Origin: Methanobacteriota archaeon
Lineage (GTDB): Archaea; Thermoplasmatota; Poseidoniia; Poseidoniales; Thalassarchaeaceae
Assembly (NCBI GenBank): GCA_028355015.1
Contig: JAOMRN010000001.1
Location: forward strand, 193,229-257,228
Direction: 5' to 3'
DNA: 64,000 nucleotides
Part shown: one piece after another, positions 1 to 64,000 of the stretch
Numbering within the stretch: the stretch's first letter is position 1
Layout of the letters: every line of letters begins with the position of its first letter
Made by a program: the position numbers and the translations under genes
Notes under the pieces: model-generated
Databases searched by the model: none
Told to the model about the DNA's origin: nothing
What the model saw: the letters and a program-made list of their open reading frames with translations, nothing else

Positions 1-2052
1 TACATTGAAGAAAGCAGCTAGATGCCACCAATAATTTCCATTGATTGTTTTTGATACTGATGTATTAGGGGCACACAAATCAAATCCTTCGAATAATTTC
101 TCCATTTCATCAACTGTACTTATTGAAACTCCACTTTCACATACCTTCCCAAATATGTCTAGTCTTTCTTGGGGGTCATTTCCATACAAGCTAGGTGAAT
201 CAAAAGCAACTGATAGTCGGTTGAAATCTTGATCTTTGGATAGGAAATGGTATCTTTTGTTTGTTCTCTCTGCACTACCTTCTCCTGCAAACATTCTGAC
301 AGGTAACTCATCTTGTCTCTTGAATGGGAAAACACCTCCAGTGTAAGGGAATGAACCTGGCATGTTTTCTTTCCTAATCCATTGTAGAGTATCTCCCCAG
401 TCGCTATAATCTGGTAATGCAACTCTAGGCATATCTAATCCAGAAAGCGTAGTTTTGGTTGTTTTAACTGGGATATTTTTGTTTCTAACTGTGTAACTAG
501 TTGCCCCGGAACGATATTCCTCTGCTTTGGTTCTAAAATTGTCTAAACTTTCCCAAGCACCCTCAGGTATCTCTGAGCGAATAGTATCTGCTTCTTCTCT
601 GAGTCCTTCAGCCGCAGTTTTATTCTTCTTTAATTTCATTTGTTCTGATGCTGCTTCTAATTGTTGAACCAGCCTTATCTTTGAAGAAACCTCTTCAGTT
701 CTAGAATGATAATTTCTGATAGTGCTTGAAACTTCAGCCAAGTAACCCTGTCTTTCCGGAGGTATTGGTGAAGATCGATGTGGTAGACCGTCTGCTCCTA
801 ATCTTGGCTCTGCTGCTGAAAATGATTGAGAATATTTTTCATTTAGTAAATTGCAAAGTTTCTGCCATAATTGGTCAACTCCTGCATCTGCAAATTGACT
901 AGCAATGGTTGGAACGACTGGTAGGTCAGAATTCTCTGTATCCCACATCTCTCTATTTCTTTTGAACTGTTTACGGATTTCTGCAAGTGCATCTTCTGCT
1001 CCTGGCCTATCAAACTTATTCAGAACTACAATATCTGCTGAATCTAACATCTCTAACTTTTCTAATTGGCTAGGTGCTCCATATTCTCTTGTTGTTACAT
1101 ACAAAGAAATATCTGCAACTTCGGTAATTGCGTCATTACCTTGTCCAATTCCACTAGTTTCAACAACTACCAGATCAAATCCAACAGCCTTACAGGCTTC
1201 GATAGAGCGACCTATACAATCTGCAATTTCTCTACCACTATCTCTGCTAGCAAATGAGCGCATGAATAGATTTTCATCAGATAATGAATTCATCCTAATT
1301 CTATCTCCTAGTAAAGCTCCTCCTGTTCTTTTACGTGTAGGGTCTGTGGCTAGTAAGGCTATTTTAGTCCCTGGATTATCCCTTTGTATCCTTAACATCA
1401 ATTCATCAGTAAGACTTGATTTTCCAGCACCTCCAGTTCCAGTCAGACCGACGACTGGACATTTCGAACCATCAGTTGATCTAACTTTGTTCAGAACTTC
1501 ATTGAATATTTCTTCATCTGCATTTTCAGCTAATGTGAGTAATTTTGATACTGAACCGTGATTATCTGCAGAGATTGGTTTTTTCAGATTTTCAAACCTT
1601 ACTGGGTCAAGTAAGTTATTTTTTGAAGCCCTTTCTATAGCATCAGATACCATACCTGTAAGCCCTAATTCTCTACCGTCTTCAGGAGAGTATATTTTCG
1701 CTATATTAGAATCAAGTAAGTACTGTATTTCACTAGGAAGAATTGTTCCTCCTCCTCCGCCTACTAAACTAACATGGCCAAAATCTGCCTCGTCTAATAT
1801 CTGTTTAGTATGGGTAAACATTTCTACAGCTCCTCCCTGATATGAAGTAATTGCAACACAATGTGCATCTTCCTGAATAGCAGCTCTAGCTACCTCATCT
1901 GCTCCTCTGTCATGACCTAAGTGAATTACTTCACAACCCATTGACTGGAAAATACGTCTGAAGATGCCAATTGCAGCATCATGACCATCGAATATAGCCG
2001 CTGCTGTAATGATTCTCAGCGGAGTTCCACCTGTCTCGGCAGACTTTTGCAT
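1..2052 (-). CDS. icmF: Fused isobutyryl-CoA mutase (IcmF-type: B12-binding domain + MeaB-like G-protein + mutase catalytic domain). The C-terminus runs off the window start.
   Basis: Absent from the ORF track because it has no stop in the window. My own translation from the ATG (complement of 2050-2052) gives MQKSAETGGTPLRIITAAAIFDGHDAAIGIFRR..GCEVIHLGHDR (B12-binding). Next come VVGLTGTGGAGKSSL, VVETSGIGQ and LNKFD (P-loop GTPase G1/G3/G4). Then FPYTGGVFPFKR..RMFAGEG..RYHFL..LSVAFDSPSLYG (acyl-CoA mutase core). The frame stays open for all 684 codons down to nt 1. Confidence 0.85.
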   Translation of the reverse strand, partial: MQKSAETGGTPLRIITAAAIFDGHDAAIGIFRRIFQSMGCEVIHLGHDRGADEVARAAIQEDAHCVAITSYQGGAVEMFTHTKQILDEADFGHVSLVGGGGGTILPSEIQYLLDSNIAKIYSPEDGRELGLTGMVSDAIERASKNNLLDPVRFENLKKPISADNHGSVSKLLTLAENADEEIFNEVLNKVRSTDGSKCPVVGLTGTGGAGKSSLTDELMLRIQRDNPGTKIALLATDPTRKRTGGALLGDRIRMNSLSDENLFMRSFASRDSGREIADCIGRSIEACKAVGFDLVVVETSGIGQGNDAITEVADISLYVTTREYGAPSQLEKLEMLDSADIVVLNKFDRPGAEDALAEIRKQFKRNREMWDTENSDLPVVPTIASQFADAGVDQLWQKLCNLLNEKYSQSFSAAEPRLGADGLPHRSSPIPPERQGYLAEVSSTIRNYHSRTEEVSSKIRLVQQLEAASEQMKLKKNKTAAEGLREEADTIRSEIPEGAWESLDNFRTKAEEYRSGATSYTVRNKNIPVKTTKTTLSGLDMPRVALPDYSDWGDTLQWIRKENMPGSFPYTGGVFPFKRQDELPVRMFAGEGSAERTNKRYHFLSKDQDFNRLSVAFDSPSLYGNDPQERLDIFGKVCESGVSISTVDEMEKLFEGFDLCAPNTSVSKTINGNYWWHLAAFFNV

Positions 2053-2058
2053 GAACTC

Positions 2059-2075
2059 GGGACACTACGTGTCCC
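2059..2075. other. Perfect 7-bp inverted repeat GGGACAC-TAC-GTGTCCC, between the stop of the 187-aa ORF and the icmF start codon
   Basis: Read directly: gggacac tac gtgtccc, ending 6 nt from the icmF ATG on the minus strand. The function (operator, RNA hairpin or terminator of the upstream gene) is not established. Confidence 0.4.
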
Positions 2076-2093
2076 ATTTAATCCGCCGATTGC

Positions 2094-2657
2094 CTACTTT
2101 TGCAAATTTATACTAATCAAGGGTTCTTGTTCATTTCTTATTGGGGCATAATTGGAGTCCATTAATGCCTTGAAACCTTCAGTTTCTTCGTCTAAATATT
2201 CAGGTTTTATGTTCACGAATCTTTTCAACATCCCTACATATGATTCGTACGCTTGGATATTTTCAATCATTGATTTTTTAATTGATTCCATAAATTCTTT
2301 TTCTTCTGAAATATTGGCTCTCGTCTTAACTTCGAAAGCACCGTTATCGTTCATTCTGAAATCATGTGTAGAGTTACCTTGATTGATTTTATTCACTAAA
2401 TGTTGAACTATGTCTGATATCTCATTTCCTATCTTCCAAGAAGACCTAGATTGAACTTCATACATTCCGTCTTTTTCGAAGTTGAGTAAAATTTCCCAGA
2501 TATCCTTCGGACTTTCAAAACTGGCATTAATGCCTCTATTTTTTGAATCTAATTCTAGATCTTTCCATCCTAGTTCTCGTAGCCCATCAACGGTTCTTCG
2601 ATACGCTTCGATTGAGTCTAGAGCCCCATCAACTGACATTCTAATCGTATTCTCCAT
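2094..2657 (-). CDS. Hypothetical protein, 187 aa, acidic, no cysteine; transcribed divergently from the Ubl gene
   Basis: Long ORF with shorter antisense shadow ORFs. No motif I recognise. The lack of cysteine argues against an E2-like enzyme. Confidence 0.6.
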   Translation of the reverse strand: MENTIRMSVDGALDSIEAYRRTVDGLRELGWKDLELDSKNRGINASFESPKDIWEILLNFEKDGMYEVQSRSSWKIGNEISDIVQHLVNKINQGNSTHDFRMNDNGAFEVKTRANISEEKEFMESIKKSMIENIQAYESYVGMLKRFVNIKPEYLDEETEGFKALMDSNYAPIRNEQEPLISINLQK

Positions 2658-2763
2658 ATTTCATTCTGTTATCTAAGTATGTATCACTCCTCCAGAGAAA
2701 GGTAATTTTCCTGAACAGTTCATATACTCTTAGATTGAATATTACTTATGTCTGCGCCCGGAC

Positions 2764-2771
2764 ATAAAATA
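2764..2771 (+). promoter_or_regulatory. TATA-like element (ATAAAATA) about 27 nt upstream of the Ubl ATG
   Basis: Sequence ggacATAAAATAgggaag. The spacing would give a leaderless or very short-leader transcript, as is common in archaea. AT-rich background makes chance occurrence likely. Confidence 0.25.
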
Positions 2772-2797
2772 GGGAAGCAAGTAGAAGTCATAAATTA

Positions 2798-3028
2798 ATG
2801 GAGGAGCAGTCAATGGACGATATCAAGACAAATGTAGAAATCGCCGACAGAACTGGACATTCATCCCTTTCGCTAACGAAGAAAGAGACACTAGATCTCA
2901 TCGAAGGCAATCAGGGATCTTGGATTTATCAAAATAACCGAATGGTACAAGCAAGTGATATTGCTGATGCTAATTGGGCCGATGTTGGTACAATCCGAAT
3001 AATGCCAGGTCTGACGGGCGGACAATGA
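2798..3028 (+). CDS. Small ubiquitin-like / ThiS-MoaD-SAMP-like protein (76 aa) with C-terminal ...RIMPGLTGG-Q
   Basis: Ubiquitin-sized ORF. Its C-terminal pattern is hydrophobic strand + P + GG (G74 G75 at 3017-3022) followed by a single Gln and the stop. It lies directly upstream of an E1-JAB gene. An alternative ATG at 2813 is preceded by GGAGG. Confidence 0.55.
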   Translation: MEEQSMDDIKTNVEIADRTGHSSLSLTKKETLDLIEGNQGSWIYQNNRMVQASDIADANWADVGTIRIMPGLTGGQ

Positions 3029-3065
3029 AATATGCTAGTTAGTATAAGTCGGAATTTCAAAGAAG

Positions 3066-3087
3066 ATGGATGGTCTTTTCCATCCAT
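3066..3087 (+). other. Perfect 8-bp stem / 6-nt loop inverted repeat (ATGGATGG-TCTTTT-CCATCCAT) between the Ubl and E1-JAB genes
   Basis: Read directly from the sequence in the 108-nt intergenic spacer. The loop is U-rich. Confidence 0.5.
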
Positions 3088-3136
3088 TATCTCAGTGGTG
3101 TAGAACAATGACTGCCGAATTGGTGCGAGGCCAATA

Positions 3137-4366
3137 ATGTCGAAAGGAAGTAAAAATATGATTAAAAAAAGTGAATTGATAATTGGAATAATAGGGGCAG
3201 GAGGTATAGGTTCTAACTTAACCTCTGTTCTTTACCCTACTTTACAGCAAGGTGATTTAATTGAAAGATTGGGTGATATAAGGATACGTATATATGATTC
3301 AGACATAGTAGAAAAAAGTAATTTGCCACATCAAAATTTCACGATTTCAGATGTTGGAGCTTTGAAAGTTATCAGCTTATGTAATCGTCTCTGGTCGAAC
3401 ACTGATAAATCCTTTACAGATGGACCAAATATCATTTTAGATCCATCTCCATGGGACATCAGGGTAAAGAGCGATTTAGATGAATGTGACTTAGTAGTCG
3501 TAGCAGTTGATTCTCATCAAGCTCGTAAAGTGGTTCATGAAAACTGTGAATCTTGGTTGGACTTACGATGTTTAGGCGATGGGTATATTGCGATAGATAA
3601 CACTGTTGATACTTCAGTAGTCTCTCAATTAACTCCTAATCAGGAGTCGCAGTCTTGCCAATTTGAAGGGGCGATTGAATCTGGAAATATACAGTTCGGA
3701 TATATGTCTGCGGCTGCTCATGGTGCGCAATGGGTCATCCAGTCTTTACGTATTATTTCGGGTGAGGCCAACGCCCAAAGACCTCTTCCTCAGATTTCAA
3801 ATATTACTTTTGGTACTGCTGCCAGATTAGAACAAGGAATAACTGATTCAAATAATGAGGCCCTGGATTCTTCAATATCGCCACATATTCATTCTCAATT
3901 AGAGATAGATAAGATGGTAAAATCTGGAAATCATGATTCTATAGTAATTAAGGAAACATTAGCAGCTTTCGCTGAGAAAAAGGATTGGATATCTCTTTGG
4001 TCTTTGGCAAATGAATTAGGTCGAGAGGTCAGTATATTATATGATCAAGAATTAACTATGTGGGTCGATATCGGCACTTCTGGACGCGTAGAGTTATCTC
4101 CTCCAATAGGATCTTTGACTCCCTATAAACTCTGGATACACACACATCCGAGAGATGCTTATTGGTCATCTACCGATAAAGATACAATTGCTATATATTC
4201 GGAAATTTTAGATGAGGCTATTGTCCTTGGTCATGACCACTTCAAAAGAACAATAAAATCGGATGACCAACACTTTGATTTCCTTGAAGACTTTGGGCCA
4301 TTAAGTCGATGGACTGATGAAATAATATGTGAATATTCTATGTCCGAGGTTTCAGAATGCCAATAG
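3137..4366 (+). CDS. E1-like (ThiF/MoeB/UbaA-family adenylation domain) fused to a C-terminal JAMM/MPN+ (JAB) metalloprotease domain, 409 aa
   Basis: N-terminal half: IIGAGGIGSN (3194-3214), IRIYDSDIVEKSNLPHQ (the D-x-D..SNL-x-x-Q E1 signature, with His where Arg is usual), and VVAVDSHQARK (Mg/ATP Asp). C-terminal part: ELGREVSIL (conserved Glu strand) and WIHTHPRDAYWSSTDKD (HxH..S..D zinc site; the His codons start at 4139). Confidence 0.75.
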   Translation: MSKGSKNMIKKSELIIGIIGAGGIGSNLTSVLYPTLQQGDLIERLGDIRIRIYDSDIVEKSNLPHQNFTISDVGALKVISLCNRLWSNTDKSFTDGPNIILDPSPWDIRVKSDLDECDLVVVAVDSHQARKVVHENCESWLDLRCLGDGYIAIDNTVDTSVVSQLTPNQESQSCQFEGAIESGNIQFGYMSAAAHGAQWVIQSLRIISGEANAQRPLPQISNITFGTAARLEQGITDSNNEALDSSISPHIHSQLEIDKMVKSGNHDSIVIKETLAAFAEKKDWISLWSLANELGREVSILYDQELTMWVDIGTSGRVELSPPIGSLTPYKLWIHTHPRDAYWSSTDKDTIAIYSEILDEAIVLGHDHFKRTIKSDDQHFDFLEDFGPLSRWTDEIICEYSMSEVSECQ

Positions 4367-4590
4367 ATGATGAAGAGTCAGTCAAAAGGTTGAATCATTT
4401 ACTTGACTCTTCAGATAAAAAATCAATAGGTATAGATTCGATAATAAATACGATAATAGGGGAAGATGCGGACGATGAAATCAAACAACTGGTGAAGATA
4501 GCTTTAGATAATTTTGGTGCAGGAATTACAATGAAGGAACTTGCAGAAGGTGTGATGAATTTATACAAATGGAGGGAATCTCAATGTTGA
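4357..4590 (+). CDS. Small acidic, probably helical protein (77 aa), translationally coupled to E1-JAB
   Basis: Its ATG at 4357 overlaps the E1-JAB stop (4364-4366) by 10 nt. No recognisable motif. A single Cys is the last residue. Confidence 0.5.
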   Translation: MPIDDEESVKRLNHLLDSSDKKSIGIDSIINTIIGEDADDEIKQLVKIALDNFGAGITMKELAEGVMNLYKWRESQC

Positions 4591-4689
4591 TCAGTGAATA
4601 CTGTAAATCTCTTAGTCCAAAACGTTATTTTTATCGTAAAAGTAAAAATCTCGCTCTTTCTAATTTTGTAATAAATTGGGTAGACATTG

Positions 4690-5817
4690 ATGCATAAGAC
4701 CGCAAAGTTTAAGCGCCTTGGACATAACCTCGTAAGTCCGGTAAAGAGACCTACCTATTTGGGACTGGAGTGTTCTCCCTTTTCGGGCCTTGAGGCGATT
4801 AAGATGTGCGGTACAGATAGAGAAAATAGTAGAATAAATAGTAGAGAAAATTGTGAAGAATGTGGGAGTAAATCGATAGAAGAAGGTGTCTCACATTATC
4901 ATTGCGGTAATTGTGGGATTCAACTTGAATCATTAAAGTATGACACTTGCTATACCTTTCCTAGCGAGGTTAAAACTACAAGAAGAACGAATAGTTCTTC
5001 TGATTTAGGTAGCCAGATAGGTATTGATAAGAGTAGTTCCTATCAATCAAGGAGATTAGCTGCTCTTCAAGATAGACATTCTCGTAGAAATCTTAGCTAT
5101 ACAGATAAGATAGTTAAAGAGGCGGAGATTGCTAATTTATCTCCATCAATTTGCCTTAAGGTTGCGGATATAATTTCCAAAGCTAATAGCCGAATGGAAT
5201 TAACTCATAACAGAGATGGCATGATTGGTTTACAGTTAATATCTACTAGAGAAGATAGGTCTCAGTATAGGCGTAGAGTATATGCTATCGCTGCTTTAGA
5301 GCTCTTGAACCGTAATTTAGAATCGGAAGCAATTCAAGTATTAGAAATTGCATCAGAATGGGGCATCGACAAAAGTGATATTTCCCAGGCGATTAAACTA
5401 ATCAATAAAGTTTCAATATCTGTAAATGACTGCCTTTCAGTTAGCGATATGAATAATCAAACAAAGGACCCATCTATCATCAGAAACGATGAACTAAATC
5501 ATTTTCTTTTCAATTTCCAAGATCATCTTTGTGAGATTATCAATTTTGATTCTGCCAAAGGAATAATTGCCTCAGCCATTGAAATACTTTCTAAAGAAGG
5601 TGAGCCTATTGGCAATGCATCTTTCATTAACAATGAAGGGAAATATCGTAATATGTCTCCTCAAAAAGCTTCCATGGAAACAATAATCGATTCTATGATT
5701 CATCTTGGATATTCGGATGAGATAATTAAGTGCTTCTTCAATAAAAAACCTGTACCTGGTATGACTTGGGTTAACTCTAGGCTGGGCCGACGTCGTCGAG
5801 CTCTCGTTGAAGATTAG
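4690..5817 (+). CDS. Divergent transcription factor B (TFB/TFIIB)-like protein
   Basis: Zinc ribbon CEECGS..x13..CGNCG (4852-4917). Next come GSQIG and RRLAALQDRHSRRNLSYTDKIVKEAEIANLSPSICLKVADIISKA, which resemble the B-linker and the start of the first cyclin fold. Then RRRVYAIAALELLNR..VLEIASEWGIDKSDISQAIKLI. The track start at 4687 is TTG; ATG codons lie at 4690 and 4804 (the latter preceded by GAGG), so the true start is uncertain. Confidence 0.5.
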   Translation: MHKTAKFKRLGHNLVSPVKRPTYLGLECSPFSGLEAIKMCGTDRENSRINSRENCEECGSKSIEEGVSHYHCGNCGIQLESLKYDTCYTFPSEVKTTRRTNSSSDLGSQIGIDKSSSYQSRRLAALQDRHSRRNLSYTDKIVKEAEIANLSPSICLKVADIISKANSRMELTHNRDGMIGLQLISTREDRSQYRRRVYAIAALELLNRNLESEAIQVLEIASEWGIDKSDISQAIKLINKVSISVNDCLSVSDMNNQTKDPSIIRNDELNHFLFNFQDHLCEIINFDSAKGIIASAIEILSKEGEPIGNASFINNEGKYRNMSPQKASMETIIDSMIHLGYSDEIIKCFFNKKPVPGMTWVNSRLGRRRRALVED

Positions 5818-7441
5818 CAATTCTCATTGTAACCTCATTCATTTGTTCTTCTCTGATTTGAGCCCCTCCTGGATCTAAATCATCTGCGTCTCTATTGATA
5901 ATTTGTAATCTTTCTCTCAATGCGACCATTTGTTCCAAATAATTTCTATTAACGTCAAACCTTTCTCTCAAATTATCATTTTTATCTTCTCTACGTTTGT
6001 GTCTTTCAAATCTCGAAAGATAATTATCCAATGTGTTTATATTTTTTCTTGACGTTTTATCATTAAGAAGAGCCATCACAATACTCCCTATTGCATCTCC
6101 AATTACCAGTTTACGTAGACTTGGATCTTCTACAATACAGAGTTCTCTTACTAGCCCATTCCTTTCTCTTTCCATACGTTGCACATTCTCTCTTCTTAAT
6201 ATCAAACTATTGATTTGTCCTTCAATTATATCTTGTTCTGAAATAGGTTCCGCAGTTACTCTGAATCTGGATTGATGTGGACCACGCCCTGGTATAACAG
6301 CATACTTAACTCCTAATTCTCCTGTGACCTCTATTCTCTTCCCTCCTTTCAGGACTACCTTTCCATCTGACTGGTCTATTATTCCTCTAAGGAATTTAAT
6401 GCCATTAATATCTGGATTTGATATTATATTTCTTTCAATATCACAGAATAAGTAATATTGTAGGCATTCGAGTTTCATTCTATTCTCATGACCGGGCGTA
6501 CTAAGGCTCCAATTAACTAATGTCGACCATATATTCAGGTCTCTAGGAACTCTTATTTTTCTCCAGGTATCATTTCTTCGAACCCTTATCATAAGTCTTC
6601 CTTTATCTACTATTAATGACCTAGGTGCCTTATATCCTTTGATGAACATTCTTGTTCGGTCTGACAATATTTTCGACCAGTTTTCCAACCAATAATTCCT
6701 ATCTCCATTCTTCAGAAGTGAATGTTGTATGAAATTAAATACTCTTTTATTATCTATTAGATCTAGGTTGTTTATTGGATGTTTAATGAGATTCTTATCT
6801 CCAATCTTAGTAAAACCTCTCGCCCAGTGCCAAGCATTAGGCTTGTTATCTAAATATTTATTCTCAGTAGCTAAGGAAATTGAGTATAATAGAATTTTCC
6901 AACTGAATGTATTATTCTGATTTTTTTCTAGAACCTCTCTTAAGTCTCTGTATGGTAATCTAATAACTTCGCCATCTAAGAAAAAGTTACCTGAAATCCA
7001 AGATAAATGGCTCCCATCTGGTAAAACCCATCCTCTCTGCAGCCTTTTCATATCATTTATTTCTTCAATTTTATATTCTCTAATTATATCCCGAAATATC
7101 CTTTCATCTTCCTTTGAAAATATTGTCTCAGTATCTTTCCTTTCTCGGTTCCAGTCGAAGATTCTTGTTTGTAATTTCTCAACTCTACTATCTAATGCCC
7201 AATCTCTGTTTTCTAAATCCAAAAGATTGAATGATTTCCAAACCTTTCTGATATCCGAAGAAGGGTTCCCAATGCTTTCTCTTAGTTCATCTGCTTTTTT
7301 CTTATCTGGAATCCAATCTAAGCTATATCCTGTAATTTTAGGCACTAGAAGTGTGCATATCTCACACCATATCTGAGTTTTACTGCTTTCTCCACAAGCT
7401 ACGCATTCACTCATTTTGTTCACCATTTTTATTTTGTTCAA
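5777..7441 (-). CDS. Zinc-ribbon protein of unknown function, paralogue A (554 aa)
   Basis: N-terminal CVACG..x9..CEIC. Co-linear with the upstream 579-aa ORF through shared motifs PDGS, W(K/S)..ILL, LCI..DP and GDAIGSIVMALLNDKTSRKNINTLDNYL. C-terminal charged coiled-coil-like tail. The 3' end overlaps the TFB-like gene convergently by 41 nt. Confidence 0.7.
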   Translation of the reverse strand: MNKIKMVNKMSECVACGESSKTQIWCEICTLLVPKITGYSLDWIPDKKKADELRESIGNPSSDIRKVWKSFNLLDLENRDWALDSRVEKLQTRIFDWNRERKDTETIFSKEDERIFRDIIREYKIEEINDMKRLQRGWVLPDGSHLSWISGNFFLDGEVIRLPYRDLREVLEKNQNNTFSWKILLYSISLATENKYLDNKPNAWHWARGFTKIGDKNLIKHPINNLDLIDNKRVFNFIQHSLLKNGDRNYWLENWSKILSDRTRMFIKGYKAPRSLIVDKGRLMIRVRRNDTWRKIRVPRDLNIWSTLVNWSLSTPGHENRMKLECLQYYLFCDIERNIISNPDINGIKFLRGIIDQSDGKVVLKGGKRIEVTGELGVKYAVIPGRGPHQSRFRVTAEPISEQDIIEGQINSLILRRENVQRMERERNGLVRELCIVEDPSLRKLVIGDAIGSIVMALLNDKTSRKNINTLDNYLSRFERHKRREDKNDNLRERFDVNRNYLEQMVALRERLQIINRDADDLDPGGAQIREEQMNEVTMRIANLQRELDDVGPA

Positions 7442-9146
7442 TTAAATCACAGAAATATTCGAATCTTGCTTCCATATCCATTTCCTGCAATATTTCATCT
7501 ATCATCCCATTAGAACACTCTTGTTGCTGTTGTTCAAATTCATGTTGCTGTCTTTGTATTTCTAAGTCATTTTCATATTCTTCAATTGCCCTCTCCATAT
7601 TTTCATCCATTTCATGATGTCCATGCATTGATTCTAGTCCTGCATGATAATCATGTTCAACTACTGACCAATAATTATAATCTTTCAATATTGATGTATT
7701 CTCATCTATTGCATTCAAGAAGAAGTCTAATGTGAATATATAATTCCTAGATACTACATCGTTGTGTAATGCTAGTACGTAACCTACTGCTATATCGCCG
7801 AATGGTAACTCATGATCATCCATTAAAGGATCTATACACAGATCTAATCCTTTATGTTCTACGTCATCTATATCCGTGATACTTTGTATGGCGTCTACTT
7901 TCAATTTATTAGATTCATCAGAAGATATAACATAGTTTATACCAGAAATCCCTTGAACTTTTAATCCAGATTTTTCGCTGCTATAGTCAATTGGAATTAA
8001 TGATGATTTATCTCCTAATTTCTCAATTTCATTATGCAATAATCTTGCAGATCGTATCTGTCTAAGGCTAGGTTTCCATAGTTCTAATTCTTTGGTCCAG
8101 TTCATCAATAGTCCTTGTATGAATTCTGATCCCTGACTTCTATTTGGCAATAGTGCACATGCCATTAATTTCCTCCAATCTCTAGGGTCATTACCAAGTG
8201 AACATGTTGAAGGTTTATTTCTATCAATTACCAGTATCTTCAATCTATGATTTTGAGTTACTAATATAGGGGAACTTTTACATTGATATTCTTCAATATA
8301 ATTCTCCTTCCCATAATATATATCAGTCCATAATTCTCCGATTATTCCAAAATTTTCATCTTCCATTAGTGTAATATTTTCTCTTATTATTTCAGAAGGT
8401 GCTCTAGTGTCTCCTTCTTCTCTACACTTTCTTTCAATGAATTCTAAGAACGGCGGAACTCTTGAAGGATTCATATAATGACCTGGTGGGACTTTCATTG
8501 GATAGTCAATACCTCTCCATGAGTTTTCTTTGATCCACCGACCCCATTCTTCTTCGTTATTTCCAAAGTAATTTTTATCTGGCAGAGTGGTGGTAATACA
8601 ATCTAATAATAAAATAAAATCACTCCAATTTTTAATTGAATTTATCCTGAGTGAGTTAGATAGCCATTCTGCGATATCGAGAATAGGTATGTTACGAGCC
8701 AATCTGTATCTTCCTATGAATATTTTTTGATTCTTCTCGATAGATAGGGAGGTGCCGTCTGGAAAATAATAATTACCTGGGCGTAGAATATTGAATCTCC
8801 TCCAATAGTCTACTAGTTCATCCCATTCTGTAGACTCATAAGTCCAATGTGCTATTGAATTCTTACGTTTGGATTTAAGAATTGGGGGGATCGATACGGG
8901 TACCTCAACCTCTTGTACTAAATGTCGAATCCTTTGTTCAATCTTAAGTCCTCTACCTGGTTTCAGAAATATATTGATTTCTTTATTCCTTTTCTCTGAT
9001 AAGAATGGCCTGACATCTGTCCCCATGAATTCAGATGATAACATTAGACAGCCTGAACATAATTCTAATTCGTTAGGGATTTTTCCTGCACACCATTTGC
9101 AATACTTAGTCATCAAATGAATATTGTTCCGACAGATTATAAACAA
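7407..9146 (-). CDS. Zinc-ribbon protein of unknown function, paralogue B (579 aa)
   Basis: N-terminal CKWC..x11..CSGC. Shares FPDGTS, NWSDFILLL, LCIDP and GDIAVGYVLALHNDVVSRNYIFTLDFFL with paralogue A at near-identical positions. Very acidic, Gln-rich tail. Its stop overlaps the start region of paralogue A. An alternative start lies at 9113. Confidence 0.7.
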   Translation of the reverse strand: MFIICRNNIHLMTKYCKWCAGKIPNELELCSGCLMLSSEFMGTDVRPFLSEKRNKEINIFLKPGRGLKIEQRIRHLVQEVEVPVSIPPILKSKRKNSIAHWTYESTEWDELVDYWRRFNILRPGNYYFPDGTSLSIEKNQKIFIGRYRLARNIPILDIAEWLSNSLRINSIKNWSDFILLLDCITTTLPDKNYFGNNEEEWGRWIKENSWRGIDYPMKVPPGHYMNPSRVPPFLEFIERKCREEGDTRAPSEIIRENITLMEDENFGIIGELWTDIYYGKENYIEEYQCKSSPILVTQNHRLKILVIDRNKPSTCSLGNDPRDWRKLMACALLPNRSQGSEFIQGLLMNWTKELELWKPSLRQIRSARLLHNEIEKLGDKSSLIPIDYSSEKSGLKVQGISGINYVISSDESNKLKVDAIQSITDIDDVEHKGLDLCIDPLMDDHELPFGDIAVGYVLALHNDVVSRNYIFTLDFFLNAIDENTSILKDYNYWSVVEHDYHAGLESMHGHHEMDENMERAIEEYENDLEIQRQQHEFEQQQQECSNGMIDEILQEMDMEARFEYFCDLIEQNKNGEQNE

Positions 9147-9215
9147 TTCAAAAAACAGTTACATTTACATCTATCCGGGTAAGTATTGAATAGATATGAT
9201 TTATTCGGGAGAATT

Positions 9216-9677
9216 ATGACAACCGGAGTTATGTGTTGCCCTCGTGACGGTAGCCCTCTAATATCTCCAGATAATGCTTCAAAGTCTGTATTTTCACGAA
9301 ATGGAATTTCACATTGTCCTAATTGTTCAGGTCTTGCACTAAATCCCGAGGCAGCCTATTCTGAAATCTGTAGTCAAAAATTAGATGCAATTCATGATGG
9401 ATTCGAAGATGAGGGAATTCCTGTAGATATCTGCTGTCCATTCTGTCAGACAGGTATGAAAGTTCGAGACTTTGCATTCAGAAAAATAGATGGTACTCTT
9501 ACTGAATTAATTGAAATAGATGGCTGTCCGAATTGTGCATCCATTTGGCTTGATGCTGGCGAGCTTCAACGCTTATCACCTCCAAGCGGTAATACTGATG
9601 CGAACCCCTCTTCCGAAGCTGGAGCACTCGCTATAGTTCTTGATTTGTTATTACACCTTCCACTAGTTTTTGTATAA
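9216..9677 (+). CDS. Protein with two zinc-ribbon modules (the second resembles the zf-TFIIB / PF13453 type) and a hydrophobic C-terminal tail
   Basis: CCPRDG..x21..CPNCSG, and CCPFCQ..x26..IDGCPNCASIWLDAGELQRL (the C-x2-C..WLD.GEL motif). The tail is AGALAIVLDLLLHLPLVFV. The track start at 9186 is TTG; I prefer the ATG at 9216. Confidence 0.55.
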   Translation: MTTGVMCCPRDGSPLISPDNASKSVFSRNGISHCPNCSGLALNPEAAYSEICSQKLDAIHDGFEDEGIPVDICCPFCQTGMKVRDFAFRKIDGTLTELIEIDGCPNCASIWLDAGELQRLSPPSGNTDANPSSEAGALAIVLDLLLHLPLVFV

Positions 9678-9715
9678 TTTTAATCTAGGAATTCAGATAG
9701 TATAGGTCGTTATTC

Positions 9716-10540
9716 ATGGTTGAAGATGAGGGTGATTGGTGGGATAATAAAAACCCAGATGAAAAAACATCATCCTCTGTATCTCAGAATATTTTTACTG
9801 GCAACGTAGGCACCATATCTAGTCCATCTCCTGATATCTCGATTGCGCCAAATGATCCGAATAAATTTATTATGTCTCAATTCCTTATAGGTCTATTACT
9901 AATCCCTATTTTCGCTGGTTTCATCACATCTGTTGTAACTATGTCAGCCGAAAGAGCTGGTGACGACACCTATTATGGTGATAGTTATTATTTTTCTGGA
10001 TTTGATAATTCCTATACAACTATTATTTCAGATAAAGAATACTATGCATGGGATGCATATTTTAAAATCCCTGATATTGATGTTTCAGAAATACAAGAAA
10101 AAGATTATTGGTTACACACAGAATTCAGCGCTTCGGAATCTTGGGGATATTGCTACTTCGATATGGATATTTTAGATAATAATAACTTGATACAATCAGA
10201 TGATGGAAGTTACTGGTACTCTATGTCATGTTGGGGGGATATGGAAGGGTATGATGTGCTTTTAAGAATAGAAGAACAAACTTTCACTTATGCTATAGAT
10301 CAGGATGTACAGCCTAGATACGCGAGTGTTGATGGTGACCGCGATATTAGTGGTGTTGGAATATTGCTACAACTACTTCCAATTCTAATTGTTTTATTCT
10401 ACATTGGCACTATAGTTTGGAGTTTCATATCTAAGAGGAAATCTTTAGGTTTTGGTTTAATTGGGGGAATTATAATTGCTCCAATTTCTTTCTGCTTTTC
10501 TATGATTTTCCTTTCTTTCATCTATTGGAACAATTTTTAA
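9716..10540 (+). CDS. Hypothetical membrane protein (274 aa) with a Tyr/Asp/Trp-rich extracytoplasmic segment
   Basis: One hydrophobic segment lies near residue 60-80 and two or three at the C-terminus. No recognisable motif. Confidence 0.55.
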   Translation: MVEDEGDWWDNKNPDEKTSSSVSQNIFTGNVGTISSPSPDISIAPNDPNKFIMSQFLIGLLLIPIFAGFITSVVTMSAERAGDDTYYGDSYYFSGFDNSYTTIISDKEYYAWDAYFKIPDIDVSEIQEKDYWLHTEFSASESWGYCYFDMDILDNNNLIQSDDGSYWYSMSCWGDMEGYDVLLRIEEQTFTYAIDQDVQPRYASVDGDRDISGVGILLQLLPILIVLFYIGTIVWSFISKRKSLGFGLIGGIIIAPISFCFSMIFLSFIYWNNF

Positions 10541-11182
10541 TTAAATAACTCCTGCAATCATAAGCCCTGCAAAGACAAACATCAATACTCCCATTGCCCC
10601 ATCTATGATGTGTGATACAGATCTTAATTTCTCTACACGATCTCCAGTTGTTAGTACCAATGCTACGGTTACGTACCAAGTCCCATCTATTGTCATCCCT
10701 AATGCCCCCATACCAAGAAGTGTTTCAATACTTACATTATCTTCGATAAATGGGGTATAAAGTGCTAACATCCAAGCAAGAATCTTTGGATTTAGTAACG
10801 CTATAGAGAAACCCTGGATGAATCCTTGTTTATTCATCGAATCTTGATGGCTTTCATCGAGAGATTTCGATGGCCCCATTCTTGCATGTTTGAGAAATGT
10901 ATATCCAAGCCAAATTAGAATACATACTCCTGCCCATTTTAGCCATATTTCAGCAGTTTCATGAATGGAAATTGCAGTAGCAAATGCTCCCGCTGCAAGA
11001 AATGCATAAATCCCGAAACCTATACCATGTCCGATTCCAGTCATTACCCCTTGTGATCTTCCTCCTGCCAAGGTATTACGCAGGATTACTGCTAGAGATG
11101 GACCAGGGCTCATTGCACCTAAACTGAAGACTGTCGCCAGAGCTAACCATGCTTCAGGCGTCATTATGTAACCGACCTTCAA
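10541..11182 (-). CDS. LysE/RhtB-family amino-acid exporter
   Basis: About 210 aa with six hydrophobic segments. The N-terminal signature is LGAMSPGPSLAVILRNTLAGGRSQG. Confidence 0.8.
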   Translation of the reverse strand: MKVGYIMTPEAWLALATVFSLGAMSPGPSLAVILRNTLAGGRSQGVMTGIGHGIGFGIYAFLAAGAFATAISIHETAEIWLKWAGVCILIWLGYTFLKHARMGPSKSLDESHQDSMNKQGFIQGFSIALLNPKILAWMLALYTPFIEDNVSIETLLGMGALGMTIDGTWYVTVALVLTTGDRVEKLRSVSHIIDGAMGVLMFVFAGLMIAGVI

Positions 11183-12984
11183 GCGCCTTCATACATAGAT
11201 TCAATTTCACTAGCCCAATTCTCTCTGATTTGTATTCTTCTAATCTTCAAAGTAGGAGTTAGTTCCCCGAAATCTACATTTAAATCTCTAGGCAATATAG
11301 TGAATTTCTTAATCTGTTCTGGATTGCTAAATTGTCCATTTAGCCTGCTTACTTCAACTTGCATTTCATTAAATATTTCTTCACTGTCTGTATAATCTGA
11401 TAGCGTTTTTCCAAAACTCTCTAGAGTAGTAATCTGTACTGCTGGATCCTTTGGTATTTTAGCTGGGTCCATTCCATGTTTATCTCTCAGAATAGCACCA
11501 ACATCTAAAGTAAATAATGCACTACAATATTTTCTCCCATCCCCAATAAGCATGCACTGAGAAACCATTGGTATTGATTTCATGGTTTCTTCAATAACTA
11601 AAGGTGCTATATTTTTCCCACCAGAACTCACGTATAATTCTTTGATTCGTCCGGTGATTTTAACGTATCCATCTGAATCAATTTCCCCCTTATCTCCAGA
11701 ATGTAACCATCCATCTGCGTCAATTGTATCTGCAGTTGCTTCAGGATTCTTGTAGTAACCTTTCATAACATGTCTTCCTCTAAATAATATTTCTCCTGTA
11801 TCAGAAATCATAAGTTCTGTTCCAGAAAATGGTTTCCCTACTGTCCCGAATTTATGGTTTTTCTTGTAACCTAGACTTGCACCTGCTGTAGTCTCAGTCA
11901 TCCCATACCCTTCGTAAAGTGGAATATCTAGTGTATGGAATAGTTTGAGGATATCTGGATTTATTGGTGCTGCCCCTGTAATCGCATATACACAATTAGA
12001 CATACCAATAGCTTCCTTTGCCTTTTTCTTGATTATTCCACCTAGTAATGGGACTTTAGCCAGTTTAATCTTACCTCCTAATTTAGCAACTAAGTTACTG
12101 TATACTTTTTCATAAATTCTAGGGACTCCAATAAATAAGTGCGGCTGTACTTCTTTGGCATAATCTATGACATTCAACGGTGCATCTACAACTGTCATGT
12201 GTAGTCCCCATCGAATATGCGCATGACAATCTACTAGTTGACCGAAAACGTGTGCACAAGGGAGCCAAGATACATACCCCCATCCTCTTTCAAACTCCTG
12301 TAATTTCCAAACTTCTGCCAATTCAAAATCAATATTGTCGTGACTCAATTCTACTCCTTTGGGATTACCAGTAGTGCCAGAGGTATAAATTAGAGAAAAT
12401 GTGTCTTCAGGAGTAATATTCCCCACTCTTTTCTCGATCTCTGAATATTCAACATCTGCTCCTTTCTGTATAAAATCAGTCCAAGACATACATTTAGGAT
12501 GTTCTGGCATATCTACGCCATCCATTACCACTACAGTTTCTACTTTGGTTAATTTGTCCATTATTTCATGCAGCCTATATGCACACATTTTCTTTTTATT
12601 ACCTCCGTCCATTGGATTATCTCCAACAAAAACAACCTTTGAATCCGAATTTCCAACTACCCATTCTACTTCTTCTGGTGAGCAAGTATGGTAAACACCG
12701 ACTGCTGCTCCATTACACATATTTGCAGCGTGATAAGAAGTATACCATTCTACTCTGTTATATGAATAAATACTTAATTTATCGCCTTCTTCAAAACCCA
12801 TTGCAATTAATGACTTTGCCACTGAAGCGGTTTGATCATGAAATTCACTCCAACTAATATGATTCATATTTCCATCAGAATCCTTCGTAGAAATTGCTTT
12901 TTCATTTCCATGATTCTTCGCGTTCGCCATCAGATATTCGGGAGTAGTCATAGCAGACATGGGACTTGACAGTCGTTGTTTCAT
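11179..12984 (-). CDS. AMP-forming long-chain acyl-CoA synthetase
   Basis: LIYTSGTTGNPKGVELSH, GYGMTETT and GWLHSGDKGEIDSDGYVKITGRIKEL (adenylate-forming enzyme core motifs). Confidence 0.9.
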   Translation of the reverse strand: MKQRLSSPMSAMTTPEYLMANAKNHGNEKAISTKDSDGNMNHISWSEFHDQTASVAKSLIAMGFEEGDKLSIYSYNRVEWYTSYHAANMCNGAAVGVYHTCSPEEVEWVVGNSDSKVVFVGDNPMDGGNKKKMCAYRLHEIMDKLTKVETVVVMDGVDMPEHPKCMSWTDFIQKGADVEYSEIEKRVGNITPEDTFSLIYTSGTTGNPKGVELSHDNIDFELAEVWKLQEFERGWGYVSWLPCAHVFGQLVDCHAHIRWGLHMTVVDAPLNVIDYAKEVQPHLFIGVPRIYEKVYSNLVAKLGGKIKLAKVPLLGGIIKKKAKEAIGMSNCVYAITGAAPINPDILKLFHTLDIPLYEGYGMTETTAGASLGYKKNHKFGTVGKPFSGTELMISDTGEILFRGRHVMKGYYKNPEATADTIDADGWLHSGDKGEIDSDGYVKITGRIKELYVSSGGKNIAPLVIEETMKSIPMVSQCMLIGDGRKYCSALFTLDVGAILRDKHGMDPAKIPKDPAVQITTLESFGKTLSDYTDSEEIFNEMQVEVSRLNGQFSNPEQIKKFTILPRDLNVDFGELTPTLKIRRIQIRENWASEIESMYEGA

Positions 12985-13048
12985 CTTAATTGTTTACCAG
13001 TGTAATAATTGACACTTAGTATGATTAAGTACACTCAAATCTTTGATT

Positions 13049-13780
13049 TCAAGGTAGAACTGATCTAATATTTTCTCTCCAATCTTTTCCTTTATTGCGA
13101 TTAGCCAAAGGTGATGCAGGTGAAGGGTGCCAACAACTTACAATCTCTACATTCATACCCTTTAGTGCTTGATTAGCTCTTTTTTCAGCATATTTCCCAA
13201 CACCTATTACTCTCTTGATATTCATTATTTCTACAACTTCTTTCAAATGTTGATCACATCTTTGTATCAATTCTTTGACAGATTCTCCAGATATCTTATC
13301 AGGAGTGATATTAGTAGCTCTATCTCCATTGAATAACATCAACGGGCAGTGATTTACAACGAATATATTAGAAAATATATTTTCAGCGCCGCCATAGTGT
13401 TTTTCTAGTAAATTCCATAGCCTTGTCCCTGACACTTCTTCTTTATGCCATTTTAATCCCTTAACAGGTCTTTTAGGATGTAAATTACGTGGCTGTTTGA
13501 CTTCGAGATCTCTGATATTTAGTAAATCTCTAACTACTTTTGTAGCCGAAAAAGGAATACCCATTTGCCCCATACCATGTGGTCCAGGGTTCATGCCTAA
13601 AATGAGTGTTTTCGCTCCCTTTCCCCCTCCTAATTCTATGAATGCTTTATGCGGTTCCCATGCATAAATTAGAGGATTATAGACGCAATCTATTTTTCCA
13701 TCGTCAACTAATTTTTTTCCAATTAAATCTACGTCATCTCTCAGTCTCGCTGCTGCTTGAGTAAGTTCCTCAATTACCAT
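13049..13780 (-). CDS. SMUG1-type (family 3) uracil-DNA glycosylase
   Basis: YNPLIYAWEPH, LILGMNPGPHGMGQMGIPF, VVNHCPL and CWHPSPASPLANRNKGKDW closely parallel the SMUG1 motifs GMNPGPFGMAQTGVPF and HPSPRNPQANKGW. Confidence 0.8.
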   Translation of the reverse strand: MVIEELTQAAARLRDDVDLIGKKLVDDGKIDCVYNPLIYAWEPHKAFIELGGGKGAKTLILGMNPGPHGMGQMGIPFSATKVVRDLLNIRDLEVKQPRNLHPKRPVKGLKWHKEEVSGTRLWNLLEKHYGGAENIFSNIFVVNHCPLMLFNGDRATNITPDKISGESVKELIQRCDQHLKEVVEIMNIKRVIGVGKYAEKRANQALKGMNVEIVSCWHPSPASPLANRNKGKDWRENIRSVLP

Positions 13781-13787
13781 GATATCA

Positions 13788-14252
13788 CTATTGTTTTACG
13801 TCTCTAACGGAAGCTCCCGTAATTTGTTTTAGATTTTCAGGAGTTATAGGGAATACTGTATCAGCAGTGCCACCAGCGCCCCAAATTAATTCATAATTAA
13901 AAAGATCTTCATCCATTATGATTTTAGTATTTTTCAAATGCCCAAAAGGGGGCACTCCACCTATGGCATATCCAGTATTATCTAGGACGTATTCTGGGGA
14001 TGCTTGCCCTGGCTTGTAACCCAGTATCTTCTTTAGTTTCTTTTTACGATCGACTCTATTTGAACCAGATGTAATCACAACAATAGCTTCATTTTCACCC
14101 CTGAAAACAATTGATTTGGCAATATGTGATATGTCACAACCTAATTGATATGCAGCATCTGCAGAAGTCCTAGTCCCTTCTTCATATTTTCTCGGTTCAG
14201 CAATATAATTGATTTTTTCACACTGCCCCATCCATATCTGATGGCCGTCCAT
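13788..14252 (-). CDS. YbaK/EbsC-type aminoacyl-tRNA trans-editing deacylase domain protein
   Basis: HIAKSIVFRGENEAIVVITSGSNRVDRKK...GYAIGGVPPFGH is typical of the YbaK/ProX family. Confidence 0.7.
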   Translation of the reverse strand: MDGHQIWMGQCEKINYIAEPRKYEEGTRTSADAAYQLGCDISHIAKSIVFRGENEAIVVITSGSNRVDRKKKLKKILGYKPGQASPEYVLDNTGYAIGGVPPFGHLKNTKIIMDEDLFNYELIWGAGGTADTVFPITPENLKQITGASVRDVKQ

Positions 14253-14334
14253 ATTTACAGGTGTAAGGTTTCAGAATAAAAGTTGTTTCTACTTCCGCAT
14301 GGTTGATGACCCATAGTATAGCGCGAGAGAACTA

Positions 14335-15750
14335 ATGGATTGGCCGATTGGTCCTTATGGGACTTCTATGGGTGCTTTACTGCTACTCACATTACCAATA
14401 CATTTTTTATTAACACGTGACGAAAAAGATCGTAGGGTTTCACTTAGAGAACTACCTCGAGAAATACGCGAAAAGGGCTATTGGTGGCATATTTCGCTTT
14501 ATGTTCTTATGTTTTTATACAAAGCAGTGATTGACTATCATAATGAACCTATGAAAGATAAAGTAGGGGGTTTTACTCATTGGATTTATTCAATTGAAGG
14601 TGATTGGACTAATAATATCCAAGAGTACTTTTTGAATGACACACTCACAAACCTTCTTTCAGGGCATTATTTATTCATGTATTTATTCATGATTTGGTTC
14701 TCTCCAATATACTATATCTTATGTCGTGATGAAATTATGGCAGATAAAGCGGCTCTGAATTATTTTATAATTTATGTTCTCAGTGTTCCGTTGTACTTAT
14801 TTTTCAATGTGGAAGTTACTTCCACATATATTGCAGATATGGATGCACTCCTGTATCATGATTCATTCACACTATTTTTCTTCATAGATAATGACCCAAT
14901 GGATAATGCGATACCAAGTTTACATGTGGGTTTACCTATCAGTCTATTGATAATAAATAGATTACATTGTAGAAAATTAGGAATAAATTTCAATGATTGG
15001 CGCCATAAAGAATTTGACCGTTTTGTTTCTATCAATGTCATTATTTATTTATTTTCTATTCAGTATCTCGGGATACATTGGTTTATCGATATTATACCAG
15101 GGATTTTCCTTGCAATAATTACTTCTTCGTTTGTTCATTCCGTTCAGCCCATAATTCGCGCAAGAAATGAAAATGGTTATTCTTCATTGTTACCAAATAG
15201 GAATCAGTTAGTTGCCTCATTAATTACTGTAATTATTTGTTCTACTTGGTTACTTGCAGGAGTAGTAGATGGTCCCGGAACAGATGAAAATGAAGCTAAT
15301 ATGAGGGTGGGTATTGGTGATGTTAATTTAGATACAATAGAAGTACATAGTTTATGGGATCCAGTATTTGTAGATGTATCTAATGTCGGTGAAAATAATT
15401 TAGATATTCTTCTAATACAGAGGAAATATGTTCAACCTCATGTAGAAAAAGGTATTTTTAATTGGGATTCTTTTGAAGATTCAGGCCAATTTATTTTTCT
15501 CCCAAGTAATGAATCAATAGAACTTGAAGTGAATCCAACTACCTTATTTGATGTCTATATTATTCTCGTCAGAATATCTGAATCCATTGATTTAGATTCA
15601 GATGCTCTGGGAGAGGTGCGGATTTCATCTCATTATGTCGATGATAAGTTACTTTGGACTGGTCTATTAGTCAGTTTACCTGCTTTTATTATAACGGGTA
15701 TAGTTCTTGAAGGCGCTATTAATTTACGTAGAAATCAAAGTAAATTATAA
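14335..15750 (+). CDS. Polytopic membrane protein with a PAP2_3 (Aur1/IPC-synthase-like phosphatase) core and a C-terminal non-membrane domain plus a TM anchor
   Basis: NAIPSLHVGLP (PS-x-H) and GIHWFIDIIPG (H-x3-D) within multiple TM segments. Confidence 0.5.
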   Translation: MDWPIGPYGTSMGALLLLTLPIHFLLTRDEKDRRVSLRELPREIREKGYWWHISLYVLMFLYKAVIDYHNEPMKDKVGGFTHWIYSIEGDWTNNIQEYFLNDTLTNLLSGHYLFMYLFMIWFSPIYYILCRDEIMADKAALNYFIIYVLSVPLYLFFNVEVTSTYIADMDALLYHDSFTLFFFIDNDPMDNAIPSLHVGLPISLLIINRLHCRKLGINFNDWRHKEFDRFVSINVIIYLFSIQYLGIHWFIDIIPGIFLAIITSSFVHSVQPIIRARNENGYSSLLPNRNQLVASLITVIICSTWLLAGVVDGPGTDENEANMRVGIGDVNLDTIEVHSLWDPVFVDVSNVGENNLDILLIQRKYVQPHVEKGIFNWDSFEDSGQFIFLPSNESIELEVNPTTLFDVYIILVRISESIDLDSDALGEVRISSHYVDDKLLWTGLLVSLPAFIITGIVLEGAINLRRNQSKL

Positions 15751-16142
15751 GCCAAGATTCCGCCAATATATAGTCCAGACATCGCCCCTAATGCTAACCA
15801 AATCCCTATTCGGAATGGTGGGTAATTATACTGCCATATGTATATTGACTGACTTAGCCAAACAAGAAATACTACAACTATTCCATAAAACCCGAATAGG
15901 AAACGAAATGAAAAAGACAATAAAAGCGTTAATGTATATCCTAAATATAATTCTATTTTATTCCCATATTTTTGGGGTAGTAGAAAACAACATATCCCCA
16001 AAAGTCCTAAAACTATTATCGGCGCTAAAAGATTTTTTTTACTGAAATATTCTATGTCAAATAGATATGGTATGAATGACAGTAAAAACCCAATTATTGA
16101 TGGTAGAGCCACCGGCCATAGTGGAGCAGACTCCCACTTCAT
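15735..16142 (-). CDS. Small hypothetical membrane protein (135 aa)
   Basis: About four hydrophobic helices. Preferred over the overlapping + strand ORF 15707-16045, which looks less protein-like. Confidence 0.45.
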   Translation of the reverse strand: MKWESAPLWPVALPSIIGFLLSFIPYLFDIEYFSKKNLLAPIIVLGLLGICCFLLPQKYGNKIELYLGYTLTLLLSFSFRFLFGFYGIVVVFLVWLSQSIYIWQYNYPPFRIGIWLALGAMSGLYIGGILAYNLL

Positions 16143-16227
16143 GTTTTATCGGATTAGTATCTAGCATATAATACTCTGAATGGTCCCATGCGTCTCATTC
16201 ATGAATAAGGAGAGTCTCCGCTACAAT

Positions 16228-17133
16228 ATGACGAAAGGCGAAATTGTACTTGGATGTCTTGCCCCTCACCCTCCGCATCTTGTTTATGCAGAGAATCCTC
16301 CTCAGAATGAAGCATTTAGTGAAGGCGGTTGGGAAACGCTTCGATGGGGCTATGCGAAACTTGCTAGAAAATTAAAAACAATTGATTATGATGCAATTGT
16401 AATTTTTACCCCACATTGGCAAACTTATATTGGAACTCATTTCTTAGGGCTTCCAGAATTCAAATCAAAATCCGTAGATCCTGTGTTCCCAAATTTATTC
16501 CGATATAATTATGATCTAAAAGTTGACGTAGAATTAGCTGAAGCCATGCATGAAGAAACAGAGAAAGCAGGCATTATAACAAAAATGATGAGAAACCCTG
16601 ATTTTAGAGTCGATTATGGTACAATTACTTCATGCCATCTTCTGAATCCTGATTGGGATAAACCTATAGTTACAATTTCTAGTAATCGTAATTCACACTA
16701 CTATTCCAATGAAGTGATGATAGAACAGGCCAAAGCATTAGGCGAGGCTTGTATGAAGGCTATAGAAAAAAGTGGCAAAAAGGTTGTTTTAGTTAGTAGC
16801 CATAGTTTAAGCCATCGTCATTTCGTTACTGAAGCACCTCTTCCAGAGGATATGAGTAGAGAACACATCTACAACCATAGTCAATACGTTTGGGATATGA
16901 AGATAATCGATATGTTCAGGGAAGGGAAAATGCAAGAAGTAGTTGATATTATGCCCGAATATACTGAACAAACGATTGCTGAAACAGAAGCTGGTGGACT
17001 AATTTGGATGATGGCAGCCATGGGTGTCCCAAGCTATCCTGCAGAAATTTATGGCTATCAATCAGTAATAGGTACAGGTAATTGTATTGCATGTTGGGAC
17101 CCGAATACTAATACTAGGGAGCTAGTTCTTTGA
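16228..17133 (+). CDS. Class III extradiol dioxygenase (LigB family), catalytic beta-type subunit (AmnB/LigB-like)
   Basis: LGCLAPHPPHLV, IFTPHWQT and VSSHSLSHRHF retain the His residues expected at the Fe site. The start is uncertain (ATG at 16180, 16201 or 16228). Confidence 0.7.
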   Translation: MTKGEIVLGCLAPHPPHLVYAENPPQNEAFSEGGWETLRWGYAKLARKLKTIDYDAIVIFTPHWQTYIGTHFLGLPEFKSKSVDPVFPNLFRYNYDLKVDVELAEAMHEETEKAGIITKMMRNPDFRVDYGTITSCHLLNPDWDKPIVTISSNRNSHYYSNEVMIEQAKALGEACMKAIEKSGKKVVLVSSHSLSHRHFVTEAPLPEDMSREHIYNHSQYVWDMKIIDMFREGKMQEVVDIMPEYTEQTIAETEAGGLIWMMAAMGVPSYPAEIYGYQSVIGTGNCIACWDPNTNTRELVL

Positions 17134-17142
17134 GGTGATTTG

Positions 17143-18069
17143 ATGAGCGAAGATTCTCCTATTTTATTCGGACTTTACGTCCCTCCGCACCCACAACCTC
17201 TGCTCAGTCCTGATGCAAATCAAGGATATTCTAACTTACGTGCTGCCTTTGAAACTTGTAGGAAAAGAATTGAAGAAAGTGATGCAGACCTAATATTAGT
17301 TTATTCAACAACATGGCCGAGTGTTGTTGGTCATCAGATACAAGCACTGAAAGAATCAATTTGGACTCATGTCGATGACGATTTCCATTATCTAGGTAGT
17401 ATGCCATATAATTTCAAAATAGATACTGATTTTGCTAATGAATATTGTTCTGCTGCTAAAAAAAGAGGCTTACATGCGCGTACTGTTGAATATGAAGGAT
17501 TTCCGATAGATACTGGTTCTGTTGTAGCACTCAGTTTACTTAATCCCGACAATCGTATACCTGCATGTATTGTTTCCAGTAATATGTATGCAAATCGATC
17601 AGAAACTATTGTCTTAGGTAAATCCGCTAGTGATGCTTTAATTACTCAAGGTAAAAAAGCAGTTATAGTAGTAGTATCAAGTCTTTCTAATAGGATGTTT
17701 ACTGAGCATATTGATCCATTAGATGATAGAATTCATAGTTCTAAAGATAATGAATGGAATGAGAAAATTCTACAATTTTTCGCTGAGGGTAGGTTAGAAG
17801 ATTTAAGTCAATTAAGTCGTGAAATTCATGGACAAATAAGAGTTCAAAAGGTAGTTGCATACAAACCTGCTTGGTGGTTAGCATCTGCAATGGGTCAGCA
17901 TAATAATTACCAAGGTGAAGTATTGGCTTACGAAGCATTACACGGTTCAGGAGGAGCAGTTATACAACTAACTCCTTCTACAGGTTCGTTTGGTGACAAA
18001 GAGTTTGATGAAGATGATGTTGAATTTTATCAAGGCGACCGAAATGTCTTGAATAAGGGGAACTTTTGA
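17143..18069 (+). CDS. LigB-family paralogue lacking metal-ligand histidines (AmnA-like non-catalytic subunit)
   Basis: Co-linear with the upstream gene, but the equivalent motifs are VYSTTWPS and VVSSLSNRMF (His lost). GAGGTGA lies 4 nt upstream of the ATG at 17143. Confidence 0.65.
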   Translation: MSEDSPILFGLYVPPHPQPLLSPDANQGYSNLRAAFETCRKRIEESDADLILVYSTTWPSVVGHQIQALKESIWTHVDDDFHYLGSMPYNFKIDTDFANEYCSAAKKRGLHARTVEYEGFPIDTGSVVALSLLNPDNRIPACIVSSNMYANRSETIVLGKSASDALITQGKKAVIVVVSSLSNRMFTEHIDPLDDRIHSSKDNEWNEKILQFFAEGRLEDLSQLSREIHGQIRVQKVVAYKPAWWLASAMGQHNNYQGEVLAYEALHGSGGAVIQLTPSTGSFGDKEFDEDDVEFYQGDRNVLNKGNF

Positions 18070-18713
18070 TGCCTAAAGATGAGTTGACTGATTTTGAGAA
18101 ACGTCGTAAACTCATCGAAGGAATAATATTTTCTCCTGATGATTTTGTTGAAAAAATGTATTCAGATTATGGTAAATCATTGCTTAGTTCTGCGGGTGGT
18201 GCACTAGGTGCGGCAGCAGGAGTAGCTGTCGGCGGTCCAGTAGGTGGAATTGTAGGTGGCGTAGTAGGTAAGAAAACTGCAGGTAAATTAGTAATAGAAA
18301 ATGGTCCTTTCATATCTACTGAAGGACCTTCAGCAGTCGGTGCATATCCTCATTTGCATAGAGTAGGTGATTTGATTTTCGTTAGTGGAATAGGACCAAG
18401 GAAGCCTGTTACAAATGAAATACCTGGCGGTCCAATTAAAGATGAAGATGGTAATCCATTGGACTATGATATCAAAGCTCAAACTCGTTCTGTTATTGAC
18501 AATATTCGAATAATTCTAGAAGAATACGGGTCAAGTCTAGAAAATGTTGTTGACGTATATTCGATGCTAGTAGACATGGATCGAGATTTCGCAGGATATA
18601 ACGAGGTATATGCTGAGTACTTCTCAGAGATCATGCCTTCAAGAACTACTTGCGCAATATCCGCCCTACCTACTCCTATTGCAGTGGAATTAAAAGTTAT
18701 AGCTAAAGCCTAA
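18069..18713 (+). CDS. RidA/YjgF/UK114-family (enamine/imine deaminase-like) protein with a ~75-aa N-terminal extension
   Basis: GAYPHLHRVGDLIFVSGIGP... and ...RTTCAISALPTPIAVELKVIA are RidA-like. The extension contains GGALGAAAGVAVGGPVGGIVGGVVGKK. The ATG overlaps the upstream stop (TGATG). Confidence 0.75.
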   Translation: MPKDELTDFEKRRKLIEGIIFSPDDFVEKMYSDYGKSLLSSAGGALGAAAGVAVGGPVGGIVGGVVGKKTAGKLVIENGPFISTEGPSAVGAYPHLHRVGDLIFVSGIGPRKPVTNEIPGGPIKDEDGNPLDYDIKAQTRSVIDNIRIILEEYGSSLENVVDVYSMLVDMDRDFAGYNEVYAEYFSEIMPSRTTCAISALPTPIAVELKVIAKA

Positions 18714-19738
18714 TTTAGAATTTTATTTATTCTTTCAGAGGTACAGTCTATAGGCGCCGATATAGGGTTACATGCAACCGGGTTTCCTTCTGGTATATCC
18801 ACCCAATAATCTATCCCTTCGACTTTAGCAGGATAGTCAGTAGATATTGAATGCGCACCTACTGATAATGCTGCATTTAGCCTAGTCTTATTATTCTCAT
18901 CTGCCTCGCCATTTTCTGCATTATCTGCTCTTGACCTGACAATATAACCATCTTTGACTAATGCTATAATTTCATCTGCATTTCCTACTGGGTCTGTATC
19001 TGAAAATATCGCTGCTTCGGAACTACCCGTTTCTGACATTGTGAACATTCTCGCTTCAATTAGCCCTGGGAATTTATCATGATAACTTTGTCTTAATTCT
19101 CCACTTGATAAGAGAATAAACATCGCTTTACCTCTCGAATCATCTAGTAATGGCCAGCCATTTTCCATTATTGCCTGAGAAAGTGTTTCTGAATCCTTTC
19201 TAACATCATCGGGAGTGATTGTTTTGTTTCGTGGCCAAAATTCAATTATTTCTTGTTCAATACTATCCAACAGATTCTGTAGCTCCACTATTGCAGTATT
19301 ATCCGTACTTTGCTCCATCCATTCCTTTGGTTCAATCCAAATCATAAATGGGACATGTTCGGGGTTTTCATTTGACCAATTCAAAAGTGTGTTTAGACAT
19401 TCCTCAAATGTCACACAAGTTGTCCGTAAGTCATACTGATTATGATAAACATAAAGTTGCCCTCTGGCATCCCACCAAACATCAATTTCAAACTGTCTTA
19501 CCCCCTGTTCTTCCGCTTGTACATTTAATGGCTGATGTGAATATTCATATGCTCTTAATGTGGGTCCTAATGGCTCTAAGTGATATGAATTATGCGTTCC
19601 CTTTACCTGAATATGATTTATTCTTAGAGGCGTCAAGTCATCTTCAATTATTTCTTTAGAATCTTCGCTCATGGAAAGACAGCCACTCATTGAACCAGTC
19701 ATCATAATCAGAGTTATAATACAGGTAATCGTCTTCAT
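18710..19738 (-). CDS. Secreted lipoprotein, PLC-like phosphodiesterase (Ca-dependent PI-PLC-like)
   Basis: Lipobox-like MMTGSMSGC. HIQVKGTHNSYH is typical of the PI-PLC X-domain superfamily. Confidence 0.5.
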   Translation of the reverse strand: MKTITCIITLIMMTGSMSGCLSMSEDSKEIIEDDLTPLRINHIQVKGTHNSYHLEPLGPTLRAYEYSHQPLNVQAEEQGVRQFEIDVWWDARGQLYVYHNQYDLRTTCVTFEECLNTLLNWSNENPEHVPFMIWIEPKEWMEQSTDNTAIVELQNLLDSIEQEIIEFWPRNKTITPDDVRKDSETLSQAIMENGWPLLDDSRGKAMFILLSSGELRQSYHDKFPGLIEARMFTMSETGSSEAAIFSDTDPVGNADEIIALVKDGYIVRSRADNAENGEADENNKTRLNAALSVGAHSISTDYPAKVEGIDYWVDIPEGNPVACNPISAPIDCTSERINKILN

Positions 19739-19820
19739 CTTGTTTCAGCCTGAACGGCACTTAAACATTAAGAATTGGGAAGACCAAACCTTGAACAGTA
19801 ATGTTTGAGCCGCTAATATC

Positions 19821-21482
19821 ATGGATAGGCTATCTCCAAAAGAGGTCATTGGGATTGTTCTCCAACCTCTTGAAATGGTTTCAGAAACTTTAGAAAGAAA
19901 GTTAGGGTTATTTTCTGTAGTTATTCTTTCATTATCTGCGATGCTAGGTAGCGGTTTATTCGTACTACCTTCTTTGGCTATGATGGAACTCGGAGATGGT
20001 AATTTACCTCTTGGTGGTATATGGTTAGCATATTTATTTGCAGGTTTAGTTATTCTTCCTGGAGCCATCTCGAAATCGGAACTAGCTTCTGCGATGCCAT
20101 CATCGGGTGGTGCTTATGTCTATATTGAGAAAACATTCGGTCCAATAATTGGAACAATATCTGGCCTAGGGTTATGGGCTAATTTCATGCTTAAATCCGC
20201 ATTCGCCCTTATTGGTTTCAGAGCATATTTATGGGTCTTAGAGGGAATTCTTGATGTTTCAATAAATCTTGATTATGCCGTGATGATAATGCTAGGCTTA
20301 ATTGTAGGAATTAATATTTTAGGCGCTAAAAGTATTAAGAAAGTTCAAACGCCAGTAGTTTTAGTTTCAGTAACTTATTTGATGTTTGTTTGTATTTACG
20401 CTTTGTTAACGATGGAGCTAAATTGGGATGCCGCAATATCTCGAGAAGCATTAGGGGCAGATTGGCATAGTTTCTCATCAACTGCTGCTCTAGTTTTTGT
20501 TTCATACATCGGCGTCACAAAAGTTGCAGCAGTAGGCGGAGAAATCAAAGATCCAAGCAAAAATATGCCGTATGGTATACTGATTTCATTATTTTTCAGT
20601 ATTTTCCTATATGTTTTTGTCACTCTAACTATGGCTATTACAGTTGATCCTTTGAGTTATGTAGAAAATGGACATGCTAGAGAAGATCCAATCTATGTTT
20701 TTGCTCTGATTGTTGGTGGTAAGACGATTGCAACAATTGCGGCTACTTTCGCGGCATTTACTGTTCTTTCAGGATCTCTCGCTGGAATAATGGCAGCCTC
20801 AAGATTCCTTTTTGCTATGGCTAGGGACAACCTATTGCCTGATTTATTCGAAAATGTCCATAGCAAATACGATACTCCACATTGGGCGATAATTGGAACA
20901 GGTCTTTCTATGGCGGCAGCAATTCTTTTCTTACCAGTGCATGATGTAGCAGAACTTGCTTCAGGATTCAATTTAATGGTGTTTATCCTTATCAATGCAT
21001 GCGTTCTAGTATTGAGAAATTCTGCAAAATCTCATTGGTACAAACCTGAATGGGAATCTCCTCTATACCCTTTTACACAGATATTTGGGATATTAACAGG
21101 TTCAGTATTGATTTATGCGATGGGATTTAAAGCTTTATTCGGAGGTTCAGCAGCAGTTATAATTGGAATTATAATATACCAATCCTATGGGAAGAGGCAT
21201 GGTCAAAAGTCAATAACTCCTTGGGAAACATTCCGGCTTCAGTTAACAAATCCTGATGAAGTCGAACATCGAAGAAGATGGGCGGCATTTCATGCGGCAG
21301 ATATAAATCGGAATAATCATCTGAATTTACATGAATTTATTTCAGCAATGGAATCTCTAGGCTTTTCAGATGGTAACCAAGATACTTTGAGAGAATATTT
21401 CCATGCTGCTGATCATAATGAAGATGGAGTTTTAGAAATAGATGAATTTTTGTTAGGTGTAGAGGAATTAGAATTCGATTAG
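19821..21482 (+). CDS. APC-superfamily amino-acid permease with a C-terminal EF-hand pair
   Basis: About 12 TM segments with an APC-like N-terminus (LGSGLFVLPS.., SGGAYVYIEKTFG). The C-terminus carries DINRNNHLNLHEF and DHNEDGVLEIDEF (21300-21479). Confidence 0.8.
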   Translation: MDRLSPKEVIGIVLQPLEMVSETLERKLGLFSVVILSLSAMLGSGLFVLPSLAMMELGDGNLPLGGIWLAYLFAGLVILPGAISKSELASAMPSSGGAYVYIEKTFGPIIGTISGLGLWANFMLKSAFALIGFRAYLWVLEGILDVSINLDYAVMIMLGLIVGINILGAKSIKKVQTPVVLVSVTYLMFVCIYALLTMELNWDAAISREALGADWHSFSSTAALVFVSYIGVTKVAAVGGEIKDPSKNMPYGILISLFFSIFLYVFVTLTMAITVDPLSYVENGHAREDPIYVFALIVGGKTIATIAATFAAFTVLSGSLAGIMAASRFLFAMARDNLLPDLFENVHSKYDTPHWAIIGTGLSMAAAILFLPVHDVAELASGFNLMVFILINACVLVLRNSAKSHWYKPEWESPLYPFTQIFGILTGSVLIYAMGFKALFGGSAAVIIGIIIYQSYGKRHGQKSITPWETFRLQLTNPDEVEHRRRWAAFHAADINRNNHLNLHEFISAMESLGFSDGNQDTLREYFHAADHNEDGVLEIDEFLLGVEELEFD

Positions 21483-21544
21483 TGAATGAACAAGCGTTTA
21501 ATTGAAGGTATGTATGTTACTCGGAGAATAACGGAAGTGACCAT

Positions 21545-22360
21545 ATGGCAATATCTAGTCGAGTTAAAAAAGTCACAACTCATACTCTCCAAGAGATGAA
21601 AAGAGAGGGTGAAAAAATCACTATGTTGACATCATACGATTATTCATTAGCGCGACTTGTTGATGCCGCTGGTATCGATGTAATTTTAGTTGGTGATTCT
21701 GCTTCTAATGTGATGGCCGGTAATGAAACAACAGTCCCAATTACTTTGGAACATATGATCTACCATGCTCAATGTGTAATCAATGGAGTAGATAGGGCAT
21801 TAGTAGTGGTTGATATGCCATTTGGGACATACCAAGGCGATTCTAAAACTGCACTTGATTCAGCAATTCGAATTATGAAAGAATCAGGAGGTCATGCTGT
21901 TAAATTAGAAGGTGGTTCTGAGGTAGTAGAATCTGTAAAACGTATCCAACAGGCTGGAATTCCAGTCATGGGTCACCTTGGATTAACTCCTCAATCAATA
22001 TACAAGTTTGGAACTTATACGGTAAGAGCAAGAGAACAAGATGAAGCAGATAAATTACTTGAAGATGCCAAGGCATTACAAGAGGCTGGTTGCTTCTCGA
22101 TAGTTTTCGAAAAGATACCTGCAGAATTAGCTAAAGAAGTCAGTGAAGCCCTAACAATACCTACTATTGGAATAGGGGCAGGAGTCGACTGTGACGGTCA
22201 AGTTTTAGTCCTTCATGATATGCTTGGTATTACAAAAGACTTCAGCCCAAGATTCCTAAGGAGATATGCCGATTTAGGCGAAACTATAGACGGAGCAGTC
22301 AAGCAGTACATCGAAGATGTACGAGATAAAGAGTTCCCAAGTGCTGATGAAGGTTACTAG
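21545..22360 (+). CDS. panB: 3-methyl-2-oxobutanoate hydroxymethyltransferase
   Basis: [51 protein letters not shown]. Confidence 0.9.
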
Positions 22361-22419
22361 TTTTTATCATTCATCACTCCAAAACTTCAAGGACAGCCGC
22401 CTGCATAGATGAGATTGCT

Positions 22420-23379
22420 ATGAGCGAACTTTGGGTCGAGCGACATCGTCCGCGTACTGTTGGTGATATCAAAGGTCAGCGTGCGGTAGTTGAGAGACTG
22501 AAAGCATATGCTCAGAAACGTACTTTTCCGCATCTGCTATTTGCAGGTCCTCCTGGAACGGGTAAAACTACTGCTGCAATTGCCCTAGCAAGGGATGTAT
22601 TTGGAGAGGGATATCGTACTAATATGCTCGAAATGAATGCTAGTGATGAAAGAAAATTAGAGTCTATTAGAACTAAAGTAAAATCCTTCGCTAGAACTGC
22701 ACCTGTGCCTGGAACCACATTCAAAGTTATCTTTCTTGATGAAGCAGATGCATTAACTCCCGATGCTCAGGGTGCTCTGAGGAGAATAATGGAACAATAT
22801 GCCGAAACTTGTAGATTCATCCTTTCTTGTAATTACTCTTCAAAAATCATCGAGCCGATACAATCACGATGTGCTGTATTTCGTTTCCGTCCACTAGCTG
22901 AAGATCAAGTTAGAGAAATGATAGTTAATGTGGCTTCAGGAGAAAATATTGAATTACATCCAGAGGCGGCAGATGCGATTGTCCATGTTTCTTTAGGAGA
23001 TTTAAGAAAGGCAATTACCTCTTTACAAGTCGCGGCTTCCTTAGATACTAATGTGACTCGTGAACTAATCTATGAAACTACAGCGACCGCGCCTCCTGAA
23101 GAATTACATGGTTATTTTTTAGCATGTCAACAAGATGGTTTTCAACCTGCTCGACGAAGATTAAGGGAACTTCTCGATAGATTTGGTTTAGCCGGAACCG
23201 ATTTAGTGAATCAGTTACATAGAGAACTGGGCAGTGTGTCATTTTTTGACGAATCGCAGAAACTCAAAGTTACCGAAGTGATGGCTGAAACCGATTTTAG
23301 AATGGTTGAAGGTGGTGGTGAATCACTACAATTAGACGCCATGACTGCAAAGATTTGTTCCCAAATCAAAGAACAGTAG
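22420..23379 (+). CDS. rfcS: Replication factor C small subunit
   Basis: LWVERHRPRTVGDIKGQ, LLFAGPPGTGKTT, IFLDEADALT (DEAD), SRC motif (IQSRCAVFRF). No intein; the length is normal. Confidence 0.92.
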   Translation: MSELWVERHRPRTVGDIKGQRAVVERLKAYAQKRTFPHLLFAGPPGTGKTTAAIALARDVFGEGYRTNMLEMNASDERKLESIRTKVKSFARTAPVPGTTFKVIFLDEADALTPDAQGALRRIMEQYAETCRFILSCNYSSKIIEPIQSRCAVFRFRPLAEDQVREMIVNVASGENIELHPEAADAIVHVSLGDLRKAITSLQVAASLDTNVTRELIYETTATAPPEELHGYFLACQQDGFQPARRRLRELLDRFGLAGTDLVNQLHRELGSVSFFDESQKLKVTEVMAETDFRMVEGGGESLQLDAMTAKICSQIKEQ

Positions 23380-24232
23380 TTTGTGCAATTGAAATTGTGT
23401 AAACTAATTCAGATGTATTTACCCAAGGTTTTCCTTGTTCAACCATTGTAATCTCTAGAGTATATTCCCCAGGTCCGAGAGTCCCTAGATCCCATGCCAT
23501 CCCCACATCACTCTCATGTTGTCCTATTTTGCTACCTCTAGTCCAGTTGGTTACTGAATCAAACATTTCTTTTTCTTCAGTATGTGAAATAGCAGTTCCA
23601 TTAGCTAATTCTTGTAACATTTCTCCTCGATAATATATCGCTGCGTTTATCTGAACAGTTTTTGCATTTACATTGTCTCTTACTGCCATTCCCAAAACTA
23701 CATCCACAGTATCTTGATTCAAATCTATAGTATAGATGCCATTCTTCCAAGTTGTATCTTCAATACCTTCAGTTTGTTCTATGTCTATCCCTCCTGCCAA
23801 TGTAGGTGGAGCAATATCTGCAAGTGGTGGATTAGACAATATGAAGGACAATGCTAGCCAAGTAAAAATGAACAAGAAAATACCTCTGAACCAGTTCCCA
23901 TTAGTATATAATTCATTATATTTAGTAGGTAAAATAATCTTGTGGAGTGGAATTATTGTTGCGGATAATAATAATGGTAACAGGTACAATAATGGCCCTG
24001 GCCCCTCAATTCTTGGCATTAACAAATAACGAATACCTGCAGCCACTGCAACTCCGTAAATTATTACAAGCCACATTGAATAAGCATCTGCTAATTCTTT
24101 TATTGAATGCATTAATGGATCAAAAGGTTCAATCTTTTTCGAGGTAGGTTTTCCTCCATCTCTTTCGCCATTTGACTTACGTTTACGATCGTTGTAAGCG
24201 CTTGCACGCAAGGCAGTGTCTACGTCAACCAC
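23366..24232 (-). CDS. Hypothetical membrane protein with an extracytoplasmic C-terminal domain
   Basis: 288-aa ORF with several TM segments in the first half. No recognised motif. The 3' end overlaps rfcS convergently by 14 nt. Confidence 0.55.
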   Translation of the reverse strand: MVDVDTALRASAYNDRKRKSNGERDGGKPTSKKIEPFDPLMHSIKELADAYSMWLVIIYGVAVAAGIRYLLMPRIEGPGPLLYLLPLLLSATIIPLHKIILPTKYNELYTNGNWFRGIFLFIFTWLALSFILSNPPLADIAPPTLAGGIDIEQTEGIEDTTWKNGIYTIDLNQDTVDVVLGMAVRDNVNAKTVQINAAIYYRGEMLQELANGTAISHTEEKEMFDSVTNWTRGSKIGQHESDVGMAWDLGTLGPGEYTLEITMVEQGKPWVNTSELVYTISIAQTTVL

Positions 24233-24343
24233 GTGTTGCCGATGATGAACTATACATCAAGGATGCGGGTAGATAAGGTTCCTTGAAAACCTCTTTTGGA
24301 GGACGTTATACTCAAATGGTGGTTGTTACTCGAGCGACTTACT

Positions 24344-24495
24344 GCCGGGGTGGCGTAGTTGGTAGCGCGTCGGACTCATAGGGTAATTTTGTGTGGAAAT
24401 TTAATTTCTGCTGAAACTAGTCATGAGCGCAACAGCCTGCTTTGAGTGTCTGAGACATCCGAAGGTCGCGGGTTCAAGTCCCGCTCCCGGCACCA
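24344..24495 (+). tRNA. tRNA with CAT anticodon (elongator Met type, or Ile2 if C34 is modified), interrupted by a ~76-nt intron at the canonical 37/38 position; CCA is encoded
   Basis: Hand fold: acceptor GCCGGGG/TCCCGGC, D arm GCGT..GCGC, anticodon stem TCGGA/TCCGA, anticodon CAT at 24377-24379, T arm GCGGG-TTCAAGT-CCCGC, discriminator A + CCA. Intron 24381-24456. Bulge-helix-bulge: central helix CTCA (24375-78) / TGAG (24451-54), flanked by the 3-nt bulges TAG and ACA. Confidence 0.88.
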
Positions 24496-24532
24496 TCATT
24501 TCCAAATAGTTCAACCGTTACAGTGTAACATT

Positions 24533-24835
24533 ATGTATGAGTTCGAAATTTCTAACTGGGATGAACTTAGTATTTATTTTTCTAAAGTATTCAATAATCT
24601 TGGCAATATTTCAATTGATGAAAAATATCTTACTTTCTCATCATTTCCTGAAGATGTTAAGACAGAATTGATAATACATAGAACTGGTCAACTCGTAGCT
24701 AATATGCCACTACATGGTGTTGATACATTTATTCAAATTATAAGGATAGATAAAAAAATGGAAATTGTTGAATTGATAGGACCGAATATCGAATATCAAT
24801 ATAGGATACCTCCACAGTTACTTCTCAGAAGATAA
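24533..24835 (+). CDS. Hypothetical protein (100 aa)
   Basis: The track ORF 24446-24835 begins inside the tRNA 3' exon, so I trimmed it to the first ATG downstream of the tRNA (MYEFEISNWDEL...). No motif recognised. Confidence 0.4.
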   Translation: MYEFEISNWDELSIYFSKVFNNLGNISIDEKYLTFSSFPEDVKTELIIHRTGQLVANMPLHGVDTFIQIIRIDKKMEIVELIGPNIEYQYRIPPQLLLRR

Positions 24836-24903
24836 TAGTCAACTAACTCTCAATAGCAGTTTATTACCGAGGGATTCAAGCATACTACTACTCAGCATTA
24901 CCC

Positions 24904-26175
24904 ATGGCCGATGAGCAAGCAGACAGCTCATCAGTTTCTAGAGTCGGTAGAATTCTAGATTCTATTGATTCCTTTTCAAAGAATTTTGAATATTCAGACG
25001 AACCCCAAAATCTCATATTGGAAAATAATCGTACTATTGAAGATAAAATCCCTGAGCCAGTTAATGATGAAGCAGAACCGGTAATAATCAATCCTAAATC
25101 TTCAACTGTAGTTGATAATAATACTCTTGACGAAAAATCAGCGGAATTAATTGAACTTTTTGAAAGAATAGTAAGATTTTCAGGTTCTAAATTAAAGTCT
25201 TTAGTATTCAATATTCAATACTTAATTCCTGCTCTTGTTATCTTCCAATCTGCCTTTTGGCTTGCATATCTTTCAGAGGATTCGATATCAAATGGATTTA
25301 TTTCCACTCTAGTCGGTGAATTTGGGGATGTGGGGGTAGTTCTTCTTCGTTTCTTTTCAATATTAGGGGGATTGGTCGCTTATTCTTTGTTCTCAAGTTT
25401 CGATTCACAGCAATCATTTGATACCTTTTCATTACATTCAACTCTTGTCGATTTGATTTTTATCCTGCTAATATTCTCTTCAATTCTCTATCTAAGGAAG
25501 AAATTTGAGTCGCTATACCTTCTATTTTTCATCTATGTTCTCTCATTTATTAACCGGTTTTTAGAAGTAAATGATTCATCATATGATTGGTTAGTGATGT
25601 TTTTGGTTATTCTAATCTCTATGTTTTTATTATCAATAGTTTCAATTCCATTGACTAGAAATAAAATTATCAGAGACAGAAAAGAATCTAGAATCGACCT
25701 TTCAGTTCTGAAAAAGACATCTTTGCTTACAGAAGACTCATATCGTAAACCCAATGTTGGCATATCAGGTAGTTCCATGGACCAAGCACCAGTAACCAAG
25801 CCACGTAGGCCCTCAAGGCGATCAGAATACGAACTTTATGAATGGGTATTATTATTGGCCAATTTGATACTATGGCCAGCAGTATTTTTCATATCTATAA
25901 TATTAGGTTCAGGTGTTGAGATGTATGGTAACTCGTATAATATGGACGAAAATTACCTTATGTTAATGGGTCCACTATTCCTTACTCTGTTCTTTTTCGG
26001 AATATTATTTAAAATGGATAAAAACGCTAGAGATGGAAGTCTTTATGCTGCTGAAAAACAGTCTTATCTAGAAGAAATGGACAAGTATCTCAAAGCAAGA
26101 ACTGCATATCTCGAATTAGTCACTCTACAAGCTGAGACTAAGAAACAAGAGATAGTGAGTTCTTCAGAGGAATAA
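24904..26175 (+). CDS. Hypothetical polytopic membrane protein (423 aa) with an acidic N-terminal region
   Basis: Long ORF with multiple TM segments. No motif recognised. Confidence 0.6.
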   Translation: MADEQADSSSVSRVGRILDSIDSFSKNFEYSDEPQNLILENNRTIEDKIPEPVNDEAEPVIINPKSSTVVDNNTLDEKSAELIELFERIVRFSGSKLKSLVFNIQYLIPALVIFQSAFWLAYLSEDSISNGFISTLVGEFGDVGVVLLRFFSILGGLVAYSLFSSFDSQQSFDTFSLHSTLVDLIFILLIFSSILYLRKKFESLYLLFFIYVLSFINRFLEVNDSSYDWLVMFLVILISMFLLSIVSIPLTRNKIIRDRKESRIDLSVLKKTSLLTEDSYRKPNVGISGSSMDQAPVTKPRRPSRRSEYELYEWVLLLANLILWPAVFFISIILGSGVEMYGNSYNMDENYLMLMGPLFLTLFFFGILFKMDKNARDGSLYAAEKQSYLEEMDKYLKARTAYLELVTLQAETKKQEIVSSSEE

Positions 26176-26179
26176 TTAC

Positions 26180-27796
26180 GTGAGCAAATCCAATCAAGAA
26201 TTAGGGCCATTTGGAAGGTCATTCATTGGAGATTTTCCAACCGTAGGGTCACTTTCCTTGTTAGCAGTTTCTTTTCTTTTGAGTGCATTACTTTCTCTAG
26301 GTAATTTGATTCCTTTCCTTATTTTATTTATCTTTTCTAGTTCCCTGACAGTATTATTTTCCTACAATTTTATAGAACCCCACTTTAATTCAAAGTCTAT
26401 AATTAATGGAATAGGTAGAATGAACAAAACAAGTTTTTCTTTAGAGTCCATTAAAGGAAGTTTTATTTCAGGTTCTGAAAGACCCAAAGAAATAATTTCA
26501 TTTAAGGATGCGATTAGAAGTTTCTTTAAAAATTGGGCCAATCTTCGAGGAAGAGCGTCCCGATCCGAATATAATTGGATACTTCTTTTGAATATTCTAA
26601 TTGAAATTCCAATAATATTGATAGGAGTATTTATCGGATTATTAGTGTCCTTATCTACTGAATCTAATTCATTTATTACCCTATTTCTGGGTTCCTTAGT
26701 GCTGTTTCTATCTCTTATTCTGATATTATTAGGCTTAGCCCTATTAATTCCAAGCATCACCCTCACCATTAGAAGAATTCACGACATAGGGTATTCTGGA
26801 TGGTATCTTCTTCTGTTGGCAATATTCATTTTAATATTTTATCATTTTAATATTTATCTTTACTTAATTTTCTCTATCCCAGTCAGTCTTTGGATGATAC
26901 TATCTTCTGGAGAAAACATAGCAAATAAATATGGCCCAATCCCCTCTAATAAATTAAATATCGATGGGACTAATTTTTCATCAAATGACGTTTGGGATTT
27001 ATCTGGATTGAGTTTTTCTGGAATATTCCATAATGACGTGAAATTTCAAGAAACAAGATTTGATGGAGTGTTAAACAGAAAAGGTCCAGTGATAGGTAAT
27101 TGGCAATCAGAAACCAAATTTAAGACGTTACTGAAAATAGGTGTAATCTTCTTCACCAACTACGCTGCACTATTTATGGCGGCTGTTTTTCCAATAATTT
27201 TTGTACTTCTTTTTGATATCAGTTTTGATACCTATGTTATCGTGTGGTTTACATTTCAGTGGTTATTACAAATTCTAATAATTTTAATTATACTTTATTT
27301 TGAAGATAAATTTAGTTATATCAGAGTTTTATTCACTGCCCCTAGTTTTAAACAATCAGCAATCCTAATACCTATAATAACGATTATTAATTTTATTTTG
27401 GTTATGATTTATTTATTTTTATATTCATCTATTTCTGCTCCTCCAACTGATTTAGGTTTGGACGAAATTGGAGAATCTACCTCTGGTATAGTCGTATTAT
27501 TTATTGCACTGGCAATTACTGCCCCATTATTGGAAGAGATATTATTTAGAGGGTATATTTTAGATAAAATAAGAAATTTATACTCCGATAATACTGCAAT
27601 TATTGGTACAGGTATTCTATTTGGATTGATGCATTGGCAAATATTCGCGCCCTTTTCTTTCGCTCAAGTTGGTTCAGCAACAATTGCTGGTTTTCTTTAT
27701 GCATGGCTTAGGATAAAAACAGGTAGTATATGGCCTAGTATCATCTGTCATTCATTGTGGAATAGTACTGTGTTTTTCATAGGGTTCATATTGTGA
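26180..27796 (+). CDS. Membrane protein fusing a DUF805 domain to a C-terminal CPBP (CAAX/Abi-type) intramembrane glutamic protease domain
   Basis: DUF805: RGRASRSEYNWILLLN and IRRIHDIGYSGWYLLL. CPBP: APLLEEILFRGYIL, FGLMHW, ICHSLWNS. GTG start. Confidence 0.7.
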   Translation: MSKSNQELGPFGRSFIGDFPTVGSLSLLAVSFLLSALLSLGNLIPFLILFIFSSSLTVLFSYNFIEPHFNSKSIINGIGRMNKTSFSLESIKGSFISGSERPKEIISFKDAIRSFFKNWANLRGRASRSEYNWILLLNILIEIPIILIGVFIGLLVSLSTESNSFITLFLGSLVLFLSLILILLGLALLIPSITLTIRRIHDIGYSGWYLLLLAIFILIFYHFNIYLYLIFSIPVSLWMILSSGENIANKYGPIPSNKLNIDGTNFSSNDVWDLSGLSFSGIFHNDVKFQETRFDGVLNRKGPVIGNWQSETKFKTLLKIGVIFFTNYAALFMAAVFPIIFVLLFDISFDTYVIVWFTFQWLLQILIILIILYFEDKFSYIRVLFTAPSFKQSAILIPIITIINFILVMIYLFLYSSISAPPTDLGLDEIGESTSGIVVLFIALAITAPLLEEILFRGYILDKIRNLYSDNTAIIGTGILFGLMHWQIFAPFSFAQVGSATIAGFLYAWLRIKTGSIWPSIICHSLWNSTVFFIGFIL

Positions 27797-27808
27797 GTTT
27801 AGGGAGGG

Positions 27809-29005
27809 ATGATCATTAATTCAGAATGGGGAATTGAAGGTATTGATTTTGCTGCAGACTTCGAGTATTCTGATAAAAGAAGCTTCAAGAAAGGTTTTGT
27901 TTTCACTGCAATTGGCTCAGTATTTTTTGCCATAATTTTAGTTTCTTTATTGATATTTTCCAGTCTTTTGGGGGTAGTTTCGGAAGTAATTTCAGATTGG
28001 GAAGGATATTATGAAATAACGGACTTTTCTGATAATGAAGAATTTGGATATAGGTTAGATGTCAATTCGAATGATTACATTAATTTGGCAGCAAATAAAT
28101 ATCCATATAGTGATTTAAATTTATATCCTGATTTTTCGTCCACAGTTTATATCGAGGGTGAAATTAGTTCAGATAGAGGTTGGTTTACTGGAGGTAGTGG
28201 TGTGATAATATCGAAATATTGGATTTTGACAGCAGCCCATGTGGTGCAAGATCTGATGATTTCAGAAACTCATGTGTACACTGGCGAAGATTATGAAAAC
28301 TATGATAATATTCGTTCTGTTAAAGAAATTCATATCCATCCTGGTTGGGATAAGAATAATGATGATGAGAATATGTTTGATGGTGTAGATATAGCATTAA
28401 TCAGATTATCATCGCCAATTAACACGATTACTCCGTCATTATGGGCAAACTCTGAAGGAATCGACGACCAAATTCTTAGTCAACTGATTTATACTTCTGG
28501 TTTTGGAGACTATGATTCAGAATTTGCTAATTGTTCTGAAAGTTGCCTTGAAGATGGAGACGGTTTTTTCTCCCAAAAGAGAGCTTGGGCTAATACCTTA
28601 GATCGTATTAATGATGATTTAGTACCGCCCCAAAATTATCAAGGTAAAGATGACTGGAAAGGAGGTTTAGTTGCATATGATTTTGATAGCCCGAGTGAAA
28701 CACATAATTCACTAAGTAAGAGCGCTGATGAATGGTCAAATAAGTATGGATATTTCCCTCATGCCGGCACTGGTTCCAGTAGTCCCGTTCCTCAGAAATT
28801 AGAGGGCATGTCGGTTCCTGGTGATTCAGGTGGCCCTACTTTCAGTTTAATAGATAATGAATGGTATGTTATTGCTGTGACTAGTTTTGGTATGGGCGAT
28901 ACTGGTGACTATGGTGAAGTATCGTTTGATACCAGAGTATCTGTTCATTCTGATTGGATTTGTTCTATATCAGATTCCGGTACTATAAGAATAGATGGAT
29001 GTTAA
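27809..29005 (+). CDS. Membrane-anchored trypsin-like (S1 family) serine protease
   Basis: Catalytic triad contexts WILTAAHVV, DIALIRL and VPGDSGGP, with an N-terminal TM anchor. Confidence 0.85.
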   Translation: MIINSEWGIEGIDFAADFEYSDKRSFKKGFVFTAIGSVFFAIILVSLLIFSSLLGVVSEVISDWEGYYEITDFSDNEEFGYRLDVNSNDYINLAANKYPYSDLNLYPDFSSTVYIEGEISSDRGWFTGGSGVIISKYWILTAAHVVQDLMISETHVYTGEDYENYDNIRSVKEIHIHPGWDKNNDDENMFDGVDIALIRLSSPINTITPSLWANSEGIDDQILSQLIYTSGFGDYDSEFANCSESCLEDGDGFFSQKRAWANTLDRINDDLVPPQNYQGKDDWKGGLVAYDFDSPSETHNSLSKSADEWSNKYGYFPHAGTGSSSPVPQKLEGMSVPGDSGGPTFSLIDNEWYVIAVTSFGMGDTGDYGEVSFDTRVSVHSDWICSISDSGTIRIDGC

Positions 29006-31038
29006 CTACAGTCGCCATCACATGCATCTAATATTTGTCCTTTCAAAAGAAACCCGAAAGCAATTTCAGCAGGTTCCGTAGGTGTCCATAAATACCCATG
29101 AGCGCCATTCCCTGGTCCGAAGATATTTTCTTCAGGTGCTGTATAATTTCCGTTAAAATACACAGCTACTGATGCAGATACATCCCCTTCAACCCATATT
29201 GATGTTTCAAGTGGATGATAAACTGAACTATTCATAATCAATGCACCTGAACTTCGAACCATTCTATCTGCAGATAAAACAGGGACTACTTGGTCTCCCA
29301 TTGAATTCAAAGCAACAAATTGATGTTCATGTAATCCTAAATGTTCGCTATTGAGATATGCTGAATATACGTCAGGGTCTACAATGTCCCATAATTGCTG
29401 AATTACAGCAGACATAATCACGGCTCTATCCATTTGATTATCATATGATATGTCTAGGGAAAATGCATAATATAATCCTTCTACTGCTCCGGACCTTTCA
29501 GCAATCAAGGTGTATGGGCCTCCGCCTGCGAATAATGCTCCTCGCTCAATATCCGGAGATAATGCCATCACTGGGATTCCTACTATCCCTCCTAGGGAAT
29601 AACCTCCCCAGTGAATCTCATCTGTATTTACAATCTTGACATCTGAATCATAGAATTCAGTTAAGTTCGAGCAAGCATCAGAAAATGTTCTTGCTAATAC
29701 TACATGATTGATCATTCCCTGTTCTAAACTTGCAGAGTGATGAGTAAAATAATTAGGATCTAACAATGCAAAAGAAATAGGATCATAGTCAACGCTGGTG
29801 AATCCTGTAATATCTGTTGTAAGCATCACAGTTTGGTATGTATGAGCCCATCCTCTAGGACCTCCATCACTTTGTCCCAAGAAGCCATGCCCCCAGATTG
29901 TAATAGGCATATTTTCAGTACTGTCTTCAATATTTGGAATAATCATTGTGAATGGTACTTCTCGATTTTCTACGAAGACAGGCATACGATTCTCATCTCT
30001 CTCAATCAATGTAGGAGTATATTCTGAAACGGTATATTGAGGTGCAGTAAATGTACCTGTTATTCTTCTCAAAGTGAGATTATCATCTCCATAATTTTCA
30101 TCGACGGAATCTATGGTACAACCAATACCACCTCCAATTCTCTCTAATGCATCATCTCTCATATGTATTGTTGGGCCCAATGCAGATTCTGCTGAGTTAG
30201 TAGTAAAACTCCAAATTGCTTGTATTCCTGATTTTTCAACATTCTTTTCTTCTATGAAATAGTCAATTAGAAGAGAGATATCTCCTCTTCTATCTTCAAT
30301 ATCTAATGAGTCAGTAGCATTTCCATTCATTATTGCGCTAAGTGCTTGTGAAGGCTCAATTAATTCACCTAATTCATCACTTAAACCGTGTACTAAAACA
30401 CCATATTCAGTATTGAATTCTAAATGTTTAATTGTTCTTATATGTAGTATTACATCCTCTCCCTCTTCAGCCCTAGCATCTAATTCAACCCAGTGTTCAA
30501 CAAGATCTCCTGTATCCATATTCACTAGCATTGTTTGATGCCCTGAATTCATACTTAGTGCGATATTATTCTGACTTGCAAGTATATCTATTATTGGAAT
30601 TGATGAAAAGGCGGTCATTATTTGAGTAGATGTACTAAATCCATCCATTTGATTGATTAGTGGTATTTCTATGACTGACTTTGATCCTGACCCTGGTAAA
30701 CTGTTAGCAGCATAATTGATCCTTTTTCCTGTAATAGTAGTAGAATCATCTAGCAAAAAAGCATTGGATGGAAATGGCAACATACAATGAATCGGATTGA
30801 TATTGTCGCACCCATTTGAGTGAGGGACAGTCAATACTTCATTTTCTCCATTATCGAGTGTATCATCTATGCAACTGTTATCTAATTCACAATCAGGTAT
30901 TGGCATATTATCTTCGATTTCTTCTGTTGTTTCATTCGATGCTTCAGTACACCCTGAGAGTAACATTGATGTCACTATTAATATCGCTATAAGAGTTCTT
31001 TTAGTGGCATTCATCATTTCCTCGAAACGGTTCAGCAC
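29002..31038 (-). CDS. Large secreted lipoprotein, probable alpha/beta hydrolase
   Basis: Signal/lipobox LLSGC. Nucleophile elbow GGYSLGG (G-x-S-x-G). No closer assignment possible. Confidence 0.55.
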   Translation of the reverse strand: MLNRFEEMMNATKRTLIAILIVTSMLLSGCTEASNETTEEIEDNMPIPDCELDNSCIDDTLDNGENEVLTVPHSNGCDNINPIHCMLPFPSNAFLLDDSTTITGKRINYAANSLPGSGSKSVIEIPLINQMDGFSTSTQIMTAFSSIPIIDILASQNNIALSMNSGHQTMLVNMDTGDLVEHWVELDARAEEGEDVILHIRTIKHLEFNTEYGVLVHGLSDELGELIEPSQALSAIMNGNATDSLDIEDRRGDISLLIDYFIEEKNVEKSGIQAIWSFTTNSAESALGPTIHMRDDALERIGGGIGCTIDSVDENYGDDNLTLRRITGTFTAPQYTVSEYTPTLIERDENRMPVFVENREVPFTMIIPNIEDSTENMPITIWGHGFLGQSDGGPRGWAHTYQTVMLTTDITGFTSVDYDPISFALLDPNYFTHHSASLEQGMINHVVLARTFSDACSNLTEFYDSDVKIVNTDEIHWGGYSLGGIVGIPVMALSPDIERGALFAGGGPYTLIAERSGAVEGLYYAFSLDISYDNQMDRAVIMSAVIQQLWDIVDPDVYSAYLNSEHLGLHEHQFVALNSMGDQVVPVLSADRMVRSSGALIMNSSVYHPLETSIWVEGDVSASVAVYFNGNYTAPEENIFGPGNGAHGYLWTPTEPAEIAFGFLLKGQILDACDGDCS

Positions 31039-32114
31039 TAAAAATCATTGTCTGAAGAGTTAGTTAATATCCGGTGGAAATGATGGACTCCTTTTTCTTT
31101 AGATGGTGAATATCTTCCTCTTTCATAAGATTTCGAAGAAACTCCTCTTTGTGTAGCTTCAACAATCTCTTGGTCTTCTGCTTCTACTTTATCTAAATCT
31201 CCTCCAGCGCCTTTTCCGAGCATTGATTTTTCACCTACAAAGCCATGATAAACTATTCTTGTTCTATCGACAGAGATTGGACTCACAACATTTACTGATA
31301 GACCCCATGGATAAAAGTTTAACATCAAACCAGGATATATCCAATAATAGTAAGCAGCTATTTTTTTCCCAAAGTCAGGTGATGATTCTGGTAAATCGAA
31401 ACATGCCTCTCCTTCGTTAGCAATACCTATTTGCAAAACACCTCCTTCGAATAATTCTGTGCTATATGAGTCATAATCAAGCACACTGTGTAAGTCTCCA
31501 TGCACAAATGGAATATGAAAACCTTCGAGATAATTATCTACGTAAAGTGCCCAATTAGCATTAATGTCATAAGACCTATGCCTTGATTCATCATATTCAA
31601 AAGATTCAATATTCATCCACCCAATTCTATTTTGCATTTCATTTATTACAGCATCATAAAATTGTTCTCCACCTAAGAATATTATTCCATTCCATTTTTT
31701 AATATTGAACTCTCTTAGATTATCAGAGTCGGTGGGGAAGTTTTCGACATCTGTAAATTCTGGCATATTCCTCATGCACCCATCTAATCCAAATGTCCTC
31801 CCATGATATCCACATTTGAGAGACTTCAGATCACAAGGCTTTGTAGCAATTAGCATACCTCTGTGCGTACATACATTTGATAGACATCTTATCTGTTCAT
31901 CTTTAGTTAATATTAATGCTTCTCCGAGAATATTTTCTAATTGAGGTAAAGGTATGATACTATTCTCATTAAGTTGACTTACATGTGCTGCAAAGTGAAA
32001 TGAATTAGAAAGTCTAGAGAGAATATCTGAAAATAGGGATTCTTCTGTGTAGTATCTTGATGGTAAAGTATGTGCTTTACAAATATCAGAATCTATGATA
32101 GGCGCAGCAACCAT
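31038..32114 (-). CDS. Rieske [2Fe-2S] non-haem iron oxygenase, alpha-subunit family
   Basis: CTHRG..x16..CGYHG Rieske motif, and NYLEGFHIPFVH (E-x2-H-x4-H mononuclear iron site). Confidence 0.8.
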   Translation of the reverse strand: MVAAPIIDSDICKAHTLPSRYYTEESLFSDILSRLSNSFHFAAHVSQLNENSIIPLPQLENILGEALILTKDEQIRCLSNVCTHRGMLIATKPCDLKSLKCGYHGRTFGLDGCMRNMPEFTDVENFPTDSDNLREFNIKKWNGIIFLGGEQFYDAVINEMQNRIGWMNIESFEYDESRHRSYDINANWALYVDNYLEGFHIPFVHGDLHSVLDYDSYSTELFEGGVLQIGIANEGEACFDLPESSPDFGKKIAAYYYWIYPGLMLNFYPWGLSVNVVSPISVDRTRIVYHGFVGEKSMLGKGAGGDLDKVEAEDQEIVEATQRGVSSKSYERGRYSPSKEKGVHHFHRILTNSSDNDF

Positions 32115-32149
32115 TGTGTTGACTCAGATGAATCCGTATTCAGTTATTT

Positions 32150-33001
32150 TCATGTGGAGGCATCGAATTTCTGAATTTTCGATCTCCAATTTACATAAGC
32201 AAATGAGGGAATAGACCACAGAATTATTGAACCTATCCAAGCTATTGCAGAACCGACTATCAAACCATATTCAATCATTGACCACATCGCTATAATTGAG
32301 TATGCAGCAACTGACGCGCCTCCCATCATCATGGGGCCTGCTGCGCCTAGAGGAACCGACGGTCCTTGAGCAATCCATAATGCTACCATACTTGTAAGAA
32401 ATATTGCAGGGAATACTGATGCTAGACCTGCAATTAGAGGCATTCCTAATCCTGAAATTATAACTGCAACACCTATAGCAGTGGCAGCTACAAAACCTCT
32501 GGAAACAAGGATTTTCTTACTGACTTGATTATTTCCTTTTGGTGCAGGTTTCAGATTCCAGCACATAATAGCTCCAAGTGTTCCAACCAATACAAATCCT
32601 GTAATTGCTATTTGATAGGCAGAGTAATTTTTATCGATAGCTAAATCTACTGTTTTAATTGCGAATATACCTGTACTCGTCCATACTAATAGTGAGCATA
32701 TACTGGTTACAATGAGCCTTTTATTTGAGTTCCATGTTTTCGGTAGTTTACTAGGTAGAATCGCCCAAGTTGAAAGAAATATTGCATTGATTAACATTCC
32801 TGCCGGAACTATCGCCAGACTAAGAATCAATGAATCATCTCCACCTTCTGATCCCATTCCTATAGCAGCAGGAATAATTGTAGTTGGTATAGTTCCTAGA
32901 ATTCCTCCCAAAACCCCTCCATATTTCTCAATAAGTACGGTTACAGTTGTCGCAACAACTCCTGCCATTACCGCTGCTAGCAAGGCGGTCTGCCCATCCA
33001 T
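32150..33001 (-). CDS. Hypothetical polytopic membrane protein (internally duplicated Gly-rich TM bundle)
   Basis: 283 aa, almost entirely hydrophobic, with two similar halves. Confidence 0.6.
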   Translation of the reverse strand: MDGQTALLAAVMAGVVATTVTVLIEKYGGVLGGILGTIPTTIIPAAIGMGSEGGDDSLILSLAIVPAGMLINAIFLSTWAILPSKLPKTWNSNKRLIVTSICSLLVWTSTGIFAIKTVDLAIDKNYSAYQIAITGFVLVGTLGAIMCWNLKPAPKGNNQVSKKILVSRGFVAATAIGVAVIISGLGMPLIAGLASVFPAIFLTSMVALWIAQGPSVPLGAAGPMMMGGASVAAYSIIAMWSMIEYGLIVGSAIAWIGSIILWSIPSFAYVNWRSKIQKFDAST

Positions 33002-33053
33002 GATGGCTCGTGATGATAACTAACCAAGAAGTCTTCAGCGAGTCTTCCAGAGC

Positions 33054-34436
33054 GTGTGTTTGATGTGGTGGCAGTATTCCACAGCCATCGTGGTAGATTG
33101 GCCTGAGGCGGGAGCCGCTGTTCGTTTGGTAGTGAAGACTTGGGCTGGAGAGGCTTCACATGAGGGCCTTGCATTGCCTCCAGCAGGGCCTAAATTAGTA
33201 ACTATGAAGTTAGTAAATGGTTACAATATTTCTTATCCTGAAATCGTGGTTCAAAGTATTGAGATTCTTGAATCAGTAGAAATTCATGAAGAAGAAAAAG
33301 TACCATTTATACCTCAAGACGAATCTCTACCTCTTGTTCATTTAATCCATACAGGAGGTACGATTGCATCAAAAGTTGATTATAATACAGGTGCAGTATC
33401 TGCCCGTTTCGAACCTGATGAATTATTAGATGCGGTTCCCGAACTCCGTTCAATTGCCCGAATTCATGTTGTGAAATTAGGTAATATGTGGTCTGATGAT
33501 ATTCGCCCACGTCATTGGAATCGTATGTTGAAGGCTACTGAGGAAGCGTTCTCAGAAGATGCAGTAGGAGTTGTCATTACTCATGGTACCGATACATTAC
33601 ATTACACCGCTGCAGCAATGTCTTACGGTTGGGCAGGCCAAGGTGGTAGACCCCCGGGAAGAATAGTTCTAACAGGTTCTCAACGATCTCCTGACAGAGG
33701 TTCATCTGATGCTGCTGAGAATCTTATAGCGGCAGTTCATTGGGCCGCTAATGGGCCTAAACCTAGCGGTTATGGCGACTCTTCAGTAGTTGTACTTCAT
33801 GCAGATTCTTCCGATGGTCGTTGCGCAGTTCTCCCCGGTTGTGCTTCTCGTAAATATCATTCTTCAAGAAGAGGTGCTTTCAAATCTATAAATCAAAATC
33901 CCCTTGCTCATGTTCTTGTGAATAAGGGTTCAGCAACAATCGAATTATTTGAATCAAGGGCTCATGATGCTAGGATTGAAACAGAATCTCCGACTTATTT
34001 TGATGAGTCAATTCGTATTGCAGAATTTTCCGCTGGGCCTCACTTACATTCAGACTTAGTCCAGGCGGCAATTGATTCAGGTTACGATGCTCTGTATTTC
34101 CATGGCACAGGTCTTGGGCATTTACCTATACAGGACCCTGAGGACGATAGTCCTGAAAACACCAAACTAAGATTTACAGTAGAAGATTACTGTAAATCAG
34201 GGGGGGTAGCGGTGCTAACTACTCAAACGATTCATGGGCCAGTTCATTTGGATGTTTATTCCAAAGGGCGTATTCAGCAAGAAATGGGGATAATAGGACA
34301 TGGGTCACTTTGCCCTCCAAGTTCTGGTTTAGTCAAGTTACATCATCTTCTTTCAGTTGGTAATGGAAGTGATTATGTGGCCTCAGGATGGGAACAAGAT
34401 CTGTGCGGTGAAAATCCGTATGACTCTCAATCTTGA
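33054..34436 (+). CDS. gatD: Glutamyl-tRNA(Gln) amidotransferase subunit D (archaeal GatD, asparaginase-like)
   Basis: MKLVNGYNISY, HTGGTIASKVDYNTGAV, ITHGTDTLHYTAAA, TGSQRS. The track start is GTG; an ATG lies at 33063. Confidence 0.88.
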   Translation: MCLMWWQYSTAIVVDWPEAGAAVRLVVKTWAGEASHEGLALPPAGPKLVTMKLVNGYNISYPEIVVQSIEILESVEIHEEEKVPFIPQDESLPLVHLIHTGGTIASKVDYNTGAVSARFEPDELLDAVPELRSIARIHVVKLGNMWSDDIRPRHWNRMLKATEEAFSEDAVGVVITHGTDTLHYTAAAMSYGWAGQGGRPPGRIVLTGSQRSPDRGSSDAAENLIAAVHWAANGPKPSGYGDSSVVVLHADSSDGRCAVLPGCASRKYHSSRRGAFKSINQNPLAHVLVNKGSATIELFESRAHDARIETESPTYFDESIRIAEFSAGPHLHSDLVQAAIDSGYDALYFHGTGLGHLPIQDPEDDSPENTKLRFTVEDYCKSGGVAVLTTQTIHGPVHLDVYSKGRIQQEMGIIGHGSLCPPSSGLVKLHHLLSVGNGSDYVASGWEQDLCGENPYDSQS

Positions 34437-34486
34437 TTAAAGTTCAAGCCGACTCTGTCAATAACCGTCTGTTAGTTCGGAACGTT

Positions 34487-36037
34487 ATGACGCGGGTATC
34501 GCCGAGTGATAATTTGGATAATTTTCGTCAACTTGCAAATAGTCCCGGCGATAGGATATCGGTACAAAATCTAAGAAAATCTGGTCGAATGACTGCTAGA
34601 GAAAGGATTCATGCTTTAATTGACTCGGACTCATTTGTTGAGATTGATGCTTTTGTTCAGCATCGTTCCGGTGACCATAATTTACACCTTCATCGTCCTT
34701 TTGGTGATGGAGTAGTTGCTGGACACGGTATGCTTGACGGCCGAAGAATAGTGTGTTTTGCTCAGGATTATTCAATATTCGAAGGGACAATGGGTGAGAT
34801 GCATGCTAAAAAAATAGCAAAGATAGCAGAATTCGCGGAAAAATCTCAGTTGCCTATTGTAGGTATTTGGGATGGTGATGGTCAACGTGCTTACGAAGGA
34901 GTTCCCGCTTTAGGTGCTACAGGAGAATTACTTGATATTCTCGTAGCATGTTCTGGCCGCATACCGATAATTTCGCTAGTTCTTGGCACTGTTTCAGGAG
35001 TCAGTGCCTTGGCGGCTGTTTTGTCTGATTTTGTCATACTTGGTTCGGAGCATGGGCAGATGTTTATGCGCAGTCCGTATTTCATTCCAGAGGTTATTAG
35101 TGGAGAAATCGATGAACAAACACTTGGTGATGCTGAGTCTCATGCAAGCCGTAGTGGAGTTGCGTGCTTAGTTGCTGATGATGAACACGATGCAATAAAT
35201 ATTGCAGCAGAAATACTAGGTTACTTACCAGACCATACTTTAGCCGAATCATTTAATGTTAATTCAGGCGATCCATGGGACCGTAGATGTAAGAAATTAG
35301 AGAAGATAGTTCCATCTGACTCCAACAAACCCTATGATATGTTGGAAGTAATAAGAGAAGTCGTCGATGAACAACGATTTTTAGAGCTATTTCCATCTTA
35401 TGCTGATAATATTTTAGTTGGCTTTGCCCGCCTTGATGGGCAGTCGGTTGGTATTGTTGCTAATCAGCCAAAAGTATTAGCAGGTTGTTTAGATATCGAT
35501 GCCTCTGTTAAATCTGCCAGATTCATTAGAACTTGTGATGCATTCAATATACCTGTAATTACATTTGTTGATGTGCCAGGTTTTCTTCCAGGAACCGTTC
35601 AAGAATGGGGGGGAATTATTCGTCATGGTGCTAAGATGCTCTATGCTTATGCTGAAGCAACAATTCCTAAACTTACAGTAGTGACTAGGAAAGCATATGG
35701 CGGTGCTTACTTAGCTATGTCATGCAAACACCTTGGTTCCGATTACAATATATCTTGGCCCACTGGTGAATTAGCAGTAATGGGCGCAGATGGTGCTGTG
35801 AATATCATTCATCGTCGTGAACTGGAGCAATCAGATAATAGATTTGATACTCATTCTGAACTTGTCGACGAGTATAGAAATAAATTTGGAGACCCATATG
35901 TTGCGGCGAAAAATGGCTGGTTAGATGATGTAATTGAACCAGCAGATACTAGAAAAATGTTGATACAAGCATTGAGGCCGCTCAAAACAAAGAGGGAATG
36001 GGTGCCACCTAAGAAACATGGGAATATCCCGCTCTAA
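34487..36037 (+). CDS. Acyl-CoA carboxylase carboxyltransferase (beta) subunit (propionyl-CoA carboxylase beta / methylmalonyl-CoA decarboxylase alpha family)
   Basis: GRMTARERIHALIDSDSFVEID, FAQDYSIFEGTMGEMHAKK, GFLPGTVQEWGGIIRHGAKMLYAY, RKAYGGAYLAM. The track start at 34433 is TTG and overlaps the gatD stop; ATG at 34487. Confidence 0.88.
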   Translation: MTRVSPSDNLDNFRQLANSPGDRISVQNLRKSGRMTARERIHALIDSDSFVEIDAFVQHRSGDHNLHLHRPFGDGVVAGHGMLDGRRIVCFAQDYSIFEGTMGEMHAKKIAKIAEFAEKSQLPIVGIWDGDGQRAYEGVPALGATGELLDILVACSGRIPIISLVLGTVSGVSALAAVLSDFVILGSEHGQMFMRSPYFIPEVISGEIDEQTLGDAESHASRSGVACLVADDEHDAINIAAEILGYLPDHTLAESFNVNSGDPWDRRCKKLEKIVPSDSNKPYDMLEVIREVVDEQRFLELFPSYADNILVGFARLDGQSVGIVANQPKVLAGCLDIDASVKSARFIRTCDAFNIPVITFVDVPGFLPGTVQEWGGIIRHGAKMLYAYAEATIPKLTVVTRKAYGGAYLAMSCKHLGSDYNISWPTGELAVMGADGAVNIIHRRELEQSDNRFDTHSELVDEYRNKFGDPYVAAKNGWLDDVIEPADTRKMLIQALRPLKTKREWVPPKKHGNIPL

Positions 36038-36765
36038 TCAAACAGTTTTTCTAAAATGTAACTCAAATTAGGTAATTTTTCTATATTCTCATAGAGAAAA
36101 AATCGTTTCCATGCCTCTAAATGCTGAGATGCAAGCATAATTACTGCAAAATCATCTATTTTAGAATATTCATTATATGATATTGAAACATCCATCTTTT
36201 CTTTAATTGTTTGACTTTCTTCTCCACCCGGATTGACATCTAAATCGACTGAAATATCAGCTTCTCCATTTTCAATTATAGATATATCCCATGGTCCAGA
36301 GACTAATTTTCTTCTTCCATTAACTGGAATAATCTCTCCTCCTGATTCAGACCATGCTGCAACAATAGAGCGAGCAGTAGACCCTCCTCCTCTGATTTTT
36401 AAAATTGATTTACTTGGATTTATCCCTATATATTTCGCAGCTTCTACGAAACCATAACCGTCAGTATTGATCCCATTCCATACTCCATTGGTTCTCATTA
36501 ATTGATTGATAGAATTAATTTCTCCTTCGTCAGATATTCCTAATAATTCTCCTATTATATGTTTCAGTGGTGAGGTAATAGATATCCATAAGTCTCCATT
36601 TAATTCTTCAATATTTCTTTTGAATTCTTCAGAGTTATTTGCTTCTAAAAACACAGGTCTAACTTCGTCTATCTCAAGTGCATTTCCCACTATTTCGAAT
36701 AGTCTTGGAGTCAAAGAATGAGAGATAGGGAAACCTGAGATGCCCCAATAGGCGGGTGTCTTCAC
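36034..36765 (-). CDS. aroE: Shikimate dehydrogenase-like protein (short form)
   Basis: GISGFPISHSLTPRLF, ISITSPLK, GINTDGYGF, RGGGSTARS. Confidence 0.7.
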   Translation of the reverse strand: MKTPAYWGISGFPISHSLTPRLFEIVGNALEIDEVRPVFLEANNSEEFKRNIEELNGDLWISITSPLKHIIGELLGISDEGEINSINQLMRTNGVWNGINTDGYGFVEAAKYIGINPSKSILKIRGGGSTARSIVAAWSESGGEIIPVNGRRKLVSGPWDISIIENGEADISVDLDVNPGGEESQTIKEKMDVSISYNEYSKIDDFAVIMLASQHLEAWKRFFLYENIEKLPNLSYILEKLFD

Positions 36766-36827
36766 ATGACCTCCTACGAATTGTTAGCAATGAAGGTTTC
36801 AAGTGAGTAGTTCGACCGGAAAGCCTG

Positions 36828-38543
36828 ATGGACAGTGATTTGGATATCGCCCGCAGGGCAGAACCTAGGCCTATAGAAGAGATTGCCGCGAAGCTCGGAC
36901 TTTCTACTGATGACTTGATTATGCAGGGCCCAACTATTGCTAAAATTAAGTGGGATACTATGAAATCTAAGTCCTCCGATAAGCAAGGTTTCTTGATTCT
37001 TGTCACTTCTGTTAATCCGACCCCATTCGGAGAAGGAAAAACAGTTACTACAATAGGTTTGAATCAAGGTTTAAATCGCCGAGGCCACAAAGCTTCTTGT
37101 GTAATTAGAGAGCCGTCAATGGGTCCTGTTTTTGGAATTAAAGGAGGTGCTGCTGGTGGTGGTTTTTCTCAAGTAATTCCTATGGAACAAATCAACTTAC
37201 ATTTCACAGGAGATTTACATGCCGTAACATCTGCGCACAATCTTTGTTCTGCCATTCTCGATAATTATTTGCACAGAGATAATGAACTAGATATTGATAC
37301 AAATCGTATTTTCTGGCCACGAGTTATTGATATGAATGATCGTTCATTAAGAGAAGTGACAATTGGTTTAGGTGGTAAAATGAATGGTCTTGTTAGAACT
37401 GATAGATTTGATATTACAGCTGCGAGCGAAGTAATGGCAATCCTTTCTTTGTCTAGTGATTATTCTGATTTACGTGCTCGTTTAGGTCGAATTATTATCG
37501 CGGAATCAAAGTCAGGGAAACCTGTAACCGCGGAAGATATTGGCGCAGCTGGATCTATGGCTTTACTACTAAGGGATGCTCTTTTGCCAAATCTAGTCCA
37601 GACTTTAGAAGGTGACCCCGCCTTTGTTCATTGCGGACCTTTTGCAAACATTGCTCATGGTAATTCTTCGATTATCGCAGATTCTCTAGCCTTATCGTGT
37701 TCAGATTATGTTGTCACAGAAGCAGGTTTCGGAGCAGATATGGGTGCAGAGAAAGCACTTCATATCAAAGCTCTAGCATCCGGAAAAACTCCCGATTGTG
37801 TCGTAATTAATGTCACAGTTAGGAGTATGAAACTTCATGGAGGAGGGTTTTCAACAGGTGGTGGAAAAAGGCCTCCTAAAGAAGAATTAGAGTCTGAAAA
37901 TGTAGAGGCTACACGCAAGGGTTCCAGTAGTAATCTTCGCCGTCATGTTAGAAATATTTCTATGACAGGGCTTCCAGTAGTGGTGTCAATTAACAAATTC
38001 GCTACAGATACTGATGCTGAAATTAATGCAATTAGTGAAGAGGCCAAATTAGCAGGGGCGAGAGAAGTTGTAATTTTTGAAGGTCATGCTAATGGTGGTG
38101 AAGGTGCAGGTAATCTTGCAGATGCTGTTGTCAACGCCTGTTCAGATCATGATAATGCAGGTAGGCCCTACAAACCGATAGTCGAATCAGGTATGTCCGT
38201 TAGTGAAACTATTTTGAAGATCGCTACAAACGTATACGGTGCTCATACAGTCGATTTCAGCCCACAAGCCCACCATGCTTTCGAGGTCCTTAAAAAATGG
38301 GATATGGATAAACTACCAGTATGTATGGCTAAAACTCAGTATTCATTCAGTCACGAAGCTTCTGAACTTGGAGCACCAACTGGCTTTACTTTACCGATAA
38401 GAGAAATTAGAATAAATGCAGGTGCTGGATTTCTAGTAGCAATTTGTGGTTCAATGATGACCATGCCAGGGCTACCAAGAAGACCCGCAGCTATGGATAT
38501 GGATATGGATGAAGACGGCAACCTACTCGGAGTATTTGGTTGA
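36828..38543 (+). CDS. fhs: Formate--tetrahydrofolate ligase
   Basis: SDLDIARRAEPRPIEEIA, VNPTPFGEGKTVTTIGL, FVHCGPFANIAHG, VTEAGFGADMGAEK. Confidence 0.93.
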   Translation: MDSDLDIARRAEPRPIEEIAAKLGLSTDDLIMQGPTIAKIKWDTMKSKSSDKQGFLILVTSVNPTPFGEGKTVTTIGLNQGLNRRGHKASCVIREPSMGPVFGIKGGAAGGGFSQVIPMEQINLHFTGDLHAVTSAHNLCSAILDNYLHRDNELDIDTNRIFWPRVIDMNDRSLREVTIGLGGKMNGLVRTDRFDITAASEVMAILSLSSDYSDLRARLGRIIIAESKSGKPVTAEDIGAAGSMALLLRDALLPNLVQTLEGDPAFVHCGPFANIAHGNSSIIADSLALSCSDYVVTEAGFGADMGAEKALHIKALASGKTPDCVVINVTVRSMKLHGGGFSTGGGKRPPKEELESENVEATRKGSSSNLRRHVRNISMTGLPVVVSINKFATDTDAEINAISEEAKLAGAREVVIFEGHANGGEGAGNLADAVVNACSDHDNAGRPYKPIVESGMSVSETILKIATNVYGAHTVDFSPQAHHAFEVLKKWDMDKLPVCMAKTQYSFSHEASELGAPTGFTLPIREIRINAGAGFLVAICGSMMTMPGLPRRPAAMDMDMDEDGNLLGVFG

Positions 38544-38555
38544 GGCTGTGATTGT

Positions 38556-39614
38556 GTGCGACAAATTAAGAAGCTCGATGAAGGAGTTCGTCTAAGGATT
38601 GAATCCGAAGACGATCTATGGGTTCTGGCTCAATTATGCCGCCCACAATCTACTTTGGGTATGCTTTCTCATCGAAGAGACTCAACAACCGGTACGAAAG
38701 AAGATGGTCGTGCTAAAAATGCTGAAAGAAAGCCAATGTGGATAGTTCTTGAAACTGAAAAAACAGAGTTTCAGGCATTTACTGATAATCTTAGAGCACA
38801 TGGTATAATCGTAGATGCTAATTTTGACATAGGCTTACACCATACACATATTATTTCTCCTGGTGACGAGATAGAATTGTCTTTCCCAGGCGGTCTTGTT
38901 AACTCTGACTTGATGCTTCTCAAAGAAACAATCAAATCTGGTTCAAAGGCGAAATCTGGATTGATTGTTGTTGAAAATGATGAGATAATTCTCTTTGAGG
39001 TTACTTCTCACGGTATTCGTGATGTTTCACAATTTAGTATGCGCGGAGGAGGTAAAAGAATCTCTGATTCTACGAGTGTACGCAAAGGTTTTTTTGAGAG
39101 AGTTGCGAAAGAAACTGCGTTAGTATTTACTGAAAAAATACCTTTAGTTATATGCGGGCCAGGTCTTGCAAGAGAGCAATTTGAATCTATTTTAAGATTA
39201 ATAGGTGCTAAAAATCAGATGCTGAACATTGCTGCATCAATAGGAGGTCGTCCCGCAGCTAATGAAGTACTTTCTGAAGGATTGGCTGATTCATTTTTGG
39301 GAGAACACGCTCTCGTATCCCAGATTAAAACAATAGAGGAAGGGTTGAAGAGAATTTCAACAAACGGGGCGGTATCTTATGGGTTAAGATTTATTTCTGA
39401 GGCTGCTGATGCCGGCGCTATCGAAGTACTCGCAATTGATGCTCAATTACTTCGGAGTCTAGATTCAGAAATTAGGAAGTCATGGGAATCAATTTCAGAA
39501 ACGGTTATTTTATCTAAGGGCCGTGTGGTTCAAGTATCTCAAGATCATGATTCTGCTCAGCAACTGATGGGATTAGGTGGAGCTTTGGCTCTACTTAGAT
39601 GGAAAATGGATTGA
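38556..39614 (+). CDS. pelA: Pelota (archaeal Dom34-like mRNA surveillance / ribosome rescue factor)
   Basis: RLRIESEDDLWVLAQL, plus a central and C-terminal eRF1-like layout (VICGPGLAREQF..). GTG start. Confidence 0.8.
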   Translation: MRQIKKLDEGVRLRIESEDDLWVLAQLCRPQSTLGMLSHRRDSTTGTKEDGRAKNAERKPMWIVLETEKTEFQAFTDNLRAHGIIVDANFDIGLHHTHIISPGDEIELSFPGGLVNSDLMLLKETIKSGSKAKSGLIVVENDEIILFEVTSHGIRDVSQFSMRGGGKRISDSTSVRKGFFERVAKETALVFTEKIPLVICGPGLAREQFESILRLIGAKNQMLNIAASIGGRPAANEVLSEGLADSFLGEHALVSQIKTIEEGLKRISTNGAVSYGLRFISEAADAGAIEVLAIDAQLLRSLDSEIRKSWESISETVILSKGRVVQVSQDHDSAQQLMGLGGALALLRWKMD

Positions 39615-39619
39615 TTACA

Positions 39620-40270
39620 ATGTCTATCTCTGATATCCAAATAGTTGCTTTCGGTAATCCCTTAAAAAACGATAATTCATACGATCTTTTATCAAAATCT
39701 AAATTATTAGGTGCCAAAACAAATTTCTTGACCTGTAAAGATAATGAGTCTTTTTCGAGTTTTAATCATGGAGTTATAGATTGGAGAAAGATGACAAATG
39801 GTATTCACTGGCTTGTAAATTCTACTGAAACTATACTTTCTGGTATATCTCCTAAATCAGCCTTAGGTGCTGGTATGACCTTTGGGGAATTAGAAGGTGC
39901 CCGGATGGTCATGGTGGTTGATGTGCCAGATGATCCTGAGGATATGGTCAAAGCTTGGGGTTTTGTTATTAATAGGATACGTCAAATCCATGTTCTTTTT
40001 CTAACTTCAGAGGCATTATTTGCTATATCAAAATTAGAAGGAGTTGAAGTTGGAGATTTACTTAAAGAAATACGGAATAGAGGATTAGTGCCTCACGTGT
40101 GTAGTTATATTACCGATGAACGAAGGGCTCTTGTTGAACATTCGCTAGGTTCAATTAATGTGGTGACTAATGATACTCTTGAACCATTAGAATGGCTTGC
40201 AAGATTCATTTGTAATCTTCCGCTCTCTGAATCAGGTAATTTAGGTGTGAAAAGCGCTTGTTTGAGTTAA
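39620..40270 (+). CDS. Hypothetical protein; possibly a degenerate ribokinase/PfkB-like fold
   Basis: The ORF immediately follows pelota (ATG 5 nt after its stop; the longer track ORF starting at 39599 would overlap it). There is only weak pattern resemblance and no GAGD-type motif. Confidence 0.4.
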   Translation: MSISDIQIVAFGNPLKNDNSYDLLSKSKLLGAKTNFLTCKDNESFSSFNHGVIDWRKMTNGIHWLVNSTETILSGISPKSALGAGMTFGELEGARMVMVVDVPDDPEDMVKAWGFVINRIRQIHVLFLTSEALFAISKLEGVEVGDLLKEIRNRGLVPHVCSYITDERRALVEHSLGSINVVTNDTLEPLEWLARFICNLPLSESGNLGVKSACLS

Positions 40271-40383
40271 TATTAACGTTTAGTAATTAAATCCCAGTTA
40301 TCTTTCTTAACTTTAAAAGGGACTATTAGCAACAATCCCTTTTGAAGGGTCACCCTTTCGGCCAACCCTCGGGGGATGTAAGT

Positions 40384-41502
40384 ATGCCACTACGATTAGG
40401 TCCGGCAGGTGTGCCATTATCATGTAAAGGGCGAACTATTGTCGAGGGAATGGACGATATTACTGTCCTTGGATTAGATGCAATGGAGATACAAACTGTA
40501 CGTACAGTTCAGCCTAAACATTTTGATCAATATTGGCAAGCAGGTATACTTTCATGGGACTCAGATATTGAGATGAATATGCATGGTCCATATTATGCGG
40601 AACTTCTCGGTAATCGCCGTGAACGTAATCGAAGCCTATTGAAAATGGAATCGAGTATGCAAGCAGGAAAAATCTTGAATGCACGCCATTTGACTTATCA
40701 TGTAGGGCCATATGGCGATTATGAGCCTGGTACAAGTGCCAATGAGCAAGTTGCCAATGTGTTTTCAGGGGTTGTTGACAGAGTAAGATCAATTTGGGGA
40801 GTTGCTAAAGAAGAGTTAGACTATGCAGCATTTCCTTGGATACATGAATCTGAACCTTCTCTCGTGGGTATTGAAACCTCTGGTCGTCAAGAATTATGGG
40901 GGACTATAGAAGAAGTTCTTGAAGTTTGTAATCACGTTGAAGGGACGGTTCCAGTAATCAATATGGCACATATTCATGCACGAGGGCACGGGAAGATGAA
41001 GACGAGCGAAGACTATGCCGAACTATTTGATTTAGTTAGAGAAAGTTATGGTGGTAAGAAATTCTACTGCCATTTTGCTGGAGTTGAACATAGAATGGGT
41101 AATGCATTACACTATACTCAAATCAAAAAGTCAGATCTTAAATTTGAGCCATTTGCAGAATATCTAGCGGAAGAAGGGGACTGGTTGGATATAACGATAA
41201 TTTCAGATTCACCTTTACTTGAACATGATGCTATGTATATGTTACAGCATTATGACAAAGCAAGACAGAGGTTGTTGGAAATTCGAGCACGTGACGAACG
41301 ACAAGTTAAGTTAGCTCGGCAAGCAGGTATGTCAGATGATGAATTAGCCGAATTTGAAAGGCAAGCTGCTGAGGAGAAATCTAAAGAAGCAGAAAAAGAA
41401 TCTGAATTAAAAGAGCCTGCTAAGAAAAAAATATCCAAGAAAGTAGATACTAGTTCTATGATTTCTTTCGAAGATGCCGATGATGAGGATGATCTTTTCT
41501 GA
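40384..41502 (+). CDS. Endonuclease IV / xylose-isomerase-like TIM-barrel protein with a Lys/Glu-rich C-terminal tail
   Basis: LTYHVGPYG, VGIETSGRQELWGTIEEVLEVC and VINMAHIHARGHG resemble the Endo IV metal-binding strands. The track start at 40342 is TTG and lies inside a structured leader, so I prefer the ATG at 40384. Confidence 0.5.
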   Translation: MPLRLGPAGVPLSCKGRTIVEGMDDITVLGLDAMEIQTVRTVQPKHFDQYWQAGILSWDSDIEMNMHGPYYAELLGNRRERNRSLLKMESSMQAGKILNARHLTYHVGPYGDYEPGTSANEQVANVFSGVVDRVRSIWGVAKEELDYAAFPWIHESEPSLVGIETSGRQELWGTIEEVLEVCNHVEGTVPVINMAHIHARGHGKMKTSEDYAELFDLVRESYGGKKFYCHFAGVEHRMGNALHYTQIKKSDLKFEPFAEYLAEEGDWLDITIISDSPLLEHDAMYMLQHYDKARQRLLEIRARDERQVKLARQAGMSDDELAEFERQAAEEKSKEAEKESELKEPAKKKISKKVDTSSMISFEDADDEDDLF

Positions 41503-41511
41503 GACATTAAA

Positions 41512-42078
41512 TTATTCAATATGGCTCCTTACTAATGCCGAACATGGCATTTTTGGGGGGTCACTAAATCCAAAATTAGCCTTAGGATGAAATTTGGTAT
41601 ATCCTCCTAAATTCTTCTTCTTGAACTCTGCCTTCGCTAAAGTTAATTTCGATAATCTATCTACTGCATACCACTCTCTTCTTCCATTTTTTGTTTTGCC
41701 ATATGTTTTTGTTCCAAAAATAAGCCATCCAAAGAAATATTCGATACTTGCAACAAACCACAAAGGTCTTTTCTTAATTAAGAATGAAACTCCTTTGCTC
41801 CATTCGAAATGACAATTCAAATCTTTAGTCTGTACTTTCATCATACTTCCGCTATGTTCTATTTTTAGATCTTCAATTTTGATGATGTCAAAGTCGTAAA
41901 GAGAGGAAATATAATTTGCAATCTTTTCATTAGGAGCAATGAGAACTTTTGATCCATCTGGTTTTGCCCACATTATATCTGAGAAACTACCAAATGGAGT
42001 ATTCCTCCAAGTTCCAACAACTATCCTATCTCCTGATGAGAAACCACATGATGTTATGCGCCCTTCAAAAATATCCAT
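41512..42078 (-). CDS. Hypothetical protein (188 aa)
   Basis: Clean ORF with no recognised motif. Confidence 0.5.
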   Translation of the reverse strand: MDIFEGRITSCGFSSGDRIVVGTWRNTPFGSFSDIMWAKPDGSKVLIAPNEKIANYISSLYDFDIIKIEDLKIEHSGSMMKVQTKDLNCHFEWSKGVSFLIKKRPLWFVASIEYFFGWLIFGTKTYGKTKNGRREWYAVDRLSKLTLAKAEFKKKNLGGYTKFHPKANFGFSDPPKMPCSALVRSHIE

Positions 42079-42144
42079 ACTCTTTCGTGGAAACTTTAGT
42101 TAATGAAATACTGTATAATACTACACGTCAATTTAGTAGGTTGC

Positions 42145-42220
42145 TGGTGGGACTGGCCGGACTTGAACCGGCGGCCTCCGCATCTTCAGTGCGGCGCTCT
42201 CCCAGCTGAGCTACAGTCCC
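42145..42220 (-). tRNA. tRNA-Phe (GAA), CCA encoded
   Basis: The reverse complement folds as GGGACTG-TA-GCTC-AGCTGGGA-GAGC-G-CCGCA-CTGAAGA-TGCGG-AGGCC-GCCGG-TTCAAGT-CCGGC-CAGTCCC-A-CCA. Confidence 0.93.
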
Positions 42221-42267
42221 TTTAGCGTCCATGCCAACGCGCTTTGCTCTTCAATTGTTCCGAGCAC

Positions 42268-43128
42268 TTAATTTGCTTCTGAAAGTACTTTTGTCTGCAT
42301 CTCATGGAGTGCTGCGTTGCCTTTTTCGGCCATATCAAGCAATGCATCGAGTTGTTTACGGGTATATGTTGATTCTTCGCCCGTTCCTTGGACTTCTACA
42401 AACTCTCCGTTACTTGTCATAACAACATTCATGTCAACATCGGCATTACTATCTAAGATATAGTCTAAATCAAGATATATGTCATCGCCTAATAATCCTA
42501 CACTAATTGCTGCTACATTATTACTAATCACTCGATTTTCATGTATAGTTTTCTGCTCTTCAGTTAGTTGGGGTGCTTTCCAACCATTTTTCAAATCTTC
42601 TCGACTTGGTCTCATATCTTTAGGTAAACATTCACCGCTAGAAATTAGTCTGCGAACTGCTAATCTTAGAGCAATACATGCTGCTGTTATTGATGCACAT
42701 CTTGTCCCTCCATCTGCATTAAGAACATCGCAATCTACTGTCAAAGCTAGAGGCCCGAGTTGCTCTAAATCAATCGCCCCTCGTAATGATCGAGCGACTA
42801 ATCTTTCAATTTCTTGCGTTCTTCCTTTCGCTCCGCCTCTTTCTCTACGGAATCTACTATCTGTAGAGCCAGGTAACAAAGAGTATTCTGCGTGAACCCA
42901 GCCTCTACTCGAGTCTCTAGGGAACCATCTTGGCAAACCATCAGCCTTGGTTACACATGCTAAAATAACAGTATTTCCTTGACGGTATAATATAGATGCT
43001 AACGCATTAGGTGTGAAATCTAGAGTCACCTCAATTTCTCTTAATTCATCATGTTCTCTATCTGTTTCGAAATCGCCACTCTTCATCTTAGCCATGGATG
43101 TCCGGCTGAACACCCTCTCATGAATCAT
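42268..43128 (-). CDS. rph: Ribonuclease PH (bacterial-type), with a short N-terminal extension
   Basis: GWVHAEYSLLPGSTDSRFRRE..KGRTQEIERLVARSLRGAIDLEQLG and NADGGTRCASITAACIAL closely parallel bacterial RNase PH. No adjacent Rrp4/Rrp42/Csl4 genes. Confidence 0.85.
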   Translation of the reverse strand: MIHERVFSRTSMAKMKSGDFETDREHDELREIEVTLDFTPNALASILYRQGNTVILACVTKADGLPRWFPRDSSRGWVHAEYSLLPGSTDSRFRRERGGAKGRTQEIERLVARSLRGAIDLEQLGPLALTVDCDVLNADGGTRCASITAACIALRLAVRRLISSGECLPKDMRPSREDLKNGWKAPQLTEEQKTIHENRVISNNVAAISVGLLGDDIYLDLDYILDSNADVDMNVVMTSNGEFVEVQGTGEESTYTRKQLDALLDMAEKGNAALHEMQTKVLSEAN

Positions 43129-43676
43129 TCTCTTCTAGCATGAGCGGGTCTGAATGAATTTATTACCTCTGGATGTGTCGTAATATATGGCCCTCCTATC
43201 AAATCAACACAATACGGAACGGCTGAAAAAAGTTCATCCAAGATTTCTCTAATAGACCTAGGTGAACCGGGCAAATTAATTATTAGACATTCACCTCTAA
43301 TTCCTGCGATTTGTCTGGATAATATGGCCGTTGGGACATATTTTAAGGAGATATTTCGCATTTGTTCGCCAAATCCGGGAAGTATCCTATCGCATATTGC
43401 TTCGGTGGCTTCAGGAGAAACATCTCTTGGTGCAGGGCCAGTCCCTCCCGTGGTGAGGATCACTGAACATTTCTTATTATCTACTAAATCCCGTAACTCA
43501 TTTTCTATTTGTGTTTTTTCATCAGGTACAATTATTCTAACTGTTTCCCAAAGTGAAGATATCGCGTCTTCTAAGAATCCCTCAATTGCAGGTCCACTAA
43601 GGTCTTCATAATCACCAGAACTTGCTCGATCAGATGCTGTTAAAATTCCAAATCTGCACAAACCATCGCCTTCCAT
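43125..43676 (-). CDS. Molybdenum cofactor biosynthesis protein, MogA/MoaB family
   Basis: GILTASDRASSG and ILTTGGTGPAPRDVSPEA. Confidence 0.85.
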   Translation of the reverse strand: MEGDGLCRFGILTASDRASSGDYEDLSGPAIEGFLEDAISSLWETVRIIVPDEKTQIENELRDLVDNKKCSVILTTGGTGPAPRDVSPEATEAICDRILPGFGEQMRNISLKYVPTAILSRQIAGIRGECLIINLPGSPRSIREILDELFSAVPYCVDLIGGPYITTHPEVINSFRPAHARRE

Positions 43677-43867
43677 CGGCCTTCTATAAACAGCAATGAA
43701 TCAAAACGCCATCGGTCCGAATCTTTGACAAACTGATGAACATGTTCAAAGACCTCCACGCTAGCAAAGGTCTCCCGGAGGTTTGCAAGTGTTGAGTCTA
43801 CCCAAACATACACGCCGTTGCTATACTCCATTTTTCCATCAAGAATCTTTCTTGTTGGCATTTGCAT
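43640..43867 (-). CDS. Small hypothetical ORF (75 aa); doubtful
   Basis: Supported only by ORF length. It overlaps the MogA/MoaB start by 37 nt. Confidence 0.25.
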   Translation of the reverse strand: MQMPTRKILDGKMEYSNGVYVWVDSTLANLRETFASVEVFEHVHQFVKDSDRWRFDSLLFIEGRWKAMVCADLEF

Positions 43868-43917
43868 CGGTAGTTAAAGTAGTCTCGCCATTACAATCCT
43901 GATGTAGGTGTAATATT

Positions 43918-45609
43918 ATGACAGATTATGAGAAATATGCGGCGCAAGTTGCTTTGGTCAAAGAAGAATGTAAAGATGCTGATAATAATGAAATCGCAGA
44001 AGAATTTAGGAGATATGAAGAAGAATTCTTGATAGAACCTAATGATGCAGTAAGATCTGTAATTCTTAAATTTATGAAGGCATCAGGCCAGGAAATCAAA
44101 TCAATATCTAATGCACAAACACGTGTTGAGAAGAAGGCTGATAGATTTTCAGATTTAGGTTCAGAAGACAAGAATGTAACCATTGAAGTTGCAGTTGTGA
44201 CATATGTCCCTCGTGTTCAAATGGTCCGTGGCGAGGAGAAACAAATCGCTTTTGGATGGATCGAGGATAATCCTTGGGAATCCAATGATAAGAGAGTGAG
44301 ATGGGACTTCAAAGATTGGGGTTCGCATTCAGAAAATCTAGCCCCTAACTCAGTTGTCAGACTTGAGGGAGTATCTGTAAACGAATGGAATGAAAAACGT
44401 TCGATTAACATTAATCGTTCGAGTAGAGTTACAGTTCTTAGAGAAGGAGGTCCATCAGTACCTCCTGTGAGCGATGAACCAGTAACAATAGAAAAGGCGT
44501 CTGAGAATGAAGGTTATGTCAATCTTTTAGCCAGAATAATATCGCTTAAACCTGACGTTATCGTAAAAAGAGATGGTAGCGGTAGTTTAGATATATTCAG
44601 AGGAACTTTTGCTGATTCTTCGGGTAAAATAAGCTTTCTTTCATGGGTTCCTATTAATCATGAAATTGGAGATTTAGTCAAAATTGAGGGCGCTATGATT
44701 CGGAAATTTAGAGAAACTCCTGAAGTTAATATCAATGATAGGACTAAAATAGAAAAGTATCATGATAATAATTTCGCTAGTACTGAAGAATTATCTGAAG
44801 TCACAACATCAAAAATTGGAGATTTAAGGAACGGTATGAAAGATGTGATTACTACAGTCCAAGTAGAATCTTGGCAGTCTCGTACATTTACTAATTCAGA
44901 TGGCGAAGAGAAGACAGTTAGGAGCGGAGATATCATGGATCCTACAGGAAGGTGCCGTCTTACTGCTTGGTGCGAAATAGACCCTAAGCCAGGAGATTTT
45001 CTTCACTTAAATGGTGCTCGAGTGCAATTTTGGCAGGGGTCTCCGGATCTTGTTGTAGATAATTCAGATCAGGTATCCAACCTTACAGATGCCCCATGGG
45101 AATCTATTGATCCCGAGCAACATTGGGTAGATATTGAACTTTCTAAATTAGTTACAAGTGGTTCTAGAAGAGGCATTAAAACAAAAGGGACGATTGTCGC
45201 GATTAGGTCAGATTCTGGAATAATACAAAGATGCCCAGAATGTCGTAGGATTCTCCGAGAAAGTGCTTGTTTAGATCATGGGCCACAGCAGGGGGTAGAA
45301 GATTTAAGATTGAAATTTGTAGTGGACAATGGAATCCATAATGCCTCGTTAATATTAGGCAAGGAGCCTTCTGAGAAATTATTAGGAAATACTCAAGAGG
45401 CAGTTAAAGAAATTATATCTAAAACTAGTCAAGGAGATTTTCTTACAGAAGTAAGGAATAATTATTTAGCTAGAAAGGTTACAATCCATGGCCGCTCATT
45501 AGTAGATGCACAAGGTGCTATGATATTAGCCGAAGGAGTTACTTTTGACGATACATCAAATGAAACCGCAGCCAATTTAGTTATGGAAGAATGGGGGGTG
45601 CTTCTATGA
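43918..45609 (+). CDS. rpa: Replication protein A (multi-OB-fold ssDNA-binding protein with zinc ribbon)
   Basis: Repeated OB-like segments (..VRLEGVSVNEWN.., ..VKIEGAMIRKF.., ..LHLNGARVQFWQG..) and CPECRR..x9..CLDH. Confidence 0.75.
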   Translation: MTDYEKYAAQVALVKEECKDADNNEIAEEFRRYEEEFLIEPNDAVRSVILKFMKASGQEIKSISNAQTRVEKKADRFSDLGSEDKNVTIEVAVVTYVPRVQMVRGEEKQIAFGWIEDNPWESNDKRVRWDFKDWGSHSENLAPNSVVRLEGVSVNEWNEKRSININRSSRVTVLREGGPSVPPVSDEPVTIEKASENEGYVNLLARIISLKPDVIVKRDGSGSLDIFRGTFADSSGKISFLSWVPINHEIGDLVKIEGAMIRKFRETPEVNINDRTKIEKYHDNNFASTEELSEVTTSKIGDLRNGMKDVITTVQVESWQSRTFTNSDGEEKTVRSGDIMDPTGRCRLTAWCEIDPKPGDFLHLNGARVQFWQGSPDLVVDNSDQVSNLTDAPWESIDPEQHWVDIELSKLVTSGSRRGIKTKGTIVAIRSDSGIIQRCPECRRILRESACLDHGPQQGVEDLRLKFVVDNGIHNASLILGKEPSEKLLGNTQEAVKEIISKTSQGDFLTEVRNNYLARKVTIHGRSLVDAQGAMILAEGVTFDDTSNETAANLVMEEWGVLL

Positions 45610-46568
45610 TTAACCAAATTAGAGTAGGTAGGCAGAGTGCAATAAGAATATTTGCTCAAGAATATTCTGATTCAAACCTTCCTTTAGAAGGAGTAGGCGA
45701 ATATGCTCCTTCATTCATAATTACTAAATTAGGCGCTAAAGTTAATCGCGCACTTTTCGGAGGTGTAATTGATAGATTTGAAAGAAGAGACGGCGACAAT
45801 GGACCTTCTTATTCCGGTCAATTGAGAGATGCTACTGGCGGTATTCACCGTTTCCAAATAGCTCCCTTCCAACCTGAATTGCATGCTGATGCCGAAGAAC
45901 TACTTGCTCGTTTTGAGTCAGGTGACCGATTTCTTATGATGATGGTAGGTCGTGCTCGGTGGTTTGAAAGTGACGATGGAGGAATTTTCACCTCTTTCCG
46001 TGCCGAAGAATTTTGTATAGTTGAGAGAGAAGTTTATGTCAATTGGTTAGTTGAAACTTCTGAGGCAACGTTGAGGAGATTATCTGCATACTCAGCATCA
46101 TTAGGTTCGGATAATAATCCTGAAGCCTTAGAAACTGCAGGCGTTCCTTCCGACTTAATTGAAGGAATGATTCTAGCCAAAGATCACTATGGTGCTTTTG
46201 ATCCAGAAAGTTACAGAGTAGGCGTATTACAGGGTCTTTCAATGGCTCTGAATTCTAATGTCGAAATTGAAACTATGATGGCATCCTCTGAGAGTTCCCA
46301 ATCTGATGGTGATTTAGGTCCCTCCTCATCTCGTGCCTCTGAGCCAGAAAAACCTAACTCGGAGCCTCAAGGTGACGTTGAAGATTTAATCCTAAATGTA
46401 GTTAGAAATTCATCTGATGTTAATGGTATTCCATATGACTCGATTGTCCTTGCTTGTACAGAAGCAGGATTTTCGAGAGAATCCTCTGAGGATGCCATTG
46501 AAGACTTAAGGGACATAAAGTGTAAAATCATTGAGCCTAGGTTTGGATTTTTCCAAATCCTCGACTAA
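45606..46568 (+). CDS. RPA-associated OB-fold protein (COG3390-like, Rpap type)
   Basis: RIFAQEYSDS..EYAPSFIITKLGAKVNRALFGGVI..QLRDATGGIHRFQIAPFQPE. The ATG at 45606 overlaps the rpa stop (ATGA). Confidence 0.65.
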   Translation: MINQIRVGRQSAIRIFAQEYSDSNLPLEGVGEYAPSFIITKLGAKVNRALFGGVIDRFERRDGDNGPSYSGQLRDATGGIHRFQIAPFQPELHADAEELLARFESGDRFLMMMVGRARWFESDDGGIFTSFRAEEFCIVEREVYVNWLVETSEATLRRLSAYSASLGSDNNPEALETAGVPSDLIEGMILAKDHYGAFDPESYRVGVLQGLSMALNSNVEIETMMASSESSQSDGDLGPSSSRASEPEKPNSEPQGDVEDLILNVVRNSSDVNGIPYDSIVLACTEAGFSRESSEDAIEDLRDIKCKIIEPRFGFFQILD

Positions 46569-47530
46569 CTTTTTTTTCTTTCAGCGAGTAAATTATCTAT
46601 TTTTGATAACTTATTTCTTACTCTGTCTATTGTCCCCGAATCACTTAGGTCAATTTCTGTTGATGATTTCATTTTCGCACCTTTAATTTCTGCAATATTA
46701 GTTGCTACCAATACTAATTTCTCTCTTACTTTATCATTAGACAGTGGCCATCCTCTCCTTGTTGCGAGTCTGAGGAGTAAATCGCTCTCCTTTTCTCCCC
46801 AAAACCCTTCATGACTTCTAATGATGGTACTTATCATTCGGTCCAAATCTTCAATTCTTGCTTGTATGGTTAAGATATCTCCTTGAGTTGTAAAGTCTGA
46901 ATTCTCAAAGCCCATTAATAGTGAATCATGTGCATCTTCCAGTGCAGCACTAGATGCAATATTTATTTCAACATCTTGTCTTAGATTTAAATTCGGAATT
47001 TCCACTGATATTATTTGTTCATTTAATTCCGAAATATCATTTAGATTATTAGTGACATTTGGAATACCATTTCTCCTTAGACTTCTTTTTATTCTTCCCC
47101 ATGCGTTAAATTGGCTTGTTAATACTCCTGCAACCCTTCCCATCAATATGGTTCTATTTCCTGTTAATGGTAGTTCCAGATGTTGGCACATGACATGTAA
47201 TTTATCTCTATCTAGTTCAGCCAATCTTTCAATTGTCATTCTTCTTGAATCGAAATTCAGATGTAACCATAATCTCTGTCTTCTCTCTTTATGTGAGCCC
47301 GATGATTTGATTCCAAATATTTTCAGAACTTCACCGATTTGTTTATGTGGCATAGACTGAATTCCGTCCCAAGATAAATCCGTATCAGTAAGAATTTGAT
47401 ATTGAATCAATCTCGCTCTAAGTACCTCTACTGAGCCAGATTTACTAAGTTTAATTTCTTCAGCTTTTTGTCTCAATGACATCAGACGTGATCGGTATAG
47501 GTCATCCAGTAGTACTTGGTCAACCTGCAA
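46565..47530 (-). CDS. Hypothetical protein with three SAP/HeH-like motifs
   Basis: LRQKAEEIKLSKSGSVEVLRARLIQ, IGEVLKIFGIKSSGSHKERRQRLWLHL, LHVMCQHLELPLTGNRTILMGRVAGVL. Confidence 0.55.
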   Translation of the reverse strand: MQVDQVLLDDLYRSRLMSLRQKAEEIKLSKSGSVEVLRARLIQYQILTDTDLSWDGIQSMPHKQIGEVLKIFGIKSSGSHKERRQRLWLHLNFDSRRMTIERLAELDRDKLHVMCQHLELPLTGNRTILMGRVAGVLTSQFNAWGRIKRSLRRNGIPNVTNNLNDISELNEQIISVEIPNLNLRQDVEINIASSAALEDAHDSLLMGFENSDFTTQGDILTIQARIEDLDRMISTIIRSHEGFWGEKESDLLLRLATRRGWPLSNDKVREKLVLVATNIAEIKGAKMKSSTEIDLSDSGTIDRVRNKLSKIDNLLAERKKS

Positions 47531-47634
47531 AATCTATCCCCCTCTGTATGGTCGAGAATTATTCTGCATGATATTAATTGCGTACGAATTAATGATTCAG
47601 TATGTATTTTGGTAGTTAAATCTGAAAGCCGTAA

Positions 47635-48708
47635 TTAATTGTTAAAAAAATCAATTCCTGTGATTTTTGAACTCTCAATCACTCTTCTCCAGTCTTTTTC
47701 AGTTGCAATCATTGCTATTTCATAACCTGAATATGGAATTACTCTATCTACCGCAATTGTTCTTTTCCCATCATTTGAAATCGTTTCAATTCTAAATTCA
47801 ACTAGTACTTCATTTGTGTTTGCTTCGCCTTCTAAATCATGAAAGGCCTGTTCCATAGTCAAGTCTTTATGTTCTTCTGCCTGTTTCATCAGAGTGCTCA
47901 TTTTACGATGTCTAGTAAGAATGCCTATGCCATTTAATTGATTCTCGTCCATTTCTCCGATGAAATGATTCTGGATTTTCCAAACAGTCTCTCCTTCAAT
48001 TTCTGAAAATAATTTAGCATTTTTATTAGGATAATTTTTTCTACCCACTAGCACAACTAAATCTGAATATGCGGTTGGTAAAAAGTGATTATCTCCTCTA
48101 TTTTGAGGGTCAGGAAGTAGGGTATGTCTTCTTTCACTGATGTTTAATGTAGAATAAATGACTCTTGGAATTATATAGCCATCTATTTCGTTATTTTGAC
48201 GTAGCTTTTCCATCCATGAATACCTTTCTAATTCATTTCCTAATGACTCATCCCTCTTTTCAATTTCTATAAATGCGGTTGGTGATAAAACTCTCATTCC
48301 TCTACGTGATCTTCTTAGCTGCCTCCTAATCAGCTTTGATTCACACAAGATTATAGCAGATTTTGGCTGATATTGGATTTTATTTTCCGAAACTAATACC
48401 ATATTCGGTGTTCTAGGAGTTCTTGCTCCATGTACTTGGCAATCTGCCTCATACATTTCCATTTGTTTGCCATGTAGGAGTCTCGCTGGCATCGCGAGTA
48501 AGTCTAAGTCACCATTCTGAAGATTTTCTAATGCTTGGATAAAAGATTCTTGCTTTTTAGTTTCTATCTGAGCATCAGGTGCCTCACTAGATTCAAAAAA
48601 CTTCTCCATATATTGGTTAACGGGGCATGATGATATAGATAGGGTTCCAAATTGTATTCTTTCCATAATCGCGTCCACCTCATGGGAGGGAGCACGTACC
48701 GTACTCAA
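47635..48708 (-). CDS. Hypothetical protein; weak co-linear resemblance to porphobilinogen deaminase (HemC) fold with catalytic motifs not conserved
   Basis: RIQFGTLSIS.., ALENLQNGDLDLLAMPARLL (compare AL..G.iDiAVHSxKDxP), ILCESKLIRRQLRR (compare GTSSLRRxxQL). Tentative. Confidence 0.5.
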   Translation of the reverse strand: MSTVRAPSHEVDAIMERIQFGTLSISSCPVNQYMEKFFESSEAPDAQIETKKQESFIQALENLQNGDLDLLAMPARLLHGKQMEMYEADCQVHGARTPRTPNMVLVSENKIQYQPKSAIILCESKLIRRQLRRSRRGMRVLSPTAFIEIEKRDESLGNELERYSWMEKLRQNNEIDGYIIPRVIYSTLNISERRHTLLPDPQNRGDNHFLPTAYSDLVVLVGRKNYPNKNAKLFSEIEGETVWKIQNHFIGEMDENQLNGIGILTRHRKMSTLMKQAEEHKDLTMEQAFHDLEGEANTNEVLVEFRIETISNDGKRTIAVDRVIPYSGYEIAMIATEKDWRRVIESSKITGIDFFNN

Positions 48709-48767
48709 ACCAACCGGCTAGACACTTATTGATATAGGCGACCCCTTCTAACGCATATTGAATTACC

Positions 48768-49748
48768 ATGGTCTCTCTCCGTTCGGCTCAGCAACAACTT
48801 CGAAAAAGGAGAAATATTGTTGAAGAAGCCTTGGAAGATTTTGTGCAAGAAAAGATGGCCAGTACTCAGGCACCTGCTATGACTTTAGCTCGTGAGGTAT
48901 TACTCGCAGGAGGGAAGAGATACCGTCCTGTTCTTACGATGTTAGCCTTTGAATCAGCAGGTGGTGAAGAGATATCGGAAGTCATGGACCTAGCTCTTGC
49001 CGCGGAACTAATTCATACTGCAACTTTAGTGCATGATGATATCTATGACTTTTCAAAGACTAGGAGAGGTAAACCTACTCTACATGCATCTCATGGTCTA
49101 GCACATGGAATTATTGGAGGGGATTATTTATTTGTACTTGGATTCGGTTTAGGTGGAAAATATGAGGCTAAAATTGTTGAGAAAATGGCAGATACCTGTG
49201 CTAACATAGCATCTGGTGAGTTGTTACAGCATGAACACATTGGAAACCTAGCAACAACACCTGAAGATTATTATTCAATTATCGATGGAAAAACAGCTGG
49301 GCCTTTTGCTACTGCATGTGCTTGTGCTGCAATTGTTGCTGGTGCTTCGGATGAGGTAGTAAATTCTCTTGAAGAATTTGGTTGGGAAGTAGGCAGAGCA
49401 TTCCAACTCGTAGATGACTTACTAGATTTGATAGGTGATGAAAACATGGGTAAACCCAAGGGTGGCGATGTACACGAAGGTAAAATGACGCTTCCAATCA
49501 TTCATGCATTAACTATGCTACATGGGGTCGAACGTGAACAATTAGCTGACGTATTACAAAATTTCTCAGATGATCGTTGGAATGAGTTAGTATCGCTACT
49601 TTCAACCGCAGGTTCTTTCGAATATTCTGAACAATTAATCGAAAATCATGTTAACAGAGCTCTACTTCAATTGAAATCCTTGCCTCAAAGTATTGCTAGA
49701 AATTTGATGGAAGAAGTTGCTAAAAGGTCTCGTTCAAGAAAAAAATAA
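48768..49748 (+). CDS. Polyprenyl (geranylgeranyl) diphosphate synthase
   Basis: LIHTATLVHDDIYD (FARM) and FQLVDDLLD (SARM). Confidence 0.9.
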   Translation: MVSLRSAQQQLRKRRNIVEEALEDFVQEKMASTQAPAMTLAREVLLAGGKRYRPVLTMLAFESAGGEEISEVMDLALAAELIHTATLVHDDIYDFSKTRRGKPTLHASHGLAHGIIGGDYLFVLGFGLGGKYEAKIVEKMADTCANIASGELLQHEHIGNLATTPEDYYSIIDGKTAGPFATACACAAIVAGASDEVVNSLEEFGWEVGRAFQLVDDLLDLIGDENMGKPKGGDVHEGKMTLPIIHALTMLHGVEREQLADVLQNFSDDRWNELVSLLSTAGSFEYSEQLIENHVNRALLQLKSLPQSIARNLMEEVAKRSRSRKK

Positions 49749-49776
49749 AATTTAATCAGTACTCTTAGGTGAATAT

Positions 49777-50877
49777 ATGAGTTTCAAAAAAGATTGGGAA
49801 GTTATTGTCATTGGAGGTGGTCCTGCTGGTTCAACGACTGCAAGATATATCGCAGAAGGAGGTTGTGAGGTTCTAGTTATTGATGGGAGAGATCCTATCG
49901 GGACGCCCCTCCAATGTGGCGAATTAGTACCAACTAATGATGAAATGCGCCGTCTTTGCCCCGATGTTCCAGACATTGATGATTTGTTACAAACACCTTC
50001 AACTGCAATATCTAGAAAAACCTCTGAAATGCATTTAGTCCCTCCATCTGGAAAACCTCTTCGTTACTCATTTGAAGGATTTATGTTAAATCGAGTAGTT
50101 CATGATGAAGCTCTTGTTGATTTGGCTAAATCAAACGGTGTAGAATATTTGGTTAATTCAAGAGTTGACTCTGTAGATGGTAATGTGGTTAAATTAAGAG
50201 ATGGTAGGGAATTTTCTGCAAAAGTAATAGTTGGCGCAGGAGGGCATAATGATCCCTTGAGGAGAAATTTTTGGGATGAATCCAGTCTTAAAATACCAGT
50301 CAAATTTGTTTTGATGGATGGTAATTTTGGTGATGCAGTAGAACTGCATTTTGGTTCAATGGCTCCCGGAGGTTATGCTTGGATGTTCCCTAAAGAAAAT
50401 GGTGCCAATATTGGCGTAGGAATCCAAAATAAGTTTTCAAAAGGTCAAAATCTGAATGATCTGACTGAAGATTTCGTCAATCGTTATGATGGTAATATTA
50501 CCTTCACTGGAGCTGGTTCATTGCCTATGTCGGGGACTATTACAACCTTTGTCAAAGGCAACTATGTCCTAGTAGGTGACTCTGCAGGTATGGTCCTGCC
50601 ATCAAATGGGGCAGGAATCACCATCGCTATGATAGGTGGAAGGATTGCAGGGCAGGTGATTTCTGAACATCTCAAATCCGGTGTACCTTTATCTGAATTT
50701 GAAATTCGCTGGAAAAAGCAGATGGGTAAGGTAATGCGTAATTCCAAAAGAGCATTTATTTTTGGTAGTTATATCCTAAGATTACCTGATTGGATAATCA
50801 ATTTAATTTTCAATCGTTTCACCAAACCTTTTGTTTGGAGATCAATAACTTGTAGGAATATGTTTTTCATTTTCTGA
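49777..50877 (+). CDS. Geranylgeranyl reductase family flavoprotein (archaeal lipid saturase type)
   Basis: VIVIGGGPAGSTTARYIAEGG, LVGDSAGMVLPSNGAGI. Confidence 0.85.
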   Translation: MSFKKDWEVIVIGGGPAGSTTARYIAEGGCEVLVIDGRDPIGTPLQCGELVPTNDEMRRLCPDVPDIDDLLQTPSTAISRKTSEMHLVPPSGKPLRYSFEGFMLNRVVHDEALVDLAKSNGVEYLVNSRVDSVDGNVVKLRDGREFSAKVIVGAGGHNDPLRRNFWDESSLKIPVKFVLMDGNFGDAVELHFGSMAPGGYAWMFPKENGANIGVGIQNKFSKGQNLNDLTEDFVNRYDGNITFTGAGSLPMSGTITTFVKGNYVLVGDSAGMVLPSNGAGITIAMIGGRIAGQVISEHLKSGVPLSEFEIRWKKQMGKVMRNSKRAFIFGSYILRLPDWIINLIFNRFTKPFVWRSITCRNMFFIF

Positions 50878-50886
50878 GTTTTGATG

Positions 50887-51600
50887 TTATTCTGGTTTTT
50901 CTGCTTGCCATATAGTTGCCATGCCTGGGAATATGACTTTGGCTCGTGAATTAACAAAACCTACTTCTTCTAACATCCGAGTGTAATCTTTGGTTGTTCC
51001 AAAGTGGACATATGTTTTAGTCAGCCACTTCCAGGGGTGATCATCTTGCTTACATACTATTTTTGCATAGCTTCCTACCCAAGTTCTCATCCATAACCAG
51101 CCAAATAGTCCATGAATTTTATTGATTTTTGCAGGGTCTACAATTACTACTGGCGAACCTGGTTTCAGGACACGATATACTTGCGTTAATCCCTCTCTCT
51201 TGTCATACCAATCTCTGAATGAAAATAACGAACAAACTGCGTCAAAAGAATTATCATCAAATGGTAATTTTTCTGCCTTACCTTCTACGAATGTTGCTTC
51301 CGAAAAGCCACTCATTTTTCTTGATTTGTTAACTCTCGGTTCTGCAACACGTAGCATTTCAGGAATAGGGTCGAGACATACTAACTCCTTTCCTTCAAAT
51401 TCTTCAGCAAAACTACCTGGTCCGCAACCTACTTCCAATACTCGACCATCTTGAGGTAATCTATTCCTCACCATTCGTCTCCATTTCGAAACCTGCCCTA
51501 GAGTTGCAAAGCGATTTATTTTATCGTAAACTGGTATCGTAGCTTCAAGATTTCTTTGGAGCTCATCCCAGTCTTTCTCGCCGATAGTCTCGGTGTCCAT
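50887..51600 (-). CDS. UbiE/MenG-family SAM-dependent methyltransferase
   Basis: IPVYDKINRFATLGQVSKWRR and VLEVGCGPGSFA. The track ORF extends to 51684, but I prefer the ATG at 51600 (MDTETIG...). Confidence 0.75.
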   Translation of the reverse strand: MDTETIGEKDWDELQRNLEATIPVYDKINRFATLGQVSKWRRMVRNRLPQDGRVLEVGCGPGSFAEEFEGKELVCLDPIPEMLRVAEPRVNKSRKMSGFSEATFVEGKAEKLPFDDNSFDAVCSLFSFRDWYDKREGLTQVYRVLKPGSPVVIVDPAKINKIHGLFGWLWMRTWVGSYAKIVCKQDDHPWKWLTKTYVHFGTTKDYTRMLEEVGFVNSRAKVIFPGMATIWQAEKPE

Positions 51601-51737
51601 ATTATGCCGCGGAAGACTCAGGTATTTGGTACGTACTGATATTAATGTCAAAGTGATTACTATGATGCAGTTTAGGTTGCTCATCGGTTATTATCATATA
51701 CTAATTTTAGGTCGACAATGATATATAGGTGCTGAAT

Positions 51738-52052
51738 ATGACTAGGGAAGATGTTCTACGTTCAATTAAAAATGCAGAAATAGCGGCCACTGAGACGCTG
51801 TCAGATGCTAAAAAAGAAGCGGCATCTATAATTTCTCAAGCAAGACAAAATGCATCAGAAATTTTGACATCTGGTCGTTCAGACTCCGAGTCTAACGCCC
51901 AAGGTTTGATTTCAAAAGCACGCGAAAGTGCTGGTTCTGAAGCAGAAGTTGTTTCAAATGACGGAAAAGTTGCACAGAAAAGCATTCATGATTCGGGGAT
52001 TAAAAATCGTCAAAAGGCAGAAAAAATTGTAATTGACGCTTTTAGAAATTAA
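51738..52052 (+). CDS. atpH: A-type ATP synthase subunit H
   Basis: Small Ala/Glu/Lys-rich helical protein at the first position of the operon. ATG at 51738 (the track uses GTG at 51729). Confidence 0.75.
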   Translation: MTREDVLRSIKNAEIAATETLSDAKKEAASIISQARQNASEILTSGRSDSESNAQGLISKARESAGSEAEVVSNDGKVAQKSIHDSGIKNRQKAEKIVIDAFRN

Positions 52053-52077
52053 TTTTAATTATTTGGAGGTTACAATC

Positions 52078-54153
52078 ATGTCTCAGGTTAAAACGCAGCA
52101 AATGGGTCGTTTACTCGCTGCTGGTAGCAAAGATCTGATTGATGAAGTAGTTGATGCGTTGGCAGAATTAAACGCCTTACACATCATAGAATACGATGGT
52201 ACAGATGAAGGTTTCAATCTAGGTACTCCGAAAGAAGAGGCTGAAGAAGTAGGTAAACGTCTGTCTAAATTACGTTCTGCTGCATCTCTTGTTGATGTTT
52301 CTGGTCCGAATAAACCAGTGTCAGCAAAGAAGGTCCGTTCAGAACTCGAAAATAATCTCTCTAAGGCAGTAGAATATCTTTTGGAAAAAAGTACTCGTCT
52401 TGATTCAGTAGAGAATAGTCTGTCTTCTCTAGAGGAAGAAGCGGCTGTCTTGGAATTAATTTCATCAATTGATTTAGACGTAGAGTTATTATCTGGTTAT
52501 TCGGAATTATCTTCATTCGTAGGTATTGTGAATGATTTAGAAATGGCTAAAGAAATCACATCTAATAGCCTTTTCTTTAGCGGCGTATCTAAAAAAACTA
52601 AGGTGATTGCTGTTTTTGTTAAAAATAGTGATTCTAACGATACACAATCTCAATTGAATGCATCCGGATTCCAGGCAATTAACCTTCCAGAGAATGTCAG
52701 TGGCAGTTCGCATATTTTACTCTCAGGAGTACGTGAGTCAATCAGCGCACTATCTAAAGAGAAGTCATCAATAACTGAAGAGATAGATAATTGGACAAAC
52801 GAATTCGGAGAATCTCTAGTTTGTGGCTTAGAATTATTAGAGAGAGAACATGACATTCTGACTGCACCTGTTAAGATCGCAGTATCGGAGCATGCTTTCT
52901 TCATCGATGGTTGGATAGAAATGTCTCGCTCCGAGGAAGTTAAATCTGCTCTGTCAAAATCTTGCCTATACACTGAGGTTTCTCCCTTTGTGCTGAAGGC
53001 AGGCGGCGGTGGCCATGGTCATTCAGATCATGCTCATCATCAAGAGATGCCTCCTATCTCCTATCAAAATAGAAAAGTCAGTAAGCCAATGGAATTACTT
53101 ACTGATGCAGTAGGGAGACCAGCGTACGGAAGGATAGATCCTACTTTGTTTATGTTTGTTACTTATCCAATTTTCTTCGGAATGATGCTTGGAGATATGG
53201 CTTATGGTTTAGTCACAATGTCTCTAGGTGCACTAGTAATGAGTCGCGCGGGTTCAAATGAAATGATGAATTTAGGTGGTAAATTCCTAGTCTACATAGG
53301 ATTAGGGACTCTCGGATTTGGTTACATCTATGCAGAGTTTGCTGGTTGGGAGATTCTTCCTCATCACGGCCACAATCCTGCCGAAAATCTAGCCTTCCTG
53401 TATCCATTTGAGCTAGACCATGGGCATGCATGGGCGGCCCACCTACCATTTGGCATCGAACTGGCTTTCCCATTCCATAGGGTTACTCCAACATCTGATT
53501 ATGGCAACTTGGAACACCTAATTGTCTTGACGATTTACCTTGGATTCCTTCATATCATATTTGGCAGAATTATCGGATTTAGGGATGTTTTATTTTACGG
53601 TACTGATCATGGTCACGTTGGACTTTTAGCAGCATTTTTTGAACATGGAGTGTGGATTTTATTACTAATTGGAGGTTTCATGTTTTCATATGGTTATCTT
53701 GGCCCTGATGAGGCCGAATATATGATGCAACCTGGTGCTATTGTGGCTTTAAGTGCAGTTATTTTGCTGATGTGGACATTGTACAACTATCATGGCATAC
53801 CTCTAGCAATAAGTTTGTTATTAGCTCCCATTGAGGCTATTGGAATGATGCCTTCAGTTATATCCTATGTGCGTCTTTTTGCGGTAGGAATTGTAGGAGT
53901 GAAAATCGCTGAGACCGGTAACATGTTGTGGGACCCAATGAAAGATGCCGTCTCAGATGATCCTTTATTTGTGCCCGTTTTCTTTGTAGGTTGGTTAGCA
54001 GTTCAATTCTTCGCATGGGGTCTTGGGGTATTCAGCCCTAATATTCATGCGGCCAGACTTCATTTCGTAGAATGGATGAGGCAATATTATGATTCTAGCG
54101 GAGAGGCATTCGTGCCTTTCGGTTTCCGCTCGCACCACGTGGAGGTCGAGTGA
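52078..54153 (+). CDS. atpI: A-type ATP synthase subunit I (stator a-subunit homologue)
   Basis: Soluble N-terminal half plus a C-terminal membrane half with SYVRLFAVG (the essential Arg helix). GGAGGT lies 7 nt upstream of the ATG at 52078. Confidence 0.88.
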   Translation: MSQVKTQQMGRLLAAGSKDLIDEVVDALAELNALHIIEYDGTDEGFNLGTPKEEAEEVGKRLSKLRSAASLVDVSGPNKPVSAKKVRSELENNLSKAVEYLLEKSTRLDSVENSLSSLEEEAAVLELISSIDLDVELLSGYSELSSFVGIVNDLEMAKEITSNSLFFSGVSKKTKVIAVFVKNSDSNDTQSQLNASGFQAINLPENVSGSSHILLSGVRESISALSKEKSSITEEIDNWTNEFGESLVCGLELLEREHDILTAPVKIAVSEHAFFIDGWIEMSRSEEVKSALSKSCLYTEVSPFVLKAGGGGHGHSDHAHHQEMPPISYQNRKVSKPMELLTDAVGRPAYGRIDPTLFMFVTYPIFFGMMLGDMAYGLVTMSLGALVMSRAGSNEMMNLGGKFLVYIGLGTLGFGYIYAEFAGWEILPHHGHNPAENLAFLYPFELDHGHAWAAHLPFGIELAFPFHRVTPTSDYGNLEHLIVLTIYLGFLHIIFGRIIGFRDVLFYGTDHGHVGLLAAFFEHGVWILLLIGGFMFSYGYLGPDEAEYMMQPGAIVALSAVILLMWTLYNYHGIPLAISLLLAPIEAIGMMPSVISYVRLFAVGIVGVKIAETGNMLWDPMKDAVSDDPLFVPVFFVGWLAVQFFAWGLGVFSPNIHAARLHFVEWMRQYYDSSGEAFVPFGFRSHHVEVE

Positions 54154-54202
54154 TATCACATTCCAAGCTATTATGCTTAGAAAAAAAATGGAGGAAAAAA
54201 AT

Positions 54203-54505
54203 ATGAATAACAAAAATAAAATGAGTGGATTAAGTCTGTTACTAGCATTATCGTCAGTTGTGATGATTGCGAGTGGCGTTCAGGCAGAAGCAAACGAACA
54301 AACAGTAGAAGCATATGCGAACATAGGTGCAGGAATCGCCCTAGGTTTAGCAGGAATTGGAACTGGCCTAAGTCAAGGACCAATCGGTGCAGCAGCTGTT
54401 GGTATGATTGCAGAAGATAGCAGTAAGTTCGTTAACGGACTAATCTTCACAGCTCTACCTGAGACAATCGTTCTTTTCGGATTCCTTGCATTATTCTTGC
54501 TCTGA
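54203..54505 (+). CDS. atpK: A-type ATP synthase proteolipid subunit K (c), single hairpin with an N-terminal hydrophobic leader
   Basis: GAGIALGLAGIGTGLSQGPIGAAAVG and IFTALPETIVLFGFL. GGAGG lies 8 nt upstream of the ATG at 54203; the track ORF starts far upstream inside atpI. Confidence 0.85.
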   Translation: MNNKNKMSGLSLLLALSSVVMIASGVQAEANEQTVEAYANIGAGIALGLAGIGTGLSQGPIGAAAVGMIAEDSSKFVNGLIFTALPETIVLFGFLALFLL

Positions 54506-54560
54506 GCAGAATTGTGTAGGTTCGTATAAATGATTAATTAAAAACACGAGGTGTAATGAA

Positions 54561-55118
54561 ATGACATTGGATGCATTAGCAAACGAAATCGCGGCTCAAG
54601 CGAAAGCTGAAGCTGAATCGATTATCGCAGCCGCTAAGCAACAAGCTAAAGAAATTGAGGGTGAAGCAAAAGCAGTAGCTTCTTCTTTCTCCTCAGATAT
54701 GAAAGCACGTGCTGAGCGAGAGAGCGCCCAGTTGTCAGTAGAAGTAGTAGCATCAGCTAAACAAGCAAACCAGAAGCATCTTCTAATCGCTAGACGCGAA
54801 GAATTGGATGAGACCTGGAATTCAATACGTGTATCGGTGGCGTCACCAGATCTCAAAGGTCGTTCTGATGTCCTAAGTGCACTTTTAGCTGAAGCGAGCA
54901 AATCTGGAGAAGGAATGTTACTTCGTCCAGTTTCGACTGATCGCAAAGCGCTTGAAAAAGGGAATTTTTCTCTTGGTGACGACGTTGAAGGATTAGGGGG
55001 CTTTGTCCTTGAATCTAAAGACGGTTCAATAGTACTTGACTATCGATTTGATAGTCGTCTAGAAGAAGCTTGGAATGCTAATCTAGGTACTGTAAATAAA
55101 ACTTTATTTGGTAATTAA
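54561..55118 (+). CDS. atpE: A-type ATP synthase subunit E
   Basis: Long Ala/Glu/Lys N-terminal helix plus a globular C-terminus. Supported by operon position; GAGGTG precedes the start. Confidence 0.85.
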   Translation: MTLDALANEIAAQAKAEAESIIAAAKQQAKEIEGEAKAVASSFSSDMKARAERESAQLSVEVVASAKQANQKHLLIARREELDETWNSIRVSVASPDLKGRSDVLSALLAEASKSGEGMLLRPVSTDRKALEKGNFSLGDDVEGLGGFVLESKDGSIVLDYRFDSRLEEAWNANLGTVNKTLFGN

Positions 55119-55129
55119 TTGGTGAAAAT

Positions 55130-56185
55130 ATGACTGGAATAGTAAGTGGCCGTTCTAATATTTACAACGCTTCAGCTCGCGCTAAAGCACGTAAGGCTTC
55201 TCTAATTGATCCCACCCGTATGCGACAATTGTTGCAATTAGGCCCGGAATCAATTGGTGCAAGTATTGGTGAGCTAGGATATCGTTCTGAAATGGATATA
55301 TATTCCGCTCGTATGGACGGGGCTGATGCAGTAGAAGCTGCACTTTTCCACAATCTTGATAATGATCTATCTGAGGTAATGAGATTCTGTCAAGGGCCTC
55401 TTAAATCAATAGTTTCAGTCTATGTTGAACGTTTCTCTTATGAGAAGGCAAAGACCGTTCTCCGTGCAGTTAACGGCGGATGTTCAGATGAATTAATTGA
55501 ATCACAAATTCTTCCTTCTGAAAATCCTAAAAATTCATTATGGCTTGAAATTGTTAGGAATACAGAGACAGTTGCAGAAGCAGCTGGTGCAATGGCAGGT
55601 ACGCCTTGGGGCAAGGAATTAGGTAAATTAGAAGGTACTGAATCAACACTAGAAGAAATGGAAGATGCATTGGATCGACAATACTACAATCACGCTTTGA
55701 AAGTTTCTCGAGGAAAGGATTCCAGTATCCATCTAATGAAGTATATCAGAACCGAGATCGACCATCGAAATATAATCAATCAATTCCGTGAACTACGTCA
55801 AAATATTTCTCCAGACAAACGTTTACAGATGGTTATTTCAGGCGGTCGTATTCAGAACTCAGTAATGGCACAAGCGTCCCAAGCAACATCTCAGGAAGCG
55901 ATAGTAGATGCTCTTCGCCGTAGCAACTCATTTGATGATGAGGGCTTCGATGAAGCACTTCAACAGTCAAAAGTCACGGGTTCTTTAGATCCAATAGCAT
56001 CTCTTTTGACACATAAAAGACATGCGATGCTAAAGCGTTTCGCGTATCTTAATCCGGTGTCATCATTCCCAGTAATTTACTATATCGAGCGTAAAGTGCT
56101 CGAAATACAAAATCTTCGTCTTCTTGTGCGTGGGAAGACGATTGGCCTCACATCAGAGGTATTAGAAGCGCATATGGATTTTTGA
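55130..56185 (+). CDS. atpC: A-type ATP synthase subunit C
   Basis: 351-aa helical protein at the conserved position between E and F. Confidence 0.85.
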   Translation: MTGIVSGRSNIYNASARAKARKASLIDPTRMRQLLQLGPESIGASIGELGYRSEMDIYSARMDGADAVEAALFHNLDNDLSEVMRFCQGPLKSIVSVYVERFSYEKAKTVLRAVNGGCSDELIESQILPSENPKNSLWLEIVRNTETVAEAAGAMAGTPWGKELGKLEGTESTLEEMEDALDRQYYNHALKVSRGKDSSIHLMKYIRTEIDHRNIINQFRELRQNISPDKRLQMVISGGRIQNSVMAQASQATSQEAIVDALRRSNSFDDEGFDEALQQSKVTGSLDPIASLLTHKRHAMLKRFAYLNPVSSFPVIYYIERKVLEIQNLRLLVRGKTIGLTSEVLEAHMDF

Positions 56186-56195
56186 GGTAGATAAT

Positions 56196-56495
56196 ATGGA
56201 AATAGCAGTAGTCGGTTCCCTTGATTTTACCCTTGGTTTCCAACTTGCAGGTGTTTTGAGATTACACAACCCTGCTAATCTAGATGAGTTGACTTCAACA
56301 ATGAAGTCTCTATTAAATGAAAAAGAAGTAGGAGTTGTTGTAATTGATAACTCCGATTTATTACAGCTTCCGGAAAGATTGCGAGTGCAACTATCCGAAA
56401 GTATCACACCCACTGTATTGGGTATTGGGACCGAAGAGGATAATACCCTCAGAGAGTCCATCAAATCGGCCCTAGGAGTCGACTTGTGGAAGTAA
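56196..56495 (+). CDS. atpF: A-type ATP synthase subunit F
   Basis: [20 protein letters not shown] is typical of subunit F. Confidence 0.88.
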
Positions 56496-56530
56496 ATCCT
56501 AGAAAAAAAAATAAAGGAAGTGAATTAAAA

Positions 56531-58273
56531 ATGAGTGAAGAAAATGGAGTGATTTATCGCATCTCTGGACCAGTTGTAACCGCAGTAGGAATTTCGCCAA
56601 GAATGTATGAAGTTGTGCGAGTAGGTGATGAAGGTTTAATGGGAGAAGTTATTGAATTACACGGCGAACAATCAGTTATTCAGGTATATGAGGAAACCTC
56701 GGGTGTCAGACCTGGTGAACCGGTTATTAGAACTGGGCAAACCTTGTCTGTTCAACTAGGACCAGGTCTTTTAACTAAGATTTATGATGGTATTCAGAGA
56801 CCTCTACCTGAACTTGAGAAGACCATGGGTGTTTTCATCAAAAGAGGAGTCGATGCAGATGGTTTAGATCTAGAAAAGAATTGGGATTTCAAAGCAACCG
56901 CTAAGGCTGGAGACTCAGTTACGTCAGGAGATGTTATTGGGACAGTCCAAGAAACAAAGACTATTGAACATAGAGTTATGGTTCCTCCGGGCACCTCTGG
57001 TGTGATCAAGAGCATTAGTTCTGGAGAATTTAATGTGACTCAAACTGTTTGTACTTTAGAAGATGGAAATGAAATTCAGATGATGCAAAAATGGCCAGTC
57101 CGTACTCCACGTCCGTTTACAAAGAAACACGCTCCAGAGGTTCCTTTACAAACAGGTCAGAGAATTCTTGATTTCCTTTTCCCTCTAGCTAAGGGAGGGA
57201 CAGCAGGAATCCCTGGGCCATTTGGTTCAGGTAAGACAGTTACACAACAGCAACTTGCTAAGTGGTCAGATGCAGATATTGTTGTTTACATTGGATGCGG
57301 TGAACGTGGTAATGAGATGACAGAAGTTCTTGATGAATTCCCTCATCTTATGGACCCAAAAACAGGTGAGGCTTTGATGAACAGGACTACCATGATTGCG
57401 AACACATCCAACATGCCTGTTGCAGCCAGAGAAGCTTCAGTTTATACTGGTATTACAATTGCTGAATATTTCAGAGATATGGGCTATGATGTTGCTTTAA
57501 TGGCCGATTCAACTAGTCGTTGGGCTGAAGCAATGAGGGAAATTTCATCCCGTTTAGAAGAGATGCCAGGTGAGGAAGGTTATCCTGCATATCTTTCCAG
57601 CCGTCTCGCAGAATTCTATGAGAGAGCAGGGAGAGTTGAGACTCTTGCCGGGGGAGATGGTTCAGTATCTGTAATAGGTGCAGTTTCACCACCAGGCGGA
57701 GATATTTCAGAACCAGTCAGTCAAGGAACTCTACGTATTGTTAAAGTATTCTGGGGTCTTGATGCAGGTCTTGCACGTCAAAGGCATTTCCCTGCAATTA
57801 ATTGGCTTAATTCATACTCACTATACCCCCCATCACTTGATCAATGGTATAGGGATAATATCAAGAGTGATTTCCCTGAACTTAGAACTGAAATCAGTGC
57901 CTTGCTTCAAGTCGAGGCGGAATTACAAGAAATCGTTCAGTTAGTAGGTTCCGATGCTTTACCAGTCGATCAACAACTAACTCTAGAAGTTGCTCGTATG
58001 ATTAGAGAATTTTTCCTACAACAGAATGCATTCCATGACGTAGATACTTATACCGATTTAAAACTCCAATATACTATGGCCAAGGCTATACTTTCTTTCC
58101 AAGAAGAATCTAAGAAAGCTCTAGCGGGTGGTGCTGCTCTTGAAGATGTAGTTAACGTACCAGCACGTACTGACCTCATGAGAGGAAGGTTCGAATCAGG
58201 TTATGAAGAAAAAATCGATAAAATGTTAGAAACTATGATCAAACAAATTGCCGAGACTATGGAGGATAACTGA
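56531..58273 (+). CDS. atpA: A-type ATP synthase catalytic subunit A
   Basis: GPFGSGKTV (P-loop), [30 protein letters not shown] at 56531 (the track ORF starts upstream, overlapping atpF). No intein. Confidence 0.95.
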
Positions 58274-58285
58274 GAGGTGGTATAA

Positions 58286-59671
58286 ATGACTGGAAAAGAA
58301 TATAGAACAATCACTGACGTAAAGGGGCCTCTTGTGTTCCTAAATAAAACTGAACCTGTTGCCTTTGGAGAGATTGTAGAATTACGTCTAACCGATGGTA
58401 CTTTGAAGAATGGGCAAGTTCTAGATACATCTGACGATCAAGTTATCGTTCAGGTTTTCGAAGGTACTGCTTCAATTGATAAACAAACAGGAATAAAATT
58501 TCTTGGTGACGTGTTTAAGTTACCAGTAAGTACAGATATGATTGGAAGAATCCTTGACGGTGCTGGACGTCCAAGAGACGGCGGACCTGCTATTGTAGCA
58601 GACGAAATGGCAGATATTATTGGTGCTGCTATCAATCCTTATTCACGTCAGAGCCCTGATACATTTATTCAAACTGGAATATCTGCAATCGATGCTTGTA
58701 CTTCATTAGTCCGTGGTCAGAAACTACCTATTTTCAGTGCTTCAGGACTTCCACACAATGATATTGCATTACAAATTGCTAGGCAAGCTAAACTGGTTGA
58801 CAGCGATGATGACTTCGTGGTAGTTTTCTGTGCAATGGGAATCACGGCTGAAGAATACAATTTCTTCGTTCATGATTTAGAAAGAACTGGTGCTTTAGAA
58901 AATGCTTGTCTTTTCGTCAATCTTGCTGACGACCCTGCTGTTGAGAGATTGATTACTCCAAGACTGGCTCTTACTGCTGCTGAATATCTGGCCTTTGAGA
59001 AAGATTATCACGTATTAGTTATCTATACTGATATGACCAACTATTGTGAATCACTTCGTCAAATAGGAGCAGCACGTGAAGAAGTCCCTGGTCGTAGAGG
59101 TTATCCTGGATACATGTATACAGATTTAGCAATGCTATATGAGCGAGCGGGTTTGGTTAAGGGGAAGAAAGGCTCAATAACTCAATTTCCTATATTGACA
59201 ATGCCTGGAGACGATATTACTCATCCTATACCTGATCTTTCTGGATATATTACCGAGGGGCAAATTGTTATTTCTCGTGAGCTTCACCAGAAAGGAATTT
59301 ATCCTCCGATTAACGTCCTACCATCTCTATCCAGACTTATGAATGCAGGAATTGGCGATGGTAAAACTCGTGAAGATCATAAATCAGTTTCTGATCAACT
59401 TTATGCAGCATATGCTCAAGGAAGAGAATTACGTGGTTTAGTGGCAATCGTAGGTGAAGATGCTTTGAATGAGCGTGACTTACAGTTATTGAAGTTCGCA
59501 GACATTTTCGAGAATAAATTCCTTCGACAAAGCCGAGATGAAGACCGTTCAATCTCAGAGGGAACTCTTGATTATGCTTGGGAGCTACTTTCAAATATTG
59601 ACACAAAATATCTTGTACGTCTTGACCAGAAGTGGATTGATAAATATCATCCAACTGACAAAAAAGAATGA
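58286..59671 (+). CDS. atpB: A-type ATP synthase subunit B
   Basis: [63 protein letters not shown]. Confidence 0.95.
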
Positions 59672-59705
59672 ATAAATTGAAAATTATAGTTAGGAGATGA
59701 GAAAG

Positions 59706-60323
59706 ATGGCACTAGACATCAAACCAACACGCTCAGAACTGATAAATTTGAAGCGTCGGATAAAACAGACTTCAAGTGGATATAATCTCCTTAAAATGAA
59801 GAGAGATGGTTTATTCTTTGAATTCCGTACACTATTGGCTGAAATGATTGCAGCAAGAGAAGAACTTGTAGGGACTTATCGTGACGCATTGAAATCAATT
59901 GCCTTAGCGTCATCTATTGAAGGTGGATTAGCAGTTAAAAGTGCAGCAATTGCCGCTACATCAGGTCCTGAAGTAATGGTGTCAAGAAGAAATATAATGG
60001 GCGTCGTTGTTCCTAAAGTTGAAGGTGCAAATCTTACAACCACTGTTGAAACAAGACCTACTGGAATCATTGGTGGTTCGCCATATATTGATGAATCAGC
60101 TGATTCTTATTCTATCTTAATATCAAAAATTGTCAAGGCAGCAGAAATGGAAGCAACTCTCAAAAGGTTGCTTGAAGAGATTGAAGCAACAAAAAGACGT
60201 GTTAATGCCTTGGAGTTTGTTGTTATTCCTGAAATGAAAGAGGCACAATCATTCATTCAACTAAGATTAGAAGAGATGGAAAGAGAAGAAACATTCCGCC
60301 TTAAGAGATTCAAAAACAAGTAA
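59706..60323 (+). CDS. atpD: A-type ATP synthase subunit D
   Basis: MALDIKPTRSELINLKRRIKQTSSGYNLLKMKRDGL. AGGAG lies 9 nt upstream of the ATG at 59706 (the track start at 59697 abuts the SD). Confidence 0.9.
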   Translation: MALDIKPTRSELINLKRRIKQTSSGYNLLKMKRDGLFFEFRTLLAEMIAAREELVGTYRDALKSIALASSIEGGLAVKSAAIAATSGPEVMVSRRNIMGVVVPKVEGANLTTTVETRPTGIIGGSPYIDESADSYSILISKIVKAAEMEATLKRLLEEIEATKRRVNALEFVVIPEMKEAQSFIQLRLEEMEREETFRLKRFKNK

Positions 60324-60409
60324 TTTTGCATTTCTTTCTGCATAGCAGCACACACGGTTTGATAGGGGGTAATCTATGCTCAGTAGTCAAGTAAGATGGT
60401 GGGGTGACT

Positions 60410-62824
60410 ATGTCTGACAGCAAACCAATTGTTATCGATAAAGAAACTTGGAACCAAAATGAGTTTCTAGAAACTATTTGCAATCGCTATTTTATTATTG
60501 GTAATCAATCTAGTATTGGTAATATCTCATGGGAGATAAATAGTCGTAATGGTGAGGATATTAGCTCAAGTCTAATTCTTCTTAATAAACATCTCAAACC
60601 CTTAAGTTTGATAGGGCTATTAGATGAAGGAAATCCTCCTACTTTGACAATAACAAGGTATCCTGTTGATCCCGTATATGTTCCATTCTGGCAACAGGTA
60701 TTAATTTGGGTGACTATGTTCTCATTTACTACATTAGCAGGCAGTTATTGGATATCTCAGTATGAGATAAGTAACTCAGTGCTGGCATATGAGTCATTAA
60801 AAGAATCGTTTGTATATTTTAGTTTCCCTATTTTCGCTGTCACCATATCGGCTCATCTTTTTAGAAAATATATTGCGTCTCTCTTTGAAGTCGAAGTTGG
60901 TAACTTAGTACCCGTAGCATTTCCTTTGATATCTCCTTTCTGGCCATTTGGAATTGTGGGTATTTTCGGCCAAAAGCGTGTTGACACCATAACATATCCA
61001 ACTCGTCGTTCATTAGGTTTGATTGAATCTTCATCTGCATTTGTATTCTTAATAGGGGGTTCTATATTCTCATTCATAGGTATTTCATTGACCTCTGATT
61101 TACCTCCAGAAATTATATCTGATCCAATACTATTAGAATTAAGCGTTATAGTTGATTTGTTGTCGAATCTATTTATTGATTCGGATATTTCAGTAAGGCT
61201 TCAGTGGGTCCATCCATTAGTGTTAGCAGGTTCAGGATTATCGATAATTGGTTGGATACTTCTACTTCCTATTCCTGGATTCCCAGGGGATCGAATTTTA
61301 CATTCAATAATTGGTCCCAAAAATCTTGAATCAAATGAAAATGAAACATCATTATTCTTAGTAACTCTGGGGGTTATGTGCATAGTTTTCTTAGAAACTA
61401 TATTTTGGCCTTGGTTGATTCTTGCCTCATTAGCTTCTTGGAGAAGATTTAGCGGAGAACATATACCCACTCCCTTGGTAGTTGATGAGGCATTTGGTAT
61501 TGATAAGAAATTCCGAAATACGTTTGCTACAGTGATAGTTGTTGCATTACTACTAGGGTTCCCTGGAGTTCATCCAGTTAAACAAATTTCTAATTTGGAA
61601 GAAGGTTTGGATATATCAAGTTGGGATAATCAGATAGATTACTTAGGCGAAGGAATGAATACCTTGGATTTGTATCCTTCGGGAATAATGCCTGTTTCAG
61701 GAACTATACAAGTTTTAATCGATGGAGATAATGAAAGATGGGATATTGATTCTGAATGTTTTGATGATAAACTAATTTGTTATTTTGAAAATATCAGCCA
61801 AAATAATCATGGGTCATTGGACTTTTCGATTTCAGATAATAATTTAACTGACACTTCTCCTGTGCAATTACGTCTTATCATAGATACTGGAGACTCAACT
61901 AAAGAACATATTATCGCAGTCAAGTACCCTAATGTCACATCACCTGATCCTCTTTGGCACAGAGATAATCAATTTCCTAAAGAAAGAATTTGTATAAATG
62001 TTGAAGTTACTGAAAACCAATCTGGTAATTTGACTGTAAGTTCAAATCCATTCTGGTCAATAGAAAATTCAAGCTTCCTTCCAGAGGGAGTGAATGAATT
62101 ATGTCTCATTTCTGAGAAAGGAGGTTGGGAGTCGTTAAAAATCGGTAATTCTGGAATTTCTGGTTATAGGATGGGGCCTATTGTAGAATTTGAATCTGAT
62201 AATGGTGAAAAAAGAATTTGGAATTTGCCGATTGAAGACTCTTATGTTAATATATTCTTGAATCAAACCACTGGTCTTAGATTAAACCAGGTTACAGATG
62301 GAGTACTATATTCTGATACATTCAGTTCACCATTTTGTCCATCAGAAAATATTATTCCAACATTAGATTCAAATTCTGTAGATAATTTCACTCTTTTGAT
62401 TGGTTCACCAATTATTATTGATGGAGATTATGAGGATAGTAATATATTGATTCCTGAAAGCGGATGGTTGGTAAATTGTGGTGCTGAGAATTCAAAGGCA
62501 TATTATCTGAAATCCGGCTTTGATATAGACATAGACGGTTTAGTAATGAATGACTCAAAATTACCATTCTCAGATTTAACTATTAATTCAAGAGTGGATA
62601 TGGATCTAACTTTAACTCTAGATATATCTAGTAATTTAAGAAATGACTCTGGATTAGAAATCTCATTGCCAGATTTAATTCTTGCAAATGATTCAGTGGA
62701 TATTGGAATTAATCTTAATGAAATAGATAGCGAGGTATGGAGAGTGTTTTGGATTACCCAAGATTCCGAGAGTTTAACTCTACATTTTGCATTAAAATGT
62801 CCTATCGGGGGATGCAACAATTGA
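60410..62824 (+). CDS. Large membrane protein with an M50 (site-2 protease)-like core whose HExxH motif is degenerate, plus a ~400-aa C-terminal extracytoplasmic domain
   Basis: The M50-like layout is ISAHLFRKY (where HExxH is expected, 60854-), then VPVAFPLISPFWPFGIVGIFG, then LLLPIPGFPGDRILHSIIG (compare NLLPxxPLDGG). ATG at 60410. Confidence 0.55.
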   Translation: MSDSKPIVIDKETWNQNEFLETICNRYFIIGNQSSIGNISWEINSRNGEDISSSLILLNKHLKPLSLIGLLDEGNPPTLTITRYPVDPVYVPFWQQVLIWVTMFSFTTLAGSYWISQYEISNSVLAYESLKESFVYFSFPIFAVTISAHLFRKYIASLFEVEVGNLVPVAFPLISPFWPFGIVGIFGQKRVDTITYPTRRSLGLIESSSAFVFLIGGSIFSFIGISLTSDLPPEIISDPILLELSVIVDLLSNLFIDSDISVRLQWVHPLVLAGSGLSIIGWILLLPIPGFPGDRILHSIIGPKNLESNENETSLFLVTLGVMCIVFLETIFWPWLILASLASWRRFSGEHIPTPLVVDEAFGIDKKFRNTFATVIVVALLLGFPGVHPVKQISNLEEGLDISSWDNQIDYLGEGMNTLDLYPSGIMPVSGTIQVLIDGDNERWDIDSECFDDKLICYFENISQNNHGSLDFSISDNNLTDTSPVQLRLIIDTGDSTKEHIIAVKYPNVTSPDPLWHRDNQFPKERICINVEVTENQSGNLTVSSNPFWSIENSSFLPEGVNELCLISEKGGWESLKIGNSGISGYRMGPIVEFESDNGEKRIWNLPIEDSYVNIFLNQTTGLRLNQVTDGVLYSDTFSSPFCPSENIIPTLDSNSVDNFTLLIGSPIIIDGDYEDSNILIPESGWLVNCGAENSKAYYLKSGFDIDIDGLVMNDSKLPFSDLTINSRVDMDLTLTLDISSNLRNDSGLEISLPDLILANDSVDIGINLNEIDSEVWRVFWITQDSESLTLHFALKCPIGGCNN

Positions 62825-63771
62825 GAGTGGCAATCATTGGAGTCGGTTCTATCGGGGGGGTTATTCTTGGTGCTATGGCTGATACAGATGTAGATTTAGT
62901 CTGTATCTCTAGAGGTTCCACTGCAGCAAGTTTGTCTAATCTGGGGTTAGTTTTACACACTCCTGAAGGGAGTATAGAAGTTGTGCCTTCTGAAAGATAT
63001 CTGCTAGTGGATAGTCAAGCTGGTCCTCTTTCAGAGCAGATACGAGGTACCTGCGATATTGCAATAATTTGTGGTAAGACACTGGATACGCCAGCATTAG
63101 CCGAATTAGCATCTGAGGTTCTTACAGAAGATGGGTATGTACTGACAATCCAAAATGGATTGGGTAATGCAGAAATATTAGCTAATAGGATTGGTCGTGA
63201 ACGTGTCTTTGTCGGTTCACTTACCCATGCGGCTTGGCGAAGTAACGAAGGGGAGGTATATTGGGTAGGGAGAGGTAGTATTAATTTTGGTGCATTGAAT
63301 ATACAAGAAAATTTTAGAGCAGAGCCTCTATTAAAAATCCTCAACGACGCTGATCTTAATGCTATATTAAGCGATGATATTCAACAGATTATTTGGAAAA
63401 AATTACTGATTAATGTTGCAATTAATCCAGTTTGTGCTATTGCAGGGGTTCGTAACGGGGCTCTTTTAGAAGTCAATTCACTTTGGCAACAAGCAATGCA
63501 GGCTATGCGTGAAGCTGCTATTGTAGCACGTGCTAGCGGAGTAGATTTAGGCGATATCAAATTAGAAAATTATCTTCGAGAGGTAGTAACTATATCTCCC
63601 GAGAATAGATGCTCGATGCTACAAGATATCATGGCAGGCAGACCTACTGAAATTGATGCTTTGTGTGGCGCAGTTGTTCTAAGGGGTGAGGCAGAAGGAA
63701 TACCAACTCCTTGTAATGCAATATTACATGGTCTTGTCAAAGGTATTGAGAAATCTTCTAAATTTGATTGA
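62812..63771 (+). CDS. panE: 2-dehydropantoate 2-reductase
   Basis: RVAIIGVGSIGGVILG, KLLINVAINPVCAIAG, CSMLQDIMAGRPTEIDALCGAVV. The ATG at 62812 overlaps the upstream stop by 13 nt. Confidence 0.85.
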   Translation: MQQLRVAIIGVGSIGGVILGAMADTDVDLVCISRGSTAASLSNLGLVLHTPEGSIEVVPSERYLLVDSQAGPLSEQIRGTCDIAIICGKTLDTPALAELASEVLTEDGYVLTIQNGLGNAEILANRIGRERVFVGSLTHAAWRSNEGEVYWVGRGSINFGALNIQENFRAEPLLKILNDADLNAILSDDIQQIIWKKLLINVAINPVCAIAGVRNGALLEVNSLWQQAMQAMREAAIVARASGVDLGDIKLENYLREVVTISPENRCSMLQDIMAGRPTEIDALCGAVVLRGEAEGIPTPCNAILHGLVKGIEKSSKFD

Positions 63772-63775
63772 TTAT

Positions 63776-64000
63776 TTATTCTAAGTCCTTATTATAATGT
63801 AAGCCTATATTTTCTTCTCTACCTAATGATGCACTGACTACAATTTTTGCAACTTGAATAAGATTTCTTAGCTCTACTAAATCTTGTGTTGGTTTACATC
63901 TTTCCCAGATAATATTGACTTCATTTTCTAAATGATTGATTCTTCGCTCAGCTCTTTTCAGTCTGTCATTACTTTTTACAATCCCTACGTCCATTGTCAT
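63776..64000 (-). CDS. nadB: C-terminal fragment of L-aspartate oxidase (or a related FAD-dependent succinate dehydrogenase/fumarate reductase flavoprotein); the gene continues beyond the window end
   Basis: ELRNLIQVAKIVVSASLGREENIGLHYNKD closely parallels the NadB C-terminal helix motif ELRN..VA.LI...A..R.ESRG.H...D. The Met at 64000 is probably internal. Confidence 0.65.
   Translation of the reverse strand: MTMDVGIVKSNDRLKRAERRINHLENEVNIIWERCKPTQDLVELRNLIQVAKIVVSASLGREENIGLHYNKDLE

What the first reader, a model, noticed from the sequence alone, without database searches (positions are those of the whole stretch)
2094..10540. AT-richer accessory island between icmF and a LysE exporter, made almost entirely of uncharacterised and zinc-ribbon proteins
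Seen in sequence. Nine consecutive ORFs have no housekeeping identity: a 187-aa acidic protein, the Ubl, E1-JAB, a 77-aa protein, a TFB-like protein, two ~560-aa zinc-ribbon paralogues, a double zinc-ribbon protein and a membrane protein. They form four transcription units (minus, plus, minus, plus), with tight or overlapping junctions inside the units that have more than one gene. My spot counts of single 60-nt lines give roughly 27-37% G+C inside the island (lines 8581, 7321) against about 42% in fhs (line 37621).

Inference. This is a horizontally acquired or fast-evolving island whose genes may work together, for example with the Ubl machinery modifying or being directed by the zinc-ribbon proteins and a dedicated TFB. 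I saw no integrase, transposase, flanking tRNA or obvious direct repeats.
Basis: partly seen in the sequence, partly recalled or inferred. Interest (0 to 1): 0.7.

Follow-up and report, generated by a model that had tools for sequence, protein, structure and literature searches.

The report
Archaeal ubiquitin-like tagging gene cassette
Seven of the nine flagged genes form a conserved, fast-evolving, optional cassette of marine Poseidoniales archaea that encodes a ubiquitin-like protein, its activating and trimming enzyme, and unknown partners, including one with the RNA-polymerase-docking zinc ribbon of transcription factor B. It looks like an undescribed protein-tagging system aimed at transcription.

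Summary
The ORFs are real. The true variable unit is 2094-9146 (seven genes), not 2094-10540. The last two genes sit beside icmF in related genomes that lack the block.

AT-richness is small: 35.6-35.7% against 38.5% G+C. Codon third positions show no bias. The offset recurs in a 57% G+C relative, so composition gives no sign of recent foreign origin.

The seven genes keep their order and orientation in about 60 marine contigs, down to 47% E1 identity. Only about 12% of related species genomes carry them at this site. Non-synonymous rates are 3-8 times those of the flanks, and alleles are swapped by recombination.

Supported identities:
- a pro-Ubl ending PGxxGG plus a variable tail;
- a ThiF-type E1 fused to a JAMM peptidase with all catalytic residues invariant;
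- a protein with a TFIIB-type zinc ribbon but no detectable cyclin core.

The two roughly 560-aa zinc-ribbon paralogues share a core with an invariant cysteine and no known fold. An E2-like role is a lead only.

Sister cassettes in other Poseidoniales genomes carry a T7/mitochondrial-type single-subunit RNA polymerase.

Best reading: a new Ubl-conjugation cassette, probably acting on transcription in genetic conflict. No step has been shown biochemically.

The parts
2094..2657 (-). p187: acidic alpha/beta protein with no conserved cysteine, transcribed divergently from the Ubl operon. The real start is probably ATG 2639. Function unknown; it could be a regulator or accessory factor.
   Evidence: ORF. 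Homologues occur in 52 loci, always divergent from Ubl. Invariant residues are D33, W54-E55, F60, R71-S72, W74, F108-E109, N133 and Y137. No significant Pfam, NCBIfam, PADLOC, PHROGs or PDB-sequence match. dN/dS is 0.1-0.6.
2720..2804 (+). Conserved cis-regulatory leader of the Ubl operon. It holds a TATA-like box TCATATACTC (2720-2729) and a GC-rich inverted repeat GTCTG-CGCC-CGGAC (2750-2763) at the position expected for the transcription start. These are followed by the conserved AAATAGGGAAGC (2767-2778) and the Shine-Dalgarno sequence GGAGG (2800-2804).
   Evidence: The intergenic alignment is conserved although the proteins have diverged to 55-77% identity. The 12-mer TCTGCGCCCGGA occurs once per cassette, always upstream of Ubl, in 35 cassette-bearing loci. 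It forms a 5-bp helix whose closing pair covaries (GC 12, AU 2, UA 1). Whether it acts as a DNA operator or an RNA hairpin is not resolved.
2798..3028 (+). Pro-Ubl: a 76-aa ORF, probably 71 aa from ATG 2813. It ends ...PGLTGG-Q, a di-glycine followed by one residue to be removed.
   Evidence: P70, G74 and G75 are invariant. In 15 homologues the GG is followed by 0-8 variable residues. The best PDB-sequence match is a ubiquitin, aligned end to end with GG on GG, but E = 0.39. It is the slowest-evolving cassette gene, at 87-100% identity where E1-JAB is 69-99%. The beta-grasp fold is inferred, not shown.
3137..4366 (+). E1-JAB fusion (409 aa). An N-terminal ThiF-type adenylating E1 (residues about 13-192, with a linker to about 290) is joined to a C-terminal JAMM/MPN+ metallopeptidase (about 290-409).
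   Evidence: Pfam ThiF scores 4.7e-11, above its cut-off. The best NCBIfam hits are PRTRC_ThiF at 8e-14 and ThiF at 1.3e-13, both below their cut-offs. Invariant E1 residues are GxGGIG, D54/D56, N62-L63-x-H65-Q66, K77, D125, R130 and C174; C145 is nearly invariant. Invariant JAMM residues are E297, H335-x-H337, S344 and D347. A profile of the C-terminal domain retrieves only JAMM deubiquitinases from the PDB: AMSH-LP at 0.008 and Rpn11-like at 0.02, 16 of 16 hits. E1 and JAB are separate adjacent ORFs in L003, L167, L170, L171 and L175.
4357..4590 (+). p77: a small helical protein whose start overlaps the end of E1-JAB by 10 nt. The C-terminal W-R-E-x-x-C motif is conserved. Function unknown.
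   Evidence: Present in 82 loci, always directly after E1-JAB. D39, E41, A49, L69, W72 and R73 are invariant. No family or PDB match.
4687..5817 (+). TFB-ribbon protein (376-aa ORF, probably 337 aa from ATG 4804). An N-terminal TFIIB-type C4 zinc ribbon is followed by about 250 aa of helices unlike any known domain.
   Evidence: 11 of 21 family members hit Pfam PF08271 (TFIIB zinc-binding), best 6.9e-8. The family profile hits the Brf2 ribbon at 2.6e-4 and the P. furiosus TFB ribbon at 6.6e-4. Pfu TFB residues 1-55 hit three family members at 1.5e-7. No TFIIB cyclin-repeat match was found. The AlphaFold model is unusable (pLDDT 44).
5777..7441 (-). ZR554: N-terminal C4 zinc ribbon, a roughly 300-aa alpha/beta region, a conserved core (about 335-470) with invariant C435, D449 and D461, and a C-terminal coiled coil. 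Candidate Ubl acceptor or transfer (E2-like) protein.
   Evidence: 57 clusters, none with a Pfam domain. Only 155 representatives among 1.84 billion proteins. The AlphaFold model has pLDDT 77.8 and the order helix, four strands, Cys loop, helices. No PDB or viral fold match better than E = 0.6; three E2 enzymes appear among the weak hits. hhalign pairs C435 with the E2 catalytic Cys, but at probability 1%.
7407..9146 (-). ZR579: a distant paralogue of ZR554 with the same zinc ribbon and Cys core and an acidic Gln/Glu-rich tail. Probable start ATG 9113. It is the most mosaic gene of the cassette.
   Evidence: BLASTP against ZR554 gives 9e-5 on the core motif. Iterated profiles of the two families converge. 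The core alignment has G, C, D, L and D invariant across 30 diverse members. There is an allele swap in otherwise near-identical genomes: dS 0.52-0.54 against 0.02-0.09 in neighbouring cassette genes.

Best explanation
Window 2094-9146 is a Poseidoniales-specific, optional Ubl-conjugation cassette.

PROPOSED MECHANISM
1. The pro-Ubl (GG plus one residue) is trimmed by the JAMM domain of the E1-JAB fusion.
2. The exposed Gly-Gly is adenylated by the ThiF-type E1 domain. It is probably then held as a thioester on the invariant Cys174.
3. The Ubl is transferred to protein targets. Transfer is either direct, as in archaeal sampylation, or through the invariant cysteine of the two large zinc-ribbon paralogues. 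These would then be novel E2-like or ligase-adaptor proteins.
4. The co-transcribed protein with a TFIIB-type zinc ribbon supplies an RNA-polymerase-docking module. The process acted on is therefore most likely transcription: RNA polymerase or initiation factors are tagged, blocked or sent to the proteasome.
5. The JAMM domain may also reverse conjugation.

BIOLOGICAL ROLE
- The cassette is dispensable, evolves fast, is exchanged as divergent alleles between close relatives, and sits in a variable hotspot.
- In sister versions it is coupled to an autonomous T7/mitochondrial-type RNA polymerase.
- Its role is therefore most likely in genetic conflict: antiviral defence, or a domesticated mobile-element module for transcription takeover.

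SHOWN
- Gene set, gene order and co-inheritance.
- E1 and JAMM domain identities, with intact catalytic residues.
- The GG-plus-tail C-terminus of the Ubl.
- The TFIIB-type ribbon.
- Presence/absence across genomes, evolutionary rates and recombination.

INFERRED
- Every biochemical step.
- The E2-like role of the zinc-ribbon proteins.
- The target.
- The conflict role.
For: MODULE
- The order p187< Ubl> E1-JAB> p77> TFB-ribbon> ZR< ZR< is kept in about 60 of 80 metagenome loci and in 7-8 genome loci, at 47-99% E1 identity.
- In L167 a short ZR-core protein lies between Ubl and E1, with overlapping junctions.

ENZYMES
- ThiF is above the Pfam threshold.
- The adenylation and JAMM residues are all invariant in 26 diverse sequences.
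- The JAMM profile hits only JAMM deubiquitinases in the PDB.

UBL
- PGxxGG is invariant and is followed by 0-8 variable residues. This is the pattern of a precursor that needs C-terminal trimming.

LINK TO TRANSCRIPTION
- The ribbon is of TFIIB type.
- Established knowledge: the TFB/TFIIB ribbon docks on RNA polymerase.
- A T7-type RNA polymerase lies within 2-6 kb of the cassette in 8 of 14 loci found through that polymerase, and in L065, L108-113, L122, L154, L159 and L162.

ACCESSORY, CONFLICT-LIKE DYNAMICS
- Present in about 12% of related species genomes at this site.
- dN is 0.16-0.38 against 0.05 for icmF, with dN/dS 0.1-0.24, so the genes are under selection.
- There are allele swaps. 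ZR579 has dS 0.52 against 0.02-0.09 in neighbouring cassette genes. In L092 and L117 the cassette has dS 1.4-2.2 beside an icmF with dS 0.3.
- The icmF-LysE interval holds alternative cargo in other genomes.

REGULATION
- A cis element is conserved at the predicted start of the Ubl operon.
Against: - No biochemical or expression data exist.
- No recognised E2 or E3 is present. The E2-like reading of the zinc-ribbon core rests on topology, three non-significant Foldseek hits (E 1.6-5.8) and an hhalign match at 1% probability.
- The Ubl fold is not demonstrated (best PDB hit E = 0.39).
- The TFB-ribbon protein lacks a detectable cyclin core, and its model failed. RNA-polymerase binding is inferred from the ribbon alone.
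- No known defence gene lies in the window's cassette. PADLOC gives only weak E1 matches.
- The cassette in this window has no RNA polymerase gene.
- Co-divergence with the host would also fit a lineage-specific regulatory function.
Confidence: 0.55

Rival explanations
1. Domesticated or decaying remnant of a mobile element or virus. The cassette serves an element, expressing it through its own single-subunit RNA polymerase and subverting host transcription. The window holds a reduced copy that has lost the polymerase.
For: - Sister cassettes carry a T7/mitochondrial-type RNA polymerase (Pfam PF00940 at 5e-51, PHROG 414 at 1.7e-80).
- Distribution is patchy and the site is a hotspot.
- Many neighbouring ORFs are unknown, and one neighbour in L175 has a NERD nuclease domain.
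Against: - No Pfam or PHROGs hit to an integrase, replication, capsid or packaging protein among the cassette proteins and the neighbours that were scanned.
- No tRNA and no terminal repeats.
- No relative in IMG/VR viral contigs for either the E1-JAB or the polymerase.
- The chromosomal site is the same in lineages with 78% icmF identity, and the cassette co-diverges with the host.
- Host-like GC3 and host-tracking G+C.
- The genes are under purifying selection.
Confidence: 0.2
2. A lineage-specific regulatory sampylation system with no conflict role. The Ubl would tag a transcription factor or the TFB-ribbon protein itself to tune transcription or proteasomal turnover. This would resemble the SAMP-modified TBP2 of Haloferax.
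For: - Archaeal precedent for Ubl-modified TBP2 degraded by proteasomes (PMC4895103, abstract).
- An E1 plus a JAMM peptidase with no recognised E2 matches the archaeal sampylation logic.
- Co-divergence with the host.
- A conserved operator-like element.
Against: - Absent from about 88% of related species at this locus.
- Divergent alleles occur in near-identical backgrounds.
- Very fast protein evolution, and a link to an autonomous RNA polymerase. Both are unusual for a plain regulatory circuit.
Confidence: 0.15
3. A sulfur-carrier system of the ThiS/MoaD or QbsE type. The JAMM domain would expose the GG, the E1 would adenylate it, and a Ubl thiocarboxylate would donate sulfur for a cofactor, tRNA thiolation or a metabolite.
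For: - The E1's best curated matches are ThiF-type adenylyltransferases.
- JAMM trimming of a GG-plus-tail carrier is known from quinolobactin/PDTC and CysO systems (Iyer et al. 2006, PMC1779556, rows 4a-4d).
Against: - No rhodanese domain, sulfurtransferase or biosynthetic enzyme lies in or beside the cassette.
- According to Iyer et al., E1s fused to JAB never carry a rhodanese domain and belong to conjugation-type operons.
- All curated ThiF and MoeB scores are far below their cut-offs.
- The partners are large, fast-evolving zinc-ribbon proteins and a TFB-ribbon protein, not enzymes.
Confidence: 0.07
4. A chance neighbourhood of unrelated orphan ORFs with no shared function.
For: Five of the seven proteins have no recognisable family.
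Against: - Order and orientation are conserved across dozens of contigs at 25-50% protein identity.
- Coding regions overlap.
- dN/dS is well below 1.
- Residues in every family are invariant.
Confidence: 0.02

Closest known systems
Archaeal sampylation (SAMP1-3, the E1 UbaA, the JAMM peptidase HvJAMM1) of Haloferax volcanii
   Same: - Archaeal host.
- A small Ubl with a C-terminal Gly-Gly.
- A ThiF-type E1 and a JAMM peptidase.
- No canonical E2 or E3.
- There is precedent for tagging a transcription factor, TBP2 (PMC4895103).
   Different: - Here E1 and JAMM are one polypeptide.
- The Ubl carries a variable tail that must be cut.
- The genes form a dedicated, optional, fast-evolving seven-gene cassette with five partners that sampylation lacks.
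- The UbaA equivalog model scores 19 bits against a cut-off of 450.
Bacterial Bub (6E) operons, type I: the JAB-E1 fusion BubCD, the Ubl-E2 fusion BubAB, and the DUF6527 protease BubE (PMC11601596)
   Same: - Peptidase and E1 are in one protein.
- The peptidase matures the Ubl precursor.
- The operons lie in variable or mobile loci.
- A conflict role is suspected but unproven.
   Different: - The domain order is reversed (E1-JAB rather than JAB-E1).
- A cysteine (C174) is invariant in the E1, whereas Bub uses Tyr/Ser oxyesters.
- No Ubl-E2 fusion and no DUF6527.
- Archaeal host.
- Extra TFB-ribbon and zinc-ribbon partners.
Iyer-Burroughs-Aravind class 6a (E2-E1-JAB triple fusion, now the '6A-MBL' anti-phage system) and type II CBASS Cap2/Cap3
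   Same: - An E1 module followed by a C-terminal JAB, as in class 6a.
- Weak profile matches of the E1 part: NF058523 at 9e-4 and PADLOC E1-E2 at 2e-6.
   Different: - No N-terminal E2 domain, no metallo-beta-lactamase and no CD-NTase.
- A free-standing Ubl is present.
- Scores are far below the family cut-offs.
Bil systems (BilA Ubl, BilB JAB, BilC E2, BilD E1), which conjugate a Ubl to phage tail proteins
   Same: - The enzymatic logic of Ubl plus E1 plus JAB, encoded in an optional operon.
- In sister cassettes the order is Ubl, ZR-core, E1, JAB, with the unknown Cys protein standing where an E2 would.
   Different: - No recognisable UBC-fold E2 by sequence or fold search.
- Archaeal host.
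- A TFB ribbon and a link to an RNA polymerase.
- No PADLOC Bil match.
PRTRC (ParB-related, ThiF-related cassette) of bacterial plasmids and integrative conjugative elements
   Same: It gives the best curated match for the E1 domain (TIGR03736 at 8e-14). It is also a multi-gene cassette of unknown function built around a ThiF protein.
   Different: - The score is 51.6 bits against a cut-off of 144.75.
- No ParB and no PRTRC A-F proteins.
- Chromosomal and archaeal.

Membership tests
ThiF/E1-like adenylating enzymes (Pfam PF00899) | Rossmann-type nucleotide-binding domain scoring above the Pfam gathering threshold, with the glycine-rich loop and the Mg/ATP-binding Asp | tested here: met
   42.7 bits against a cut-off of 28.1, E = 4.7e-11. 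GxGGIG, D54/D56, K77, D125 and R130 are invariant in 26 sequences.
ThiF/E1-like adenylating enzymes (conjugating subtype) | Catalytic cysteine in the crossover loop that forms the Ubl thioester | tested here: inconclusive
   C174 (the S-C-Q motif) is invariant and lies 49 residues after D125, a plausible position for the crossover loop. There is no structure or assay to place it.
JAMM/MPN+ metallopeptidases | The motif E...HxH-x(7)-S-xx-D with all metal ligands present | tested here: met
   E297, H335, H337, S344 and D347 are invariant. The spacer is one residue shorter than canonical (HxH-x6-S-xx-D). The profile retrieves only JAMM deubiquitinases from the PDB, best E = 0.008. The Pfam JAB models do not reach threshold.
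Ubiquitin-like beta-grasp modifiers | C-terminal Gly-Gly that is exposed, or exposable by cleavage | tested here: met
   PGxxGG is invariant, followed by 0-8 variable residues in 15 homologues; one homologue ends exactly at GG.
Ubiquitin-like beta-grasp modifiers | Beta-grasp fold | tested here: inconclusive
   The best PDB-sequence hit is a ubiquitin aligned end to end, at E = 0.39. One member hits ThiS at E = 0.26.
TFB/TFIIB transcription initiation factors | N-terminal C4 zinc ribbon of TFIIB type | tested here: met
   PF08271 is hit by 11 of 21 members, best 6.9e-8. Brf2 scores 2.6e-4 and the Pfu TFB ribbon 6.6e-4. Pfu TFB residues 1-55 score 1.5e-7.
TFB/TFIIB transcription initiation factors | Two C-terminal cyclin-fold repeats (PF00382) that bind TBP and DNA | tested here: not met
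   No PF00382 hit in any of the 21 members, and no PDB TFB/TFIIB core hit. tblastn with TFB stops at residue 55-57. The structure model is too poor to judge a cryptic cyclin fold. The protein is therefore not filed as a TFB.
E2 / UBC-fold conjugating enzymes (for the ZR554/ZR579 core) | UBC fold: helix, four-stranded sheet, catalytic Cys loop, then helices | tested here: inconclusive
   The AlphaFold model shows that order of elements around the invariant C435. Foldseek finds nothing better than E = 0.6; the E2s Pex4, Cdc34 and a Catovirus E2 appear at E 1.6-5.8. hhalign pairs the two cysteines at probability 1%. No Pfam UQ_con or Prok-E2 hit.
Archaeal sampylation E1 (UbaA equivalog NF047750) | Score above the curated equivalog cut-off | tested here: not met
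   19.3 bits against a cut-off of 450.
Known anti-phage Ubl systems (CBASS type II, 6A-MBL, Bil; PADLOC and NCBIfam models) | Matches to the system's signature proteins (Cap2 E1-E2, Cap3, CD-NTase, MBL, BilA-D) | tested here: not met
   Only weak partial matches of the Rossmann region to E1-E2 models (best 2.1e-6). No other component matches.
Genomic island acquired by horizontal transfer | Atypical composition or codon usage, mobility genes, tRNA or repeat boundaries | tested here: not met
   GC3 is normal and G+C is only 2.9 points lower. The G+C tracks the host in other lineages. No tRNA, repeats or integrase.
Accessory (flexible-genome) cassette | Presence/absence polymorphism at a fixed site among close relatives | tested here: met
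   Present in L004, L006, L012, L031, L032, L035 and L065. Absent in 54 genomes, including L005, L007, L008, L010, L011, L040 and L069, whose icmF is 90-95% identical. The junctions are clean.

The most novel reading that the evidence does not exclude
The cassette is one form of a previously unrecognised archaeal conflict module. It would act by ubiquitin-like tagging of the host transcription machinery, reached through a TFB-ribbon decoy. The zinc-ribbon/Cys proteins would be a new class of E2-like transferase. In its fuller forms the module brings its own T7/mitochondrial-type single-subunit RNA polymerase, so that it stays expressed while host-polymerase-dependent (viral) transcription is shut down. 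As far as I know and could find, that polymerase would be the first of its kind reported as resident in archaeal chromosomes.
Probability: 0.2. Interest if true: 0.9.

Novelty: new variant of a known kind. Interest (0 to 1): 0.72.

Why it matters
Ubiquitin-like conjugation operons have lately emerged as bacterial immune systems and as models for the origin of eukaryotic ubiquitination. Archaeal examples outside housekeeping sampylation and the eukaryote-like systems of Caldiarchaeum and Asgard archaea are scarce.

This cassette would add three things:
- an abundant-ocean-archaeon system with an E1-JAMM fusion;
- a possibly new Ubl-transfer protein family, with only 155 representatives among 1.84 billion proteins and no known fold;
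- a direct physical link to transcription through a TFB ribbon.

Its sister versions place a T7/mitochondrial-type RNA polymerase in archaeal chromosomes. That bears on where this polymerase family lives in nature. The cassette also marks a recombination hotspot that shapes strain-level diversity in Poseidoniales.

Tried and rejected
1. Composition as evidence of foreign origin: rejected. GC3 is normal, other window regions are lower, and the offset recurs in a 57% G+C relative.
2. A nine-gene island: rejected in favour of seven genes.
3. Mobile-element hallmarks: none found. No tRNA, no Rfam family, only chance-level repeats, and no viral-contig relatives.
4. Fold assignment of ZR554: Foldseek against the PDB and against viral structures gave nothing significant.
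5. Sequence and profile assignment of the ZR core: Pfam scans of 30 members, a PDB profile search and hhalign against classical E2s were all non-significant.
I therefore did not spend the last fold search on it.
7. p187 and p77: profile searches of the PDB and Pfam gave nothing.
8. The GC-rich leader element as a repeated T7-type promoter: rejected as a repeated element. It occurs once per cassette, only upstream of Ubl.
9. Literature: no paper in the searchable library links Poseidoniales with a Ubl system, and the polymerase search surfaced none among its listed top hits describing an archaeal single-subunit RNA polymerase. This library is incomplete.

Full report
ORGANISM AND ANATOMY

The window comes from a marine Poseidoniales (Marine Group II) archaeon. 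It is nearly identical to the single-cell genomes AG-313-L18 and AG-319-P11. The nearest syntenic relatives are labelled Thalassarchaeaceae.

The left neighbour is the fused isobutyryl-CoA mutase IcmF, on the minus strand with its start codon at 2050-2052. The right neighbours are a LysE exporter and an acyl-CoA synthetase.

COMPOSITION

The region 2094-10540 is 35.7% G+C against 38.5% for the rest of the window. Between 3% and 5% of equally long stretches are as low, and 25-28 kb is lower still. Third-codon-position G+C of the island genes (0.26-0.32) is not below the window mean of 0.265.

The same offset of 3-6 points is seen in relatives with very different base composition. The cassette is 50.7% against flanks of 57.1% in L031, and 34.5% against 38.1% in L006. 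The AT-richness is therefore real but small. It reflects amino-acid composition and shows long residence, not recent import.

TRUE EXTENT

I fetched 80 syntenic loci through IcmF and searched them with the window's proteins.

- The block from p187 to ZR579 is present at the same site in L004, L006, L012, L031, L032 and L035, and in variant form in L065.
- It is absent from 54 genomes with enough upstream sequence to judge. These include L005, L007, L008, L010, L011, L040 and L069, whose IcmF is 90-95% identical.
- In those genomes the double zinc-ribbon gene and the membrane gene abut icmF directly.
- The junction alignment shows the conserved icmF leader and the conserved promoter region of the double-ribbon gene, separated by about 100 nt where the window holds the cassette. 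There are no target duplications.

The unit is therefore 2094-9146, seven genes. The wider icmF-LysE interval is itself a hotspot. In other genomes it is empty, or holds only the membrane gene, or holds an Lgt-like gene with a radical-SAM gene.

A CONSERVED MODULE

A profile of the E1-JAB protein recovered 390 stretches in marine metagenomes and none in IMG/VR viral contigs. Iterated profiles for each cassette protein give the map p187< Ubl> E1-JAB> p77> TFB-ribbon> ZR< ZR<. This map holds in essentially every contig long enough to show it, down to 47% E1 identity.

The E1-JAB family has 238 clusters at 90% identity. The ZR554 family has 57 clusters, and only 155 representatives at 50% identity among 1.84 billion proteins. 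Some contigs are binned as bacteria (L003, L165, L170, L172, L173). Given the TFIIB-type ribbon and the single-cell archaeal genomes, I take these as probable mis-binning, but I did not test that.

WHAT THE PROTEINS ARE

E1-JAB
- Pfam ThiF is above threshold.
- The adenylation residues are invariant. Cys174 is invariant and Cys145 nearly so.
- The JAMM set E297, H335xH337, S344 and D347 is invariant.
- A profile of the C-terminal domain finds only JAMM deubiquitinases in the PDB: 16 of 16 hits, best E = 0.008.
- In several relatives E1 and JAB are separate adjacent ORFs.

Ubl
- It ends in an invariant PGxxGG followed by 0-8 variable residues. This is the mark of a precursor trimmed to expose Gly-Gly.
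- The fold itself is only hinted at (ubiquitin at E = 0.39).

TFB-like protein
- The zinc ribbon is of TFIIB type.
- No cyclin core is detectable, and the structure model failed.
- I therefore call it a TFB-ribbon protein, not a TFB.

ZR554 and ZR579
- They are distant paralogues.
- Across 30 diverse relatives the shared core has an invariant Gly, Cys, Asp, Leu and Asp.
- A fair AlphaFold model (pLDDT 77.8) shows a helix, four strands, the Cys loop and then helices.
- Fold searches find nothing significant, with three E2 enzymes among the weak hits.
- hhalign pairs the invariant Cys with the E2 catalytic Cys, but at 1% probability.
- In L167 a short ZR-core protein lies between Ubl and E1, where E2 genes lie in bacterial operons.
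- The E2-like role is a lead, not a result.

p187 and p77
- They match nothing known.

REGULATION

The p187-Ubl intergenic region is more conserved than the proteins. It holds four elements:

- a TATA-like box at 2720-2729;
- a GC-rich inverted repeat at 2750-2763, about where transcription should start;
- a conserved AAATAGGGAAGC;
- a Shine-Dalgarno sequence ahead of a probable true start at 2813.

The repeat occurs once per cassette in 35 cassette-bearing loci, and its closing pair covaries.

EVOLUTION

- Identity of the cassette tracks identity of IcmF (Spearman 0.87, n = 25; the points are not independent). The site is shared by lineages with 78% IcmF identity. The cassette is therefore old in this clade and has been lost often.
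- All seven genes are under purifying selection (dN/dS 0.1-0.6) but evolve fast. Against L090, dN is 0.16-0.38, compared with 0.05 for IcmF and the synthetase. Only the Ubl is slow.
- Recombination is evident. ZR579 differs at dS 0.52-0.54 in genomes whose other cassette genes differ at 0.02-0.09. In L092 and L117 the cassette differs at dS 1.4-2.2 beside an icmF at 0.30-0.33. Divergent alleles thus circulate among close relatives.

AN UNEXPECTED RELATIVE

Variant cassettes carry a 1,230-1,430-aa single-subunit RNA polymerase of the T7/mitochondrial type.

- Support: Pfam PF00940 at 5e-51, PHROG 414 at 1.7e-80, yeast mitochondrial polymerase at 3e-26 and T7 polymerase at 1e-19. The A, B and C motifs look intact by eye.
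- It occurs in L065, where it sits next to icmF in place of p187, and in L108-113, L122, L154, L159 and L162.
- It occurs in 14 genome contigs, including two Poseidoniales single-cell genomes.
- In eight of those 14 loci, cassette genes lie within 2-6 kb.
- It has no relative in IMG/VR and is absent from this window.

INTERPRETATION

The best-supported reading is a Ubl-conjugation cassette built on an E1-JAMM fusion. The zinc-ribbon/Cys paralogues are candidate transfer or adaptor proteins. The TFB-ribbon protein points the system at RNA polymerase.

The optional, fast-evolving, recombining nature of the cassette and its link to an autonomous polymerase argue for a role in genetic conflict. 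None of the chemistry has been shown.

Rival readings are an element remnant, a plain regulatory sampylation system, and a sulfur carrier. Each is weighed in the Rival explanations section.

Compared with known systems (sampylation, Bub, 6A/CBASS, Bil, PRTRC), this one shares the Ubl, E1 and JAMM logic. It fails every curated membership threshold apart from the generic ThiF and JAMM domains. Its partner set is not described in the literature I could search.

Noticed in passing
L108:3104-6808 (+), L065:2858-6919 (-), L167:9737-13939, L175:7279-11568, L174:9977-14038; not present in the window: A T7/mitochondrial-type single-subunit RNA polymerase (PF00940) is encoded next to variant copies of the cassette in Poseidoniales genomes, including two single-cell genomes. 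Its best solved-structure matches are mitochondrial RNA polymerases (3e-26), ahead of T7 (1e-19). It has no relatives in IMG/VR.
   Followed up: partly
window 2059-2075 (icmF leader, 7 nt upstream of the icmF start codon at 2050-2052, minus strand): A perfect palindrome, GGGACACTACGTGTCCC, follows a TTAAAT-like box. It is conserved upstream of icmF in genomes with and without the cassette (L005, L006, L007, L008, L011). It is probably an operator or leader hairpin of icmF.
   Followed up: partly
L051, L063, L076, L079 (interval between icmF and LysE): The same interval holds alternative cargo in other genomes: an Lgt-like gene (PF01790) and a radical-SAM protein with an HMPTM zinc ribbon (PF04055, PF23545). 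In L009 and L047 the interval is empty. It is a variable hotspot.
   Followed up: partly
window 9716-10540 (mem274) and 7407-9146 (ZR579): Both genes are mosaic among otherwise near-identical genomes. mem274 is 73% identical with dS 0.6-0.7, and ZR579 is 85-87% identical with dS 0.52, while neighbouring cassette genes show dS 0.02-0.09. This indicates recombination breakpoints inside and beside the cassette.
   Followed up: partly
window 9186-9677 (dZR163): This double zinc-ribbon protein (PF13453 'Transcription factor zinc-finger', 1.4e-9) has a hydrophobic C-terminus. It is conserved next to icmF in most Thalassarchaeaceae whether or not the cassette is present. It is not part of the cassette, and its function is unknown.
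   Followed up: partly
L003, L165, L170, L172, L173: Contigs carrying the cassette or the polymerase are deposited in MAGs labelled Acidiferrobacter, Acidimicrobiaceae, Gammaproteobacteria and Chloroflexota. These are probably mis-binned archaeal contigs, but that was not tested.
   Followed up: no
L146, L149, L152, L153, L122, L126, L167: Some cassette variants encode two Ubl genes, in tandem or about 3.4 kb apart. Several have longer C-terminal tails after GG, such as TCKEEST and PLPEEEST.
   Followed up: no
L175:11853-13136 (-): A NERD nuclease-domain protein (PF08378, 2.5e-13) lies just beyond the RNA polymerase gene of a variant cassette. This is the only defence-associated domain seen near any copy.
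   Followed up: no
window 25000-28000: This is the lowest-G+C stretch of the window (32-34%), lower than the flagged island. I did not examine it.
   Followed up: no

What the first reader, a model, noticed from the sequence alone, without database searches (positions are those of the whole stretch)
2798..4590. E2-less ubiquitin-like cassette: a GG-Q Ubl, one polypeptide fusing E1 adenylation and JAMM protease domains, and a coupled 77-aa acidic protein
Seen in sequence. A 76-aa ORF ends ...VGTIRIMPGLTGG-Q. A 409-aa ORF starts 108 nt downstream. Its N-terminal half carries E1/ThiF/MoeB signatures (IIGAGGIGSN; IYDSDIVEKSNLPHQ; VVAVDSHQARK). Its C-terminal ~100 aa carry a JAMM/MPN+ zinc site (ELGREVSIL ... 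WIHTHPRDAYWSSTDKD). Its stop overlaps the ATG of a 77-aa acidic ORF by 10 nt. I find no UBC/E2-like ORF, no rhodanese domain, and no thiamin, Moco, siderophore or cysteine biosynthesis gene in the surrounding 8 kb.

Established knowledge. Beta-grasp GG proteins are adenylated by ThiF/MoeB/UbaA-type E1-like enzymes. JAMM enzymes either expose the GG (CysO/Mec+, QbsE/QbsD) or deconjugate (SAMP/HvJAMM1). Bacterial antiviral operons (CBASS Cap2/Cap3, Bil) combine E1, E2 and JAB activities.

Inference. This looks like a compact module in which one enzyme both matures (removes Gln76) and activates the Ubl, with no E2. It sits in an archaeal accessory island rather than a biosynthetic operon. That placement points to protein conjugation, regulation or defence rather than sulfur transfer. 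I cannot tell from here whether this exact architecture has been described.
Basis: partly seen in the sequence, partly recalled or inferred. Interest (0 to 1): 0.85.

Follow-up and report, generated by a model that had tools for sequence, protein, structure and literature searches.

The report
Ubiquitin-like cassette of Poseidoniales archaea
The window carries a real ubiquitin-like protein next to a single enzyme that fuses an activating (E1) domain and a trimming protease (JAMM) domain. This trio is the core of a larger, unannotated gene block conserved across the abundant marine archaeal order Poseidoniales, probably a protein-tagging system with previously unseen partner proteins.

Summary
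The 76-aa ORF is a beta-grasp Ubl with a conserved C-terminal GG followed by 0-2 variable residues. The 409-aa ORF is an E1-like adenylation domain fused to a JAMM-type domain, and every catalytic residue is kept in more than 70 related loci. Its stop overlaps the start of a 77-aa acidic protein.

The interpretation needs correcting in four ways.
- This is not an accessory island. The same roughly 8-gene block lies at the same chromosomal position in Poseidoniales (Marine Group II) genomes, with proteins down to about 50% identity. Paralogous cassettes occur across the order.
- The module is larger than three genes. Its most constant partners are two paralogous zinc-ribbon proteins (554 and 579 aa) that share a new domain with an invariant Cys. 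The other conserved neighbours are a protein with a TFIIB-type zinc ribbon and a weakly YbjN-like protein.
- "E2-less" therefore means only "no recognisable UBC". The Cys-domain family is a candidate E2/E3 analogue, and its fold is untested.
- Paralogues encode tandem Ubl-Ubl, Ubl-Ubl-E1, Ubl-AAA+ and Ubl-Ubl-Cys-domain precursors. This fits JAMM-processed conjugation better than sulfur transfer. Defence is not supported.

The closest known systems are bacterial Bub/6E, PRTRC and archaeal SAMP/UbaA. The cassette is a member of none of them. All of its proteins are "hypothetical" in public databases.

The parts
2094..2657 (-). A187: a 187-aa acidic protein, divergently transcribed from the Ubl. 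It is conserved in 17 loci and may be YbjN-like.
   Evidence: Synteny. No Pfam or PDB hit. hhalign against a Pfam-certified YbjN protein that occupies the same position in paralogous cassettes gives Prob 28%, E 6e-4 over 128 columns.
2798..3028 (+). Ubl precursor of 76 aa (71 aa if it starts at 2813). It is beta-grasp. G74-G75 lie at 3017-3022, followed by Q76 (3023-3025), which must be removed.
   Evidence: The family profile matches the C-terminal half of ubiquitin in register with GG. A16, D17, G20, H21, W42, P70, G74 and G75 are invariant in 44 sequences.
3029..3136 (+). Conserved structured spacer between the Ubl and E1-JAMM genes. It has a 9-bp hairpin at about 3065-3088 and two further hairpins.
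   Evidence: Fold z-score is -3.5, and 0 of 200 shuffles fold as well. In 6 orthologous loci the hairpin is kept, with 2 pairs changed on both sides, and about 60 nt are nearly invariant although the flanking proteins are only 66-77% identical. No Rfam family matches.
3137..3832 (+). E1-like adenylation domain (residues about 8-232). It carries G20xGGxG25, D54, D56, N62-L-x-H65-Q66, K77 and D125 (3509-3511). The invariant C174 (3656-3658) lies in the low-confidence 160-180 loop, taken here to be the crossover loop.
3869..4366 (+). JAMM/MPN+-type metalloprotease domain (residues about 245-409). It carries E297 (4025-4027), H335 and H337 (4139-4147), S344 and D347 (4175-4177).
   Evidence: The motif matches the Prok-JAB protein PRTRC A (HSHGNFPAYFSSTD against HTHPRDAYWSSTD). 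BFVD fold hits to small proteins of 130-180 aa include one named 'deubiquitination hydrolase' and one named 'metalloprotease'.
4357..4590 (+). S77: a 77-aa acidic protein, inferred to be all-alpha, translationally coupled to E1-JAMM. It has a conserved W72-R-E near its C-terminus and no GG.
   Evidence: Present next to E1/JAMM in 33 loci, including cassettes with no Ubl or BIG gene nearby. No PDB or Pfam relative.
4687..5817 (+). T376: a protein with an N-terminal TFIIB/Brf-type zinc ribbon, probably starting at 4804 (337 aa). The rest of the protein matches nothing.
   Evidence: Conserved in 20 loci. The family profile hits Brf2 (E 0.001) and P. furiosus TFB (0.003) at the ribbon only. hhalign against a genuine TFB gives Prob 70% over 38 columns.
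5777..7441 (-). B554, a member of the BIG family. It has an N-terminal CxxC...CxxC ribbon (C13, C16, C26, C29) and a C-terminal core domain with invariant C435 (6137-6139), followed by GD and ALLND.
7407..9146 (-). B579, a paralogue of B554. It has the same ribbon (C16, C19, C30, C33) and the same core domain with invariant C437 (7836-7838).
9186..9677 (+). [not shown]
   Evidence: 15 loci.

Best explanation
This is a chromosomally inherited ubiquitin-like protein-modification system specific to Poseidoniales. Each step below is marked shown or inferred.

1. The Ubl is made as a precursor. In the window it is GG-Q. In paralogues it is a tandem Ubl-Ubl, or a Ubl fused in frame to the E1, to an AAA+ ATPase, or to a Cys-domain protein. 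[Shown by sequence.]
2. The JAMM domain cuts after Gly75, exposing the GG carboxylate and releasing any fused partner. It probably also reverses conjugates. [Inferred. It is the only protease in the cassette, and its zinc site is invariant.]
3. The E1 domain adenylates Gly75 with ATP-Mg (D125) and probably takes the Ubl onto the invariant Cys174 of its crossover loop. [Inferred from fold and conservation.]
4. The Ubl is then passed to target lysines by one of two routes. One is direct transfer, as in archaeal sampylation. The other goes through the invariant Cys of the two zinc-ribbon BIG proteins, B554 and B579, acting as a non-UBC E2/E3 analogue. [Hypothesis. I put the BIG route at about 0.35.]
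5. S77, the TFIIB-ribbon protein T376 and the YbjN-like A187 are adaptors, regulators or targets. Three different transcription-type proteins recur next to cassette variants: T376, a genuine TFB, and a T7-type RNA polymerase. AAA+ ATPases recur as well. This suggests the system controls transcription-factor activity or turnover. [Speculative.]
For: Identity of the parts:
- Ubl beta-grasp fold with conserved GG, and profile similarity to ubiquitin residues 40-76.
- E1 fold and motifs.
- JAMM motif and JAMM-only PDB hits.
- Every catalytic residue of both domains is kept in 69-76 loci down to 35% identity, whether the genes are fused or split.

Evidence for processing:
- The residues after GG vary.
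- Precursors are polyubiquitin-like (L031, L033) or in-frame Ubl-Ubl-E1 (L055, L072, L059, L060), Ubl-AAA+ (L046) and Ubl-Ubl-X (L031).

Evidence for the partners:
- The BIG family is present in 34 loci, often directly upstream of the Ubl on the same strand.
- Its core domain has invariant C, D and D.
- Ubl-Ubl-X mirrors the BubAB Ubl-E2 fusion, which the JAB-E1 protein BubCD cleaves.

Evidence for a chromosomal, lineage-wide system:
- Conserved synteny.
- 69 loci, almost all from Poseidoniales genomes of both families.
- None found in viral contigs.
- No sulfur or biosynthetic genes in the cassettes.
Against: - Nothing biochemical is known. Conjugation has not been shown.
- The Arg of the E1 'NLxRQ' ATP-binding motif is an invariant His, so the adenylation chemistry could be unusual.
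- No Pfam JAB model detects the protease domain, and its fold was not searched separately.
Its fold was never predicted.
- Several cassettes hold E1, JAMM and S77 with no Ubl or BIG gene in the fetched flanks (L041, L042, L047, L074).
- JAMM plus GG-X is also found in the sulfur-carrier systems QbsE/QbsD and CysO/Mec+.
Confidence: 0.62

Rival explanations
1. Sulfur-carrier system. The Ubl is a ThiS/MoaD/SAMP-type carrier. The JAMM domain exposes its GG, as QbsD does, or hydrolyses an adduct, as Mec+ does. The E1 then adenylates it and it is thiocarboxylated, for a cofactor, tRNA thiolation or small-molecule pathway whose other genes lie elsewhere.
For: - The E1 is a minimal ThiF-like domain. 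Its second-best NCBIfam hit is the ThiS adenylyltransferase ThiF at 1.3e-13.
- JGI labels some Ubl homologues 'sulfur carrier protein ThiS', and one member gives a weak Pfam ThiS hit at 0.019.
- GG-X plus JAMM is the QbsE/QbsD pattern (established knowledge).
- No recognisable E2 is present.
Against: - No rhodanese, cysteine desulfurase, NcsA, MoaE, ThiG or cysteine synthase occurs in the window block or in any conserved position across about 70 loci.
- All ThiF, MoeB and UbaA equivalog scores fall far below cutoff.
- Tandem Ubl repeats and Ubl fusions to an E1, an AAA+ ATPase and a Cys-domain protein are hallmarks of conjugation-type systems.
- The Ubl profile matches ubiquitin rather than ThiS or MoaD chains in the PDB.
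Confidence: 0.13
2. Antiviral or conflict system related to the bacterial Bil, Bub and CBASS Cap2/Cap3 operons. The Ubl would be conjugated to viral proteins or to an effector on infection.
For: - The only PADLOC hits are to Cap2 E1-E2 models, on the E1 domain (best 2.1e-6).
- Architecture varies strikingly between paralogues (fusions, splits, gene insertions), as is typical of conflict systems.
- Some cassettes sit beside a T7-type RNA polymerase, which could mark an integrated element.
- The nearest known architectures, Bub and Bil, are proposed or shown to be immune pathways.
Against: - The window-type cassette is syntenic and vertically inherited among housekeeping genes.
- No known defence regulators or effectors are present, and PADLOC finds nothing for the other six proteins.
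- No copy was found in IMG/VR viral contigs.
- There is no compositional anomaly.
Confidence: 0.1
3. Peptide- or protein-tailoring enzyme of the MccB/PaaA/AclA type. The E1-like domain would adenylate the C-terminus or a side chain of a dedicated small substrate, the Ubl or S77, to make an intramolecular or small-molecule linkage rather than tag other proteins.
For: - The top sequence and fold neighbours of the E1 domain include AclA, MccB and PaaA.
- S77 is tightly coupled to E1/JAMM, even where no Ubl gene is adjacent.
- The ATP-motif Arg is replaced by His.
Against: - UBA5, ThiF, Cap2 and BubCD score almost the same as those neighbours, so this is general similarity of the E1 fold.
- The substrate is a folded beta-grasp protein with a GG end, not a short peptide.
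- S77 has no conserved C-terminal residue of the kind such enzymes use.
Confidence: 0.05

Closest known systems
Bacterial Bub operons, type I (Iyer-Burroughs-Aravind '6E.1'; Ye, Gong, Chambers and Corbett 2024, bioRxiv 10.1101/2024.11.21.623953)
   Same: - One polypeptide combines a JAMM peptidase with a minimal homodimer-type E1.
- The Ubl is made as a fusion precursor that the JAMM domain cleaves after a conserved Gly.
- Ubl proteins carry 1-3 beta-grasp repeats.
- There is no E3.
- BubCD appears among the structural neighbours of the E1 domain.
   Different: - The domain order is reversed: E1-JAMM here, JAB-E1 in BubCD.
- The E1 here keeps an invariant Cys in the crossover-loop region, whereas BubCD has none and works through oxyesters.
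- There is no DUF6527/BubE protein and no recognisable E2.
- The partner proteins BIG, S77 and T376 are unrelated to Bub proteins.
- The system is archaeal, chromosomal and syntenic, not sporadic and not linked to defence regulators.
Archaeal sampylation (SAMP1-3, UbaA and HvJAMM1 of Haloferax volcanii)
   Same: - It is an archaeal beta-grasp GG modifier activated by a single E1-like enzyme with no recognisable E2 or E3.
- A JAMM protease processes and deconjugates.
- In Haloferax a transcription factor (TBP2) is a target that the proteasome degrades (abstract of PMC4895103).
   Different: - The E1 is not a UbaA/MoeB orthologue: NF047750 scores 19 bits against a cutoff of 450.
- The JAMM domain is fused to, or encoded next to, the E1 instead of lying elsewhere in the genome.
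- The cassette has dedicated conserved partner genes.
- The Ubl occurs in tandem and as fusion precursors.
- No link to sulfur mobilisation is visible.
PRTRC system (TIGR03736 ThiF-family protein with Prok_Ub, Prok-E2_D, DUF2016-Prok-JAB, alpha-hel2 and ParB)
   Same: - It gives the best NCBIfam hit for the E1 domain (8e-14).
- It gives the only plasmid tblastn hits.
- It gives the best target-normalised TM-score among BFVD hits (0.72).
- JAB and E1 genes are adjacent and overlapping.
- The JAB zinc motifs are very similar.
   Different: - The score is far below the family cutoff (51.6 against 144.75 bits).
- The Ubl is not Prok_Ub, BIG is not Prok-E2_D, and there is no alpha-hel2 or ParB.
- Gene order is JAB then E1 in PRTRC, and E1 then JAB here.
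- PRTRC is carried on plasmids and ICEs.
Eukaryote-like ubiquitin operons of Caldiarchaeum and Asgard archaea (Ub, E1, UBC E2, RING E3, Rpn11)
   Same: - The best PDB match of the JAMM profile is the Caldiarchaeum Rpn11-like protease.
- The Ubl profile aligns with ubiquitin residues 40-76, ending at GG.
- Tandem Ubl genes resemble polyubiquitin.
- Some cassette variants include AAA+ ATPases.
   Different: - There is no UBC E2, no RING and no multidomain UBA1-type E1.
- The E1 is a minimal domain of about 230 aa.
- The similarity to ubiquitin is marginal for a single ubiquitin chain (E 0.06-0.6).
JAMM-dependent sulfur carriers (CysO/Mec+ and QbsE/QbsD)
   Same: They combine a GG-X Ubl, a JAMM protease and a ThiF/MoeB-like E1.
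   Different: Those systems sit in cysteine or siderophore biosynthesis operons. No such gene accompanies this cassette in any locus examined.

Membership tests
Ubiquitin-like beta-grasp modifiers (Ub/ThiS/MoaD/SAMP superfamily) | Beta-grasp fold | tested here: met
   The AF2 model (pLDDT 80.8) has beta-beta-alpha-beta-beta-(alpha)-beta topology. Nearly all of the top 50 Foldseek PDB hits are Ub-like domains: SUMO, ubiquilin UBL, Ub, NEDD8, ISG15 and Mth1743. E-values are only 5e-3 to 8e-2.
Ubiquitin-like beta-grasp modifiers (Ub/ThiS/MoaD/SAMP superfamily) | Conserved C-terminal Gly-Gly (or Gly) available for adenylation | tested here: met
   G74 and G75 are invariant in 44 aligned homologues. 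The motif PGLVGG plus 0-2 residues appears in about 50 locus-derived sequences. A few end in AG, FG or YG.
Ubiquitin-like beta-grasp modifiers (Ub/ThiS/MoaD/SAMP superfamily) | Covalent attachment to protein lysines (or thiocarboxylate formation) | not testable with these tools
   This needs biochemistry or proteomics.
E1-like adenylating enzymes (ThiF/MoeB/UBA, PF00899) | Family HMM above the curated cutoff, and an E1 Rossmann-like fold | tested here: met
   PF00899 scores 42.7 bits against a cutoff of 28.1. Foldseek hits to UBA5, MccB, ThiF and Cap2 have probability 1.00.
E1-like adenylating enzymes (ThiF/MoeB/UBA, PF00899) | GxGxxG loop, Mg-binding Asp and conserved Lys | tested here: met
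   G20, G22, G25, D54, D56, K77 and D125 are invariant.
E1-like adenylating enzymes (ThiF/MoeB/UBA, PF00899) | Arg of the 'NLxRQ' ATP-phosphate motif | tested here: not met
   The position is an invariant His65 in 74 of 74 loci. It aligns with the Arg of 'SNLNRQ' in 9egc.
E1-like adenylating enzymes (ThiF/MoeB/UBA, PF00899) | Catalytic Cys in the crossover loop | tested here: inconclusive
   C174 is invariant in 76 of 76 matches. It lies in the low-pLDDT loop 160-180, 49 residues after the Mg-binding Asp. Its role is inferred from position only.
JAMM/MPN+ metalloproteases | Catalytic signature E...HxH-x7-S-xx-D | tested here: met
   E297, H335, H337, S344 and D347 are invariant. The spacer is 6 residues, not 7. 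The region aligns with the motif of Rpn11-like, AMSH and PRTRC-A proteins.
JAMM/MPN+ metalloproteases | Family HMM (PF01398 or PF14464) above cutoff | tested here: not met
   No Pfam JAB hit for the whole protein or for 18 C-terminal domains scanned at E up to 10.
JAMM/MPN+ metalloproteases | MPN fold | tested here: inconclusive
   The AF2 secondary-structure order fits MPN: helices, then a beta strand carrying E297, a hairpin, a beta strand ending in HxH, and a helix carrying SxxD. BFVD hits of 110-150 columns to small proteins include a 'deubiquitination hydrolase' and a 'metalloprotease'. The domain was not fold-searched on its own.
Bub type I (6E.1) | JAB peptidase N-terminal to the E1 in one protein (BubCD) | tested here: not met
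   The order here is E1 then JAMM.
Bub type I (6E.1) | E1 lacks a crossover-loop Cys (oxyester chemistry) | tested here: not met
   C174 is invariant. The Bub feature is described.
Bub type I (6E.1) | Ubl-E2 fusion (BubAB) and a DUF6527 serine protease (BubE) | tested here: not met
   No E2 or DUF6527 hit in the window block. A Ubl-Ubl-X fusion exists in paralogues, but X is not recognisably an E2.
PRTRC system | TIGR03736 above cutoff, with Prok_Ub, Prok-E2_D, alpha-hel2 and ParB neighbours | tested here: not met
   51.6 bits against a cutoff of 144.75. hhalign of the Ubl against Prok_Ub and of BIG against Prok-E2_D is non-significant. None of those Pfam families occurs in the block.
Archaeal SAMP/UbaA system | UbaA-type E1 (NF047750 equivalog) | tested here: not met
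   19.3 bits against a cutoff of 450.
CBASS type II (Cap2/Cap3) and Bil | E1-E2 fusion with a CD-NTase, or BilA-D with an IAD-AAD-CYS E1 and a UBC-like E2 | tested here: not met
   PADLOC matches only the E1 portion of Cap2 models, weakly. There is no CD-NTase or E2. The E1 is a single adenylation domain.
UBC/E2 superfamily (tested for the BIG core domain) | Sequence-detectable UBC or Prok-E2 similarity, including HPN-Cys | tested here: not met
   No match by PDB profile, Pfam, NCBIfam, hhalign against six E2s (Prob 0.5%) or hhalign against Prok-E2_D.
UBC/E2 superfamily (tested for the BIG core domain) | UBC fold with an exposed catalytic Cys | not tested

The most novel reading that the evidence does not exclude
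Poseidoniales carry an order-wide, vertically inherited ubiquitin-like conjugation pathway. Its Ubl~Cys carrier or ligase would be a previously unknown, non-UBC zinc-ribbon protein family (BIG, with invariant Cys, Asp and Asp). Its precursors resemble polyubiquitin or are Ubl-enzyme polyproteins matured by the JAMM domain. Its targets or partners would be transcription-initiation proteins: a TFIIB-ribbon protein, a TFB and a T7-type RNA polymerase, with AAA+ unfoldases in some variants. On this reading it would be an independent archaeal invention of Ub-like control of transcription factors.
Probability: 0.25. Interest if true: 0.85.

Novelty: new variant of a known kind. Interest (0 to 1): 0.68.

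Why it matters
Poseidoniales (Marine Group II) are described as the most abundant planktonic archaea of ocean surface waters (abstract of PMC6461757) and are uncultivated. The exact 71-aa Ubl sequence was seen on 418 contigs, yet every protein of the block is annotated 'hypothetical'. I found no open-access paper describing the system.

If it conjugates proteins, three things follow.
- It adds a third archaeal solution for ubiquitin-like tagging, beside sampylation and the eukaryote-like operons of Caldiarchaeum and Asgard archaea.
- It provides a natural series of fused and split E1, JAMM and Ubl architectures for studying how such pathways assemble.
- It supplies a candidate new class of Ubl carrier or ligase.

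The recurrent linkage to TFIIB-like proteins and a T7-type RNA polymerase also gives a testable handle on gene regulation in an organism group that cannot yet be grown.

Tried and rejected
- Pfam, NCBIfam and PADLOC on all cassette proteins gave only the ThiF domain and one zinc ribbon.
- A single-sequence PDB search with the E1-JAMM protein gave only weak E1 hits.
- Pfam on 18 isolated JAMM domains gave nothing, so I relied on the profile-against-PDB search and residue conservation.
I used the third homology search to obtain admissible Ubl sequences instead.
- The idea that BIG is an E2 was tested five ways by sequence. None was significant. hhalign does place the BIG Cys on the E2 catalytic Cys, but at Prob 0.5%. 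I keep this only as a hypothesis.
- S77 and A187 profiles against PDB and Pfam gave nothing, apart from a weak YbjN link for A187.
- Beyond its ribbon, T376 is not detectably a TFB.
- The viral-contig scan found no E1-JAMM relative.
- Rfam found nothing for the conserved spacer. The CRISPR-DR25 hit at 7898-7919 (E 0.31) is chance.
- Literature searches for AclA, the top E1 neighbour, and for single-subunit RNA polymerase in Marine Group II found nothing useful.
- I rejected 'accessory island' on synteny and composition. I rejected 'bacterial distribution' because the few bacterial-MAG loci are short contigs carrying the archaeal gene order, which probably reflects mis-binning. That last point is an inference.

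Full report
OBSERVATION. The three ORFs exist exactly as reported. The Ubl ORF is 2798-3028(+), 76 aa, ending ...IRIMPGLTGGQ. A 108-nt spacer follows. The second ORF is 3137-4366(+), 409 aa. The third is 4357-4590(+), 77 aa, pI 4.5, and overlaps the second by 10 nt. Public gene calls prefer M8 for the 409-aa ORF (402 aa) and M6 for the Ubl (71 aa). GC content of the region (0.36-0.38) is ordinary for the window.

THE E1-JAMM PROTEIN. Pfam ThiF matches residues 13-192 above its cutoff (4.7e-11). The best NCBIfam models are the PRTRC ThiF-family protein (8e-14) and ThiF (1.3e-13), all far below their family cutoffs. UbaA scores 19 bits against a cutoff of 450. PADLOC matches only the E1 part of Cap2 models, weakly.

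An AF2 model built from 35 homologues has mean pLDDT 83.5. It shows two well-predicted domains joined by a disordered linker at residues 235-243. Its PDB neighbours are E1-like enzymes: AclA, UBA5, MccB, Cap2, PaaA, ThiF and BubCD, at E 1e-9 to 1e-6. In BFVD, a phage PRTRC_ThiF protein gives the best target-normalised TM-score, 0.72.

The alignment shows these invariant residues:
- G20xGGxG25, D54, D56, N62-L63-x-H65-Q66, K77 and V-A-V-D125-S.
- C174, within 'TPxQxxxSCQ'.
- E297, H335, H337, S344 and D347 in the C-terminal domain.

All of these are also retained in 69-76 tblastn matches across 76 loci, down to about 35% identity.

C174 lies in the only low-confidence loop of the E1 domain (residues 160-180), 49 residues after the Mg-binding Asp. 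That is where ThiF, MoeB and UBA5 carry their crossover-loop Cys, according to established knowledge. The assignment is an inference.

One oddity: the Arg of the canonical 'NLxRQ' motif is an invariant His.

The C-terminal domain gets no Pfam JAB hit. However, a profile of it finds only JAMM proteases in the PDB, 16 of 16 hits. The best is the Caldiarchaeum Rpn11-like protein 6fjv (E 0.006), followed by AMSH-LP, Sst2 and STAMBP. Its zinc motif, HTHP-RDAYWSSTD, closely matches that of the Pfam-certified Prok-JAB protein PRTRC A, HSHGNFPAYFSSTD. I accept it as a JAMM/MPN+ domain with a spacer one residue shorter than usual. Its fold was not searched separately.

THE UBL. Locus-derived and database homologues (343 proteins at E <= 1e-3) share the pattern xTVEIADxTGHxxLxLTxxET...W(I/V)(F/Y)...VR(I/V)xPGLVGG. 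A16, D17, G20, H21, W42, P70, G74 and G75 are invariant in 44 sequences. The residues after GG are variable: none, Q, F, L, N, E, I, Y, C, LC, LY, FY or LG.

The AF2 model (pLDDT 80.8) has the beta-grasp order of elements. Nearly all of its 50 best PDB neighbours are ubiquitin-like domains, although their E-values are modest (5e-3 to 8e-2). The family profile aligns with ubiquitin residues 40-76, in register with the terminal GG. For a single ubiquitin chain this is marginal (E 0.06-0.6). The very low E-values for polyubiquitin chains come from summed repeats.

GENOMIC CONTEXT. The window is not an accessory island. The E1-JAMM protein has 238 close homologues of about 400 aa, but only 380 clusters among 1.84 billion representatives reach E <= 1e-3. 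It is therefore a narrow, divergent family.

A scan of one genome per GTDB species found 69 loci. Almost all are from Poseidoniales, covering both Poseidoniaceae and Thalassarchaeaceae. Two single-cell genomes are 98-99% identical to the window. The few loci assigned to bacterial MAGs are short contigs with the same archaeal gene order, so I take them to be mis-binned. That is an inference.

Around orthologues with 50-77% identity the same block recurs at the same chromosomal place, in this order:
- methylmalonyl-CoA mutase-MeaB (-)
- A187 (-)
- Ubl (+)
- E1-JAMM (+)
- S77 (+)
- T376 (+)
- B554 (-)
- B579 (-)
- LysE (-)
- AMP-binding enzyme (-)

No relative was found in IMG/VR viral contigs. 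All of these proteins are 'hypothetical protein' in NCBI and JGI.

PARALOGOUS CASSETTES. Clustering the ORFs of all loci gives the following picture.
- Outside the window-type cassette, E1 (about 225 aa) and JAMM (about 175 aa) are separate genes with overlapping ends. Stand-alone versions also appear. The fusion in the window is therefore a derived state.
- The Ubl occurs as head-to-tail tandem repeats (…VPGLVGG-AKLIR-IEIAD…).
- The Ubl occurs as in-frame Ubl-Ubl-E1 (L055, L072, L059, L060).
- The Ubl occurs as Ubl-AAA+ ATPase (L046:4550-6223, Pfam AAA 4e-20).
- The Ubl occurs as Ubl-Ubl-X (L031:7535-8986).
- S77 accompanies E1/JAMM in 33 loci, even where no Ubl gene lies in the fetched flanks.
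- The BIG family (window B554 and B579) has 52 members in 34 loci. It often lies directly upstream of the Ubl on the same strand.
- BIG, a protein of about 270 aa that sits between Ubl and E1 in some loci (f22), and X share a core of about 105-120 aa. In the numbering of alignment A5 (first sequence), C94, D108 and D120 are invariant. The pattern is 'h-C-I-(D/E)-P ... GD-hh-x-x-hh-L-A-L-x-N-D'. C94 corresponds to C435 in B554 and C437 in B579.

IS IT REALLY E2-LESS?

The BIG core has the ingredients expected of a thioester carrier, namely an invariant Cys followed about 13 residues later by a conserved helix, and N-terminal zinc ribbons. The Ubl-Ubl-X fusion mirrors the Ubl-E2 fusion BubAB, which the JAB-E1 protein BubCD cleaves in Bub systems.

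Every sequence test for E2 homology was non-significant, however. BIG as an E2/E3 analogue is therefore a hypothesis, which I put at about 0.35. It is not a finding.

OTHER PARTNERS.
- T376 has a TFIIB/Brf-type zinc ribbon: Brf2 at E 0.001, P. furiosus TFB at 0.003, and Prob 70% against a genuine TFB. Nothing else in the protein is recognisable.
- Other cassette variants carry a genuine TFB plus an AAA+ ATPase (L061, L073).
- In 10 loci a T7-type single-subunit RNA polymerase lies within 3 kb of the cassette (Pfam RNA_pol 5e-47, T7 RNAP 2e-30).
- A187 is weakly YbjN-like.
- S77 has no detectable relatives.

MECHANISM. The best-supported reading has four steps: JAMM-dependent maturation of GG-X or polyprotein precursors; E1 adenylation and probable thioester formation on C174; transfer to targets, either directly or through BIG; and reversal by the JAMM domain. 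The sequence anatomy and its conservation are shown. All of the chemistry is inferred.

Sulfur-carrier function is the main rival. It has no contextual support in about 70 loci. Defence is unsupported by context but is not excluded for the more variable paralogues.

COMPARISON WITH KNOWN SYSTEMS.
- The nearest architecture is Bub type I, the '6e' type of Iyer et al. 2006: a JAB-E1 fusion plus a protein with 1-3 Ubl repeats. Four things differ here. The domain order is reversed, the E1 keeps a Cys, there is no DUF6527 protein and no recognisable E2, and the system is archaeal and syntenic.
- A Jab-E1 fusion in methanogen RC1 was noted in 2010.
- RING and UCH genes were reported from one MGII single-cell genome in 2015.
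- I found no description of this cassette in the open literature.

I rate it a new variant of a known kind.

SIDE OBSERVATION. The Ubl-E1 spacer is a conserved structured RNA. Its fold z-score is -3.5. Its hairpin is kept with compensatory changes in six loci. A differently sequenced but similarly hairpin-rich spacer occurs in the 50%-identity orthologues. No Rfam family matches. It may set the ratio of Ubl to enzyme.

Noticed in passing
window 3029-3136 (+); also L004:7872-8000, L001:7888-8000, L010:2194-2310, L011:8894-9010, L012:3549-3660: The 108-nt spacer between the Ubl and E1-JAMM genes is a conserved structured element. It folds at z = -3.5, has a 9-bp hairpin kept with two compensatory pairs, and includes about 60 nt that are nearly invariant although the flanking proteins are only 66-77% identical. 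More distant orthologues (L002, L015-L019, L022, L026) have a different but also hairpin-rich spacer with a shared 'ACGTAAGG...GGTTGC' frame. No Rfam family matches.
   Followed up: partly
L031:828-4727, L046:1413-4313, L057:1774-5622, L039:1836-5459, L072:1441-4044, L034:550-4839(-), L036:213-4352(-): A T7-type single-subunit RNA polymerase (Pfam RNA_pol 5e-47; T7 RNAP in the PDB at 2e-30) lies within about 3 kb of paralogous Ubl/E1/JAMM/BIG cassettes in 10 Poseidoniales loci. In most of them it is on the same strand as the cassette and upstream of it. I found no paper mentioning such a polymerase in Marine Group II archaea. Whether these loci are integrated elements is open.
   Followed up: partly
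L046:4550-6223; L061:1997-3400; L073:3339-4823: Classical AAA+ ATPases are part of some cassette variants. In L046 a Ubl domain ending in GLVGG is fused to the N-terminus of the ATPase. In L061 and L073 the ATPase follows a genuine TFB gene (L061:953-1972, Pfam TFIIB 1.3e-25).
   Followed up: partly
window 3329-3331 (His65 of the E1 domain): The Arg of the E1 'NLxRQ' ATP-binding motif is replaced by His in all 74 loci examined. This is an unusual and strictly conserved deviation for an E1-like enzyme.
   Followed up: partly
L021, L032, L036, L037, L039: Contigs assigned to Verrucomicrobia, Acidiferrobacter, Acidimicrobiaceae and Gammaproteobacteria MAGs carry the archaeal cassette in Poseidoniales gene order, on contigs of 5-13 kb. 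These are probably binning errors in public MAGs.
   Followed up: no
L041, L042, L047, L074 (for example L042:8977-10420): Some genomes have only E1, JAMM and S77 next to a YbjN-family gene and the class II ribonucleotide reductase, with no Ubl or BIG gene in the fetched flanks. L046 has the same context plus an inserted set of T7-type RNA polymerase, Ubl-AAA+, Ubl and BIG genes. The Ubl for these cassettes may be encoded elsewhere in the genome.
   Followed up: no
window 5777-5817 and 7407-7441: Gene ends overlap in two places. T376(+) and B554(-) converge and overlap by 41 nt. B579(-) and B554(-) overlap by 35 nt if the listed TTG starts are used. The true starts of B554, B579 and T376 are uncertain, and exact-sequence look-ups of the listed B554 and B579 ORFs failed.
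   Followed up: no
L018:7-222 and 329-550: Two separate Ubl genes lie in tandem upstream of a fused E1-JAMM gene, so Ubl copy number varies even within the window-type cassette.
   Followed up: no
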